From assembly GCA_043801115.1 (NCBI GenBank), contig JAZDMJ010000052.1, forward strand, positions 1 to 36,496: 36,496 nucleotides of DNA, written 5' to 3'. Both the position numbers and the translations under genes were made by a program. Source of the stretch: Candidatus Iainarchaeum sp. Lineage in GTDB: Archaea; Iainarchaeota; Iainarchaeia; Iainarchaeales; UBA10191. Positions 1-36,496 of the stretch are shown here, piece after piece (the stretch's first letter is position 1; each line of letters starts with the position of its first letter). Below the pieces are notes generated by a model. It did not search any database. It worked only from the letters and a program-made list of their open reading frames with translations, and had not been told where the DNA came from.

Positions 1-2394
1 GGAACAGCGACTCTGGTTTTTTCGAGCGCGAACATTCCTTCCGGAATGACGCTCGGCGCATACAATCCGACATTGACATTGTCCGACGCCAACCACAGTT
101 ATTCGCAGCAAATCGCCACAACCGCGAATTCGGTTTCAGTATTAAGCGCTCCACCCACGACCGGAACCTTGACCATTGTCAAAACCGTCGTGAACGATGA
201 CGGCGGAACCTTGCAGGCGTCCGACTTTTCTTTTTTCATTGACGGAAGCGCTGTTTCGAGCGGTTCTCCGCAGACAGTTTCTCCCGGAATCCGCCGCGCG
301 TCCGAAACGCCCGCCTTCGGCTATTCCGCTTCCGTTTGGAGCGGAGACTGCAACGCCGACGGGGACGTTAATGTGGTGGTCGGATTTTCCTACTCGTGCG
401 CGATTTCCAACGACGATATTGCTCCAACACTGACGTTGATTAAGCACGTCGACAATTCGCTTGGAGGGACTTTGAATGCTTCTGATTTCAACTTGTTTGT
501 GGATAGTAGCGCGGCGTTGAATGGCACGCCCGTCAATGTCACTGCCGGACTCCACCAAGTCAGCGAAGATTCCGTTCCCGGCTATGTTCGTTCGGACTGG
601 AACGGCGACTGCGACGCGCAAGGAAACGTCGTTCTCTCGTTAGGTCAAAACGCAGTATGCGAAGTAACGAACACTTTTGTTCCTCCCGCCCCCACAGACG
701 GCAACCTGATCGTATTCAAGCACGTGGTGAACGATAACGGCGGCACAAAACTCGCTTCCGACTTTTCAATCAATGTTGACGGCAATGTGAATGTCCAGTT
801 TTCAGGAGACGAATCGGGCACTTTGTGGGTTTTTCCTCAAGGGCAGTATGCTATTTCAGAATCCCCCGTTTCCGGCTATACTTTAACGCATTTGATTTGC
901 GAAAACGCCGCCGACTCGAACGGCATTGACGGCAATAATATAGTGGACATTGTTGCGGGCGAAACGCGCAAGTGCTGGCTCGAAAACGACGACGTTTCCC
1001 CTTCTTTGACGATTGTAAAAGTAGTGAACAACAATTTCGGCGGAACGCTTTCTTCGAACGATTTCACCTTGCGCATTTTGGACGGCAGCACTGAAATCGC
1101 TTCGGGCAACGGTTCAGTGAGCGCCAGCAATCTCGTCGCCGGAACAGTTTATTCCATTTCCGAAGATTCCGTGTCCGATTATGTGCTCGATGGCAGCGCC
1201 AATTGTTCCATTAACGGCGACGAGAGCGTGTTTTCCAATTCGATTGTTCTCGCCTTGGAAGACAACGCAGTTTGCACCCTTTCCAACAACGACATTGCGC
1301 CCCACTTGGTGGTTCAAAAACGCATTGACAATTTCCACGGCGGAACCGCCACATTGGACGACTTCAACATCGTCCTCTTGGACGCGCAGCAAAATACGGT
1401 TGCAGTAGGACTTTTCGGATATTTGGACGTTCGCATGAACGCGGGCGCGTACTCGATTTCGGAAACAGGGCCTGACGGTTACTTGCAAGAAGGTGCCATT
1501 TCGTGCTCGAACGGAAGTGTTTCGTTCGACTTGAATTCGGACAACTCCCTCCCGCTCGGCATCGGAGACGCTTTCGACTGCAATATTGTCAACGCGGATA
1601 TTCCCCCGCGCATTTCGATTTCGGTTTCCATTACAAACGATAATGGCGGAACGGCCGCGGCTTCGGACGTGAACGTGTTCATCGATTCCATGCAAGTGGT
1701 TGCGGGAATTCCGCTCGACTGGAACGCGGGCTCTTTCACAGTCTCCGCCACTTCTCTTTCCAATTACACGGCAAGCGATTGGAGCGGAGACTGCAGCGCT
1801 TCCGGCGCGATTGATTTGAACATCGGCGATTCCAAAGCATGTTCGATTTCATTCAACGACAATGCTCCTGTCCCTTCCAATCCGCCAGGCGGCGGGGGCG
1901 GCAGCGGAGGCGGTGGCGGTGGAAGTAGTGGGACTACTGTTACTACAGTTGCAAAGAAAAACTTGGCTCCCGAAACAACGCTTTCCGCTTCTGTCCAAAA
2001 CTTGACGGCCGTATTTTCCGCGCAGTGCTCGGACTCGGACGGAAACATTTCCTCGTGCGTGTTGGACTTCGGAGATGGTACAACGAAAGTTTTGGAAAAT
2101 ATTGAAACCGTTCAAACAGTTTCGCACCTTTTTGCTTCTGCCGGAACGTTCACGGCTTCGCTGGGCGCGCTCGACAACAAGAACGTAAGCGATCCAACGC
2201 CCGCAACGCTTTCCGTAACAATTTCCGCTCCCGAAGCTCCCACTCCAACTCCCGAACCATATTCCGCTCCGCCCACGGGATTGGCTGTGGCGGGCGCGAA
2301 CGCGTGGCTGTTTGGACTGTTGCTGATTTCCATCTCGTTCGAAGCGTTTGCAATCCAGCGCTTTCGCGGCTCGCGCGCAAAGCCGAAAAAGTAG
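1..2394 (+). CDS. Surface repeat protein, 5' end cut by window edge: six beta-sandwich-type repeats, Gly linker, PKD domain, C-terminal membrane anchor
   Basis: Frame 1 is open from nt 1, with no stop before the ATG at 46. No signal peptide follows that ATG, so the gene probably continues upstream. Stop at 2392-2394. There are six ~95-aa repeats of the form (T/S)L(T/I)(I/L)(V/I)K.V.N..GGT....DF ... GDC ... C.(I/V).N(D/N)D(I/V)(A/S)P. These are followed by a PPGGGGGSGGGGGGSSG linker, a PKD signature (CVLDFGDGT...HLFASAGTFTASL) and a PTPTPEP linker. The C-terminus is PPTG, a hydrophobic helix and the basic tail RFRGSRAKPKK. Confidence 0.8.
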   Translation, partial: GTATLVFSSANIPSGMTLGAYNPTLTLSDANHSYSQQIATTANSVSVLSAPPTTGTLTIVKTVVNDDGGTLQASDFSFFIDGSAVSSGSPQTVSPGIRRASETPAFGYSASVWSGDCNADGDVNVVVGFSYSCAISNDDIAPTLTLIKHVDNSLGGTLNASDFNLFVDSSAALNGTPVNVTAGLHQVSEDSVPGYVRSDWNGDCDAQGNVVLSLGQNAVCEVTNTFVPPAPTDGNLIVFKHVVNDNGGTKLASDFSINVDGNVNVQFSGDESGTLWVFPQGQYAISESPVSGYTLTHLICENAADSNGIDGNNIVDIVAGETRKCWLENDDVSPSLTIVKVVNNNFGGTLSSNDFTLRILDGSTEIASGNGSVSASNLVAGTVYSISEDSVSDYVLDGSANCSINGDESVFSNSIVLALEDNAVCTLSNNDIAPHLVVQKRIDNFHGGTATLDDFNIVLLDAQQNTVAVGLFGYLDVRMNAGAYSISETGPDGYLQEGAISCSNGSVSFDLNSDNSLPLGIGDAFDCNIVNADIPPRISISVSITNDNGGTAAASDVNVFIDSMQVVAGIPLDWNAGSFTVSATSLSNYTASDWSGDCSASGAIDLNIGDSKACSISFNDNAPVPSNPPGGGGGSGGGGGGSSGTTVTTVAKKNLAPETTLSASVQNLTAVFSAQCSDSDGNISSCVLDFGDGTTKVLENIETVQTVSHLFASAGTFTASLGALDNKNVSDPTPATLSVTISAPEAPTPTPEPYSAPPTGLAVAGANAWLFGLLLISISFEAFAIQRFRGSRAKPKK
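163..1869 (+). repeat. Six tandem ~95-codon domain repeats inside the first surface-protein gene
   Basis: The repeat units start at GTLTIVKTVVNDDGGT, PTLTLIKHVDNSLGGT, GNLIVFKHVVNDNGGT, PSLTIVKVVNNNFGGT, PHLVVQKRIDNFHGGT and PRISISVSITNDNGGT. They are divergent at the DNA level. Confidence 0.75.
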
Positions 2395-2506
2395 CCGGAA
2401 TTTCCCTTTTTATTCTCCCTTTAAATAGGCCCGCTCTTTTTTCCCAAACTTTCTTAAAGAGGTTGTTCTTTCTAAAGTGAAGTTGGATTGAAAGGTTGGG
2501 AAAATT

Positions 2507-5500
2507 TTGTCTTCAAAAATAGCATTGGCGTTGCTCGTTTTCGCGCTAATTTTGCCCGCCGCTTTTGCCGCGAATTTGGTTTCCGATTTCAAGCAATGCG
2601 CGAACAACGATTCTCCTTACACTTTGGGCGAATGCCACTGGATTGGTTCCATCATCCAGCAAAGCAATTCTCAATATTTTGAAGGCATGAGTGTCGCCCA
2701 GAGGCTTGTTTTTACAAATATTTCTTCAACCACTGGAAATATTCACACTCTAACTTTAAGCCACCAGGCAATGAAAAGCTCGATCCATGCATATGATTTC
2801 ATTACTTCTTACAACCAGTCAAACAATCCTGCAATTACTTTGAACGCGTGCGGAGAAGAAATAGGTCCTCCTGGAACGCTTGGAGCAACATGCACTTCTC
2901 TTCGCTCCGGTTCAAACTATATTTTGGTTGATGTTCCTGACGCAATGGGTTCTGTTGGAGGAGACGATGTTGCCAGCAGGGTTGCGGCATACGAAACTGC
3001 ATTTGGAAACAGGCAGATCAAAATTTATGGAAACTCTCCAATAACTTCTGCTTCTCTTTCTTTTGATGGATACGACACTGATGCCAATGATGCAACTCAA
3101 GTCCACGCATTTTATACTTTGACTTGGACTTCTTCCTCTACTCAAGTATTGATTGAAATGGCTGGCCATCTTTCTATTAGCGGAGACGGCACTGGCATTA
3201 GTTATGGTCCTGGAAAAGGCTCATCAAGCATTTCAGGAGGCCCATACCATTTCAGTTTGCACAGGCTTGATGGCGACTCTCTTGGAAAACAAGATAACCA
3301 GATAAAAGGAGCAGACATTCAAGTGCCTCCTCAGGGAACTCTTACTGTCATAAAAACAGTAATAACTGACAATGGCGGAACAGCAGTTTCTTCAAGCTTT
3401 AATGTTCATGTAAAAACAGGCGGAGTAGATGTCGCTGGTTCTCCTGCTGCAGGTTCTTCAACTGGAACAGCATATACTTTGGATCCAGCAACTTATGTTG
3501 TAAGCGAAGATTCTCTTGCAGGATATTTGCAAACAAGCATTGTTTGCGACAACCAAGCAACAGACACTGTTACAATAGCAAACGGAGACAACAAAGTTTG
3601 CACAATTACAAACAATGATGTCGCGCCAACTCTTACTTTGATAAAAACAGTAACAAACGACAATGGCGGAACTAAAGCAGTTGCAGACTTTCCACTATTT
3701 ATTGGAACAACTCAGGTTACTTCTGGAGTTGCAAATGTTTTGAATGCAGGAAGTTATACTGCCTCTGAAACAAATCAGGCAGGCTATGCAGCTGGTGTTT
3801 GGGGTGGAGACTGCGCTTCAAACGGCACAGTAACTCTCGCAGTCGGAGACAACAAAACTTGTACTATTACAAATGATGATGTTGCTCCTAAGTTGCATCT
3901 TAGAAAAGTTGTAGTTAATGACAATGGTGGAACTGCTGTTGATACAGCTTGGACTCTTACTGCGAATGGTGTTGGGTCAAATGATGTTTCTGGATCAACT
4001 CCTGTTGATTCAGGCGCAGGCCTTATTGCTGACAATTTTTCTTTAAGTGAAAGTGGTCCTGCTGGTTATGCTTCATCTGATTGGGTTTGTTTTGGTGGAA
4101 CTCAGGTTGGTTCTAATATCACTATTGGAATAGGTCAGGAAGCAACTTGTACTATTACGAATGATGATATTCAGCCTAAGTTGACTCTGGTGAAAACTGT
4201 TGTGAACAATTATGGTGGGCAATTGGTTGTTGCTGACTTTCCGTTGTTTATTTCTGGGACTCCTGCAACTAGTGGAACAAAATATGGTTTGAATGCTGAC
4301 AGTTATACTGCTAGTGAAACAAATCAGACTGGTTATTCTGCTGGTTCATGGGGTGGAGATTGCGCAGCAGATGGTTCAATTACTCTTGCAGTTGGAGATG
4401 ATAAGACATGCACGATTACAAATAGTGATATTGAACCAAAGCTAAAGCTTGTTAAAAAAGTAATAAACGACAATGGTGGAACTCTTGGTGTTGGAGATTT
4501 TGATTTGTTTGTTGGCCAAACAAATGTTGACAGCAATGTATTCAATGGCTTTAATGCTGGAAGCTATGTTGCAAGCGAAGTACAGCAGTATGGTTATGCT
4601 GCTTCTGATTGGAGCGGAGATTGCGCTTCAGATGGAAGCATTACTCTTTCAGTCGGAGATGAAAAAACTTGTTACATTACAAACAACGATATTGCTCCAA
4701 AGCTTACTTTGATAAAATATGTTACAAACGATAATGGAGGAACTTTGGAAGTTAAGGACTTTCCATTATTTATTTCTGGAAACCCCGCGGTTTCAGGGCA
4801 AACATATGACTTGAATGCAGGCACACAGACAGCAAGCGAAACACAACAGTATGGCTATTCTTCAACTGGCTGGGCAGGAGATTGTGCAACAAACGGAACA
4901 ATAACTCAATCAGTTGGAGATGTAAATACATGCACAATAACAAATGACGACATTCAACCAACAATTACTTTGGTAAAGCTTGTAAACAACAATTTCGGAG
5001 GAACAAAGCAAGTTGCTGACTTCCCGTTATTTGTTGATCAAACAAGCGTAACTTCTGGAGTTCCTTTGGGAATAGATACTGGCTCTTACACTGCAAGCGA
5101 AACCGAATCATATGGTTACACTGCCTCTGATTGGAATGGGGATTGTTCTTCAAACGGTTCTGTAACTGTTTCGGTTGGAGATAATAAAGTTTGTTACATC
5201 CAAAACAGCGACATACAACCAAAGCTTACAGTTATCAAGCACGTGATCAACGATAACGGCGGAAACAACATTGCTTCTGATTTTACAATAAATGTTGACG
5301 GAACAAGCGCTAGCCCTTCAAGCTTTGCAGGTTCTGAGGATGGAAATCTTGTATTGCTGAATGCAGGAGATTACAGCGCAGATGAAGAAGCGTTTTCAGG
5401 ATATGCAAAAAATCTTTCAGGAAACTGCAGTGGAACAATTTCAATCGGAGACGAAAAAACTTGTACTATAACAAACGATGACATTGCGCCGACAATTACT

Positions 5501-7042
5501 TTGGTGAAAGTTGTGAACAATACTTTCAACGGGCAGGCTGTTCCTTCTGATTTCGATTTGAATATTGATGACAGCATTGTTTTGCAGAATACTGCTATTG
5601 AAGTAACTGCAAATTCTGCTCATTCAATCGGCGAATCAAACTTGTATGGCTACGAGTTTGTTTCAATAACTGGAGATGCAAAATGTCCGGCGGTATTGGG
5701 TGGAAGCGTTACTTTGGATGAAGGAGAAAGCATTACTTGTACAATTACAAACCAAGACATTCAGCCAAAGCTCACTTTGGTGAAAACAGTAATAAATGAT
5801 AATGGCGGAACATTGGAAGCAGGAGACTTTGCATTATACGTTTCAGGAAACCCAGTTACAAGCGGGGTTGCGAACGGCTTTGATGCAGGAAGCTATACAG
5901 CAACAGAAGACAATGTTTCAAGCTATGAAGCAAGTTCTTGGACTGGAGACTGTGCAGCAGATGGTTCAGTTACTCTTTCAGTCGGAGATGAAAAAACTTG
6001 TTACATTACAAACAATGACAAAAGGCCGCAGTTGATTGTAATAAAGCACGTGATCAACGATAACGGCGGAACTAAAGCTGCTTCAGACTTTTCAATTTCT
6101 GTTGATGCAAACAGTCCTTCTCCTTCAAGCTTTGCAGGAGAAGAAAGTCCTGGAACAATTGTTGACTTGAATGCAGGAACTTACAATGTTGACGAAGGAA
6201 CAGTGTTTGGCTATGAAAAAACTTTGTCCTCTGACTGCAGCGAAACAATTTCTGTGGGAGAAACAAAAACATGCACAATTACTAACAACGATATTTCCCC
6301 ACAATTGATTGTAATAAAGCACGTGATAAATGACAACGGTGGAACACTGCAAGCTCCAGACTTTACAATAACTGTAATTGGAACAAATGTTTCTCAAAGT
6401 TCTTTTGCGGGAGCAGAAAGCCCTGGAACAGCAATAACTCTCAATGCAGGCTCTTACAATGTTAACGAGCCAAACACTTTGGATTATGGGAAAACATTAT
6501 CTGCTGATTGCAGCGGAACAATAGATTTGAACCAGACAAAAACCTGTACAATAACAAACGACGATATTCCTGCAACAAGAACACTTGGCTTTTGGCAGAC
6601 TCACACAATTTTCACTACTTGGATTTTCCAAAACAAGCTTGGAAGCGCTTTGCTGATTGGAAGTTCGCCTCATAGGGGAACTCTTACAACAACTGCACAA
6701 ATCTTTGGAGGATTTTATGCAAGCATTCCATACAAATCAACTGGAGCAAAAAGGCAAAATGTTGACAAGACAAGAATACAACTATTGCAGCAATTGCTTG
6801 CAGCAAAACTAAACTGCGCTGCTTTCACTTGCACTTCAAGCGCTCAGAGCTTGATTTCTCAGGCAGATGCAGCATTTGCTTCCGGAAACATTTCTCAAAT
6901 GAATTCCCTTGCATCACAGCTTGATGCATACAACAATTCAGGAGACAGTATTTCTTTCCCAGCAGGATTGCCTGCTCAGGGAAGCGCTACTCCTGATGCG
7001 TCAAAAGCAATTGCAAACTTTGCGTATTGGGATGCGCCGTAA
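2507..7042 (+). CDS. Giant secreted surface/adhesin-like protein (1511 aa) with 12 tandem beta-sandwich-type repeats
   Basis: TTG at 2507 is the only in-frame start after the stop at 2489-2491. It gives a Sec-type signal peptide, MSSKIALALLVFALILPAAFA/ANL. The protein has a ~275-aa N-terminal domain, then 12 repeats of ~90 aa. Each repeat reads P(K/T/Q)L(T/I)(L/V)(I/V)K.V.N(D/N).GG......DF ... GDC ... GD.K.C.I.N.D(I/V).P. A ~155-aa C-terminal domain starts at TRTLGFWQTH. There is no C-terminal TM segment. Confidence 0.85.
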   Translation: MSSKIALALLVFALILPAAFAANLVSDFKQCANNDSPYTLGECHWIGSIIQQSNSQYFEGMSVAQRLVFTNISSTTGNIHTLTLSHQAMKSSIHAYDFITSYNQSNNPAITLNACGEEIGPPGTLGATCTSLRSGSNYILVDVPDAMGSVGGDDVASRVAAYETAFGNRQIKIYGNSPITSASLSFDGYDTDANDATQVHAFYTLTWTSSSTQVLIEMAGHLSISGDGTGISYGPGKGSSSISGGPYHFSLHRLDGDSLGKQDNQIKGADIQVPPQGTLTVIKTVITDNGGTAVSSSFNVHVKTGGVDVAGSPAAGSSTGTAYTLDPATYVVSEDSLAGYLQTSIVCDNQATDTVTIANGDNKVCTITNNDVAPTLTLIKTVTNDNGGTKAVADFPLFIGTTQVTSGVANVLNAGSYTASETNQAGYAAGVWGGDCASNGTVTLAVGDNKTCTITNDDVAPKLHLRKVVVNDNGGTAVDTAWTLTANGVGSNDVSGSTPVDSGAGLIADNFSLSESGPAGYASSDWVCFGGTQVGSNITIGIGQEATCTITNDDIQPKLTLVKTVVNNYGGQLVVADFPLFISGTPATSGTKYGLNADSYTASETNQTGYSAGSWGGDCAADGSITLAVGDDKTCTITNSDIEPKLKLVKKVINDNGGTLGVGDFDLFVGQTNVDSNVFNGFNAGSYVASEVQQYGYAASDWSGDCASDGSITLSVGDEKTCYITNNDIAPKLTLIKYVTNDNGGTLEVKDFPLFISGNPAVSGQTYDLNAGTQTASETQQYGYSSTGWAGDCATNGTITQSVGDVNTCTITNDDIQPTITLVKLVNNNFGGTKQVADFPLFVDQTSVTSGVPLGIDTGSYTASETESYGYTASDWNGDCSSNGSVTVSVGDNKVCYIQNSDIQPKLTVIKHVINDNGGNNIASDFTINVDGTSASPSSFAGSEDGNLVLLNAGDYSADEEAFSGYAKNLSGNCSGTISIGDEKTCTITNDDIAPTITLVKVVNNTFNGQAVPSDFDLNIDDSIVLQNTAIEVTANSAHSIGESNLYGYEFVSITGDAKCPAVLGGSVTLDEGESITCTITNQDIQPKLTLVKTVINDNGGTLEAGDFALYVSGNPVTSGVANGFDAGSYTATEDNVSSYEASSWTGDCAADGSVTLSVGDEKTCYITNNDKRPQLIVIKHVINDNGGTKAASDFSISVDANSPSPSSFAGEESPGTIVDLNAGTYNVDEGTVFGYEKTLSSDCSETISVGETKTCTITNNDISPQLIVIKHVINDNGGTLQAPDFTITVIGTNVSQSSFAGAESPGTAITLNAGSYNVNEPNTLDYGKTLSADCSGTIDLNQTKTCTITNDDIPATRTLGFWQTHTIFTTWIFQNKLGSALLIGSSPHRGTLTTTAQIFGGFYASIPYKSTGAKRQNVDKTRIQLLQQLLAAKLNCAAFTCTSSAQSLISQADAAFASGNISQMNSLASQLDAYNNSGDSISFPAGLPAQGSATPDASKAIANFAYWDAP
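3335..6571 (+). repeat. Twelve tandem ~270-nt domain repeats inside the giant surface-protein gene
   Basis: Units begin at GTLTVIKTVITDNGGT and end at TCTITNDDIP. Two subtypes are visible: DFPLFI..T.V.SG and DF(S/T)I.VD....SPSSFAG.E. The array contains a 46-nt exact duplicate at 4641-4686 and 5970-6015. Confidence 0.85.
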
Positions 7043-7047
7043 TTTAA

Positions 7048-7069
7048 AGCGCGCGTTTAACGCTTTTTT
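7048..7069 (+). terminator. Possible terminator: short stem followed by a T6 run after the giant gene
   Basis: The sequence agcg-cgcgtttaa-cgct is followed by tttttt at 7064-7069, directly after the stop codon. Archaeal termination commonly occurs at oligo-T. The site sits between convergent genes. Confidence 0.3.
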
Positions 7070-7648
7070 CTAGAACCCGAATCCCATGCGGATGAAATTA
7101 ATGCCCCACGCAAGGGTAATGAGTCCCATGAGCGTGGAAAGCACTTGAATGGCGGTTGTTCCCTTCAACTGGTTCAAGTTTGCGGCCACGAAAAACAAGA
7201 TTGCTGTAATTGCTAAGACGATTGTAATCGCGGCTCCCGTTGCCGTCATTCCAAAATCCTGCGCGCTCAAAATAATGGCCGTAATCGCTGCGGGCCCTGC
7301 CAGCAAGGGAGTTCCGATGATGGCCGAAATTGCCCTCCCGCTGTCCCCTTTCTTGCTCAAGGGAACAATTTCCTGCCCCCACACCATTTTCACGCCGAGC
7401 ATGGCCAGAATTATGCCGCCAGCGATGCGAAAGTCGTCAATGTTGATGCTGAACGCGCTCAAAATGCGCTGTCCGAACACGAGCACTACAAGAGAAAGCA
7501 TGGCCGCGACGAGAAGCGCTGCAAGGGCCATTCGATATTTTTCCTTTTGGGGCAAGTTGGCCGCGTAGGCGAAGAAAACGGTAAAGCTCAAGGGCGGGTC
7601 GAAGATGACGAAGAATAGAATGGCCAGTTGGAGAATATTGTCCCACAT
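7070..7648 (-). CDS. MarC-family (UPF0056) integral membrane protein
   Basis: The 192-aa product is multi-TM. The N-terminus LAILFFVIFDPPLSFTVFF and the later IGTPLLAGPAAIT segment resemble MarC-family signatures. ATG start. Confidence 0.65.
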   Translation of the reverse strand: MWDNILQLAILFFVIFDPPLSFTVFFAYAANLPQKEKYRMALAALLVAAMLSLVVLVFGQRILSAFSINIDDFRIAGGIILAMLGVKMVWGQEIVPLSKKGDSGRAISAIIGTPLLAGPAAITAIILSAQDFGMTATGAAITIVLAITAILFFVAANLNQLKGTTAIQVLSTLMGLITLAWGINFIRMGFGF

Positions 7649-7688
7649 GCTGGCAAAGAAAGTCGAAAGAGGTTAATAAACGCTTCCG

Positions 7689-8156
7689 CTATCCGCGTGG
7701 TTGCCGGCGTTTTCGCATTTTCTCTCTCGTTCGAAGGGCAATGTTTTTTGCCGCGATATAGGTGGGCAATGTAAAATAGCTTCCGGCATGCAACGCTCCG
7801 CCCGTTGTGATTAGTTTTGGGTTCATTCTTGCCGCTCCATAGGCGGCAATTGCATCTCCCACTTTTGAAGTTATTGTGGCGCCGATAATAAGCGCGCCCG
7901 CTTCTTTCGGAGAAATGTGGTATTTTTCCTGCATTTTCTTTTTTGCAAAGGCATATCTTTTCTTCCAGCGCGCCGTTCCGCGCAATTGTTTCACTTCGTG
8001 CACCTCTACTGCTTCTTTCACAAGGGCTTGAATGTGGAGAAAATCGTTTTTATCCATTTCGAAAATTTTGGCGTGCAGTCTTTCTCTTTCTTTCAAGCTC
8101 AATTCAAGGCCGTCAATGCACCTCAACATTTGCTCTCGATACGAATTCGCAGCCAT
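7689..8156 (-). CDS. Hypothetical protein
   Basis: The ORF track starts at a TTG at 8171, which abuts the tRNA 3' end. The in-frame ATG at 8156 (MAANSYREQ...) is preferred. I recognise no family. The C-terminus is basic. Confidence 0.5.
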   Translation of the reverse strand: MAANSYREQMLRCIDGLELSLKERERLHAKIFEMDKNDFLHIQALVKEAVEVHEVKQLRGTARWKKRYAFAKKKMQEKYHISPKEAGALIIGATITSKVGDAIAAYGAARMNPKLITTGGALHAGSYFTLPTYIAAKNIALRTREKMRKRRQPRG

Positions 8157-8173
8157 ATTTTTTTCTTCCAAAG

Positions 8174-8289
8174 TGGGATTGCCCGGATTTGAACCGGGGT
8201 TTCTAACTCGTTCGGACTCTTTTCCATCGACGCTTTTCGGAAAAGGGTCGCCCGAAGCTAGGGTCCTAACCAGACTAGACTACAATCCC
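8174..8289 (-). tRNA. tRNA-Pro (anticodon CGG) with a 42-nt intron at the canonical 37/38 position
   Basis: The reverse complement folds as a cloverleaf. The acceptor stem GGGATTG/CAATCCC has 7 perfect pairs. The D arm is GTCT-AGTCTGGTTA-GGAC. The anticodon stem is CTAGC/GTTAG. The T arm is CCCGG-TTCAAAT-CCGGG, and the discriminator is A. No CCA is encoded. Between the anticodon-stem halves lie 49 nt, namely the loop TTCGGG..A plus a 42-nt insert. With the intron at 37/38 the anticodon is CGG with G37. Confidence 0.8.
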
Positions 8290-8318
8290 TTCAAAGCATA
8301 TAGAGGAGTGAAATGTTT

Positions 8319-9056
8319 TTATAGCAGGTTTTTGACCTTTCCAAAGTAAAAGGTTTTTTCCCCTTCCACCAGCCACGCTTCAAACTCTTCCAAGCTTCCC
8401 TTCAAGAAAGGGCTCAAGTGTTTTTGATTCAGCACGTCGCTTCCTTCCGAGAGTTGCAGCAGCGAGGGCAGCACAATCAGCGCGCGCCCTTTCCATTCCC
8501 CCTTCAAAAAGCACTTGTACTTTTCCGCGCGGTTGCCCTCGTGGAGCGTAATGGAAGGGTGCTCGTGCCCGATGACGATGCACTGCGCGTCCATGACTTC
8601 TTTCGCTTTCGGCAAGTGGTCTCCGTGCAGCACCAGCACTTTTTCTTTTTCCAAGAAAAACGATTCCGTCACTTTCAAGTTCTGCCAGCGCGCGACGGGG
8701 CCGAGGGAAACGTCATGGTTTCCCTTCAACAGCACAATTTCATTGCAGTGCTTTTTCAAATACTCCAAAAAGTCGAGGATTTCGTTCCACTCCTGCGCGT
8801 TCGCGGGGCCGAAAGAGTGCTTCAAGTCTCCCGTTATGACAATGGTTTCAATCTTTCCCTTTTGTTCAATTTCCGCAAAACTTTTCGCCAGTCTCTGAAA
8901 AATCTGCTTGAAATTGCTTTTGGGCAGCAAGGTTCCGCCCAGAATGAGCGCGCTTTCCATTCCCAAGTGCGGGTCGGCCAATACGAGTGTTTTCGACTTT
9001 TGGAAGTACAATCCCAAATCCGCCGTCTTCGCGCCCGTCCAAATCGGTTTATGCAT
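8319..9056 (-). CDS. Metallophosphoesterase (archaeal ICC/MJ0037-like phosphoesterase)
   Basis: The calcineurin-like motif series is present: LADPHLG, ITGDLKH, KGNHD, VLHGDH and IGHEHP. I trimmed the start to the ATG at 9056 (MHKPIW...) because the 91-codon upstream extension overlaps the divergent SepF gene. Confidence 0.8.
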   Translation of the reverse strand: MHKPIWTGAKTADLGLYFQKSKTLVLADPHLGMESALILGGTLLPKSNFKQIFQRLAKSFAEIEQKGKIETIVITGDLKHSFGPANAQEWNEILDFLEYLKKHCNEIVLLKGNHDVSLGPVARWQNLKVTESFFLEKEKVLVLHGDHLPKAKEVMDAQCIVIGHEHPSITLHEGNRAEKYKCFLKGEWKGRALIVLPSLLQLSEGSDVLNQKHLSPFLKGSLEEFEAWLVEGEKTFYFGKVKNLL

Positions 9057-9131
9057 AACAAAAACGCTTTGTGGAGGAGAATGTTTAAATTTCAGAACAT
9101 GGTTAATATGGGCATATTTTGGGGTGATTGA

Positions 9132-9503
9132 ATGGGTTTCATGGACAAAGTTTTCGGAAGCTCCGGAGACGCGATTGAACACTTGAATCAGGTCGACATT
9201 CCCGAAGCGACCAAGCGCTCGGGCGCGAAGAGTTTGATTATTTTTCAAACCCTCGCTTCGGACGCGGACGCGAAAAAAGTCATTGCCGAGCTCCAGCAGG
9301 GAAACATTCTCGTATTGGACATTTCGCAAGGCGCCAAAGCCGCCGACTTCAACCGCTTAGTCGATTTGCTGAAAGACGCAACCTACAAAGTGGACGGGGA
9401 TATCGCGCGCATTTCCAACGACAAACTGATTGTCTCCCCCCGCCAGGTCAAAGTATTGCGCAAAAAAATCGTCGAACGAGATTCGAGCCTGCAAGAAATT
9501 TAA
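9132..9503 (+). CDS. sepF: SepF-like cell-division protein (DUF552 fold)
   Basis: The 123-aa product matches the SepF core pattern in LIIFQTLASDADAKKVIAELQQGNILVLDISQGAKAADFNRLVDLLKDATYKVDGDIARISNDKLIVSPRQVKV. The SD-like ggggtga lies upstream of the ATG. Confidence 0.6.
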   Translation: MGFMDKVFGSSGDAIEHLNQVDIPEATKRSGAKSLIIFQTLASDADAKKVIAELQQGNILVLDISQGAKAADFNRLVDLLKDATYKVDGDIARISNDKLIVSPRQVKVLRKKIVERDSSLQEI

Positions 9504-9558
9504 ATGCGGGCTTTTTTTTCCTTTTGCCCTTTTAATTCGTTCGTCTTCGGCTTTCGAT

Positions 9559-10242
9559 ATGCGCCACGTGTTGTACATGCCTGACGGAAACAACCGCTTT
9601 GCGCGCGAGCGCAAACTCCCGCTCGAAAAAGCGTATTTGGAAGGCGGAAAAACCCTCAAGCGATTGGTTGAATTTTTCATTTTGAAAAAAGGATTCAAGG
9701 AAGCTACTTATTTTGCCATGGCCCAGCACACGTTCTCGCGCGACAACGAACGGAGCGAACCCTCTCTTCCGCCCATTTTTGACGCGGTTCGCAAAACACT
9801 TCAACAACTGTACGAAGAGCGGTTTTTCCAACAAAATGGTTTGTGCTTTAGGCTTTTTTTAAACGGGGAAAAAGTCCCCGCCCGCGCCCTCGAGTACGGT
9901 CGAAAGCTCGAAAGCGAAACAAGGGAAAACGAAAAAGGAATTGTCAATGTATTGTTGGGATACTCGCTGGAAGGAGATTTTTCTCAAGCTTTAAAAAAAT
10001 CGGATGAAAAGTCGTTTTCCCAACTGCGAAAAAATTTGTCCTTTTCGGAAATCGACTTGGTGTTGCGGAACAGGGAAATGCGACTTTCGAACGGCCCGGT
10101 TTACGCGATGGGGCAGGCACAAATGATTGTCATTCCCAAATACAATCCGGAAGTGACGGAGAAAGACTTTGCCAAAGCCTTTGCTGAATATGAGAAACTG
10201 CGCTCTTATCGGGCGAAAACGAATCCAATGCACCGAATTTGA
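9559..10242 (+). CDS. cis-prenyltransferase (undecaprenyl-diphosphate synthase family), divergent
   Basis: The start was trimmed to the ATG at 9559. The motifs are HVLYMPDGNNRFA (DGNRRxA-type), FSRDNERSE and IDLVLRNREMRLSN (the DLxIRTxGExRxSN type). Confidence 0.6.
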   Translation: MRHVLYMPDGNNRFARERKLPLEKAYLEGGKTLKRLVEFFILKKGFKEATYFAMAQHTFSRDNERSEPSLPPIFDAVRKTLQQLYEERFFQQNGLCFRLFLNGEKVPARALEYGRKLESETRENEKGIVNVLLGYSLEGDFSQALKKSDEKSFSQLRKNLSFSEIDLVLRNREMRLSNGPVYAMGQAQMIVIPKYNPEVTEKDFAKAFAEYEKLRSYRAKTNPMHRI

Positions 10243-10243
10243 T

Positions 10244-10501
10244 TCATTTTTTGTACTGCTTTTCAATCCACCATTCTTTGACAAACGGCAGCGAAAGCAT
10301 GGAAAGGATGTATGCAATGGTTGGAATGAACGCGTTCAGCCACGGGTTGGGCAGTGCGAGCGCGGTCAAAAAAATTCCAATCAGCACATACGTTCCAACC
10401 GCAATGAGTGCGCGGCGCGCAAAACTCGTTTCCCACGCCTTGTCCGCTTCGACTCTTCGATTGCGCTCGTGAATGGCTTTGATTTCTTTTTCCGCTTTCA
10501 T
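10244..10501 (-). CDS. Small two-TM membrane protein, hypothetical
   Basis: The ATG at 10501 overlaps the TrmB stop in an ATGA arrangement, which suggests translational coupling. The product MKAEKEIKAIHERNRRVEADKAWETSFARR is followed by two hydrophobic helices. Confidence 0.55.
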   Translation of the reverse strand: MKAEKEIKAIHERNRRVEADKAWETSFARRALIAVGTYVLIGIFLTALALPNPWLNAFIPTIAYILSMLSLPFVKEWWIEKQYKK

Positions 10502-11229
10502 TCGACCGCCTGCTTCCACAACATTTCGAAATAAGTCTTAAAGCTTTCCGCGTTTTCGCGGTTCTGAATTGCGAAGATGACGAGAGAGTCCTTGCGGGGA
10601 ACGATTGTCGACACTTTGTCGCCGTACACGTAGACGACGACGGGCGCGAGCGCGAGTTCGGGCAGAAACCGGATTCTAGAGGTTTTTCCTTCCGCAATCT
10701 TTTTCGGATACCACGTTCCCCGCTGTCCTTCGCTGAAAATCGTCCTTCGCTTGATTTTTTTAAAAATTCGCTCTCGGTGCAGTTTTTCGAACGTGGCGTC
10801 GTACATTTCTCTCGAGTACGATTTTCCATTCAGCGCGACGATTTCGTCCCTTTCTTCCAGAATTTCCTTGAACATTGTTACGAGTCCTTCCCTTCCCTGC
10901 AGTACGCGCGCGCTGTCCTGCAATTGCATTTTTTCCCGTGATTTTTCCGCTTCGTGCAAAAAATACTGCAAGCGCTCCATTTTTTCGGAAAGCCCGATTT
11001 GCAGTCTCCACGGCTGCTGCGCGACATACGTCCTCTTTCCGTTTTTCGAAACAAACGCGCACAACCCTTTCTGCACCAACCGCTCTAATGCTTCGTAAAC
11101 ATTCGCGCTGTGCAGTCCCGTCTTTTCCATCAATTCTCTCGGCGTGGAATCCTCGCGCTTGAGCAGGGCCGTGTACACTTTGGCCTCGTTGGGAGAAAGC
11201 CCCGCTTCGACCAGAATCCGTTCATCCAT
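10498..11229 (-). CDS. TrmB-family transcriptional regulator
   Basis: The N-terminal winged HTH reads LSPNEAKVYTALLKREDSTPRELMEKTGLHSANVYEALERLVQKGLCAFVSKNGKRTYVAQ. A C-terminal effector-type domain follows. The ATG at 11229 is preferred over the GTG at 11283. Confidence 0.75.
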   Translation of the reverse strand: MDERILVEAGLSPNEAKVYTALLKREDSTPRELMEKTGLHSANVYEALERLVQKGLCAFVSKNGKRTYVAQQPWRLQIGLSEKMERLQYFLHEAEKSREKMQLQDSARVLQGREGLVTMFKEILEERDEIVALNGKSYSREMYDATFEKLHRERIFKKIKRRTIFSEGQRGTWYPKKIAEGKTSRIRFLPELALAPVVVYVYGDKVSTIVPRKDSLVIFAIQNRENAESFKTYFEMLWKQAVE

Positions 11230-11337
11230 ACCCGAACCCGTTGCCAAAACTTTAAAAATGGCGCGTTTTGCAGTGGCGGCCACTGCACCTTATGTCTAAA
11301 TTCGGCAGGGGAAGAGTTGGATGGGGGAGACGAGAAA

Positions 11338-12447
11338 ATGCCGAGTGTCCGAATCGTTGTATTCTTTGTAGTCGTTCTTGCCGTCGCTGGAACTGCGGTA
11401 TGGTACGCTCAACTCCAAACCCCTTCCGGCCTTGCCGTTGCTTCTTCCAATCCTGTCCAAATCGGCGCGATTCTTCCCATGACGGGAAAGGCGGCCAATT
11501 TCGGAGAAAACGCGCGCAACGGAATCGAATTGGCGCTTTCCGAAATCAATTCTTCGGGCGAAAAAATTTCTGTCCTCTATGAAGACGAGCAATGCGATCC
11601 CAAATTTGCGGTTTCCGCTTTCCAGTCCTTGCGCGCGCGCAATATCCACTTGTTCGTGGGCGGAAGCTGTTCGAGTTCTTCGCTCGCGATTGCTCCGCTG
11701 GCGGAAAAGGACAAAACTGTTTTGTTCGCGCTGAGCGCGGCCGACGCGTTGAGCAGTTCGGGAGACTACATTTTTCGCAATCATTTGAAGGTTTCTGTCG
11801 ACATTCCCCTGCTCGCCGAGTATGCGAGCAAACACTATTCCAACGTGGGAATTTTGTACGACGCCCAAAACGACGCCTATTTGCAGGCCGCGCAATTGTT
11901 TTCCGCCCGCTTTTCCGGCCGTTCAATTCTGATTCCCGTTCTTGGAACCCAGGGAGACTTCCGTTCCGAATTGTTGAAGGCGAAAAATTCGGGAGCGGAC
12001 GCGTTGTTTGTTGTCACGTTCACTCCGAATGCGGTCCAGATTGCGCGCCAAAACGCGGAACTGGGCTTTTCCGCTCCCATTCTCACGCGCTTGAGCGTTG
12101 CGACGAAAGAATTCGTTTCGGGCGCGGGAGCGCTTTCCAACGGAGTCGTTTTCGTGGACGGGAACTGGGGGGAGCAGACTTCTCCCGAATTCTGGCACGC
12201 TTTCAGAGAAAAATTCGGAACAAATCCCACACTGTACGCAGCGGAAGCGTTCGACAATTTGAAACTGCTCGCGCTTGCAGTGGAAAACTGCGGCGAAGAT
12301 ACTTCGTGCGTGCGCGATTTCTTGTACAAGGTGAAGGATTACAACGGCGTTTCGGGAACGATTTCCATTGACTCGAACGGGGACGTGTTGAAAAAAGTCG
12401 CGCTCTTCCGCATTCAAGACGGCAACTTTATCCCGCTTTCAAACTAA
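11338..12447 (+). CDS. Type I periplasmic-binding-fold solute-binding protein (LivJ/K-like), N-terminally membrane anchored
   Basis: The start was trimmed to the ATG at 11338 (MPSVRIVVFFVVVLAVAGTAVW). The motifs VQIGAILPMTGKAANFGENARNGIELALSEIN and the later YAAEAFDNLKLLA are typical of branched-chain amino acid binding-type proteins. No ABC permease or ATPase gene lies nearby. Confidence 0.7.
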   Translation: MPSVRIVVFFVVVLAVAGTAVWYAQLQTPSGLAVASSNPVQIGAILPMTGKAANFGENARNGIELALSEINSSGEKISVLYEDEQCDPKFAVSAFQSLRARNIHLFVGGSCSSSSLAIAPLAEKDKTVLFALSAADALSSSGDYIFRNHLKVSVDIPLLAEYASKHYSNVGILYDAQNDAYLQAAQLFSARFSGRSILIPVLGTQGDFRSELLKAKNSGADALFVVTFTPNAVQIARQNAELGFSAPILTRLSVATKEFVSGAGALSNGVVFVDGNWGEQTSPEFWHAFREKFGTNPTLYAAEAFDNLKLLALAVENCGEDTSCVRDFLYKVKDYNGVSGTISIDSNGDVLKKVALFRIQDGNFIPLSN

Positions 12448-13686
12448 GCCGTATATGACGGGCGCAAACAGCAATGCTTTGATAATCAGCCACACAATCC
12501 AGAAAATCAACAAGAAAACGCACGCGGAAATGAGTTGAATGATTCCTGCTTTGAATCCCTGCTTTTTTCCCGTCAAATAACAGGGCGCGAACAGTGCAAG
12601 AGCGCTAAAAATGAACCCGAGCAATGCGAGCAAAACCATGACCATGGACAGCGAGTAGTACATGCTTCCGAACCACTGGTAGCCGTTGGAAAGAACGAGG
12701 AAAACAATTTCCCACAATGCAATGATTCCAACCGCCTGCAGTGCGGCTTGCGCGAATACGCCCAAATCCATTCCTTCTCCGCGCTTCGCGGGCGCGTTTT
12801 TCTTCCGCTTTCCCCACGCCCAAACTCCGATTCCGAGCGCGGCGATTGCAATAATCACGGTAGTGATAATTTCCCAGAAATTCAGCGCCCATCCCGATTC
12901 CGCATAGTCCATTTTGACGTGAAAGCTTTCCAACGGGTCCAGATTTTGTGCGGTCTTTACCACTTGCCCGCCCGCGTAGGAAATGTTGTTGGAATAGTCC
13001 TGGTATTCCGGGCTTTTGATGCTCGCGCTGGCCACGCTGGACAATGCGCCCGCTCCGAAAATGTCCTGCCTGTAATTGACGGCCGCGGTTCCGCCTTTCA
13101 CGCTCCAGTCCTGCGGCGCGCTCAATGCAACGCGGATGTTTTGAACGAGAATCGCGTCCCGGTCGATGACGGTTTTGAAGTCCGCCTTGAACACGCCCAG
13201 CGAATCTTTTTCCGCGTATCGCGATACTTTGTACAGCAATACAACGGCCGTGCTCTGGTTGGGTTCAATCTCTTGCGGTAGTGGGAGTTCGAGCAAAGTG
13301 GCAGTTGACGTGTACGAAATTTTGGCGTCAATCTGTTCGGCGAACGGTTCCCAATATGGGGGAGAAGGTTTCTCCATTGATGTCAACGGGCACGCTTCAC
13401 CGTAACTGCATCCATATCCGTAATTTCCTGCGCTTTCTTGCACTGCCTTGTACACTTTCGCGGTTCCTTCGATTTCCAAGTTCACTTTGGACAAATTGGA
13501 ATCCGAATTGTTCACTAAAATGAGTTTGGCGGAGACAACGGCGTCCCCTTCGCCGTCAAAACTGACCACGTAGTAGTCGTTCGAGTGCATGCTTCCTTGC
13601 TGCACGCCGACTGCGGAAACGGTTTGGGACACGAAGCCGGCCAATAGGACAAAGGCGACGACCCATGCAATTGAACTGTATTTCAT
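12439..13686 (-). CDS. Hypothetical membrane protein: signal peptide, ~270-aa extracytoplasmic domain and C-terminal multi-TM domain
   Basis: The signal peptide is MKYSSIAWVVAFVLLAGFVSQTVSA. About 5 hydrophobic helices occupy the last 150 aa. The gene lies 14 nt downstream of the SIMPL gene on the same strand. Confidence 0.55.
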   Translation of the reverse strand: MKYSSIAWVVAFVLLAGFVSQTVSAVGVQQGSMHSNDYYVVSFDGEGDAVVSAKLILVNNSDSNLSKVNLEIEGTAKVYKAVQESAGNYGYGCSYGEACPLTSMEKPSPPYWEPFAEQIDAKISYTSTATLLELPLPQEIEPNQSTAVVLLYKVSRYAEKDSLGVFKADFKTVIDRDAILVQNIRVALSAPQDWSVKGGTAAVNYRQDIFGAGALSSVASASIKSPEYQDYSNNISYAGGQVVKTAQNLDPLESFHVKMDYAESGWALNFWEIITTVIIAIAALGIGVWAWGKRKKNAPAKRGEGMDLGVFAQAALQAVGIIALWEIVFLVLSNGYQWFGSMYYSLSMVMVLLALLGFIFSALALFAPCYLTGKKQGFKAGIIQLISACVFLLIFWIVWLIIKALLFAPVIYGLV

Positions 13687-13700
13687 TTTCTTTTCTCCTT

Positions 13701-14465
13701 TTACTCGATGAGAAATACCGCGCTCACGGTTGCCGTCACTTGAATGTCGGACGGGGTGAAAGTCGTTTCGGCTTTGGGCGCGCTCGAAGCTCCGACCATA
13801 TCATAGCTTCGATAGTAGGGAGTATAGTACGCGCTTTCGCTCACGCTCTTGACTCCCGTCACTCTCGTTCCGATTCCTTCCGAAATTTTTTCCGCTTTGG
13901 CGCGCGCGTCCTGCGCGGCCAGTTTCAATTGTTCGCGTTCGACGCTCGCCTGTTTGGCGTCCGTCAATCCGTACTCGATCGAGTTCACGCGGTTCGCTCC
14001 CGCTTGGACGGCCGCATCAATGACTTTTCCGGCTTTGGACAAATCTGTTAATTCCACTTTCAATTGGTGCGTGGTTTTGTAATCCCTCAACGTTGTTTTT
14101 CCTTCCGAAGAATAGTCATACTCGGGATATACATTGTAGGAAACGGTTTGGATTTCGCTGTCCGGAACTCCGGCCGCTTTGACCGCGTTTTTGACGGCTT
14201 CTTCCACTGCCGCATTCTCTTGCTGCGAGTCGAGCGCATTCAAGGCAGTCGTTTCAATGCTGAAATACAAGTCCACTTTGTCCGGAGCGACAAAAATTTT
14301 GCTTTCCCCGTTGACGGAAATCGTTTTCAAATTTTGCGCTTCTTCCTGCGTCGCGTTGAAAATAGTCGTTTTTCCGCTCGCGTTTTGCGCGCTGTACGCC
14401 ATTGCGCCTCCGATGACGAGCGCGGCAATGACGATTGCCGCCATCAAGCTCCAATTTTCCGCCAT
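13701..14465 (-). CDS. SIMPL-domain (DUF541) protein with N-terminal anchor
   Basis: The sequence TISVNGESKIFVAPDKVDLYFSIET...AGVPDSEIQTVSYNVYPEYDY...KVELTDLSKAGKVIDAAVQAGANRVNSIEYGLTDAKQASVEREQLKLAAQDARAKAEKI matches the SIMPL/26-kDa periplasmic immunogenic protein pattern. Confidence 0.8.
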   Translation of the reverse strand: MAENWSLMAAIVIAALVIGGAMAYSAQNASGKTTIFNATQEEAQNLKTISVNGESKIFVAPDKVDLYFSIETTALNALDSQQENAAVEEAVKNAVKAAGVPDSEIQTVSYNVYPEYDYSSEGKTTLRDYKTTHQLKVELTDLSKAGKVIDAAVQAGANRVNSIEYGLTDAKQASVEREQLKLAAQDARAKAEKISEGIGTRVTGVKSVSESAYYTPYYRSYDMVGASSAPKAETTFTPSDIQVTATVSAVFLIE

Positions 14466-14538
14466 GTTTCAAACCACCTGCACGCAATATGTTTTGCAGT
14501 TTAAAAAAGGCTTTGCTTTTGCCAAGGCGAAAACCTTC

Positions 14539-15297
14539 TCATTCCAGGCCGAGCCATCGCCGGACGCGCTGCCATCTTGTGGGTTGGGGTTTTTGGGGCG
14601 GCTTGCGGGTTGGATAAAAATGTTCAACATCTAATAGTGTGGGCCCTTTCTTGGTTTGGAAAAAATTGTCTGCTCTGACGTCTTGTGGGCGGAATCCTGC
14701 TTTTTTGAGATTTTTTTCAAGTCGATTTCGGGCCCGTCCACTAGGTCTTTTTCCTTCTACGTGGAGCGTGAGCCGCCACACTGTTCCGTCTTTTTCGTAC
14801 AAGATTCCCAATGGCTCCGCTGCTTCAAATCCTGCGGCTCGAAGCTGTCGCTGCATCCGCGCTTCGTGCACGCTGGGATTGAATGCAATGCGGTTTTCAG
14901 GCTTTCGGTCTTCGAACTTTTTTTCCCGCTCCAGCTCTTCCATCGAAAAAAACGATTGCGACCGTATTGCCTGCTTGGCCCACACGATTCGTTTTTTTCC
15001 GCCCACGCTTGTCGGAAACCGCGTGACATATCCGACAATGATGTCGTTCTCGGGCTGTTTCAAATTATAGTCTCGCGGAATTTGAGAAGCGAGCGGGATT
15101 TCTTCGGGCAATAACGGCGCGTCCGCAAACCGGACAAATCGGCTGCCGTCCGCATGCGTCCAAACTTGCAATATATTGTTTTTTCCGGCAATGCGTTTCA
15201 ACTGCCAGCCGGAAGGCGTGGTTGTGCCGATTTTTAATCGACCGATTACGGGCGCTTTGGCTTCCTTTATTTCCTTTTTCCAAAAATGTGCGCGCAT
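14539..15297 (-). CDS. Atypical kinase-fold protein, Bud32/RIO-like (possible KEOPS partner), divergent catalytic motifs
   Basis: The start was trimmed to the ATG at 15297, 5 nt after the Cgi121 stop. The C-terminal half aligns by eye with the Bud32 pattern. HEARMQRQLRAAGFEAAEPLGILYEKDGTVWRLTLHVEGKR corresponds to the REAR...GIP.P.....D....I.ME.I.G segment. GFRPQDVRADNFFQTKKGPTLLDVEHF corresponds to the H.DL..SN.....g...lIDFG segment. The D..N and D residues are kept, but the flanking residues are changed. Confidence 0.4.
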   Translation of the reverse strand: MRAHFWKKEIKEAKAPVIGRLKIGTTTPSGWQLKRIAGKNNILQVWTHADGSRFVRFADAPLLPEEIPLASQIPRDYNLKQPENDIIVGYVTRFPTSVGGKKRIVWAKQAIRSQSFFSMEELEREKKFEDRKPENRIAFNPSVHEARMQRQLRAAGFEAAEPLGILYEKDGTVWRLTLHVEGKRPSGRARNRLEKNLKKAGFRPQDVRADNFFQTKKGPTLLDVEHFYPTRKPPQKPQPTRWQRVRRWLGLE

Positions 15298-15302
15298 GCT
15301 TT

Positions 15303-15818
15303 TCACTCCGTTCCCGCGAGCGCGACTCGTTCCAGCACGGCGCTTTCCAACGGATTTTTCAAGTCCGAAAGCGCTTTCAGTTCCGCGTCCGAAACGGAAA
15401 ACCATTCTTGAACTTTTTTTTGTTCCATTTTGAAAGGGGCTGATTTGAAACCCAGTTCTTTCTCCGCCCATTTTTTCAATTTGTCCGCTTTCTCTTTCGG
15501 CCCGAGCACGACGAGCGCGCAGTTTTGCTTTCCCTTGCGCAGTCCAAACCCGTCAAGGGCTTTTTCGATTTGCCGTTGTCCGGAAATTCGGACCAAAAAT
15601 TCCGTCTCCCACGCACGGGTCAAATTTTGGCCGGCGGAAAACGCTTCTTCGGCTTGAAAGGCAGCCCATTCGCAGTGGGTTTTTCCCGCGATTTTCTCCG
15701 CGCGGACGAGTTGGGCCTTCAATTCCAGCGCCAAAGCCCGTTCCGAAAGCTTTTTCAGGGTTTCTTCTGCTAGATTAACTGTTAAACGCCCGAAAAACAC
15801 GCCAAGGTGCGATTTCAT
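15303..15818 (-). CDS. cgi121: KEOPS complex subunit Cgi121
   Basis: The start was trimmed to the ATG at 15818. The characteristic segment is AGQNLTRAWETEFLVRISGQRQIEKALDGFGL....ALVVLGP. Confidence 0.65.
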   Translation of the reverse strand: MKSHLGVFFGRLTVNLAEETLKKLSERALALELKAQLVRAEKIAGKTHCEWAAFQAEEAFSAGQNLTRAWETEFLVRISGQRQIEKALDGFGLRKGKQNCALVVLGPKEKADKLKKWAEKELGFKSAPFKMEQKKVQEWFSVSDAELKALSDLKNPLESAVLERVALAGTE

Positions 15819-15866
15819 GTGTTTTAGGAGCGGTTTTGTTGTTTTAATAGTTGCAGGTTGAGAAAA

Positions 15867-16271
15867 ATGGTCGAATGGAAGCACAAAAGCAAGCGCCGCA
15901 AGACGGGCGGCGTTCGAAACTCGGTCAACGCGCGCGACAAAAGATTGTACGAAAAAGGCGGAAAATTTTCAGCGACCAAAATCGGAAAAGAAGACAAGCG
16001 TGAAACCCAGCGCGGTTTGGGCGGAACCGTGAAAACCAAAATCTTCCACGCCAAGTATGCGAACGTGTTGGACCAAAGCTCCAAAAAGTCGACAAAAGCC
16101 GAAATTGTTACAGTAAAGAAGAATGACGCCAACCGCGAGTATGCGCGCGGCAACATCATTACAAAAGGGGCCGAGATTGAAGTGAAGATTGGAACGGAAA
16201 CACGAAAAGCGCGCGTTTCCAGTCGTCCGGGACAGGACGGAAGCATTAACGCCGTCCTTTTGGCCAAATAG
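15867..16271 (+). CDS. rps8e: 30S ribosomal protein S8e
   Basis: The motifs are KRRKTGG, RGLGGTVKTK, YANVLD, NDANREYARGNIITKGAEIE and ARVSSRPGQDGSINAVLL. The ATG at 15867 is preferred over the TTG at 15858. Confidence 0.9.
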   Translation: MVEWKHKSKRRKTGGVRNSVNARDKRLYEKGGKFSATKIGKEDKRETQRGLGGTVKTKIFHAKYANVLDQSSKKSTKAEIVTVKKNDANREYARGNIITKGAEIEVKIGTETRKARVSSRPGQDGSINAVLLAK

Positions 16272-16320
16272 TCCCCGAATTCCGTTTTCGCCCTTTCTGG
16301 GTGGCTTTTAATACCGAAAG

Positions 16321-16331
16321 CTTTTTATAGG
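16321..16331 (+). promoter_or_regulatory. Strong TATA-like element (ctttttatagg) in the 230-nt spacer upstream of tfb
   Basis: The sequence aaagctttttatagg resembles an archaeal BRE/TATA. It lies ~175 nt upstream of the tfb ATG. The SD-like aaggtggtg sits 9-15 nt before that ATG. Confidence 0.3.
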
Positions 16332-16503
16332 ATGGAGGATGAAGGTAGGTATTGTTGCATCCTGTTCCTTCTTCCAACCATTTTTTGGTTTTAAGAGGGG
16401 CCTCTATGGCGATTGGGGTTTCAGGGTGAGAATCGGTATGGCGGAAATCCTCTCTCCAAAGTGTTTTTTCGCTTTCCTAGTCATTTAAGGTGGTGGCAAA
16501 TTC

Positions 16504-17409
16504 ATGACTGAAAAATGTCCCGAATGCGGTTCGACCAAAATCATCCGCGACAGTGAAAAAGGCGAAGTCATCTGCAATTCGTGTGGATTGATTTTGAGCG
16601 ACGCGAACGTTGATTTGGGCAAAGAATGGCGTTCTTTTGACAACGATTCCGGCGGAGACCGCTCTCGAACGGGCAGCCCGATGAAATACGTCAAACTCAA
16701 CAAAGGTCTGGTGACCATGATCGACCGCAGGGGAACGGACTTGCGCGGAAACAAGCTTTCCACCAAGTCCAGAGCCCAAATGTACCGCTTGATCAAATGG
16801 CATAAAAGGGCCTCCATTAGTTCGAGCATGCAGCGCAACCTGTCCATCGCGTTGACCGAACTGCGCCGGGTTTCTTCGTATTTGAACATTCCCGAACAGC
16901 TCGTCGAAGCAGCCGCGTTGTTGTACAGAAAAACCGTGAAAAAGGGCCTGATTCGCGGCCGCTTGATTGAAGCCGTCGTTGCAGCCGTTTTGTACACGGT
17001 GTGTAGAACCTACAATGTTCCGCGCACGTTGAACGAAATGAGCGAAGCGTCGGGTTTGACCAAGAAAGAGATTGGCAGAACCTACCGCTTTTTGGTCCGC
17101 GAGTTGAAGCTCGATATTCCGCTCACGAATCCAATCCACTACATTCCCCGCTTTGCCTCCGAGTTGAATCTCTCGGGCGAAGTGCAGGAAGAAGGCAGGC
17201 GGATTTTGGAAGAAGCAATCGGAAACGGCTTGATTTCCGGAAGAGGTCCTACTGGAGTCGCCGCAGCCGCCGTGTATATTGCGGGCTTGCTGAAGGGCGA
17301 GCGCAGGACGCAGAAGGAAGTCGCGAACGTTGCAGGCGTTACGGAAGTTACCATTCGCAACCGCTACCGCGAACTGAAAAAGCGCTTGAACATCGAAGTG
17401 ACGGCGTAA
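16504..17409 (+). CDS. tfb: Transcription initiation factor IIB (TFB)
   Basis: The N-terminal zinc ribbon reads CPECGSTKIIRDSEKGEVICNSCGLIL. The B-reader/linker region follows, then two cyclin-fold repeats (SIALTELRRVSSYLNIPEQLVEAAALLYRK ... and IPRFASELNLSGEVQEEGRRILEEA...). Confidence 0.95.
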   Translation: MTEKCPECGSTKIIRDSEKGEVICNSCGLILSDANVDLGKEWRSFDNDSGGDRSRTGSPMKYVKLNKGLVTMIDRRGTDLRGNKLSTKSRAQMYRLIKWHKRASISSSMQRNLSIALTELRRVSSYLNIPEQLVEAAALLYRKTVKKGLIRGRLIEAVVAAVLYTVCRTYNVPRTLNEMSEASGLTKKEIGRTYRFLVRELKLDIPLTNPIHYIPRFASELNLSGEVQEEGRRILEEAIGNGLISGRGPTGVAAAAVYIAGLLKGERRTQKEVANVAGVTEVTIRNRYRELKKRLNIEVTA

Positions 17410-17471
17410 CGCCGTCGCTTTTCTTTCCTTTTTTTGAAAACATTTAATAGCATCAAGCCCTATTTTAGTGC

Positions 17472-18164
17472 ATGCGCAAAAAGTATTTTACGGCTCAAAA
17501 GCGCCGCGCGGCGCCGATTTTTTCGCACACACAGGAAGTCCAGATTTTTGCCGCCAAAATGGGCGACGATAGAGTTGTTGTTAAGGTTCCGAAACGTCTT
17601 CCCCCAAAAGGCAGTGGAGCACTAACTGCCTTTTCAAAGCAATATGCGGTCGAAGGATTCGCTTCTCACTCTCTCTTTTACGCGCTCTTTCCCGAGCACG
17701 CTATCAAGCCCAAAGCGATTACCTTTGTCGAAGATGATGAAAAAAGATTGTACGGTGTCGCGACTGAAATAGTCCAAAACCGGGACAAGGAGTACAAAAA
17801 ATTCGTGCGCGCGGCCTACACGGAAGGAAAAGAGGGGCGGATGACGCTGGGCGAAATCAAGGAAAACTCGAAAACGAAGAAATACTTCACATTTGTGGAA
17901 AACATCGCGTGGAAAACCCAACAATTCATTTGGCACGAGACGGGAATTTGGGCAGATAAGCACCCAATCAATATCGCTTTTGTCGAAGGAAATCCCGTAT
18001 TTTTTGAAATAGACTCGATTGACACGAAAAAGCTCGAAACATACATCGAGCGAAAAATAGACAACCCCCAAAAAGCGGAACGCTTGAAAAGGTGGATTCA
18101 ACAACTCCCCAAAGATGAGAACGGGGCGTGGAACAAGACTGCCTTGCACGATTCAAAAAATTGA
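17472..18164 (+). CDS. Hypothetical protein
   Basis: The 230-aa ORF has an ATG start, and I can name no family. A weak kinase-like stretch (DKHPINIAFVEGNPVFFEIDSID) is noted but not relied on. Confidence 0.5.
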   Translation: MRKKYFTAQKRRAAPIFSHTQEVQIFAAKMGDDRVVVKVPKRLPPKGSGALTAFSKQYAVEGFASHSLFYALFPEHAIKPKAITFVEDDEKRLYGVATEIVQNRDKEYKKFVRAAYTEGKEGRMTLGEIKENSKTKKYFTFVENIAWKTQQFIWHETGIWADKHPINIAFVEGNPVFFEIDSIDTKKLETYIERKIDNPQKAERLKRWIQQLPKDENGAWNKTALHDSKN

Positions 18165-18271
18165 AAAAAGCGAGAAGAAACGGCTAGTCACTAACTTGGC
18201 AATCGTCGAATTCTTCGCAGGGTTTAAACACTGTTTGGGTGCGCTTTCAAGCAAAAGCTTTTAATTTCCTT

Positions 18272-18300
18272 GATGCATTGGTAGTGCATTGGAATGCATC
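18272..18300. promoter_or_regulatory. Palindromic candidate operator upstream of the toxin-antitoxin pair
   Basis: A perfect 8-bp inverted repeat, gatgcatt (18272-18279) and aatgcatc (18293-18300), encloses a direct repeat of tgcattgg (18274-18281 and 18285-18292). It lies just downstream of the TATA-like cttttaattt (18258-18267). Confidence 0.45.
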
Positions 18301-18315
18301 GAGGTGAAATGGAAA

Positions 18316-18573
18316 ATGGTGAGGACTACGGTGTCGTTTGACGGCGTTTCGGAACTGATTTTGGAAAAAGCGGTCAGGCTGGGATTGGCGAAGAGCCGGA
18401 CGGAAGCCCTGCGCATGGGCGTTTTTGCGCTGAACAAGGAATACGGCGTTGTCAAGGATATTGAAATGGAAATGGTGGCCCGAAAGCTGGCCAAAGAAGA
18501 AGCCGAAGCCAAGCGAAAGCATGTCCGAATGATTCCGTTGGAAGAAGCGCTGGCGCCATACAAGAAAAGGTGA
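18316..18573 (+). CDS. Ribbon-helix-helix antitoxin (CopG/Arc-like)
   Basis: The ATG at 18316 is preceded by the SD gaggtga at 18301-18307. MVRTTVSFDGVSELILEKAVRLGLAKSRTEALRMGV fits a strand-helix-helix layout. The gene sits 6 nt upstream of a RelE-like gene. Confidence 0.6.
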   Translation: MVRTTVSFDGVSELILEKAVRLGLAKSRTEALRMGVFALNKEYGVVKDIEMEMVARKLAKEEAEAKRKHVRMIPLEEALAPYKKR

Positions 18574-18579
18574 ACACGT

Positions 18580-18855
18580 TTGAAACTTGCGCCTTGGAAA
18601 GTCTTTTTGAATCCAGGATGGGAAATTCACTTCAAACACTTTGATGTCAGCGTTCAAGCTATTATTTCCAAAAAATTGGAACAACTGCAAAATCCGCTCC
18701 GTTCGAGAGGCCTTCAACACTCGCGCTATCTGGTCGAAGAAGTCGGGCAATACAGGATTGCCTTCATCCAGGACGAGAAAGAACGAATCCGGACGGTTTA
18801 CTTTGTGGGAAACCACAAACAGTACGAAAAATGGTTTTCAGAGCTGGAAGAGTGA
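18580..18855 (+). CDS. RelE/ParE-family toxin
   Basis: The start is TTG, and no in-frame ATG lies nearby. The pattern is W.V.....W.I.F..FD......I.KKLEQLQNPLRSRGL....YLVEEVGQYRIAFIQDEKERIRTVYFVGNHKQYEKW, which contains the GxYRIxY...........V...G.H..Y signature. Confidence 0.65.
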   Translation: MKLAPWKVFLNPGWEIHFKHFDVSVQAIISKKLEQLQNPLRSRGLQHSRYLVEEVGQYRIAFIQDEKERIRTVYFVGNHKQYEKWFSELEE

Positions 18856-18892
18856 AAGCCCCGATTTAAAAATCGTTTCATTCCTAGTTTGA

Positions 18893-19558
18893 ATGGTGAG
18901 CAATTTGAAACTGGCCGAAGTTTTGATGGTTGTTCTCATTGTCGTTTCTTTCGCGCTCGCATTTTACGCGTATCCCCTGCTTCCGGAACAAGTGGTTTCG
19001 CACTGGGGTGCTTCTGGGGAGCCGAACGGTTTTTCGTCGAGAGAATTCGGCGCCTTTTTCCTTCCCGTTTTATTGCTTGGAATGCTGGCATTGTTCCTCG
19101 TCATTCCGCGCATCGACCCCAAACGGGAAAACATCGCCCAATTCAGGAATTATTACAATAATTTCATTCTCGCCATCATGTTCTTCATGTTCTACATTTA
19201 CGCGCTCACGCTCGTTTGGAACATCAACTCTTCGTTTGATTTGGTGCGCTGGATGGTTCCCGGATTCGCAGGACTGTTCTTTTATGCGGGCGTTTTGATT
19301 GGAAAAGCCAAGCCCAATTATTCGATTGGAATCCGCACGCCGTGGACGCTCGCGAGCGATTCGGTTTGGAACAAAACGCACGAGTTGGGCGGAAAACTCT
19401 TCAAAGCCGTCGCTGTCATTTCACTGCTTGGAATGGTTTTCGGCGGAGAAATCGCCTTCTACATTTTCCTCGGCCCCCTGCTCGCCGCCGTCGCCTTTTT
19501 GTTTATCTACTCATACGTCGAGTTCGAAAAAGAGCGAAAATCCAAAAAGCGCAAGTAG
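18893..19558 (+). CDS. SdpI/YhfL-family membrane protein (DUF1648 + SdpI domains)
   Basis: The motifs are LPEQVVSHWGASGEPNGFSSRE (DUF1648) and KPNYSIGIRTPWTLASDSVWNKTHELGGKLF (SdpI). The protein is multi-TM. Confidence 0.8.
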   Translation: MVSNLKLAEVLMVVLIVVSFALAFYAYPLLPEQVVSHWGASGEPNGFSSREFGAFFLPVLLLGMLALFLVIPRIDPKRENIAQFRNYYNNFILAIMFFMFYIYALTLVWNINSSFDLVRWMVPGFAGLFFYAGVLIGKAKPNYSIGIRTPWTLASDSVWNKTHELGGKLFKAVAVISLLGMVFGGEIAFYIFLGPLLAAVAFLFIYSYVEFEKERKSKKRK

Positions 19559-19588
19559 TATTTTATAGTTTGAATTCTTTGTTCTGGC

Positions 19589-19864
19589 ATGGCCTGGCGC
19601 GTTCAAAAATCAAAGCGTTTATCCTCGAAAAAGAAAATGAATCAACTCGAAAAAGCGGTTTTGAAAGGGCGCCCTGGAAGCGTTGCCTGCATTGGGGGAA
19701 AGTATTTTTTGATTTTGGCTGAAAAAAGCGGAAAAGAGTCTTTGCCGTTCGCGTTCGAGCTTTCGCCTGAGGCGGGCCAAATATTCAAACACCTCGGAAA
19801 ACGTGAACGTGACAACCTGTTGACGACATGGCTTGCCAAAAGAATGCATTCCAACGGCCACTAG
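19589..19864 (+). CDS. Hypothetical small protein
   Basis: The ATG lies ~25 nt downstream of the TATA-like ttttatag at 19561-19568. I recognise no family. The gene overlaps the convergent rpl35ae stop by 4 nt. Confidence 0.4.
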   Translation: MAWRVQKSKRLSSKKKMNQLEKAVLKGRPGSVACIGGKYFLILAEKSGKESLPFAFELSPEAGQIFKHLGKRERDNLLTTWLAKRMHSNGH

Positions 19865-20121
19865 TCTGCAATTTCGAGCTTGCTTCCGATGGCCTGCCCG
19901 GGAAGTCCCCGCGCAAAGCGGATGCGAATGCTTCCGTTGTCTCCGTGCGTGTGCACGACTTTTCCCGGAATCTGTTTTCCCGAAGAGCTCTTCCAAACTG
20001 CTTTCTTTCCCATCAATTTGGCGGCTTTCGACCTGGAATCCACGCCTTCGACTTCGACGATGAATTGATTGTCGGTCTGCGTGGCCACGCCGCGCCGGTA
20101 ATGAATAATGGTTCCCTTCAT
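19861..20121 (-). CDS. rpl35ae: 50S ribosomal protein L35Ae
   Basis: The product reads MKGTIIHYRRGVATQTDNQFIVEVEGVDSRSKAAKLMGKKAVWKSSSGKQIPGKVVHTHGDNGSIRIRFARGLPGQAIGSKLEI. The start was trimmed to the ATG at 20121. Confidence 0.85.
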   Translation of the reverse strand: MKGTIIHYRRGVATQTDNQFIVEVEGVDSRSKAAKLMGKKAVWKSSSGKQIPGKVVHTHGDNGSIRIRFARGLPGQAIGSKLEIAD

Positions 20122-20267
20122 TTGGCTCACTGTCAAAAAGGGAGCCAACATCATTTTAAACCCTTTTCCGCGGCCCTTGCGTGAGCCGGCGACGCGAGGC
20201 CATTGCGTAGGTCTGGTCCGCGCTCCATCTTCGCGATGCTCGATGGAGCTTGCTCGCTCCGCTCGCG

Positions 20268-20275
20268 TTTAAACA
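20268..20275 (+). promoter_or_regulatory. TATA-like box (tttaaaca) ~28 nt upstream of the rnhB ATG; leaderless-type spacing
   Basis: The element is centred ~28 nt before the ATG at 20299. A second box (tttaaaa on the minus strand, 20154-20160) faces rpl35ae. Confidence 0.35.
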
Positions 20276-20298
20276 CTTTTCCGCGCTGTTGTTCTCGT

Positions 20299-20949
20299 AT
20301 GCTGATTGCCGGAATTGACGAAGCGGGCCGCGGCCCTTGCATGGGGCCCCTCGTAATGGCCGTCGCCGTCATCGACCAGAAAGACGAGGAAAAACTCCTC
20401 GAACTCGGCGTGAAAGATTCGAAAATGCTTTCGGCCGCGGAACGGAATGTCCAATTTCCCCAAATCAAAAAGCTTGTCAAAGAGCACGGAACGTTTCACA
20501 TTTCCCCGCAAGAGATTGATTCGCTTCGGGATTGGAAGAGTTTGAACGAAATCGAGGCCATGCGCGCGGCGCACTTGCTGAACGCGCTCAAGCACAAGCC
20601 CGACATGGTTTTTGTCGATTCGCCCGACATTTTGCAGGACAATTTCGGCAAGCGCATTGAAAAGTTTTTGTCCTTTAACGTGAAAATCCGCTCCGAGCAC
20701 AAAGCCGATGTCAACTATCCTGTGTGCTCGGCCGCTTCCATTCTTGCGAAAGTGGAACGGGACGCTGCAATTGCGGAGCTCGCGAAAGAGTTCGGCAAAA
20801 TCGGCTCCGGATATCCTTCAGACGAAGTCACTGTCGCTTTTTTGCACAACTGGCTCAAGTCCCATTCTGGAATGCCCCCTTTTGTGCGCCATTCTTGGGA
20901 TACGACTAAAAGGGTTTTGGATTCCAAGTTTCAACAGAGGCTGGTTTGA
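20299..20949 (+). CDS. rnhB: Ribonuclease HII
   Basis: The motifs are MLIAGIDEAGRGPCMGPLVMA, GVKDSKML, VFVDSPD and EHKADVNYPVCSAASILAKVERD...GSGYPSD. The start was trimmed to the ATG at 20299. Confidence 0.9.
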   Translation: MLIAGIDEAGRGPCMGPLVMAVAVIDQKDEEKLLELGVKDSKMLSAAERNVQFPQIKKLVKEHGTFHISPQEIDSLRDWKSLNEIEAMRAAHLLNALKHKPDMVFVDSPDILQDNFGKRIEKFLSFNVKIRSEHKADVNYPVCSAASILAKVERDAAIAELAKEFGKIGSGYPSDEVTVAFLHNWLKSHSGMPPFVRHSWDTTKRVLDSKFQQRLV

Positions 20950-20950
20950 A

Positions 20951-21460
20951 ATGGCAAACTTTGACAAGCGAAAACCTTTTTTCGATTTTCCGTTTGACTT
21001 CGACAAATTGGAAGGAATGATGGACCAGTTGATGAACGACATGATGTCCGACTCGCACCGCGCGGGAAACAAGCCTGTTGTATTCGGCATTAACATGCGC
21101 TTCGACCCCAAAACGGGAAAGCCCGTCGTGGAAGAATTCGGCAATGTTTCCCAGCAGGGCGGCCAGCCCGTTGTATTGGACGCGCGCGAGCCCTTAGTGG
21201 ATATTCAAGAAACGGGCGACGAGGTTTTGGTTACGGCCGAACTTCCGGGCGTGGAAAAAAAGGACGTCAATTTGGTTCCCCTCAAAAACGACCAGGTGGA
21301 AATTTCCGTCAACGCCAGGGACGCGAAATTCTACAAAATCGTCAAACTTCCTTCTCCCGTTCTTCCCGAAACAGCGAAGGCCAATTTCAACAACGGAATT
21401 TTGGAAGTAACATTCAAAAAAGACGCAAAGAGCGCGAAGCCGAAAATCAAGATTGAGTGA
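20951..21460 (+). CDS. Hsp20/alpha-crystallin small heat-shock protein
   Basis: The ATG at 20951 lies 1 nt after the rnhB stop. The alpha-crystallin core is DIQETGDEVLVTAELPGVEKKDVNLVP...FYKIVKLPSPVLPETAKANFNNGILEVTFKK. Confidence 0.9.
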   Translation: MANFDKRKPFFDFPFDFDKLEGMMDQLMNDMMSDSHRAGNKPVVFGINMRFDPKTGKPVVEEFGNVSQQGGQPVVLDAREPLVDIQETGDEVLVTAELPGVEKKDVNLVPLKNDQVEISVNARDAKFYKIVKLPSPVLPETAKANFNNGILEVTFKKDAKSAKPKIKIE

Positions 21461-21462
21461 AT

Positions 21463-21843
21463 ATGAAAGCCGTTTTTGTTGCAGGAAGCCGCAAATTCTT
21501 TCAAGAAGTCGAAGACTTGGTCAAAGAATTGCGCGCGCAGGGCATTCGCGCCGAAACCGCTGGAAAATCCCTGGCCGCCGAAGAAAATTTGGAAAGCGAG
21601 CGCAAGGAATTGGAGCAGGCTTTTGCGCGCATAGACTCGAGCGACGTCTTGTACGTTTTTTCCAGGGCAGGCTATATTGGAAAAAGGGTTTCGCTCGAAA
21701 TCGCGTACGCTTTCGCCAAGAAGAAAGAAATTTTGTGCTCGGAAGAGATTTCCGAACTTTCTGCGCGCGCTCTCGTTTCCAAAATCGTTTCCCCTTCCGA
21801 ACTGCCTTCGTATTTGAAAGCTTCGAAAAAAGGGTTTTTCTAG
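21463..21843 (+). CDS. Hypothetical protein, possibly nucleoside 2-deoxyribosyltransferase-like Rossmann fold
   Basis: The stretches MKAVFVAGSRKF...SSDVLYVFSRAGYIGKRVSLEIAYAFAKKKEI resemble that fold's layout. This is a weak call made from motif memory only. Confidence 0.3.
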   Translation: MKAVFVAGSRKFFQEVEDLVKELRAQGIRAETAGKSLAAEENLESERKELEQAFARIDSSDVLYVFSRAGYIGKRVSLEIAYAFAKKKEILCSEEISELSARALVSKIVSPSELPSYLKASKKGFF

Positions 21844-22334
21844 ACCTTTTCTTCTCTCGGCTTTAACGTGACGGGTTTTTCGCCGAAATAGTCCAAAAAC
21901 TTTTTCGTCGTGCGCACAATGTACGAGCGCCCTTCGGGCGCGCGCGCAATGAGTCCCTTTTCTTCCAACAACTTCACATCCTCGTACGCTTGGTTTCCCC
22001 TGTACTTGACCAAAACGCTTTGCTTGATGGGCTGTTTGTACGCGATGAAGGCGAGGGTTTTCGACTCGGAGCGGTTTAATTCGCTCTTTGAGGCGAACGA
22101 GGCGGCAATGTTTTCATATCCCGAGCGCAGTTTCATTTGAAAGCCAAGCGAGTTTTCCGAAATTTCGAGCGCGGAGTCGCGCGCTTTGAATTCGTCCGTC
22201 AGTTCATTGAGTGCGATGCGCAAGTCGGAAACGTTCGCTTTCGAAATGGAATACAAATCAGTAAGACTCAACGGTTTGGAACTCATGAAGAGCGCGGCTT
22301 CGATCACTTTCTTGATTTCAGCGGTTTCGGGCAT
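21840..22334 (-). CDS. scpB: Segregation and condensation protein B (ScpB)
   Basis: The motifs are IEAALFMSSKPLSLTDL, LEISENSLGFQMKLRSGY, LSRSESKTLAFIAYKQPIKQSVLVKYRGNQAYEDVKLLEEKGLI and GRSYIVRTTKKFLDYFG. Confidence 0.8.
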   Translation of the reverse strand: MPETAEIKKVIEAALFMSSKPLSLTDLYSISKANVSDLRIALNELTDEFKARDSALEISENSLGFQMKLRSGYENIAASFASKSELNRSESKTLAFIAYKQPIKQSVLVKYRGNQAYEDVKLLEEKGLIARAPEGRSYIVRTTKKFLDYFGEKPVTLKPREEKV

Positions 22335-22681
22335 GTTCTTTTCTTAGGCGTTTTCGGTTTAAAACGGTTTGCTTCGGACAGCGCTTGTTCGAAATACGAA
22401 GCGAATTCTCGGACAGCATTTTCAAGTTCTTCTTTTGTTTTGGCGGACCGCATGGCCAGCGCGGCGTCGAGCGCGAACTTCTTTTTCGTTTCGGACAAGA
22501 ACAGTTCTGCCGCTCTTTCGGGCTCGAACATCATGTAGGCCTTGATTTCCAAGTCTTTCAGCCTGAATTTTTGCGCGGCCAGAACCGCGGCGGAAAATTT
22601 TCGCTTTTTCAGGAGACTCTTGACCAGTGCAATCCGCTGTTCCGGCGTCTTGTACTGGGAGAGAATAGTGTTCAATTTCAT
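22304..22681 (-). CDS. Hypothetical protein
   Basis: The 125-aa product is predicted helical and Lys-rich. Its ATG overlaps the glycosyltransferase stop, and its 3' end overlaps the scpB start by 31 nt. It is the middle gene of a three-gene minus-strand run. Confidence 0.4.
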   Translation of the reverse strand: MKLNTILSQYKTPEQRIALVKSLLKKRKFSAAVLAAQKFRLKDLEIKAYMMFEPERAAELFLSETKKKFALDAALAMRSAKTKEELENAVREFASYFEQALSEANRFKPKTPKKRTCPKPLKSRK

Positions 22682-23823
22682 TTTTTCACTTGGGATTTTT
22701 TTCCGATGGTTTCCCTGGCCAGTTTTTCAAACTCTTGCGCGGGCTTCAGTTTTTGCGCGTACTTTTGCAGTTTTTCCGCCTTGGCTTTCATTTTTTTGTC
22801 TTTGAGCGCGTCTTCAATCAAGTCTTGCAGTACAAAAGTAGGAGTGTCGTATCCGACTTTTTTTCCAACTCCGATTCGTTCCAATCCGTCCGCGTTGCTC
22901 TGCTGTTCCGCGTGCATCAGGTCCGGAAACGAGAGCAGGGGTTTTCCATATACAAGCGATTCCATCAAAATGCTGTGCCCTCCAGCGGCAATGACCAAGT
23001 CGGCTGCTTTATAATACTCAAAAGGGTCGGAGTCGGGCAATACTTTCACGTTCTTCGGCACTTTTGATTTCAACTGGATGTTGGGGCCGCTGAACAATAC
23101 AAAATTGATTTTGGGCAGTCCTTTCGCCGCGTCGATGACTTTGTGGAATACTTTTTCCCTGTACCCGAACGCTCCGACCAGACTCACGACAAGCGGCTTT
23201 TTCGCTTTTGCTGCTTTGACTTCGTTTGGCTGTTTGCGAACAAAGGGCCCGAGGAAGTGGATTTTTTCGGCCTGTTTGAGCGAAAACCAAGCGTCCACTT
23301 CTCCGACCGTGTATGGGGCGGGATAGTCGCAAATCGCGACCGCGTCCGCGTACTTTGTAATGAATTCCGTAATTCCCTTGATGGCGCTTCCGACGAGTTT
23401 GACGCCCGCCTGCCGGTCTTTGAACAAGTGCCCCAAGCACAACTGGTTTTTTTGCAATACGAGAATGGAGGGAATTTTTTTCATGCGCGCCGCGAGAATG
23501 GCCGAAAAGTAGCCATCTCCAATAATAACGTCCGGCTTTTCGCGCTCGATTACTTTCAACAATTTGGAAAAGTGGAATATTTTGTGCGGCTTCATGCTTT
23601 CCTTGATGGAATCGCCCAGGTTCAAAATTCCGCTTTTTCCCTGCAGGGAAATTTCGTTCGGAATTTCGACAGTGTCAAAGCCGTTTTTTTCGAAATAGGT
23701 TTTGCTGTAGCCGTACGCGCCGATGGATACATTCCATGCTTTTTTGCGCAGTTCTTTGGCCAGGGCGTGACAGCGCGTGCTGTGTCCCAATCCTTCCCCG
23801 CAGACGAAAAAGAGCGCTTTCAT
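22678..23823 (-). CDS. Glycosyltransferase, MJ1255/MurG-like (GT-B fold)
   Basis: The start was trimmed to the ATG at 23823. The N-terminus is MKALFFVCGEGLGHSTRCHALAKEL. The C-terminal donor-binding half is AADLVIAAGGHSILMESLVYGKPLLSFP. Confidence 0.65.
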   Translation of the reverse strand: MKALFFVCGEGLGHSTRCHALAKELRKKAWNVSIGAYGYSKTYFEKNGFDTVEIPNEISLQGKSGILNLGDSIKESMKPHKIFHFSKLLKVIEREKPDVIIGDGYFSAILAARMKKIPSILVLQKNQLCLGHLFKDRQAGVKLVGSAIKGITEFITKYADAVAICDYPAPYTVGEVDAWFSLKQAEKIHFLGPFVRKQPNEVKAAKAKKPLVVSLVGAFGYREKVFHKVIDAAKGLPKINFVLFSGPNIQLKSKVPKNVKVLPDSDPFEYYKAADLVIAAGGHSILMESLVYGKPLLSFPDLMHAEQQSNADGLERIGVGKKVGYDTPTFVLQDLIEDALKDKKMKAKAEKLQKYAQKLKPAQEFEKLARETIGKKSQVKK

Positions 23824-23893
23824 GGACTTCTTTTGCTTGCAATGCTTTAAAGCCGTTTTGCCGAATCCTTGTTTTAGAGAGAGGTGGTGTTGC

Positions 23894-24505
23894 ATGCCGT
23901 TTTCCATTTCGCCCCTGCCCTTTGCGTACAACGCATTGGAGCCCTTTATTGACGAAAGTACCTTGCACTTCCACCACGATAAACATCAGCAAACCTATTG
24001 CGACAAATTGAATGCGGCATTGGACGGCAGTACGGAATGGCGGAACAATGGAATTGAAGACATTTTGAAAAACATTTCAAGCGTTCCCCAGTCCATTCAA
24101 ACCGCCGTACGCAACAACGGGGGAGGGTTTTACAACCATGAATTGTACTGGAAGATTCTGGCCCCCCGCTCGAGCGGCCGCCCTTCGGGAGAACTCGCGC
24201 AGGTCATCGACAAGGACTTCGGCAGTTTTGAAATCTTCAAAAAGCAATTCTCGGACTCCGCGCTGAACCGCTTCGGCTCGGGCTACGCATGGCTCTGCCT
24301 TTCGGAGGAAAAGCTCGAAGTGCTTTCCACAGCAAACCAGGACTGTCCGCTCTCGGACGGAAAAATTCCCCTACTCACCATTGACGTGTGGGAACACTCG
24401 TACTATTTGAAGTACCAAAACCGTCGCGCGGAGTATATTGAAAACTTTTTCAAAATCATCAACTGGAAAAAAGTGGAAGAATTGTATTCGAACGCAGGAA
24501 GGTAA
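23894..24505 (+). CDS. sod: Fe/Mn superoxide dismutase
   Basis: The motifs are LPFAYNALEPFIDESTLHFHHDKHQQTY, NNGGGFYNHELYW and IDVWEHSYYLKYQNRRAEYI. The start was trimmed to the ATG at 23894. Confidence 0.92.
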   Translation: MPFSISPLPFAYNALEPFIDESTLHFHHDKHQQTYCDKLNAALDGSTEWRNNGIEDILKNISSVPQSIQTAVRNNGGGFYNHELYWKILAPRSSGRPSGELAQVIDKDFGSFEIFKKQFSDSALNRFGSGYAWLCLSEEKLEVLSTANQDCPLSDGKIPLLTIDVWEHSYYLKYQNRRAEYIENFFKIINWKKVEELYSNAGR

Positions 24506-24537
24506 GTAAAGAATAAAAACTTCAAACACATCTACAC

Positions 24538-24873
24538 ATGATGCGTTTCGTTAAACAGCCCGTAAATAGGAACACAAAAAGACCAAGAGGCCGCTTCAGG
24601 AAAAACAGACCAATAAAATTGAAGAAAGAAACAAGTTTGTATGATCGAATTGGGGCCGAAGATGAAGAGACTGCCGAAAACGCACACGAACACCTTGCCT
24701 ATGTTGGAAGTCGTCTCAACGGGCAAAAGAAAAAATATTTGAATGAGTTGCGACGTTCCAACTACAAAAAATTCGAATTAGAAGCTCGATTTCTCAGAAT
24801 ATCACCAGGGGACTTGGAACGCTTATTGGATTCACTTCCTCGCAACGAAAAATTTTTTGACGGGTCTTGGTAG
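24538..24873 (+). CDS. Hypothetical basic protein
   Basis: The 111-aa ORF is Lys/Arg-rich and belongs to no family I recognise. It looks AT-richer than neighbouring genes and abuts the convergent methyltransferase gene with no spacer. Confidence 0.35.
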   Translation: MMRFVKQPVNRNTKRPRGRFRKNRPIKLKKETSLYDRIGAEDEETAENAHEHLAYVGSRLNGQKKKYLNELRRSNYKKFELEARFLRISPGDLERLLDSLPRNEKFFDGSW

Positions 24874-25506
24874 TCATTCCTTTTCCAGTACAATCGTTGC
24901 TCCGGCCAGATACCGGCCGTGCTCGTACGGGAGCATGGTTCCATACACGGTTACTTTGCAGTGCTCCCACTCGTGCTGGTGCGCCAATTGGACGACAAAA
25001 TTCACTTCGTCTTTCGTCAAGTCCCCAATGCAAATCAGGCTCCCGTGACAGCACTCCTGCAGTCGGATGCTGAGCACGGCCACTCCACCTTCTCCCAGAC
25101 AGCGCGCGATTTTTTTTCCCATTTCTTCCACGTGCCCGATTTCGTGCAATGCGCGGAAAGAAACGATAATGTCCTGCTTTTCGGGAAGCCGTTCATTCAA
25201 TGCATCCCCGCGGATGAACTCGTCCAGTCCTTCCAGTTTTTCCGGCCGAACCAAGTCCACTCCCGTCACGTGCACGCTGTCCTTGAATTTCTGCTTCAAC
25301 TCTTTCAGCGCGTTTCCCTCTCCGCATCCAATGTCCATAATGCACACGAGGGGATCGGTTTTGAGCCTTGCCTTGACCAGTTTTTCCATCGCGAGTTCGG
25401 GCAAAACATTGTGCAAAAACAAGTCGTATTTTTGGAGCGAGTGCACGCGGTCTTTGACCCCCAAACCGTACAATTGCTCGTACTTTTCGATTTCCGCCCT
25501 GCGCAT
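24874..25506 (-). CDS. Class I SAM-dependent methyltransferase
   Basis: SAM motif I is CIMDIGCGEGNALKEL, followed by VTGVDL and the post-I/II elements IIVSFRALHEI. The product is 210 aa. Confidence 0.75.
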   Translation of the reverse strand: MRRAEIEKYEQLYGLGVKDRVHSLQKYDLFLHNVLPELAMEKLVKARLKTDPLVCIMDIGCGEGNALKELKQKFKDSVHVTGVDLVRPEKLEGLDEFIRGDALNERLPEKQDIIVSFRALHEIGHVEEMGKKIARCLGEGGVAVLSIRLQECCHGSLICIGDLTKDEVNFVVQLAHQHEWEHCKVTVYGTMLPYEHGRYLAGATIVLEKE

Positions 25507-25528
25507 GCTCGAATTGGATTCGAAGACT

Positions 25529-26647
25529 TTAAAACTTGGCGGGCTTGCATAAAATAAGCGCGTAATCCTCTTGTGGGGAAAGGTACAATTGGAGGATGAC
25601 GAAGCCCGAGTCCGCGAGCAAAATCTGCAATTGCTTTGGGGTCGCCTTGTACGAAGTCATGACCAAAATGTTGTCTCCTTTTCGGAGAAGGATTTGCCTG
25701 CTGCCGAGCTTCAGCTTGCATGCTCTTTTCATGACAAAATGGGCTTCGGCCTGGCTTTTTTCGCGGTTGAACGAAACGACGAATTTTCCGTCGTGTTCGG
25801 AAACTCCAAAATAGTTCAACGTGTTTAGCATGGCGACTTTTGCTTCCGGGCTGTTTCTGTAATGGTCAAAAATTTTCGAAATCCTTCCCAAGTCGAACAG
25901 TTCGATTCCGACCAGCAGATTGTCTTCCAACGTCATGGAGTCGCGCAAGTTTGCGAGCACTCTGGACTTGTCGGAAACATTTCCCACTGTGTTTCCCAAG
26001 AAAAGGAACAGTGACTTTTTGAAATTTTTTTCGCGAATGCTTTCCATTTCTTCGGCGAGATTGGATTGCTCGAAATCCGCCACGACAAAGCGCGTGTTCA
26101 GTTTTGGAAACCTCTTTTCGAGATTGGTTTTGGCGAGCGCAATCATTTCGGGGCTGATGTCGAACGCGATGTATTTAGGCCTTGCAAGGCGCTTCATTTC
26201 TTGGATGAAGGGGAACGCTTTTTCGCCCGTGCCGCATCCAATGTCGACGATGTTGGCCTTTCCAACGTCTTGCACGATTCTTTTTGCATTTTCCTGTATC
26301 AACTCGTTTTCCATTTTTCCCAAGCCATATGTTTTGCTCTCAACCGTCTTTTTCCAGTTTTCCGCGCCCTTTCGGAGGTATTCGAATTTGAGCGGAATCT
26401 CCTTCCTTCCACGGAGCGCGGTCAGGAATTCGGCCGTTTGCTTGGTCGAGTCGAAAAATCCGCTCGTTCTCGTTTCTTTCTGCTGGGAAGGAAATTGGAT
26501 GCCATGCTTGCGGCAGTACTCGATGGCATTTTCTTCCGTGCCCAGATGGCGCACGACTTTCTGTTTCGCTTTTCCGTCTTTGGAAACGTTTTCAACCAGT
26601 TGGAAATAGGCCCTTCCGTTGACTATTTTCTTGCGGACGAAAGACAT
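25529..26647 (-). CDS. EgtD-like (histidine-N-alpha-methyltransferase family, Methyltransf_33-type) SAM methyltransferase with a ~55-aa basic N-terminal extension
   Basis: The motifs are IVDIGCGTGEKAFPFI, YIAFDISPEMI, FVVADFEQ, LFLFLGNTVGNVSDKSRVLANLRDSM..DNLLVGIEL, and a C-terminal half (FNREKSQAEAHF....LRKGDNILVMTSYK) with the EgtD-type layout. The extension reads MSFVRKKIVNGRAYFQLVENVSKDGKAKQKVVRHLG. Confidence 0.6.
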   Translation of the reverse strand: MSFVRKKIVNGRAYFQLVENVSKDGKAKQKVVRHLGTEENAIEYCRKHGIQFPSQQKETRTSGFFDSTKQTAEFLTALRGRKEIPLKFEYLRKGAENWKKTVESKTYGLGKMENELIQENAKRIVQDVGKANIVDIGCGTGEKAFPFIQEMKRLARPKYIAFDISPEMIALAKTNLEKRFPKLNTRFVVADFEQSNLAEEMESIREKNFKKSLFLFLGNTVGNVSDKSRVLANLRDSMTLEDNLLVGIELFDLGRISKIFDHYRNSPEAKVAMLNTLNYFGVSEHDGKFVVSFNREKSQAEAHFVMKRACKLKLGSRQILLRKGDNILVMTSYKATPKQLQILLADSGFVILQLYLSPQEDYALILCKPAKF

Positions 26648-26658
26648 GCGATAGTATG

Positions 26659-26700
26659 GTGACTAAAAGACTATTTAATTATTTCGGATAATTTAGTCAC
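26659..26700. promoter_or_regulatory. Bidirectional promoter region: 9-bp inverted repeat flanking a central AT-rich TATA-like core
   Basis: The arms are gtgactaaa (26659-26667) and tttagtcac (26692-26700), around ctatttaattatttcgg. Start codons at 26647 (minus strand) and 26702 (plus strand) each lie ~25-30 nt from the AT core. Confidence 0.45.
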
Positions 26701-26701
26701 T

Positions 26702-28150
26702 ATGAACCTGCGCGTCGCCGGGCTTTTCCCACAAGGCCCTTACGTGTCTCCGGCTGGAGAGAAGGAGTTTTTGGAGCCTTTCGGGCTGGAGCGGATTCTC
26801 GGCGTGGCCCAGGCAAAAGGGTGCCAAGTAGGGCTTTTTTCGCTGTATGACTGCGATGTAGAGGAATGCCTGCGGCGCATTGTTTCCTTCAAGCCGGATA
26901 TTCTCGCGATTTCGGCCATGACCCCTCAAATCAACCTTGCTCTCGAGATGGCGGAAAAAGCGAAAAAGACTCTTTCGGATGTTTTTATTGTATTGGGAGG
27001 CTATCACGCGACTTTTGATCCTTTGCTGGCGCGGCTTCCATTTGTGGACGCGTGCATTTTGGGCGAAGGGGAAGAAACTTTTGCTGAATTGTTGGAATGT
27101 ATTTGCGAAAAAAAGTCTTTCGATAATGTGTTGGGGCTTTCGTACAAGAAAAACTCTTCCGTGAAAGTCAACCTGCGCCGACCGCGCATCCGCGACCTCT
27201 CCAAGGTTCCGCCTGCTTTTCGCCCTACTTTCATACGCGAACTGCGCAATTATTCCCTGACTTTTCCCGCACCTTCCCAACAGACTGGAGTCGTTTGCGA
27301 AACATTTTCGGTCGGCTGCCCGTTTTCGTGCACGTTTTGCACGAATGCTTCCTTTTACGGTTCGCAGGCGGTTTACGAAGATGCCGGCAGCGTTGTTTCG
27401 CGCGTTCAAAAAGACGTGGAACAGTTCGGCGTGAACTCGCTTTTTTTCACGGATTTGGAGTTTACGGCAAATAGTTCAAAAGTTTTCGAATTGTGCGACG
27501 CCTTGATTGAAAGCGGTCTTTCAGAAAAGATATTTTGGGAATGCTTGAGCAATATTTCGACTGCGCGAGACAAAAAACTGCTCGAAAAAATGCACGAGGC
27601 GGGCTGTCGGAAAATTGGCTGGGGAATCGAATCGTTGAGTCAGAATGTTCTTGATTCCTACCACAAGCCGTTGAAGTTTTCCTTCTGCCAAGAAGTTCTC
27701 CAAAATTCTTCGGACGTTGGAATCCTCAATTCGGGGTTTTACATGATTGGCAGTTCGTTGGAATCCTTAAAGGATTTTCTGCAATACCCTTCCCTCCTCG
27801 CCAAGCTAGCCATCGACCGTCTGCGCGTGTCGCTCTTGACTCCCTTGCCAGGCTCCGTGGATTTTGTGGAAATGAAGCGAATGGGACTTTTGTTGCACGA
27901 AAACTGGAAATTGTACGACACGTGCCATCTGGTCTGGAAACATCCTTCTATTTCTTCTGCTGAATTGGAAAAGGCGGCGACAGACTTGACGGAGCGCTTC
28001 TATTTGGAGCCTGCGTATGAGGAAAGGGTTTGGAAAAACATTGCCCGATTTCCCGAACTTCACTTGTCCTATGCCGAATTCTTTCAAAGCATTTCGAGCG
28101 AATACCCTTCGCTGAAGCCGTTGGCAGACCGCTTTCGGGCGCCATTTTAA
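26702..28150 (+). CDS. B12-binding-domain radical SAM enzyme (class B-type)
   Basis: The N-terminal Rossmann-like cobalamin-binding-type domain includes ILAISAMTPQ, VLGGYHATF and ILGEGEETF. The radical SAM cluster motif is CPFSCTFC. The product is 482 aa. Confidence 0.8.
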   Translation: MNLRVAGLFPQGPYVSPAGEKEFLEPFGLERILGVAQAKGCQVGLFSLYDCDVEECLRRIVSFKPDILAISAMTPQINLALEMAEKAKKTLSDVFIVLGGYHATFDPLLARLPFVDACILGEGEETFAELLECICEKKSFDNVLGLSYKKNSSVKVNLRRPRIRDLSKVPPAFRPTFIRELRNYSLTFPAPSQQTGVVCETFSVGCPFSCTFCTNASFYGSQAVYEDAGSVVSRVQKDVEQFGVNSLFFTDLEFTANSSKVFELCDALIESGLSEKIFWECLSNISTARDKKLLEKMHEAGCRKIGWGIESLSQNVLDSYHKPLKFSFCQEVLQNSSDVGILNSGFYMIGSSLESLKDFLQYPSLLAKLAIDRLRVSLLTPLPGSVDFVEMKRMGLLLHENWKLYDTCHLVWKHPSISSAELEKAATDLTERFYLEPAYEERVWKNIARFPELHLSYAEFFQSISSEYPSLKPLADRFRAPF

Positions 28151-28176
28151 AAACGTAAATTCCCTCTTTTCAACAC

Positions 28177-29484
28177 ATGAAAAAGCAGCCGCATTTGGCC
28201 AGAGTGTTGGGGCTGGGCCAGGCCACGCTGACGGGGTTGGGCATTATTTTCGGCGCGGGCATTTATGTGCTCGTGGGAAAGGCGGCGGGCATTGCGGGCA
28301 ACCAGGTGTGGCTTTCTTTTTTGTTGGCCGCGCTGGTGGCGGGACTGACAGGCCTTTCGTATGCCGAGCTTTCTTCCATGTTTCCCAAAGCGAGTGCAGA
28401 GTACGAGTATGGAAAGAACGCGTTCGGAAAGCGGGCGGGTTTTTTGATTGGCTGGCTCGCGCTGATTGCGGGCATTGTTTCCGTTGCCACGGTCGCGCTG
28501 GGCTTTGGCGGATATTTTTCCGCGCTGACGGGAGCGCCCATTGCGTGGCTTGCGGTGGGAATCATCGCGTTCTGTTCTTTGATTGTTTTTTTGGGCGTCC
28601 AGCAGAGCGTGTGGATTGCCATCTTGTGCACGCTGATTGAAACCGCGGGCCTCGTCATCATAGTCTTGCTCGGCCTTCCCTATTTGAACAATCCCGCGCT
28701 CTTCGACTTTTCTTCTTTCAGCCCTTTTTCCATGCTGGCCGGGGCCGCGCTTATCTTTTTCGCCTTTATCGGTTTTGAAGAAATCACGCGTTTGAGCGAG
28801 GAAACCAAAAAGCCTTCCAAAACCATTCCCAAAGCGCTCTTACTGGCCATTGTCATTTCTTCCATTGTGTACGTGCTCGTCGCCGCCACCGCAGTCTCGG
28901 TGTTGGGCCCGGAAAAACTCGCAAACTCGAACGCTCCCCTGGCCGATGTTGCCTCTCAATTGTACGGCAGCGGCGCTTTTCGCGTGCTCACGTTTACGGC
29001 AATTGTTTCCACGTTTTCGACCGTGCTATTGATTTTGCTCGCCGCTTCGCGATTGATGTATGGAATTTCCCGCGACAAGGAATTGCCCGAACTCGTTTCG
29101 TATATTCACCCGAAAACGCAAACGCCCCTGTTCGCGATTTTGATGGTTGCGCTCTTGTCCTCTTTTTTGGCCGTTCTGGGAGACATTTCCCTCGTCGCCA
29201 ACGCGACCGACTTTGTATTGTTTTTGGTATTCATCGCCGTCAACTTGACCGTCATCATGCTTCGCTATAAAATGCCCCTTGCAAACCGCCCATTCAAGGT
29301 TCCGCTGAAAGTGGGAAAGTTTCCCGTTCTCCCCCTGCTCGGAATCCTTTTCAGCGCTCTCATTGCTTCCGCGATTTCTTTGGAAATCATGGCCTTCATG
29401 CTCGCCATGACTATTGCAGGACTATTGTATTTCGAATTCCACTCGCGCAAATTGAAACAGCAGAAGCGAAAGGTTGCGCTTTAA
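28177..29484 (+). CDS. APC-superfamily amino acid/polyamine permease
   Basis: The protein has about 12 TM helices. The N-terminal signature is LGLGQATLTGLGIIFGAGIYVLVGKAAGIAGNQVWLSFLLAALVAGLTGLSYAELSSMFPKASAEYEY. Confidence 0.85.
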   Translation: MKKQPHLARVLGLGQATLTGLGIIFGAGIYVLVGKAAGIAGNQVWLSFLLAALVAGLTGLSYAELSSMFPKASAEYEYGKNAFGKRAGFLIGWLALIAGIVSVATVALGFGGYFSALTGAPIAWLAVGIIAFCSLIVFLGVQQSVWIAILCTLIETAGLVIIVLLGLPYLNNPALFDFSSFSPFSMLAGAALIFFAFIGFEEITRLSEETKKPSKTIPKALLLAIVISSIVYVLVAATAVSVLGPEKLANSNAPLADVASQLYGSGAFRVLTFTAIVSTFSTVLLILLAASRLMYGISRDKELPELVSYIHPKTQTPLFAILMVALLSSFLAVLGDISLVANATDFVLFLVFIAVNLTVIMLRYKMPLANRPFKVPLKVGKFPVLPLLGILFSALIASAISLEIMAFMLAMTIAGLLYFEFHSRKLKQQKRKVAL

Positions 29485-29508
29485 AATGTTTTCTGACTTT
29501 TTAGGTGT

Positions 29509-30009
29509 ATGGAAGTTTCAAGTCGGAAACAGTTGGGCTACTTGCTTTTGATTTTTGGCGTTGTATTGGCGCTCGTGCTGGGTTTTGTCAAAATTTCGTA
29601 CGACGCGCAGGCCGCGCAATTGTGCCAACTCACTCCCCAAGACCAGATGGCGCAGTGTCCCGTGCACACGGACAATTCTTCGTGGTTGTTCATGGCCGGT
29701 TTTGCCATTGCCGCGGTATTGGTCGTAGTTGGGGCCTATTTCGCTTTTTTCGAAAAGCGCGAACAGGACCCGCGCCTGGAAATCGCGAAAAAGGCATTTA
29801 AAGAGGTGGACGTTTCCAAGCTTTCGGAAGAAGAAGGAAAAGTGTATACGCTGTTGAAGAACGCCAGCGGGTCGTTATTCCAATCCGACTTGGTGCGCGA
29901 AACAGGCTATTCCAAAGTGAAACTCTCTCGCATTCTCGACCGTTTGGAACAGTTGGAATTGGCCGAGCGAAAGCGCCGTGGCATGGCAAACTTGGTCGTA
30001 TTGCGCTAA
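29509..30009 (+). CDS. Membrane-tethered winged-HTH transcriptional regulator (two N-terminal TM helices)
   Basis: TM1 is LGYLLLIFGVVLALVLGFV. The loop SYDAQAAQLCQLTPQDQMAQCPVHTDNSS carries 2 Cys plus Met and His. TM2 is WLFMAGFAIAAVLVVVGAYFAFF. The cytoplasmic wHTH is EEEGKVYTLLKNASGSLFQSDLVRETGYSKVKLSRILDRLEQLELAERKRRGMANLV. Confidence 0.65.
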   Translation: MEVSSRKQLGYLLLIFGVVLALVLGFVKISYDAQAAQLCQLTPQDQMAQCPVHTDNSSWLFMAGFAIAAVLVVVGAYFAFFEKREQDPRLEIAKKAFKEVDVSKLSEEEGKVYTLLKNASGSLFQSDLVRETGYSKVKLSRILDRLEQLELAERKRRGMANLVVLR

Positions 30010-30091
30010 AACCGCTCTCTGAAACTAGTTTCTCCACTACTTGCATATGCTGTTTCAGCCGCTAGTATGACATGAATTGGAGGTTTTTTCA

Positions 30092-30805
30092 ATGAGTGTT
30101 CAATCCAAGCTCGACATCGCGGCTTTCGGAATCCTGGCCGTGGCGTTGATAGTTTCAGTATTGAATTTCGCGGCATTGTCCGGCGTTCAAACTTCGGCCG
30201 CCAATGCCATGGCGGCGGCAGCGGCTTCCCCATCAACAGGATTGTCTGGCGCTTCCAGCGGTTCGTCTTCGGCGGCTTCCACGATTTCCTTTTCGGAGAT
30301 CCAGCCCAAAGGCGTTCCCGCAGTTTACGGCGCTGAATTGGGAATTTCGTACGACGACATCAGCGCTTCGAACCCGCAAAAGGCGGACGCGACCGACCAA
30401 AAACTGGCCAGTCTGGAAAACAGCATTTCGCTGGACGGCAACGCGCTCGCGCGCTATATCTTGATAACGAACTCGATTAGTTGTGAATACTGTTGCGGCG
30501 CTCCGGCCATTACGACGGCGGACGGAAGTCCGGCGTGCGGTTGCGCGCACAGCGGAGCCATGCGGGGCCTGGCCAAGTATTTGATCAAACAGCACGGTTC
30601 CGAGTTTTCGGACATCCAAATTTTGGAAGAATTGGGAAAGTGGAAAACATTGTACTTTCCTTCCAATATGGTCCAGAAAGCCAATGTTCTCGACGCGCAA
30701 GGAATCGCCTTGAACTTTGTGAGCCTGGCTTCCAACCAATACCGCGGAATCGAGCAGGGCGCTACTGTATCGCAAGGTTCGACCCAGCAAGTGGGAGGAT
30801 GTTAG
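30092..30805 (+). CDS. N-terminally anchored extracytoplasmic Cys-rich protein ending in QQVGGC, uncharacterised
   Basis: The ATG at 30092 follows the SD ggagg at 30079-30083. The order is a TM anchor, a Ser/Ala-rich linker and a globular part. That part carries SCEYCCGAPAITTADGSPACGCAHSGAMRGL. The C-terminus is TQQVGGC. Confidence 0.7.
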   Translation: MSVQSKLDIAAFGILAVALIVSVLNFAALSGVQTSAANAMAAAAASPSTGLSGASSGSSSAASTISFSEIQPKGVPAVYGAELGISYDDISASNPQKADATDQKLASLENSISLDGNALARYILITNSISCEYCCGAPAITTADGSPACGCAHSGAMRGLAKYLIKQHGSEFSDIQILEELGKWKTLYFPSNMVQKANVLDAQGIALNFVSLASNQYRGIEQGATVSQGSTQQVGGC

Positions 30806-30806
30806 C

Positions 30807-30911
30807 ATGAACTGGTTCAAACGAAATCCCAAGCCGGAAGAAAAATTGGAAACAGTTCCAATCGAATCCGGAGAAGAAAAGAAAAAAAAGCGGAAAGGAG
30901 GTTGTTGTTGA
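30807..30911 (+). CDS. 34-codon micro-ORF, polybasic with C-terminal GGCC
   Basis: This ORF is absent from the ORF track because it is shorter than 60 aa. The product is MNWFKRNPKPEEKLETVPIESGEEKKKKRKGGCC. The ATG lies 1 nt after the upstream stop and 8 nt after ggagga. Its TGA directly abuts the next ATG at 30912, so the ORF exactly fills the gap between the two genes. Confidence 0.4.
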   Translation: MNWFKRNPKPEEKLETVPIESGEEKKKKRKGGCC

Positions 30912-31190
30912 ATGGAAAAAGAACAGTCCAAAAGCGTTGAAGGCAGGGGATTGAACTGGAAAACGTACGCGCTGTTGACGGTTGTGGGAATCGTTCTCGT
31001 GCTCGGCGTCGTGCAAGCGTTTCAAATCAGCGCCTTGCAGCAGCAGTTCGGCGGAAACGGAACCGCTTCTCTTTCGAGTGGAGGAGGAGACGCATACGCT
31101 CAAATGATGGCGGAAATGCACCCCGGCCAGGCAAGTTCTTCGAACACTGGCACTACGAGCAATACCGCCCAGCAAGTGGGAGGATGCTAG
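30912..31190 (+). CDS. Small N-terminally anchored protein with a Met/His stretch, ending in QQVGGC
   Basis: The 92-aa product has the TM helix TYALLTVVGIVLVLGVV, then a Gly/Ser-rich region, then YAQMMAEMHPGQ. The C-terminus is AQQVGGC. The last 19 nt before the Cys codon wobble base are identical to those of the 30092 gene. Confidence 0.65.
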   Translation: MEKEQSKSVEGRGLNWKTYALLTVVGIVLVLGVVQAFQISALQQQFGGNGTASLSSGGGDAYAQMMAEMHPGQASSSNTGTTSNTAQQVGGC

Positions 31191-31194
31191 TTTC

Positions 31195-31734
31195 ATGAAG
31201 CGATGGCTCGGGATTCCGGCCGCGTTGGCCGGAATTCTTTCCTTTTCAAGCATTGCGCACGCGCACTGCCCGCTGTGCACGGCAGCGGTGGGCGGCGCTG
31301 TCATCGGCGCTGAATACTTGGGCTTGGGAGCGGGAATCGTCGGATTGTTCGTCGGAGCCTTTGCCATTTCGACGGGAATTTGGATTGGAAGGAAAATCAA
31401 AACCCGGTACATTCCCTTCCAATTGCCCTTGATTGTGCTCGCTTCTTTCCTCTTAACCGTTATTCCATTGCTCGGCGTTTCCCCCCAAACGCTTTACATT
31501 CCCGTATTGTGGTTCGGACAGGCGGGAACCGCGTTCAACAAAGTGTATTTCACTCCCAAACTATTGCTCGGCTCGGCCATCGGCGCCCTTCTCACCCTCT
31601 TCGCGTTGAAGCTCCACACCTTTCTCAAAAAGTGGAAGGGAAGAGTATTGTTTCCCTTTCAGGGAATCGCCTTCACGCTCGCAATCCTGCTAATGGCCAG
31701 CGGCGTTTTGTACATTGCATGGGCGGGCGGTTGA
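31195..31734 (+). CDS. Polytopic membrane protein; predicted signal peptide followed by HCPLC
   Basis: The N-terminus is MKRWLGIPAALAGILSFSSIAHA/HCPLCTAAVGG, followed by about 4 more hydrophobic helices. The ATG lies 11 nt after ggagga. The stop is directly followed by the next ATG. Confidence 0.7.
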   Translation: MKRWLGIPAALAGILSFSSIAHAHCPLCTAAVGGAVIGAEYLGLGAGIVGLFVGAFAISTGIWIGRKIKTRYIPFQLPLIVLASFLLTVIPLLGVSPQTLYIPVLWFGQAGTAFNKVYFTPKLLLGSAIGALLTLFALKLHTFLKKWKGRVLFPFQGIAFTLAILLMASGVLYIAWAGG

Positions 31735-32208
31735 ATGAAAGAAGAATGGATGAAAAAAATGCGCGCCTTTTCCGGCAAGGAATTGGACTTGTCCAAGGAT
31801 GAGGACTTGAGCATTGCGCTTATGAATTTGATTTCGCTCGAAGAGCATCTCGCTTTCAGCGCGGCCAAGAGCGGGGGCGAAAAATTTCTGCAAATGCTTT
31901 CCGAAATCCGCCCCTTGCGCAAGCAATTATTGCAGCACTTCGTGCAGGAGAGCGAGGCCGAAGAATGGTGCATTTCCAAACACTTGCTTGCCGGAAGCAT
32001 GCGCTTGTTCGAAGCGGGAACGAAAGAACTGGACGCGGGGCGAAAGGAAGAAGCGCAGTCCTTTTTCGACAGCGCCTTCCAGCTCTACTCCTTGTTCTTC
32101 GCCCTGCACTTGAAGCTCGTTCCTCCGAATGAAGTGGTTGCAAAGCCCGTTTCTTCCGGCCGTTGGGCGGAAATGGTCAAAAAACTCGTGGACTGCTGCA
32201 AGGAGTGA
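31735..32208 (+). CDS. Soluble helical protein ending in DCCKE, uncharacterised
   Basis: The 157-aa product has no TM segment. It contains SIALMNLISLEEHLAFSAAKSGGEKFLQML and ends in the vicinal Cys pair VDCCKE. Confidence 0.6.
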   Translation: MKEEWMKKMRAFSGKELDLSKDEDLSIALMNLISLEEHLAFSAAKSGGEKFLQMLSEIRPLRKQLLQHFVQESEAEEWCISKHLLAGSMRLFEAGTKELDAGRKEEAQSFFDSAFQLYSLFFALHLKLVPPNEVVAKPVSSGRWAEMVKKLVDCCKE

Positions 32209-32212
32209 AAGA

Positions 32213-33091
32213 ATGAGAGCGGAAGTCTTTCACGGAATCCTCGCCGGACTGTTATTGTTGACGGCGTACGTGGGCCTTTTGTACGGATTGAACGGTTCCG
32301 CACACGTGCTAGAACAGTTCCGCGACTTCGGAATTTTAATCGCGGTTATTGTAGTCGGTTTCGGCTTTCAAGTGGGATTGTTTTCGTACGCGCGCAGCGA
32401 GTTGAAGGCCAAGCAGGCCCGCGCGCAGCTCGCGGCCACGGGAAGCGTCAGTGGGGGAACCATGATCGCCTGCTGCCTGCACCACGTTACGGAAATTCTT
32501 CCCCTCGTCGGCGCCACCGCTTTTGGCTTGGCGTTGGCCGAGTACACGTTCCAGTTCCTCTTCGTCGGCGCCCTTTCCGCGATTGTGGGAGCACTGGCAA
32601 TGCTTGCTGTTTTGCAGCAGCACAACGTGTTTCCCTTTCCTTCCGTGCAGCGCGTTCCGTGGAAGGAAGCGCGCAACTTCGGAGTTTCTTTTGCGCTCAT
32701 CGCAGCCGTTGCCGTTTTTCTGTTCTCCTCGTTTCCCTTGAATACAATTGCCGCCTCTCCCAACTCCCTCTCGCTTTCTTCCCAGTCCGATTCGCAAAAC
32801 AGCGTGCAAGTGGATGTAACTCCCCGAATTTCTTCCGCGCAGGCTGCGTTTGAAATTAGTTTTACGACGCACTCGGGCAGCATGGACTTTCGAGTGGAAG
32901 ACATTTCGCGGTTGGAAGACGATTTGGGAAATTCCTATCGCGTTCTTTCTTGGAACGGTTCTCCGCCAGGAGGACACCACAGAAGCGGAACGCTTTCTTT
33001 CGAACCCTTGTCCCCGCAAGCCAAAACGATTACATTGAAATTGTCCAACGTGGGCGGAGTGGATCGCGTGTTCCAATGGAGTTTGAAGTAA
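32213..33091 (+). CDS. Membrane protein with intramembrane ACCLHH motif and C-terminal extracytoplasmic beta-rich domain (GGHH motif)
   Basis: The start was trimmed to the ATG at 32213, after the SD aaggag. About 5 TM helices are present. The motif GGTMIACCLHHVTEILPLVG is reminiscent of the vicinal-Cys helices of MerT/MerF-type transporters. The C-terminal domain reads VQVDVTP...FEISFTTHSGSMDF...WNGSPPGGHHRSGTLSF. Confidence 0.65.
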   Translation: MRAEVFHGILAGLLLLTAYVGLLYGLNGSAHVLEQFRDFGILIAVIVVGFGFQVGLFSYARSELKAKQARAQLAATGSVSGGTMIACCLHHVTEILPLVGATAFGLALAEYTFQFLFVGALSAIVGALAMLAVLQQHNVFPFPSVQRVPWKEARNFGVSFALIAAVAVFLFSSFPLNTIAASPNSLSLSSQSDSQNSVQVDVTPRISSAQAAFEISFTTHSGSMDFRVEDISRLEDDLGNSYRVLSWNGSPPGGHHRSGTLSFEPLSPQAKTITLKLSNVGGVDRVFQWSLK

Positions 33092-33092
33092 A

Positions 33093-33251
33093 ATGGTCAA
33101 CGTAAAAAAGGCAGTCGATCTGATTTGCGGCATGGAAGTCGATCCGACAAAGGCTATCTCCGCATACGGCCACTTCTTTTGTTCGGATTCGTGCGCGAAA
33201 GCGTTTGTGGTCGAAAAACAGGAAAATCGTGAAAGGAAAGGAATGGAATGA
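33093..33251 (+). CDS. YHS/TRASH-domain metal-binding protein (52 aa)
   Basis: This ORF is absent from the ORF track. The product is MVNVKKAVDLICGMEVDPTKAISAYGHFFCSDSCAKAFVVEKQENRERKGME. The CGM.V...........FCS..C..F pattern is the YHS/TRASH signature. The stop overlaps the next ATG in an ATGA arrangement. Confidence 0.7.
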   Translation: MVNVKKAVDLICGMEVDPTKAISAYGHFFCSDSCAKAFVVEKQENRERKGME

Positions 33252-33484
33252 ATTTGGGAGAAACGATTGCCCGCATTCGCGAAAACCACTTGCTGATGAT
33301 GGCGGTGTGTTGCATTGTTCCCGTCGCGTTCGCAGCAATGCTGTTCGTGCTTGGTTTCCGGACGTACGCGTTATGGTTGGTCATTTTGTTGTGCCCGCTC
33401 ATGCACTTGTTCATGATGAAAGACATGCATTCGGCGGAGAAAAAAGAACATTCGTGCGACAAACATAAATCGGAAGGAGATTGA
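33248..33484 (+). CDS. DUF2933-like small membrane protein (CC and CPLMH motifs)
   Basis: HLLMMAVCCIVPVAFAAMLFVLG....LVILLCPLMHLFMMKDMH matches my recollection of the DUF2933 family, which is typically found in heavy-metal loci. Confidence 0.65.
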   Translation: MNLGETIARIRENHLLMMAVCCIVPVAFAAMLFVLGFRTYALWLVILLCPLMHLFMMKDMHSAEKKEHSCDKHKSEGD

Positions 33485-33487
33485 AAC

Positions 33488-33568
33488 ATGAATAGCAAAG
33501 AAATCATTTTGGTTGCAGGCATACTCGTCGCATTTGCCGTCATGCTGTATATCATGCATCCGTTTTGA
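33488..33568 (+). CDS. 26-codon single-TM micro-ORF
   Basis: The product is MNSKEIILVAGILVAFAVMLYIMHPF. The SD aaggag at 33474-33479 lies 8 nt before the ATG. The ORF fills the gap between neighbouring genes. It is absent from the ORF track. Confidence 0.35.
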   Translation: MNSKEIILVAGILVAFAVMLYIMHPF

Positions 33569-33576
33569 GGCCGTCT

Positions 33577-34398
33577 ATGCTAGAATTCGTGCAACAATAC
33601 TTTGTCGAACCCATTACGAAGTTCGGCGGATACAATATTGTGAATACAGTCGTCTACTTGTCCATTCTGGTTATAGCGGCCATTCTGATTTTCCGGTTGT
33701 TCCACAAGCGCGTGCAGTTTGACTTGAGATTCGGTCTTGCAGTGCTTCCCTTTATTGTATTGGGCGGAGCCGTGCGCGCGTTGGAAAACATTCGTTTGCT
33801 TCCGCGCTCGGCCAATCCATTGGAATTGGGCTTTTACACAATAACGCCCGGCATCTACCTTGCAGTCGGTTTATTCGTCATCATTGCACTCTTGTTTTCG
33901 CTCTGGCTGGGACAAAAAATAGGCAGAGATTATGTTTGGATTTTTGGACTCATTGGAACCGCCGTTGCGCTTCCTGTTTTGATTTTCGACCTTTTGCTCT
34001 TTCAATCATGGTTTGGAGCGGCCGAAGCCGTCCTATTGGCAGTCGTGCTTTCTTCGGTGGCGTGGTTGGCGTTGAAAAAGTGGAAGCCTTCTTTCGGAAA
34101 GGACATGTTGTCCCTTTTGGCCATTGCGGGACAGGCATTGGACGGCAGTACGACTTTTGTGGCGACACAGTTCAATTCGTGCACGGAAGAATTCATGGGC
34201 TCTCACATGCTCGTTTCGTTCGCGCCGTGGCTGTTTCCCGTACTCAAAGTTGTGCTCATGACTGCCGTGGTTTATTTGTTGGATGAGGAAGTGAAAAACG
34301 AGAATTTGCGCGGCTACGTCAAAGTTGTGTTAATCATTCTCGGTTTCGCGCCCGCCTTGCACGACTGGTTCGCGCTGGCGTTGGGAGCGTGTTCGTAA
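33577..34398 (+). CDS. Polytopic membrane protein, DUF63-like (archaeal)
   Basis: The ATG at 33577 is preferred, with an alternative TTG at 33565. About 7 TM helices are present. The N-terminus is FVEPITKFGGYNIVNTVVYL, and the conserved-looking loop is AGQALDGSTTFVATQF. The family call is from memory only. Confidence 0.5.
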   Translation: MLEFVQQYFVEPITKFGGYNIVNTVVYLSILVIAAILIFRLFHKRVQFDLRFGLAVLPFIVLGGAVRALENIRLLPRSANPLELGFYTITPGIYLAVGLFVIIALLFSLWLGQKIGRDYVWIFGLIGTAVALPVLIFDLLLFQSWFGAAEAVLLAVVLSSVAWLALKKWKPSFGKDMLSLLAIAGQALDGSTTFVATQFNSCTEEFMGSHMLVSFAPWLFPVLKVVLMTAVVYLLDEEVKNENLRGYVKVVLIILGFAPALHDWFALALGACS

Positions 34399-34404
34399 TG
34401 CGGG

Positions 34405-34413
34405 ATTTAAATA
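34405..34413 (+). promoter_or_regulatory. TATA-like box (atttaaata): possible internal promoter of the metal cluster
   Basis: The box lies in the 55-nt gap before the 34454 gene. The SD aaaggaggt at 34437-34445 follows it. Confidence 0.3.
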
Positions 34414-34453
34414 GGAGAATCGCGTTTTTGATATTCAAAGGAGGTATTTTTGT

Positions 34454-34699
34454 ATGGCAGAATTTTCGAAAATCAGCGTGAAGGCAGCGACCATTACGGG
34501 AGCCGTTTTGGGCGTGTTGTGTGGAATTTTTTGGAGCGCGTGGGGCATGACGGGATTGTCTTACGCGGGAATGGGAATGATGGGTGCCCTGTTCGGCGCT
34601 TGGGGCGTTGCGGGCGCAATCATTGCCAATGTCATCCTAGGTGCAATCGTTGGAGCATTGATCGGCATCATTTACAACTGGGCGCTATCGCTCAAGTGA
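34454..34699 (+). CDS. Small Gly/Met-rich membrane protein (glycine-zipper-like), hypothetical
   Basis: The 81-aa product contains GMTGLSYAGMGMMGALFGAWGVAGAIIANVILGAIVGALIG. A strong SD lies upstream. Confidence 0.55.
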   Translation: MAEFSKISVKAATITGAVLGVLCGIFWSAWGMTGLSYAGMGMMGALFGAWGVAGAIIANVILGAIVGALIGIIYNWALSLK

Positions 34700-34759
34700 G
34701 GCATTCAGCGAGCGGTTTTAAAGCGCTAGCTTTTTCATTTTTGTAAAGGAGTAAAAAAC

Positions 34760-35167
34760 ATGGAATTGAAAATATTGGTGGCCGCGTTGACCATTGTAGC
34801 GGTTCTTGTGGTAAGCGTGGAGTTTTACTTTTTTTCGGGCGCTTCCGCCCAGACTTCTTCCGTTTCCGCTTCTGACCCTCCCGTTCCAACAGGAGGGGTT
34901 CAAAAAGTGTCGCTCCGCGCGCTCTCTTCTGGAGTGTACGACAAGCCTTCCATTACCGTCCAAAAAGGCGTTCCCGTCGAATTGACGTTCAGCGCGGACG
35001 ACGACGCGGGGTGCGGGCACACGTTGATTATTCGCGACTTTGGCGTGCAAATTTCCCTGCAAGCCGGGCAGAGCAAAACCGTTACGTTCACGCCGGACAA
35101 GGTCGGCAGTTTCGAATACAGTTGTTCGATGCGCATGTTCCGCGGTACCTTGATTGTAAAGGGATGA
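34760..35167 (+). CDS. Cupredoxin-like domain protein (Cupredoxin_1/EfeO-type), N-terminally anchored
   Basis: After the TM anchor the sequence reads YDKPSITVQKGVPVELTFSADDDAGCGHTLIIRDFGVQISLQAGQSKTVTFTPDKVGSFEYSCSMRMFRGTLIV. Candidate ligands are Cys/His and C.M.M. Confidence 0.7.
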   Translation: MELKILVAALTIVAVLVVSVEFYFFSGASAQTSSVSASDPPVPTGGVQKVSLRALSSGVYDKPSITVQKGVPVELTFSADDDAGCGHTLIIRDFGVQISLQAGQSKTVTFTPDKVGSFEYSCSMRMFRGTLIVKG

Positions 35168-35367
35168 AGATGAAAAAAGCATTGAAAGTGAAAGGGATGC
35201 ACTGCAAATCTTGCGAAGCACTGTTGAAAGAAGTGGTGGAAGAGACGGGCGCGAAAAACGTTTCTGCGTCCACTTCGAAAGGGGAAATTGTTGCCGAATT
35301 TGCCGACGATGCCCAACTTCTAGCGGCCAAAAAGGCCATTCAAGGCGAAGGGTATCAGGTGCAATAG
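35164..35367 (+). CDS. HMA-domain metallochaperone (CopZ-like)
   Basis: The ATG overlaps the upstream stop in an ATGA arrangement. The product MKMKKALKVKGMHCKSCEALLKEVVEE...EGYQVQ carries the GM.C..C motif. The longer ORF-track version starting at 35011 overlaps the cupredoxin gene and was trimmed. Confidence 0.8.
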   Translation: MKMKKALKVKGMHCKSCEALLKEVVEETGAKNVSASTSKGEIVAEFADDAQLLAAKKAIQGEGYQVQ

Positions 35368-35368
35368 A

Positions 35369-36288
35369 ATGGAACACACGTTGAAAGTTTCCGGCCTTTC
35401 TTGCGGCGCGTGCGAACGCATCGTCGAACGCACCATTCAACAATCCGGTTCCGCCAATATTCTCGCATTTGACTTCCAGCGTGGAACTGTAAAACTAGAA
35501 GCGGAAAGGAACAAGTAGAGGTCATTCGAGAAGCATTGGAACGAAAAGGATTTCCTTCTCGCACATTGAAAGAATTCGAATCCCTTTCGGGCGGAGAAGG
35601 ATTTTCGAATGCTGGACGAGTTCTTCGTCATGTTATTTTTGGCCATCCTGCCTTTGTTTTCGAACGCAAGTTGCTGGGTTATACTACTCTCGCCCTCTTG
35701 GCCTCGCTGGCAATTTCTTTTCTTTTTGTCGGCTTTTTGAATGCCCGCCCCTTTCTTCCTCTAATGGTGTTGGGAAGTGTCGCCATTGCGTTGGGCATCG
35801 GTGCCATGTTCCACTTTCTCGCGTTCGGCCGCCAAAATTGCAGTACGGGAATGATGGCGGGCATGGGAACGGGAATGATTTTGGGATTTTTAGTGGGCGC
35901 GCTTTTCGGCGCCTCGAGCGGAATGTTCATCGGTTCAGTGATTGGAATTTCGGCTGGAATAGGCCTTGGAATTCTGGCAGGAAAATGCTGTGGCAACATG
36001 GGTGTATTGGAAGGAATGATGGCGGGGTTGATGGCAGGAACCATGGGTGCGATGTTGAGCGTCATGCTGTACAACGACCACCAGTTCGAGTTTTTGGTTA
36101 TTTTGTGGGTTGTTTCCGCTTTCATCCTCGCCGGCCTTTCCTACATGCTCGTGAAAGAAAACGGTCCCGTTCCCGCGAACAAAAAACTCTCTCCCTGGAC
36201 GCTCTTGGCGTTCTCAATTATTTTCTCTCTTGTAGTGGACGTGCTGGTGGTATGGGGTCCCAAGTACGGCGTTGTTTGGAGGTTCTGA
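35369..36288 (+). pseudogene. HMA domain fused to a Met/Gly/Cys-rich polytopic membrane domain, interrupted by a frameshift (or sequence error)
   Basis: Frame A (35369-35518) reads MEHTLKVSGLSCGACERIVERTIQQSGSANILAFDFQRGTVKLEAERNK*. The rest of the HMA fold, (E)QVEVIREALERKGFPSR, continues in the -1 frame, which is open from 35473. That frame runs into the membrane domain ending at 36288, with motifs NCSTGMMAGMGTGM, GKCCGNMG and GMMAGLMAGTMGAM. One extra A in the run ggaaagg (35503-35509) would restore a single ORF. Confidence 0.6.
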
Positions 36289-36496
36289 ATGGCGAAAAAA
36301 TCCCTGGACATTGTCGGAATGCACTGCGCTTCGTGCGCCACGCTGATTCAGCGCCGCCTTTCCAAAGTTCCCGGAGTTTCGCAGGCCAATGTAAACTATG
36401 CGAACCAGAAAGCGACCATTGAGTGCGGCGAAACAGTTTCTTCGCAAAAACTCGTTCAGACCGTGGAAAAAGCGGGCTACAAGGCCTTCGACTCGG
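36289..36496 (+). CDS. copA: Heavy-metal (Cu-type) P1B-ATPase, N-terminal HMA domain only; 3' end cut by window edge
   Basis: The ATG at 36289 directly follows the upstream stop. The product starts MAKKSLDIVGMHCASCATLIQRRLSKVPGVSQANVNYANQKATIECGE...VEKAGYKAF. The ORF is open to the end of the window. Only the HMA domain is visible, so the ATPase identity is inferred from context. Confidence 0.6.
   Translation, partial: MAKKSLDIVGMHCASCATLIQRRLSKVPGVSQANVNYANQKATIECGETVSSQKLVQTVEKAGYKAFDS

What the first reader, a model, noticed from the sequence alone, without database searches (positions are those of the whole stretch)
30077..36496. About 16 translationally coupled genes join six unnameable cysteine-motif proteins to a copper-type metal module
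From 30092 to the window edge every gene is on the + strand. Gaps are 0-60 nt, and several stops overlap or abut the next start (30911/30912, 31734/31735, 33248-33251, 35164-35167, 36288/36289).

The 3' half is recognisable metal hardware: YHS/TRASH, DUF2933-like, cupredoxin, two HMA domains and the start of a P1B-ATPase.

I cannot assign the six ORFs in the 5' half (30092-33091) to any family. Each carries a conspicuous thiol motif:
- CEYCCG...CGCAH plus a QQVGGC end
- a polybasic GGCC end
- a Met/His stretch plus a QQVGGC end
- a signal peptide followed by HCPLC
- a soluble protein ending in DCCKE
- an intramembrane ACCLHH motif plus an extracytoplasmic GGHH domain

These sit on both sides of the membrane: anchored outside, polytopic, and cytoplasmic. 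That arrangement looks like a relay for a thiophilic metal (Cu(I), Ag, Hg or Cd), or a thiol/disulfide shuttle that feeds the exporter. This is the best candidate in the window for an undescribed system.
Basis: partly seen in the sequence, partly recalled or inferred. Interest (0 to 1): 0.8.

Follow-up and report, generated by a model that had tools for sequence, protein, structure and literature searches.

The report
DPANN archaeal cysteine-protein copper gene cluster
A tightly packed archaeal operon joins five conserved, unannotated cysteine/histidine-motif protein families, found in hundreds of DPANN archaeal species, to ordinary copper-export genes; it is most likely an undescribed copper-handling relay at the cell membrane.

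Summary

- **3' half:** recognisable copper hardware. It has a YHS/TRASH-like protein, DUF2933, Cupredoxin_1, two HMA proteins and an HMA-led gene. In syntenic relatives that last gene is a Cu(I)-type P1B-ATPase.
- **5' half:** five of the six "unnameable" ORFs are real, strongly conserved families with no Pfam, NCBIfam or PDB match. All named homologues are DPANN archaea. The 34-aa GGCC ORF is not conserved.
- **Conserved order:** membrane HTH, then CEYCC protein, small MVGGC-tail protein, AHCPLC membrane protein, DCCKE four-helix bundle, then the CCxHH/GHH protein.
- **Metal link by association:**
  - CopG/DUF411 or TRASH genes are often inserted inside the core.
  - A P1B-ATPase lies within 10 kb in 14 of 26 fully flanked loci.
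  - Relatives of the CCxHH protein are fused to HMA or YHS domains.

The best reading is a membrane-face copper (thiophilic metal) relay or buffer built from new families. This rests on association only, and the mechanism is untested. A thiol-disulfide role is not excluded.

The parts
29509..30009 (+). Membrane-anchored winged-helix regulator (two TM helices, then DUF7343/MarR-like HTH). The extracytoplasmic loop carries a semi-conserved C...CPxH.
   Evidence: Pfam DUF7343 41.4 bits, MarR_2 28.9 bits. A homologue lies upstream of the CEYCC gene in 62 of 80 species loci. Loop C39 is conserved in 72%, C50 in 83% and H53 in 56% of sequences.
30092..30805 (+). 'CEYCC' protein. N-in single TM, Ser/Ala-rich stalk, then an extracytoplasmic helical domain with invariant C-E-Y-C-C ... 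C-G-C-x-H and an MVGGC/QVGGC carboxy-terminus.
   Evidence: 1709 homologous clusters, none with a Pfam domain; all those carrying a name are DPANN. Relatives in 441 GTDB species genomes. Invariant residues listed. AF2 pLDDT 89.5 with no PDB fold match. Positive-inside rule 2.66 vs 0.89.
30807..30911 (+). 34-aa Lys-rich ORF ending GGCC. It is in frame with the next gene and separated from it only by TGA.
   Evidence: Present in the sequence. No homologue in 85 loci. The closest relative, L001, has no such insert. TGA is an ordinary stop in this window. Status uncertain.
30912..31190 (+). 's92' single-pass protein. It has a TM helix with the VQAFQI motif, an extracytoplasmic Met/His motif (MMAEMHP) and a QQVGGC carboxy-terminus.
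   Evidence: Found in 71 of 80 loci directly after CEYCC. The tail is MVGGC in 66 of 79 sequences and varies synonymously at DNA level. 17 of 79 carry a cytoplasmic N-terminal CC or CxxC.
31195..31734 (+). 'M179' polytopic membrane protein. A signal peptide with an AxA-type site is followed by invariant H-C-P-L-C; there is also a conserved FPFQG.
   Evidence: Alignment A3. Position -1 is Ala in 54 of 55 sequences and -3 is V/A/S/T/I in 54 of 55, before HCPLC. No Pfam or PDB match. Present in 56 of 80 loci.
31735..32208 (+). 'S157' cytoplasmic four-helix bundle. It has invariant E-E-H, W-C-x-S-K-H and M-R, and a carboxy-terminal DCCKE.
   Evidence: 2218 homologous clusters, none with a Pfam domain; all those carrying a name are DPANN. 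Mean column identity 64%. AF2 helical bundle, pLDDT 78. No significant PDB fold or sequence match. Present in 41 of 80 loci.
32213..33091 (+). 'M292' protein. A membrane module with S-M-I-A-C-C-x-H-H in a TM helix is joined to an extracytoplasmic beta domain with NTHS...PGGHHRSG.
   Evidence: The two modules are often separate genes. Pfam DUF5643 is sub-threshold. Relatives are fused to YHS (P0410) or HMA (P0414). The family lies in a classical cop locus in L088.
33093..33251 (+). 52-aa YHS/TRASH-like Cys protein.
   Evidence: Weak Pfam hits. An HMM built from it hits YHS N-termini of P1B-ATPases at 1e-10 to 5e-15. Small TRASH-like ORFs occur in 31 of 80 loci, often between s92 and M179.
33248..33484 (+). 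DUF2933 small membrane protein with CC and CPLMH motifs.
   Evidence: Pfam DUF2933 32.6 bits. Present in 16 of 80 loci. Also lies next to the bacterial YHS-M292 fusion.
33488..33568 (+). Conserved 26-aa hydrophobic mini-ORF (MNSKEIILVAGILVAFAVMLYIMHPF). Its stop overlaps the start of the DUF63 gene.
   Evidence: The L001 counterpart is MNTNEIILVAVILVALAGMLYIMHLF.
33565..34398 (+). DUF63 / AliA-AliB family membrane protein (archaeal lipoprotein lipidation family).
   Evidence: Pfam PF01889 170.6 bits. Function of the family from PMC12462473. Present in only 5 of 80 related loci.
34454..34699 (+). 81-aa Gly-rich two-TM protein with no family.
   Evidence: Homologue in only 2 of 80 species loci, plus the closest relative's locus L001/L006.
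34760..35167 (+). Membrane-anchored Cupredoxin_1 protein.
   Evidence: Pfam 52.4 bits. Present in 20 of 80 loci.
35164..35367 (+). HMA metallochaperone (GMHCKSC).
   Evidence: Pfam HMA 30.5 bits.
35369..35518 (+). Short HMA-like protein (GLSCGAC), 49 aa.
   Evidence: Pfam HMA 20.6 bits, below the cut-off of 24.8.
35536..36288 (+). 'M250' Met-rich polytopic membrane protein with conserved CxTGMM, GMxxGM and CCG motifs.
   Evidence: No Pfam hit. Found in 9 of 80 loci, always beside Cupredoxin_1 and HMA. Conservation shown.
36289..36496 (+). HMA domain (GMHCASC) opening a gene cut by the window edge; presumably a P1B-ATPase.
   Evidence: Pfam HMA 66.8 bits. In L062 and L025 the same order, Cupredoxin-HMA-M250, is followed by a 775-782 aa ATPase. 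Neighbouring ATPases carry CPC + MxxSS in 21 of 25 cases.

Best explanation
**What it is**
This is a copper-homeostasis super-operon of a DPANN archaeon.
- The 3' module is a conventional Cu(I) efflux set: a TRASH/YHS protein, DUF2933, a cupredoxin, HMA chaperones and a P1B-ATPase.
- The 5' module is a conserved, previously unannotated 'core': a membrane HTH regulator, CEYCC, s92, M179, S157 and usually M292.
- I interpret the core as a copper (or, more generally, thiophilic-metal) binding and hand-over relay that works at and across the cytoplasmic membrane.

**Proposed mechanism, outside the membrane (inferred)**
- Two N-in, C-out tethered proteins, CEYCC and s92, present soft ligands on flexible Ser/Gly stalks. 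These ligands are a 5-Cys/1-His knot, Met/His motifs and a terminal Met-x-x-x-Cys-COOH.
- M179, after signal-peptide cleavage, exposes His1-Cys2-Pro-Leu-Cys5 at the membrane surface.
- M292 adds a His-rich beta domain.

**Proposed mechanism, membrane and cytoplasm (inferred)**
- M292 also places a vicinal Cys-Cys-x-His-His site inside a TM helix, which is the likely translocation site.
- On the inside, three elements could exchange Cu(I) with the HMA chaperones and the ATPase: the S157 four-helix bundle (internal E-E-H/C-x3-H site and DCCKE tail), the cytoplasmic CC tails of many s92 proteins, and the TRASH protein.
- The membrane-bound HTH, with a Cys pair in its outer loop, is the likely sensor.

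**Shown versus inferred**
- Shown: conservation, gene order, motifs, predicted topology and folds, and genomic and fusion association with copper genes.
- Inferred: metal binding, metal identity, direction of flow (buffering or detoxification versus supply), and any protein-protein contacts.
For: **1. Real, constrained families**
- CEYCC: 1709 clusters and 441 species genomes.
- S157: 2218 clusters with 64% mean column identity.
- All motif Cys/His residues are invariant or nearly so.
- The MVGGC tail is conserved despite free synonymous variation.

**2. Conserved order**
- HTH, CEYCC, s92, (TRASH/CopG), M179, S157, M292 across DPANN phyla.

**3. Copper genes inside and around the core**
- A DUF411/CopG lipoprotein lies between s92 and M179 in 26 of 80 loci (Pfam 85.5 bits).
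- Other neighbours:

| Marker | Loci of 80 |
|---|---|
| Small TRASH | 31 |
| PadR+TRASH regulator | 16 |
| Met-rich SHOCT | 24 |
| Cupredoxin | 20 |

- In 26 fully flanked loci, 14 have a P1B-ATPase and 22 have any recognised metal marker.
- The neighbouring ATPases carry CPC + M(A/S)xSS, the Cu(I)/Ag(I) P1B-1 signature known from the family literature (21 of 25).

**4. Fusions**
- YHS+M292 in a bacterium and HMA+M292 membrane module.
- GHH beta domain + CEYCC domain, P0354.
- Polytopic CPxC membrane domain + CEYCC domain, P0384 and the L007 491-aa protein.

**5. M292 in classical cop loci**
- In L088 it sits beside an AsnC-TRASH regulator, Cupredoxin_1, YHS and an HMA-ATPase.

**6. Topology**
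- Positive-inside rule places CEYCC and s92 domains outside.
- An AxA site precedes the invariant His of M179.
- S157 has no TM helix and a helical-bundle model.
Against: - There is no direct evidence of metal binding. No family has a detectable homologue of known function.
- About half of fully flanked loci have no ATPase within 10 kb, and 4 of 26 have no recognised metal marker. In those loci, for example L004/L018 with little beyond a small TRASH gene, the core stands almost alone, so its primary role might be something else.
- The 5-Cys knot of CEYCC could be a structural zinc site or disulfides.
- DsbA-like, CcdA-like and thioredoxin-like neighbours also recur (14, 8 and 9 of 80 loci).
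- The background frequency of ATPases in random DPANN windows was not measured here. It was estimated from general knowledge at a few per cent.
- Small TRASH-like ORFs called with a home-made HMM may include false positives.
Confidence: 0.55

Rival explanations
1. A thiol-disulfide (redox) system of the cell envelope. M179 (CPLC) and CEYCC would act as oxidoreductases or isomerases. They would keep extracytoplasmic cysteines in the right state, possibly under copper stress, in the manner of the bacterial Scs or Dsb/CcdA systems. S157 and the cytoplasmic CC tails would supply or remove reducing equivalents.
For: - CxxC at the outer face of M179 is invariant.
- Several redox-type neighbours recur: DsbA-like genes in 14 of 80 loci, CcdA/SfLAP-like membrane proteins in 8, and thioredoxin-like lipoproteins in 9.
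- From general knowledge, DPANN archaea mostly lack quinones, so a DsbB/VKOR-independent route would be needed.
Against: - No thioredoxin fold is predicted in CEYCC or S157. Both are helical.
- M179 has only one conserved Cys pair and no second membrane Cys to carry electrons across.
- Vicinal CC with HH in a TM helix (M292), Met/His motifs, and HMA/YHS fusions point to metal ligation rather than redox chemistry.
- The window itself holds no thioredoxin-fold gene in the cluster.
Confidence: 0.17
2. A copper acquisition route rather than a detoxification or buffering route. The core captures scarce copper outside and imports it through M292/M179. S157, TRASH and HMA then pass it to a P1B-ATPase that metallates extracytoplasmic cupredoxins. 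This would be analogous to the CcoA-CopZ-CcoI or YcnJ/YcnI routes of bacteria.
For: - Cupredoxin or multicopper-type genes lie nearby in 20 of 80 loci, some 460-627 aa long.
- The core is very widespread and conserved, as expected for a housekeeping function.
- M292 resembles importers with vicinal Cys in the membrane, as in MerT-type transport (general knowledge).
- Membrane-tethered extracellular Cu-binding domains accompany importers in B. subtilis ycn (PMC8424229).
Against: - CopG/DUF411, PadR-TRASH regulators and Met-rich proteins are typical of resistance loci.
- No evidence on direction is available.
- Many DPANN genomes have few known cuproenzymes (general knowledge, not tested here).
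Confidence: 0.15
3. A reactive-sulfur (persulfide/thiosulfate) relay. Terminal and vicinal cysteines would carry sulfane sulfur between the outside and the cytoplasm.
For: - Rhodanese-domain proteins occur in 8 of 80 loci. Their C-terminal region faintly resembles the CEYCC domain (hhalign E=0.003, probability 11%).
- YgaP-like TM proteins occur in 14 of 80 loci.
Against: - The rhodanese link is weak and peripheral.
- There are no TusA/DsrE, persulfide dioxygenase or sulfur-metabolism genes in the window.
- Metal-domain fusions and insertions are far more frequent.
Confidence: 0.05
4. A cell-surface anchoring device. The carboxy-terminal V-G-G-C resembles a lipobox, and its cysteine would be lipidated, perhaps by the AliA/AliB homologue in the cluster. 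This would pin CEYCC and s92 to the membrane at both ends.
For: - VGGC fits the loose lipobox pattern.
- A DUF63/AliA-AliB gene lies in the window.
- AliA is required for archaeal lipoprotein lipidation and is present in DPANN (PMC12462473).
Against: - The motif follows a long hydrophilic Ser/Gly linker, not a signal-peptide h-region.
- DUF63 is near the core in only 5 of 80 loci.
- Both proteins already have an N-terminal TM anchor.
- C-terminal lipobox lipidation is unknown.
Confidence: 0.03

Closest known systems
Archaeal cop locus (CopA P1B-ATPase, TRASH/HMA chaperone CopT/CopZ, TRASH-containing regulator CopR), e.g. Sulfolobus and Pyrococcus (PMC7830388)
   Same: The 3' half of the window has the same parts: a TRASH/YHS protein, HMA proteins and an HMA-led ATPase. 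Related loci carry PadR- or AsnC-TRASH regulators.
   Different: - The regulator here is a membrane-anchored DUF7343 HTH without TRASH.
- Five further families (CEYCC, s92, M179, S157, M292), plus M250 and DUF2933, have no counterpart in the described cop loci.
Bacterial periplasmic copper-resistance proteins (CopG/DUF411, CusF, PcoC/CopC, PcoE)
   Same: - Soft-ligand (Cys/Met/His) proteins outside the cytoplasmic membrane, encoded next to a Cu(I) exporter.
- A true DUF411/CopG lipoprotein is inserted in the core in 26 of 80 related loci.
   Different: - The window itself has no DUF411.
- CEYCC is helical with no PDB fold match.
- The proteins are membrane-tethered, not soluble.
- They use terminal residues (C-terminal Cys, predicted N-terminal His) as conserved positions.
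Mercury transport proteins MerT/MerC/MerF with MerP
   Same: M292 has a vicinal Cys pair inside a TM helix. Its relatives carry an N-terminal cytoplasmic HMA or YHS domain, the same logic as Cys-pair transporters working with HMA proteins.
   Different: - No Pfam MerT/MerC/MerF match at E<0.1.
- CC is followed by HH.
- An extracytoplasmic His-rich beta domain is attached.
- There is no MerA or MerR in the window.
- Neighbouring ATPases are of the copper type.
Bacillus subtilis ycnKJI (CopC-CopD importer YcnJ, membrane-tethered Cu-binding YcnI, repressor YcnK; PMC8424229)
   Same: A membrane-tethered extracytoplasmic beta-type domain with conserved His lies next to a polytopic membrane protein and a dedicated regulator.
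   Different: - No sequence relationship was detected: there are no CopC, CopD or DUF1775 hits.
- The DPANN set adds Cys-rich components and cytoplasmic partners.
Eukaryotic Ctr1 copper transporter
   Same: s92 resembles it in layout: a Met/His-rich ectodomain, a TM helix, and a Cys-containing cytoplasmic tail.
   Different: - s92 has a single TM helix and the opposite orientation (N-in).
- There is no MxxxM pore motif and no homology.
- Oligomerisation is unknown.
PCYCGC family (PF13798)
   Same: Cys-dense motif with C-G-C-x-H and membrane-anchored extracytoplasmic proteins. True PCYCGC genes occur next to the core in 6 of 80 loci and in L088.
   Different: - No Pfam hit for any of 24 CEYCC members.
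- hhalign probability is 0.6%.
- CEYCC is therefore not a member.
Scs (suppressor of copper sensitivity) / DsbD-CcdA thiol-disulfide systems
   Same: An envelope Cys-motif system genetically tied to copper, with a CxxC at the outer membrane face.
   Different: - No thioredoxin folds in the core.
- No pair of membrane-embedded Cys in one protein able to pass electrons across.

Membership tests
P1B-1 Cu(I)-ATPase efflux operon (CopA/CopZ type) | HMA domain with GMxCxxC in a chaperone and at the ATPase N-terminus | tested here: met
   HMA scores 30.5 and 66.8 bits, with GMHCKSC and GMHCASC. The second small HMA is sub-threshold at 20.6 bits.
P1B-1 Cu(I)-ATPase efflux operon (CopA/CopZ type) | ATPase core with DKTGT, TM CPC and MxxSS motifs | not testable with these tools
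   The window ends 69 codons into the gene. In related loci, 21 of 25 neighbouring ATPases have CPC + M(A/S)xSS + DKTGT. Syntenic L062 and L025 have a 775-782 aa ATPase at this position.
TRASH/YHS domain | Match to the YHS/TRASH profile (C-x18-22-C-x3-C) | tested here: inconclusive
   Pfam YHS E=0.088, below the cut-off. The motif C-x18-C-x3-C is present. A family HMM hits YHS N-termini of ATPases at 1e-10 to 5e-15.
PCYCGC (PF13798), for the CEYCC protein | Pfam profile match or profile-profile similarity | tested here: not met
   No hit for 24 members at E<=1. hhalign probability 0.6%.
MerT/MerC/MerF mercury transporters, for M292 | Profile match, plus MerR/MerA/MerP context | tested here: not met
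   No Pfam match at E<0.1. No mer genes in the window. Only the vicinal Cys-in-TM feature is shared.
DUF5643 (PF18705), for the M292 C-terminal domain | Score above the Pfam gathering threshold | tested here: inconclusive
   26.4 bits against a cut-off of 34, E=6.9e-6. The domain is precomputed for 2 of 25 relatives.
AliA/AliB (DUF63, PF01889), for 33565-34398 | Full-length profile match | tested here: met
   170.6 bits, covering profile positions 2-268 of 269. AliA versus AliB was not resolved.
CopG (DUF411) | DUF411 profile match and CxCC motif | tested here: not met
   None of the window's proteins match. Such proteins are present in 26 of 80 related loci.
Thioredoxin-fold thiol-disulfide oxidoreductases (DsbA/Scs/ResA), for CEYCC and M179 | Thioredoxin fold around the CxxC | tested here: not met
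   The CEYCC model is helical with a small Cys knot. No Pfam thioredoxin hit. M179 is polytopic.
Histidine-brace type N-terminal Cu site, for M179 | Signal-peptide cleavage directly before an invariant His | tested here: met
   Ala at -1 in 54 of 55 sequences, small or aliphatic residue at -3 in 54 of 55, and His at +1 in every sequence with the motif. Cleavage itself and a second His ligand were not tested.

The most novel reading that the evidence does not exclude
Five protein families with no homologue of known function would form a new kind of trans-membrane copper relay. Four were found only in DPANN archaea; the fifth (M292) also occurs in other archaea and bacteria.
- Single-pass proteins would carry thiolate ligands at both termini: a cytoplasmic CC and an extracytoplasmic Met-x3-Cys-COOH.
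- A membrane protein would expose a processed His1-Cys2-x-x-Cys5 N-terminus.
- A CCxHH intramembrane site would pass Cu(I) between the outside and a dedicated cytoplasmic four-helix-bundle carrier.

Because the core is so widespread and conserved in these host-dependent archaea, it could be their main route of copper supply or defence at the host interface.
Probability: 0.3. Interest if true: 0.8.

Novelty: new variant of a known kind. Interest (0 to 1): 0.7.

Why it matters
- **Dark matter with a hypothesis.** DPANN archaea are a large, mostly uncultured part of archaeal diversity, and most of their conserved genes are of unknown function. This cluster gives five such families a concrete, testable functional hypothesis. 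Two of them have roughly two thousand sequence clusters each and 50-65% identity across phyla.
- **Soluble targets for biochemistry.** The CEYCC ectodomain and S157 are confidently or fairly well modelled and have no structural relatives in the PDB.
- **Reach beyond DPANN.** The analysis identifies an unannotated membrane family (CCxHH plus a GHH beta domain) that belongs to copper loci in other archaea and bacteria.
- **If the relay is real.** It would add a new architecture to copper trafficking, based on terminal-residue ligands on tethered proteins on both faces of the membrane.

Tried and rejected
- **Origin contig.** An exact look-up of the S157 protein found no record.
- **CEYCC as a divergent PCYCGC protein.** Rejected: Pfam scan of 24 members found nothing, and hhalign probability is 0.6%.
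- **M179 related to the recurrent 'CPGC' membrane family that is fused to CEYCC-like domains.** hhalign probability is 1.6%, so not supported.
- **Sequence profiles of CEYCC, S157 and M179 against all PDB chains.** Nothing below E=1.
- **Foldseek of both AF2 models against the PDB.** Nothing below E=0.7.
- **Member-by-member Pfam scans of M179 and S157.** Only scattered chance hits, such as PetL for TM segments.
- **TGA read-through or recoding joining the 34-aa ORF to s92.** Rejected as a general code change, because TGA ends eight of the 16 genes checked in the cluster, seven of them besides the 34-aa ORF. A nonsense mutation in a longer ancestral N-terminus remains possible.
- **MVGGC conserved only because its codons form a Shine-Dalgarno site (GGAGG) for the next gene.** Rejected: all four codons vary synonymously across loci.
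- **Rhodanese-fused C-terminal domain as a CEYCC paralogue.** Only weak support (E=0.003, probability 11%).
- **Literature searches** for the families, the motifs or a DPANN copper cluster found no description.
- **The search for homologous proteins for M292.** It scored only the 8000 candidates sharing most words and returned 25 hits, so that family's size is not known.

Full report
**1. What is in the window**

The ORF list and start/stop inspection show 17 + strand genes tiled from 29509 to the window edge.

- Three junctions abut exactly: 30911/30912, 31734/31735 and 36288/36289.
- Two junctions overlap by 4 nt: 33248-33251 and 35164-35167.
- Most other gaps are 1-60 nt.
- The apparent 80-nt gap at 33485-33564 is filled by a 26-aa hydrophobic ORF (33488-33568). 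Its stop overlaps the next start, and it is conserved in the closest relative.
- G+C content of the cluster (0.47-0.55) is similar to the rest of the window, so composition gives no sign of an island.
- The rest of the window is archaeal. It holds a TFB-like gene at 16504-17409 and large repeat-rich surface proteins (read by eye).

**2. The recognisable part**

| Gene | Result |
|---|---|
| DUF2933 | 32.6 bits |
| DUF63 (AliA_AliB) | 170.6 bits |
| Cupredoxin_1 | 52.4 bits |
| HMA, first | 30.5 bits |
| HMA, second (49 aa) | 20.6 bits, sub-threshold |
| HMA on the edge gene | 66.8 bits |

- The 52-aa Cys protein is below the Pfam YHS threshold. An HMM built from it and its relatives hits the YHS N-termini of P1B-ATPases at 1e-10 to 5e-15.
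- In loci L062 and L025, the same order Cupredoxin-HMA-M250 is followed by a 775-782 aa ATPase.
- 21 of 25 neighbouring ATPases carry CPC plus M(A/S)xSS plus DKTGT. From the family literature, this is the Cu(I)/Ag(I) P1B-1 signature.
- DUF63 is the AliA/AliB family, needed for archaeal lipoprotein lipidation (PMC12462473).

**3. The six 'unnameable' ORFs**

None reaches a Pfam or NCBIfam threshold. Five are nevertheless large, strongly constrained families.

*CEYCC (30092-30805)*
- It has 1709 homologous clusters in the 5.8-billion-protein collection. None has a Pfam domain, and all named ones are DPANN.
- Relatives are found in 441 GTDB species genomes.
- An exhaustive HMMER scan of 1.84 billion representatives finds only 317 clusters, so this is a compact family.
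- Invariant residues include C131, E132, Y133, C134, C135, C149, C151 and H153, plus a carboxy-terminal (M/Q)VGGC.
- The AF2 model is confident (pLDDT 89.5): an N-terminal TM helix, a disordered stalk, then a helical domain with a small Cys knot.
- It has no Foldseek match in the PDB (best E=2) and no sequence match.

*s92 (30912-31190)*
- This is a single-pass protein with a VQAFQI helix.
- Its ectodomain carries either ETYEEMMARMHPDQ or GWTEDEKMxYEHHGTLPAR.
- It has the same MVGGC carboxy-terminus, in 66 of 79 distinct sequences.
- 17 of 79 also carry a cytoplasmic N-terminal CC or CxxC, often [DE]CCK.

*M179 (31195-31734)*
- It has an invariant A-H-C-P-L-C. Ala occupies -1 in 54 of 55 sequences, V/A/S/T/I occupies -3 in 54 of 55, and position -2 is variable.
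- By the -3/-1 rule this is a signal-peptidase site. The mature protein would begin His-Cys-Pro-Leu-Cys at the outer membrane face. This is inference.

*S157 (31735-32208)*
- It has 2218 clusters, none with a Pfam domain; all those carrying a name are DPANN.
- Mean column identity is 64%.
- Invariant residues are E36, E37, H38, C79, H83, M89, R90, C154 and C155.
- The AF2 model is a four-helix bundle with a floppy DCCKE tail.
- It has no significant PDB match.

*M292 (32213-33091)*
- It consists of two modules that are often separate genes.
- The first is a four-TM module with S-M-x-A-C-C-x-H-H.
- The second is a TM- or lipobox-anchored beta domain with NTHSVxLD...GHHxSG.

*The 34-aa ORF (30807-30911)*
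- It has no homologue in 85 loci.
- It is in frame with s92 and separated from it only by TGA.
- The closest relative has no such insert. Its s92 starts MEKECCKNE, where the window has MEKEQSKSVE.
- TGA is a normal stop in this window.
- It may be a remnant of a longer CC-bearing N-terminus or a lineage-specific peptide. I would not count it as a family.

**4. Conserved neighbourhood**

I fetched 85 loci. Eighty come from one genome per species; the other five come from three protein look-ups. I called ORFs and searched them with iterated HMMs of every window gene.

- The order HTH, CEYCC, s92, M179, S157, M292 recurs in Woese-, Pace-, Nano-, Aenigm-, Micr- and Iainarchaeota.
- All-against-all clustering of neighbouring ORFs, followed by Pfam, revealed further recurrent partners:
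  - a DUF411/CopG lipoprotein placed between s92 and M179 (26 of 80 loci; 85.5 bits);
  - PadR+TRASH regulators (16 of 80);
  - Met-rich SHOCT proteins (24 of 80);
  - DUF5676 (22 of 80);
  - YgaP-like TM proteins (14 of 80);
  - DsbA-like proteins (14 of 80);
  - PCYCGC proteins (6 of 80).
- In the 26 loci with at least 6 kb upstream and 8 kb downstream, 14 have a P1B-ATPase and 22 have at least one recognised metal marker.
- From general knowledge, a DPANN genome of about 1 Mb has one or two such ATPases. A random 20-kb window would then hold one a few per cent of the time. I could not measure this background.

**5. Fusions**

- Relatives of M292 outside DPANN carry cytoplasmic metal-binding domains:
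  - P0410, from a Rhodospirillales MAG, is YHS + M292.
  - P0414 is HMA + the M292 membrane module.
- P0410 lies next to DUF2933 and an ICMT-like gene.
- On a 1.55-Mb contig (L088), an M292 homologue sits between Cupredoxin_1/YHS/HMA-ATPase and an AsnC-TRASH regulator, with PCYCGC nearby.
- Distant CEYCC-domain proteins are fused to other parts of the set:
  - P0354 carries the GHH beta domain (BLASTP E=2e-4 to M292's C-terminus).
  - P0384, and a 491-aa protein in L007, carry polytopic membrane domains with CPxC. The L007 protein also starts with a TRASH-like C-x2-C...C-x3-H segment that Pfam did not confirm.
- All these fusions keep a carboxy-terminal Cys.

**6. Topology**

- K+R counts are 2.66 before and 0.89 after the CEYCC helix, and 2.62 and 1.38 for s92. 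This puts both N-in, with the Cys-rich parts outside.
- S157 has no hydrophobic segment.

**7. Interpretation**

The most economical reading is a copper, or broader thiophilic-metal, handling system whose core is made of new families.

- Outside, tethered proteins offer soft ligands on flexible stalks.
- M179 and M292 offer membrane-surface and intramembrane sites.
- Inside, S157, the s92 N-tails and TRASH connect to HMA proteins and the exporter.
- The membrane-bound HTH has a semi-conserved Cys pair in its outer loop and is a plausible sensor.
- I put about 0.55 on this class of function.
- Direction is open between buffering or detoxification around the exporter and acquisition for cupredoxins.

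The thiol-disulfide reading is about 0.17. The core has no thioredoxin fold and no electron path, and the HMA/YHS fusions argue for metal. Persulfide relay and C-terminal lipidation are minor possibilities.

**8. Comparison with known systems**

- The 3' half is an ordinary archaeal or bacterial cop module.
- The 5' half is not a member of PCYCGC, Mer transporters, DUF411 or thioredoxin-fold families.
- It works most like periplasmic copper-resistance sets (CopG, CusF, CopC) combined with a Cys-pair membrane transporter (MerT logic).
- s92 has a Ctr1-like layout of Met/His outside and Cys inside, without homology.
- Literature searches found no description of these families or of a DPANN copper cluster. 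The library does not cover all journals.

**9. Verdict**

- The finding is real and more than chance.
- The metal link survives the tests that could have refuted it.
- The components are undescribed, and the mechanism remains inference.
- Novelty: a new variant of a known kind of system, copper homeostasis, built from new families.
- Interest: 0.7.

Noticed in passing
window 33488-33568 (+): A conserved 26-aa hydrophobic mini-ORF (MNSKEIILVAGILVAFAVMLYIMHPF) lies between DUF2933 and DUF63. Its stop overlaps the DUF63 start. The counterpart in L001 is 19/26 identical.
   Followed up: partly
window 30807-30914 (+): The 34-aa ORF ending GGCC is in frame with the s92 gene and separated from it only by TGA. 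The window's s92 has lost the N-terminal CC that its closest homologue carries (MEKECCKNE). This may be a split gene or a nonsense-interrupted N-terminus.
   Followed up: partly
window 33565-34398 (+): A DUF63/AliA-AliB (archaeal lipoprotein lipidation) homologue is embedded in the metal cluster. It is near the core in only 5 of 80 related loci. Several neighbours in other loci (CopG-like proteins, GHH beta domains) have lipoboxes.
   Followed up: partly
window 30790-30806 and 31176-31194 (+): In this genome the codons for the V-G-G-C tail (GTG GGA GGA TGY) form a GGAGG Shine-Dalgarno-like site 8-12 nt before the next start codon. Other genomes vary these codons synonymously, so it is not a general constraint.
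   Followed up: yes
window 35536-36288 (+); L019, L020, L025, L062 and others: 'M250' is a Met-rich polytopic membrane family with conserved CxTGMM, GMxxGM and CCG motifs and no Pfam match. It is always found beside Cupredoxin_1 and HMA. It is another unannotated candidate copper membrane protein.
   Followed up: partly
L086:7001-8086, L088:7001-7948; P0410, P0414: The CCxHH + GHH-domain family (M292) occurs outside DPANN. It is fused to YHS or HMA and lies inside classical cop loci of a bacterium and of an organism with a 1.55-Mb contig. Pfam gives it no family.
   Followed up: partly
L041:14508-15008, L007:18363-19835 (-), P0384: A recurrent membrane family of about 170 aa has G-x-C-P-x-C in a TM helix and LPFKGxE, and is present in 14 of 80 loci. 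A similar CPxC membrane domain is fused to CEYCC-like domains. No Pfam match, and no detectable relation to M179.
   Followed up: partly
L083:12695-13144 (+): In a locus where no S157 homologue was detected, a four-TM protein of about 150 aa ends in VVECCKNW. This is the same kind of CC tail as S157's DCCKE(W), which suggests the CC tail is a portable module.
   Followed up: no
window 46-2394 and 2507-7042 (+): Two very large secreted or surface proteins (782 and 1511 aa) are built from many repeats of a unit of about 90 aa (...NDNGGT...SDF...SE....GY....W.GDC...). They were not analysed.
   Followed up: no
L008 (JAGVNS010000010.1): A 3-kb contig carries the full DPANN-type core (CEYCC, s92, M179, S157, split M292), but its record is titled 'Thaumarchaeota archaeon'. 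This is probably a binning or labelling error.
   Followed up: no

Follow-up and report, generated by a model that had tools for sequence, protein, structure and literature searches.

The sequence QQVGGC, which terminates two neighbouring open reading frames (ORFs) in a 36,496-nucleotide stretch of Candidatus Iainarchaeum DNA (hereafter the window), represents, in this genome, a conserved pentapeptide found at C-termini, commonly [M/Q]-V-G-G-Cys-COOH. The gene cassette that bears this tail is previously undescribed: the full-text literature yielded nothing relevant on the tail motif, on CEYCC, HCPLC or PCYCGC, or on DPANN archaea in connection with copper. The features of the window, all on the + strand, are the following:

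29509..30009, +, membrane-bound winged-helix (wHTH) regulator with two transmembrane (TM) helices, a Cys/His loop and a DUF7343/MarR_2 HTH
30092..30805, +, "big" tail protein, 237 aa: TM anchor, low-complexity linker, helical domain, Ser/Gly linker, QQVGGC
30785-30802, +, tail codons Q-Q-V-G-G-C of the 237-aa protein, with GGAGG at 30794-30798, 8 nt 5' of the ATG at 30807
30807..30911, +, 34-codon micro-ORF MNWFKRNPKPEEKLETVPIESGEEKKKKRKGGCC, ending ...KKKKRKGGCC and beginning at the conserved coupled-start position
30912..31190, +, "small" tail protein, 92 aa: short N-terminus, TM helix, QAFQI, Met/His motif, linker, QQVGGC
31014-31028, +, QAFQI motif of the 92-aa protein
31089-31130, +, Met/His motif DAYAQMMAEMHPGQ of the 92-aa protein
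31170-31187, +, tail codons QQVGGC of the 92-aa protein
31195..31734, +, conserved 179-aa membrane protein: signal peptide ending ...AHA, then H-C-P-L-C-T (31264-31281)
31735..32208, +, conserved 157-aa helical protein that lacks a TM helix and ends in DCCKE
32213..33091, +, membrane protein with ACCLHH in a TM segment and a C-terminal DUF5643-like beta domain
33093..33251, +, 52-aa Cys-rich YHS/TRASH-like or metallothionein-like protein (weak Pfam matches only)
33248..33484, +, DUF2933 membrane protein (Pfam 8.5e-8, above cut-off)
35536..36288, +, Met-rich membrane-protein cluster member (cluster comp5; this copy has no Pfam match)

Conservation and distribution of the tail

A sequence-only reading of the window had noted the common ending of the 237-aa ORF (30092-30805) and the 92-aa ORF (30912-31190), and the translations confirm it: both terminate in QQVGGC, followed by TAG. 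The 19-nt exact run that it described at the DNA level is also correct, since 30783-30805 and 31168-31190 are identical in 22 of 23 nt and differ only at the wobble base of the Cys codon. When every frame of 25 or more codons between stops was scanned on both strands of the window (36.5 kb), only three adjacent ORFs (the 237-aa ORF, the micro-ORF and the 92-aa ORF) were found to end in GGC or GGCC; hence, the shared Gly-Gly-Cys endings exceed chance.

The ending is not confined to this genome. Of the 120 homologues nearest to the 237-aa protein, 115 end in [MQ]VGGC, preceded by linkers that vary in length and sequence, and the family is encoded in at least 441 species-level DPANN genomes. A recent local duplication is thus refuted as the whole story, because database homologues across DPANN carry the same tail, and the tail can be regarded as a selected, family-wide peptide feature. 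With representatives taken at 50% identity, the canonical form is present in 105 of 149, and the others are mostly fragments or variants (e.g., MVGDC, MVGSC, WVGDC, QVGSC). Across the superfamily the tail generalizes to [M/Q/W/F]-x-G-x-Cys-COOH, frequently with L-P-x before it: divergent members have Gln, Trp or Phe at position -5 and Asp, Ser or Glu at -2, Gly(-3) is invariant, and the terminal Cys is essentially so. A stop codon directly follows this Cys in 160/160 tails, and all three stop codons are used across the loci. The tail codons are spread as 54/48/33/22 for Val, 52/46/35/25 for Gly(-2) and 91/69 for Cys. Since all synonymous codons are used, selection acts on the tail peptide.

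The tails come in company. At least two tail proteins are encoded per locus in 72/82 loci, and one or two small single-pass tail proteins lie directly 3' of the big gene in 72/82; in ∼7 loci the big protein is tail-less and its small neighbour retains the tail. Variant tails (Q, MAGAC, T/V) are rare, and the partners within one genome always agree: seven loci, from at least 4 separate clades, have Q in all their tails, MAGAC occurs with MAGAC, and TVGGC with VVGGC. Synonymous differences separate the agreeing partners in 5 of the 7 Q loci. The within-genome agreement therefore points to a shared partner or site, and these sequence comparisons suggest that the tails act in trans and have a partner in common. 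No residues of the big domain were found to co-vary cleanly with the M/Q state of the tail, the associations being partial and confounded by phylogeny. An unbiased metagenome scan for the tail codon pattern returned ∼100 genuine ORF ends, all from big, divergent-big or small proteins; in that scan and in 1.12 Mb of loci, the tail was restricted to these cassette proteins. A second motif common to both types of tail protein, [QN]xxQ[ILVM], lies at the outer end of the TM helix in 71/86 small and 31/68 big proteins, compared with 17/651 other N-terminal-TM proteins from the same loci.

The two types of tail protein

The big protein has more than 1709 homologues, all of them from DPANN archaea. 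Its helical domain carries the invariant sequences C-E-Y-C-C (30482-30496) and C-G-C-x-H (30536-30550), and exactly 6 Cys follow the TM helix in 66/68 big proteins. The AlphaFold2 model of the 237-aa protein (mean pLDDT 88) consists of the TM helix and an all-helical domain, with a pLDDT of ∼75 at residues 231-237 versus ∼64 at residues 221-230. The protein has no relatives in Pfam or NCBIfam, and none in the PDB at E≤0.001, either by Foldseek of the model or by HMM search of PDB sequences.

The 92-aa protein likewise has no Pfam or NCBIfam match. A word-indexed homology search with it returned the query alone, so the small family was gathered from the loci, where 86 such proteins are encoded directly 3' of the big gene. 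They are composed of a TM helix followed by a low-complexity Ser/Gly/Ala linker, with no ectodomain, and in 86/86 the only Cys after the TM helix is that of the tail. Met/His motifs of the ETYEEMMARMHPDQ or WTEDEKMMYEHHG type are present in 46/86. Counts of Lys plus Arg before versus after the TM helix are 2.13 versus 0.87 in the big proteins and 1.76 versus 1.08 in the small ones, some of which have uncharged N-termini. [DE]CCK or His-rich stretches are frequent in the N-terminal, presumably cytoplasmic, regions of the tail proteins.

Genes that accompany the tail genes

The regulator gene upstream (29509..30009; Pfam DUF7343 1.3e-10, MarR_2 1.3e-6) has an orthologue in 63/82 loci, usually just 5' of the tail genes, and in 51/60 of the loci with at least 2.5 kb of upstream sequence. 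It is likely that this membrane-bound wHTH protein regulates the cassette.

Downstream, the 179-aa membrane protein (the HCPLC protein) occurs in at least 38/56 loci with 3 kb of downstream sequence. Its residues A23, H24, C25, P26, L27, C28 and T29 are invariant, and because the signal peptide ends in ...AHA directly before H-C-P-L-C-T, the predicted mature N-terminus is probably His-Cys-Pro-Leu-Cys. The AlphaFold2 model has a mean pLDDT of 90, with no Pfam or NCBIfam match to the sequence and no PDB relative at E≤0.001 (Foldseek). The HCPLC protein is a candidate partner or acceptor of the tails. The product of the next gene, described earlier as a fourth protein with a DCCKE ending, does have that ending, and it is conserved: 32/37 orthologues end in [DN]CC[KR]E(W). 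It has no Pfam or NCBIfam match and, since it lacks a TM helix, is probably cytoplasmic.

The ACCLHH protein belongs to a cluster (comp3) found in 44 loci, with ACCxHH in 18/67 members; its DUF5643 match (5.9e-6) is weak and below the curated cut-off. The matches of the 52-aa protein (Metallothio_Pro 1.4e-3, YHS 0.088) are weak as well, and provide context rather than proof. The DUF2933 family recurs in such metal-gene neighbourhoods and is also present in loci L001 and L002. Cluster comp5 is found in 35 loci, and its representative has an N-terminal HMA domain (3.6e-12) and a CGSCCG motif. Over all loci, the context of the tail genes includes the HMA-fused membrane protein (35 loci), DUF411 (27), a Met-rich protein (20), PadR-TRASH (16) and DsbA (14), with DUF411 located 3' of the tail genes in 20/56 loci. 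CopA-type ATPases with YHS, multicopper oxidases, cupredoxins and DUF2933 are also found in these neighbourhoods, as is a true PCYCGC gene in locus L004. The redox genes that recur near the tail genes encode DsbA, thioredoxin-repeat, DsbD_TM and glutaredoxin proteins. Among the conserved annotated neighbours there are no peptidase, sortase, archaeosortase or transferase domains.

The micro-ORF and the coupled starts

The micro-ORF that had been described between the two tail genes is present, and fills the gap between them (30807-30911). The proposal that it is a third tail member was not borne out: tblastn and blastn searches of 81 other loci with the micro-ORF and the 106-nt spacer revealed no counterpart at either the peptide or the DNA level, only low-complexity noise; the micro-ORF and the 92-aa ORF are in the same reading frame, parted only by the TGA at 30909-30911; and its KGG codons are the AAGGAGGT Shine-Dalgarno sequence of the 92-aa gene. 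Elsewhere the junction of the big and small genes is usually 1-5 nt, and in locus L006 the orthologue reads TAAcATGgaaaaagaatgttgc, i.e., MEKECCK. The micro-ORF is probably a non-conserved in-frame insertion, or a split N-terminal extension of the 92-aa gene. We found nothing to support the suggested likeness of its polybasic-CC end to eukaryotic lipidation signals. This ending is absent from the 81 loci, and the tail is not a CaaX box, because its Cys is at -1 after Gly-Gly.

The Gly-Gly codons had also been proposed to double as GGAGG Shine-Dalgarno sequences. In the window, GGAGG indeed lies within these codons, 5-12 nt before the next start; the spacers to the ATGs, given before as 8, 11 and 12 nt, are 8, 10 and 11 nt on recounting, a matter of counting convention. 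It could then be argued that the conservation arises at the DNA level, by recent duplication or gene conversion and/or retention of the GGAGG, the peptide being incidental. The near-identity of the two window copies, which contain the longest run among 92 within-locus tail pairs, would fit such an origin, and where downstream starts lie 1-5 nt after the stop, a Shine-Dalgarno sequence must overlap the tail codons. Furthermore, GGA is enriched at Gly(-3) (58% versus a 39.5% background, p=2e-6). However, the bias is no stronger with a close downstream gene (58/95) than with none (18/35), so that the dual-coding proposal stands, weakly, for the enrichment and fails for the dependence on a following gene. 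A Shine-Dalgarno-like string is present in only 93/160 tails, 59 of the 92 within-locus pairs diverge after 2 nt, and the 19-nt identity is the extreme of the set rather than a conserved feature. What is conserved is the amino acids, with all synonymous codons in use; the conservation of Met, Val and Cys goes beyond what a Shine-Dalgarno sequence explains, and the tail persists in 441 species and in divergent subfamilies. Codon diversity, pair divergence and this spread refute a DNA-level main cause, which we regard as highly improbable. Since the GGA bias is independent of a close gene and all synonymous codons occur, Shine-Dalgarno dual coding of the tail is at most secondary; as such an effect, together with local gene conversion in the window, a DNA-level contribution is possible.

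Proposed function of the tail

The cassette probably handles copper, and we tentatively favour the view that the terminal thiolate serves as an arm on a tether, capturing or relaying Cu(I) on the outer side of the membrane. The sequence-only reading had imagined the terminal Cys as a thiol or metal-delivery arm on a flexible linker, and the gene context and the Met/His motifs are compatible with that idea. The sequence comparisons show that the motif is conserved, selected as a peptide, co-varying within genomes and restricted to this cassette, and they show its gene context; that the proteins are oriented as described below, that they bind metal, which metal it is and which way it moves are inferred. 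The tail proteins would be single-pass, with the N-terminus probably inside the cell and the tail outside, in two kinds of carrier: one with a helical Cys5His ectodomain (CEYCC...CGCxH), and one or two ectodomain-less tethers per locus. These, together with the HCPLC, DCCKE and CCxHH proteins, would be translated from one tightly coupled operon. The terminal thiolate, aided by Met or Gln at -5, may pick up a thiophilic metal ion on the outside of the membrane (Cu(I) being the most probable), and the ion could be exchanged, in either direction, with the Cys5His cluster of the big protein, with the HCPLC protein, or with both. In favour of such an arm, the tail Cys is the sole Cys after the TM helix in the small proteins, about half of which have Met/His motifs, and the Lys/Arg excess before the TM helix gives a positive-inside signal, albeit a moderate one. 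By analogy only, a Met-to-Gln exchange is a ligand swap known at the axial position of type-1 copper sites. A lone Cys plus Met makes a weak metal site, and the residues that divergent members have at -5 (Gln, Trp, Phe) and at -2 (Asp, Ser, Glu) do not obviously bind metal.

The copper context is one of neighbourhood association, and the DsbA and thioredoxin genes nearby fit a redox role equally well. The terminal Cys might act as a thiol-disulfide shuttle, forming transient mixed disulfides with the ectodomain, with the HCPLC protein or with DsbA/thioredoxin-like neighbours, or it might staple the big and small proteins together by a disulfide. The recurrent redox genes agree with this, as do the Cys counts (five in the ectodomain plus that of the tail make six, an even number, and the small proteins have one unpaired Cys) and the apparent action of the tail in trans; redox enzymes with flexible C-terminal Cys arms are also known, such as Erv2p (C-G-C tail) and thioredoxin reductase. 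We nevertheless consider a shuttle unlikely, given that it leaves unexplained the conserved Met/Gln at -5 and the Met/His motifs, that known shuttles employ Cys pairs and not a single Cys, that the HMA, DUF411, TRASH, DUF2933 and CopA neighbours indicate metal and not redox alone, and that no Erv-, Dsb- or VKOR-like fold was detected (Foldseek against the PDB, no significant match). An enzyme or a receptor that recognizes the tail would account equally well for the strictly conserved Gly(-3). The L-P-x-[MQ]-V-G-G-C sequence might thus be a private sorting signal that an enzyme of the cassette recognizes in order to cleave, lipidate or covalently attach the protein. Position-specific conservation, with an invariant Gly(-3) and terminal Cys and a frequent L-P-x, is reminiscent of an enzyme site; the co-variation of all tails in a genome fits co-evolution with one recognizing protein; and several uncharacterized membrane proteins of novel fold are co-encoded. 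Against such a tag, the motif is found on only two protein types of one operon instead of a varied set of cargoes, these proteins are already anchored by their N-termini, the conserved neighbours offer no domain of the processing enzymes named above, and the motif is not followed by the TM helix and basic tail on which known C-terminal sorting signals depend. A recognition tag appears to us quite improbable.

It is possible, though doubtful, that the tails are an element of an unrecognized, DPANN-specific trans-envelope metal relay, made up of at least five families without known relatives and with its reactive groups at chain termini. Outside the cell these termini would be the C-terminal ...G-G-Cys-COOH on tethers and the N-terminal His-Cys-Pro-Leu-Cys released by signal-peptide cleavage; on the cytoplasmic side they would be Cys-Cys motifs, namely [DE]CCK at N-termini and DCCKE and CCxxW at C-termini. 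All tails of one cell would co-evolve with one receptor site. As a further option, the tail Cys could bear a covalent intermediate or modification instead of a metal.

DPANN archaea are abundant and mostly uncultured, with tiny genomes in which a large share of the genes has no assigned function. The tail ties five or six families of hypothetical proteins into one cassette, found in at least 441 species-level genomes, and gives it a clear signature that can be tested: a tether that ends in an invariant Cys and co-varies from partner to partner. The families are good targets for structural and biochemical work because they have confident AlphaFold models without PDB neighbours. The pentapeptide is also a simple annotation marker for tail genes, including very small ones that gene callers miss. 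If the copper relay is true, it would show how cells without a periplasm and with a minimal proteome cope with a toxic, thiophilic metal at the cell surface, and metallochaperone chemistry would gain a new set of ligands based on a terminal motif.

Comparison with known systems

Several known C-terminal or Gly-Gly signals resemble the tail superficially. Like the PGF-CTERM/archaeosortase, LPXTG/sortase and GlyGly-CTERM/rhombosortase signals, it is a short C-terminal motif, sometimes with L-P-x, on surface proteins. Those signals, however, consist of a motif, a TM helix and a basic tail on many unrelated cargoes, whereas the tail is the last five residues of proteins from one operon. An archaeosortase, exosortase or rhombosortase signal was rejected, as the protein ends at the Cys with the stop directly after it, and a sorting signal with many cargoes was rejected on the restriction of the tail to cassette proteins in the 1.12 Mb of loci and the metagenome scan. 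L-P-x-M-V-G-G-C is not an LPXTG sortase substrate either: it has no following TM helix, and no sortase domain is found in the annotated conserved neighbours. A ThiS/MoaD/SAMP-like Gly-Gly carrier does not agree with the TM helix and the all-helical model of the big protein, nor with the TM helix and low-complexity sequence of the small ones, and there is no ThiS/MoaD Pfam match. In a double-glycine leader of the C39/ABC type the arrangement would differ, the Gly-Gly here being at the C-terminus with one residue after it, and the conserved neighbours include no C39/ABC.

Among extracytoplasmic metal proteins, PCYCGC (PF13798) is similar in being a small Cys-rich protein with a C-G-C-x-H-like string. 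PCYCGC proteins are without the tail, and membership of the 237-aa family was rejected, there being no Pfam match at E≤0.1 and a probability of 2.7% over 8 aligned columns when the family alignment was compared by hhalign with a bona fide PCYCGC protein. CopG/DUF411 (PF04214) is a vicinal-Cys protein (C-x-C-C copper cluster) of copper-resistance loci. DUF411 is reported to have a thioredoxin-like fold, whereas the 237-aa protein is helical and has no PDB relative; moreover, the tail proteins lack a PF04214 match, and DUF411 is a separate neighbouring gene. An HMA metallochaperone of the Atx1-CopZ type was likewise rejected: neither tail protein has an HMA match, the model is helical, and HMA occurs only in neighbours.

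Swinging C-terminal Cys arms are known from MerA (Cys-Cys), thioredoxin reductase (Gly-Cys-Sec-Gly), Erv2p (Cys-Gly-Cys) and HypE (PR[IV]C-COOH). As may be the case for the tail, a flexible Cys at or near the C-terminus, aided by Gly flexibility, shuttles a metal, electrons or a covalent intermediate. These arms belong to cytoplasmic or organellar enzymes of known fold and serve their own active site, whereas the tail probably lies outside the cytoplasm, is found also on tethers that have no domain, and would work in trans; no homology to them was found.

The closest functional parallels may be the eukaryotic copper transporter CTR1, which has a C-terminal His-Cys-His (HCH) tail, and the membrane-tethered extracytoplasmic copper chaperones CupA, CopL and YcnI of Gram-positive bacteria. 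In these systems, as proposed here, a terminal thiolate motif or small copper module is anchored by a TM helix, with Met/His-rich capture motifs nearby and a proposed hand-over of copper to a transporter or acceptor. No sequence or fold relationship to the tail proteins was found. The tail differs in its ligands, one Cys and a Met or Gln set around Gly-Gly, with putative copper binding, and in its placement on two or three proteins per operon, some of them domain-less, in a cassette that is archaeal and DPANN-specific.

The tail in the window and in the big-protein family

An ORF check bore out that two neighbouring genes of the window, coding for a protein with a Cys-rich helical domain (the big protein) and for a smaller one (the small protein), have a common ending:

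30092-30805, + strand: big protein, 237 aa, ending QQVGGC, then TAG
30807-30911, + strand: micro-ORF of 34 codons, ending KKKKRKGGCC and occupying the gap between the tail genes
30912-31190, + strand: small protein, 92 aa, ending QQVGGC, then TAG

A survey of both strands of the window, covering every frame with 25 codons or more, showed these three adjacent ORFs to be the only ones that end in GGC or GGCC. The last five residues, [M/Q]-V-G-G-Cys, are termed here the tail, and positions are counted from the Cys (-1).

More than 1709 database relatives of the big protein were found, every one from DPANN archaea (Diapherotrites/Iainarchaeum, Micrarchaeota, Aenigmarchaeota, Woesearchaeota, Pacearchaeota and Nanoarchaeota), and neither Pfam nor NCBIfam has a model for it. 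Among the 120 best matches, the ending is MVGGC in 96 and QVGGC in 16; with three close variants (MIGGC, AVGGC and MAGGC) the tail is present in 115/120. The tail is a family-wide feature rather than a recent local duplication. A relative was present in 441 genomes of a scan with one genome per GTDB species. When 1.84 billion representatives were searched exhaustively with a profile, 312 clusters (50% identity) had a match. Of these, 149 representatives were inspected and 105 carried the canonical tail, the others being mostly fragments or variants (MVGDC, MVGSC, WVGDC, QVGSC, QQGGC). From these endings, the general motif is [M/Q/W/F]-x-G-x-Cys-COOH, often preceded by L-P-x.

In the alignment, an N-terminal transmembrane (TM) helix is followed by a variable linker, the conserved domain, a Ser/Gly/Ala linker that varies in length and sequence, and the invariant tail. 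Invariant in the domain are C-E-Y-C-C, C-G-C-x-H-S, M, R and K-W-K...F-P, and in 66/68 big proteins the number of Cys beyond the TM helix is exactly six. The AlphaFold2 model was confident (pLDDT 88); no PDB neighbour was found at E≤0.001, and a profile search of PDB sequences gave no match. Homology to PCYCGC was ruled out by hhalign. Among big proteins whose N-terminal side is long (P0006, P0021, P0115 and others), roughly one in three carries, before the TM helix, a His-rich stretch (21/86) or a CC/CxxC motif (11/86), so that the membrane might have metal-binding motifs on either side.

Small tail proteins and the tail in trans

The tail motif closes 160 ORFs (45 aa or longer) in 82 loci totalling 1.12 Mb. 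In 72 of these loci, a single small ORF or a pair of them, 50-150 aa long and likewise ending in the tail, lies directly 3′ of the big gene. The 86 small proteins have one architecture: an optional N-terminal extension, a single TM helix, a linker and the tail, whose Cys is the only one after the TM helix in 86/86. A [QN]xxQ[ILVM] motif after the helix was present in 71/86, and also in 31/68 big proteins, versus 17/651 other N-terminal-TM proteins of the same loci. Between helix and tail, 46/86 carry a Met/His motif (ETYEEMMARMHPDQ or WTEDEKMMYEHHGTLPAR; DAYAQMMAEMHPGQ in the window), and 16 of the 31 with a long N-terminal side have a [DE]CCK-type or CxxC motif in the extension.

In about seven loci the big protein ends right after the domain (...NKYRGIENGN) and the tail is kept on the small neighbour, which indicates that the tail can act in trans. 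Such loci include L027, L030, L049, L059, L066 and L081, where the linker is also missing and the small neighbour ends in MVGGC or QVGSC. The big protein of locus L024 is fused to a WTEDEKMMYEHHG motif and has no tail at its end.

Co-variation and specificity of the tail

Uncommon tail variants agree within each locus without exception. Seven loci are all-Q (the window, L002 with three proteins, L006, L010, L013, L020 and L026), L018 has MAGAC on both proteins, L042 has TVGGC and VVGGC, and no M tail was paired with a Q tail in any of the 82 loci. A neighbour-joining tree built from 180 big proteins requires at least 11 changes at position -5, and the Q loci fall in at least four separate clades on it. 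Since agreeing tails differ at synonymous sites in L002, L006, L010, L013 and L020, the likeness is kept by selection and not by recent conversion. This co-variation speaks for one partner or site shared by the tails; no residue of the big domain was found to co-vary cleanly with the tail.

Scanning metagenome sequence for ATGGTNGGNGGNTGYTAA turned up 155 matches, spread over 120 loci. Genuine ORF ends made up about 100 of them, belonging to CEYCC-type big proteins (28), small TM proteins (55) and a big-protein subfamily of divergent sequence (CEFCC...CGCxHNPA...KWKT[LI]WFP...LPGMVGGC). The other matches arose by chance, in very short or non-coding frames. Hence, the tail is no all-purpose tag for diverse cargo. 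The divergent subfamily (metagenome loci L092, L112, L118, L119, L130, L134, L150, L170, L181, L186 and L203), with the full signature C-E-F-C-C-G ... C-G-C-x-H-N-P-A ... KWKT[LI]WFP ... L-P-G-M-V-G-G-C, includes members of 270-377 aa in which further TM or His-rich segments are added at the N-terminus; the gene in L170 lies near a possible BlaI/CopY-like repressor, as judged by sequence.

Constraint on the peptide and on the DNA

Codon usage of the 160 tails
Val: GTA 54, GTT 48, GTC 33, GTG 22
Gly(-3): GGA 93, GGG 23, GGC 22, GGT 22
Gly(-2): GGC 52, GGT 46, GGA 35, GGG 25
Cys: TGT 91, TGC 69
Stop: TAA 87, TGA 43, TAG 30

The sequence-only reading had stressed a 19-nt DNA identity and proposed that the Gly codons double as a Shine-Dalgarno sequence. 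The window segments 30783-30805 and 31168-31190 are identical at 22/23 positions, but the 19-nt identity is the maximum of 92 within-locus pairs, 59 of which diverge after 2 nt; it is therefore local, due to gene conversion or chance, and no conserved feature. A dual-coding role would be secondary at most. In the loci compared the next start lies mostly 1-5 nt past the stop codon, so that a Shine-Dalgarno often overlaps the Gly-Gly codons, and GGA at Gly(-3) exceeds the background of these genes (58% vs 39.5%, p=2e-6). However, the conserved Met, Val and Cys are beyond the reach of such a constraint, all synonymous codons are used, and the GGA bias is similar with a close downstream gene (58/95) and with none close (18/35). 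A DNA-level origin as the primary cause of tail conservation is essentially excluded.

The micro-ORF shares the frame of the small gene, from which a single TGA (30909-30911) separates it. Its ATG at 30807, 1 nt past the stop codon, occupies the usual start position of a small gene, and 105 in-frame nt follow, ending AAGGAGGT-TGTTGT-TGA-ATG, where MEKEQSKS begins; the closest orthologue, in locus L006, reads TAAcATGgaaaaagaatgttgc (MEKECCK) from the position of the micro-ORF's ATG. From this end sequence, KGG is the Shine-Dalgarno of the small gene and CC its spacer. No counterpart, as peptide or DNA, was found in 81 other loci, and neither a place for it as a third tail protein nor the suggested analogy to polybasic-CC lipidation signals is supported. 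The micro-ORF is probably translated, given its good Shine-Dalgarno and coupled start, and is best read as a putative lineage-specific insertion or split N-terminal extension. Many small orthologues have an N-terminal [DE]CCK/Cys-Cys motif before the TM helix; the window protein lacks it (QS versus CC in L006), and the micro-ORF happens to end in CC.

Neighbouring genes

Conserved neighbours of the tail genes, with number of loci
Membrane-bound DUF7343/MarR regulator, mostly immediately upstream: 63
Membrane protein of ~177 aa, invariant A-H-C-P-L-C-T after a signal peptide (HCPLC protein): 48
Membrane protein, ACCxHH motif in some members (18/67): 44
Helical protein of ~168 aa, 32/37 orthologues ending [DN]CC[KR]E(W): 37
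HMA-fused Met-rich membrane protein: 35
DUF411: 27
Met-rich protein: 20
PadR-TRASH: 16
DUF5676: 16
DsbA: 14
DUF302: 12

Individual loci also have a CopA-type ATPase with YHS, a multicopper oxidase, a cupredoxin, DUF2933 or PCYCGC. The corresponding window genes, and others upstream, are:

46-2394, + strand: 782-aa protein
2507-7042, + strand: 1511-aa protein
25529-26647, - strand: EgtD-like histidine-specific SAM methyltransferase (Methyltransf_33, 3.3e-42)
26702-28150, + strand: B12-binding radical SAM enzyme
28177-29484, + strand: amino-acid permease
29509-30009: DUF7343/MarR regulator
31195-31734, + strand: HCPLC protein, motif at 31264-31281 directly after a signal-peptide-like helix
31735-32208, + strand: 157-aa protein ending DCCKE (codons 32191-32205)

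An A-x-A-like cleavage site after the signal peptide predicts His-Cys-Pro-Leu-Cys as the mature N-terminus of the HCPLC protein, a His-Cys-x-x-Cys with a superficial likeness to the NiSOD Ni-hook or to histidine-brace sites. Its AlphaFold model was confident (pLDDT 90) and had no PDB relative at E≤0.001. The window regulator has two TM helices around a loop with C-x9-C-P-V-H (CQLTPQDQMAQCPVH), which may be the extracytoplasmic metal- or redox-sensing loop of a membrane-bound one-component regulator.

All nine members of another neighbour family end in CCxxW, and all five of a further one in CC, CCH or CCP; CC within the last six residues occurs in 51/1785 locus genes, 46 of them in three families. 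The methyltransferase and radical SAM genes are divergently transcribed and could serve a histidine-betaine or thiol-histidine pathway; the permease adjoins them directly 5′ of the metal cassette and is syntenic with it in L001 and L004. The two very large proteins, with five SpaA_2 prealbumin-like repeats and a PKD domain (782 aa) and 12 SpaA_2 repeats (1511 aa), may be surface proteins or adhesins.

Discussion

The tail is a C-terminal pentapeptide under strong selection, borne on tethers and confined to one DPANN cassette; the tail proteins co-vary between partners and can operate in trans. The tail probably faces outward, because Lys/Arg are commoner on the N-terminal than on the C-terminal side of the TM helix, the domain is Cys-rich and DsbA is encoded nearby. 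It would probably bind a thiophilic metal, of which Cu(I) is the likeliest, and this metal would pass to or from the Cys5His cluster of the big protein (C-E-Y-C-C plus C-G-C-x-H) and/or the HCPLC protein. The thiol/metal arm of the sequence-only reading was a plausible guess at its general nature.

Both the Met/His motifs and the exchange of Met for Gln agree with copper ligation, and the variants with Asp/Ser/Glu at -2 or Trp/Phe at -5 are just as compatible with a recognition motif. That the tail is a private processing or attachment tag seems to us very improbable, and a thiol-disulfide shuttle somewhat less so, though still improbable. A trans-envelope relay based on the termini, or covalent chemistry at the tail, is conceivable but on the unlikely side.

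Searches of Pfam, NCBIfam, PDB and the searchable literature yielded no account of the motif or the cassette families. Among known kinds, the tail proteins are nearest to tethered terminal-Cys arms and metallochaperones.
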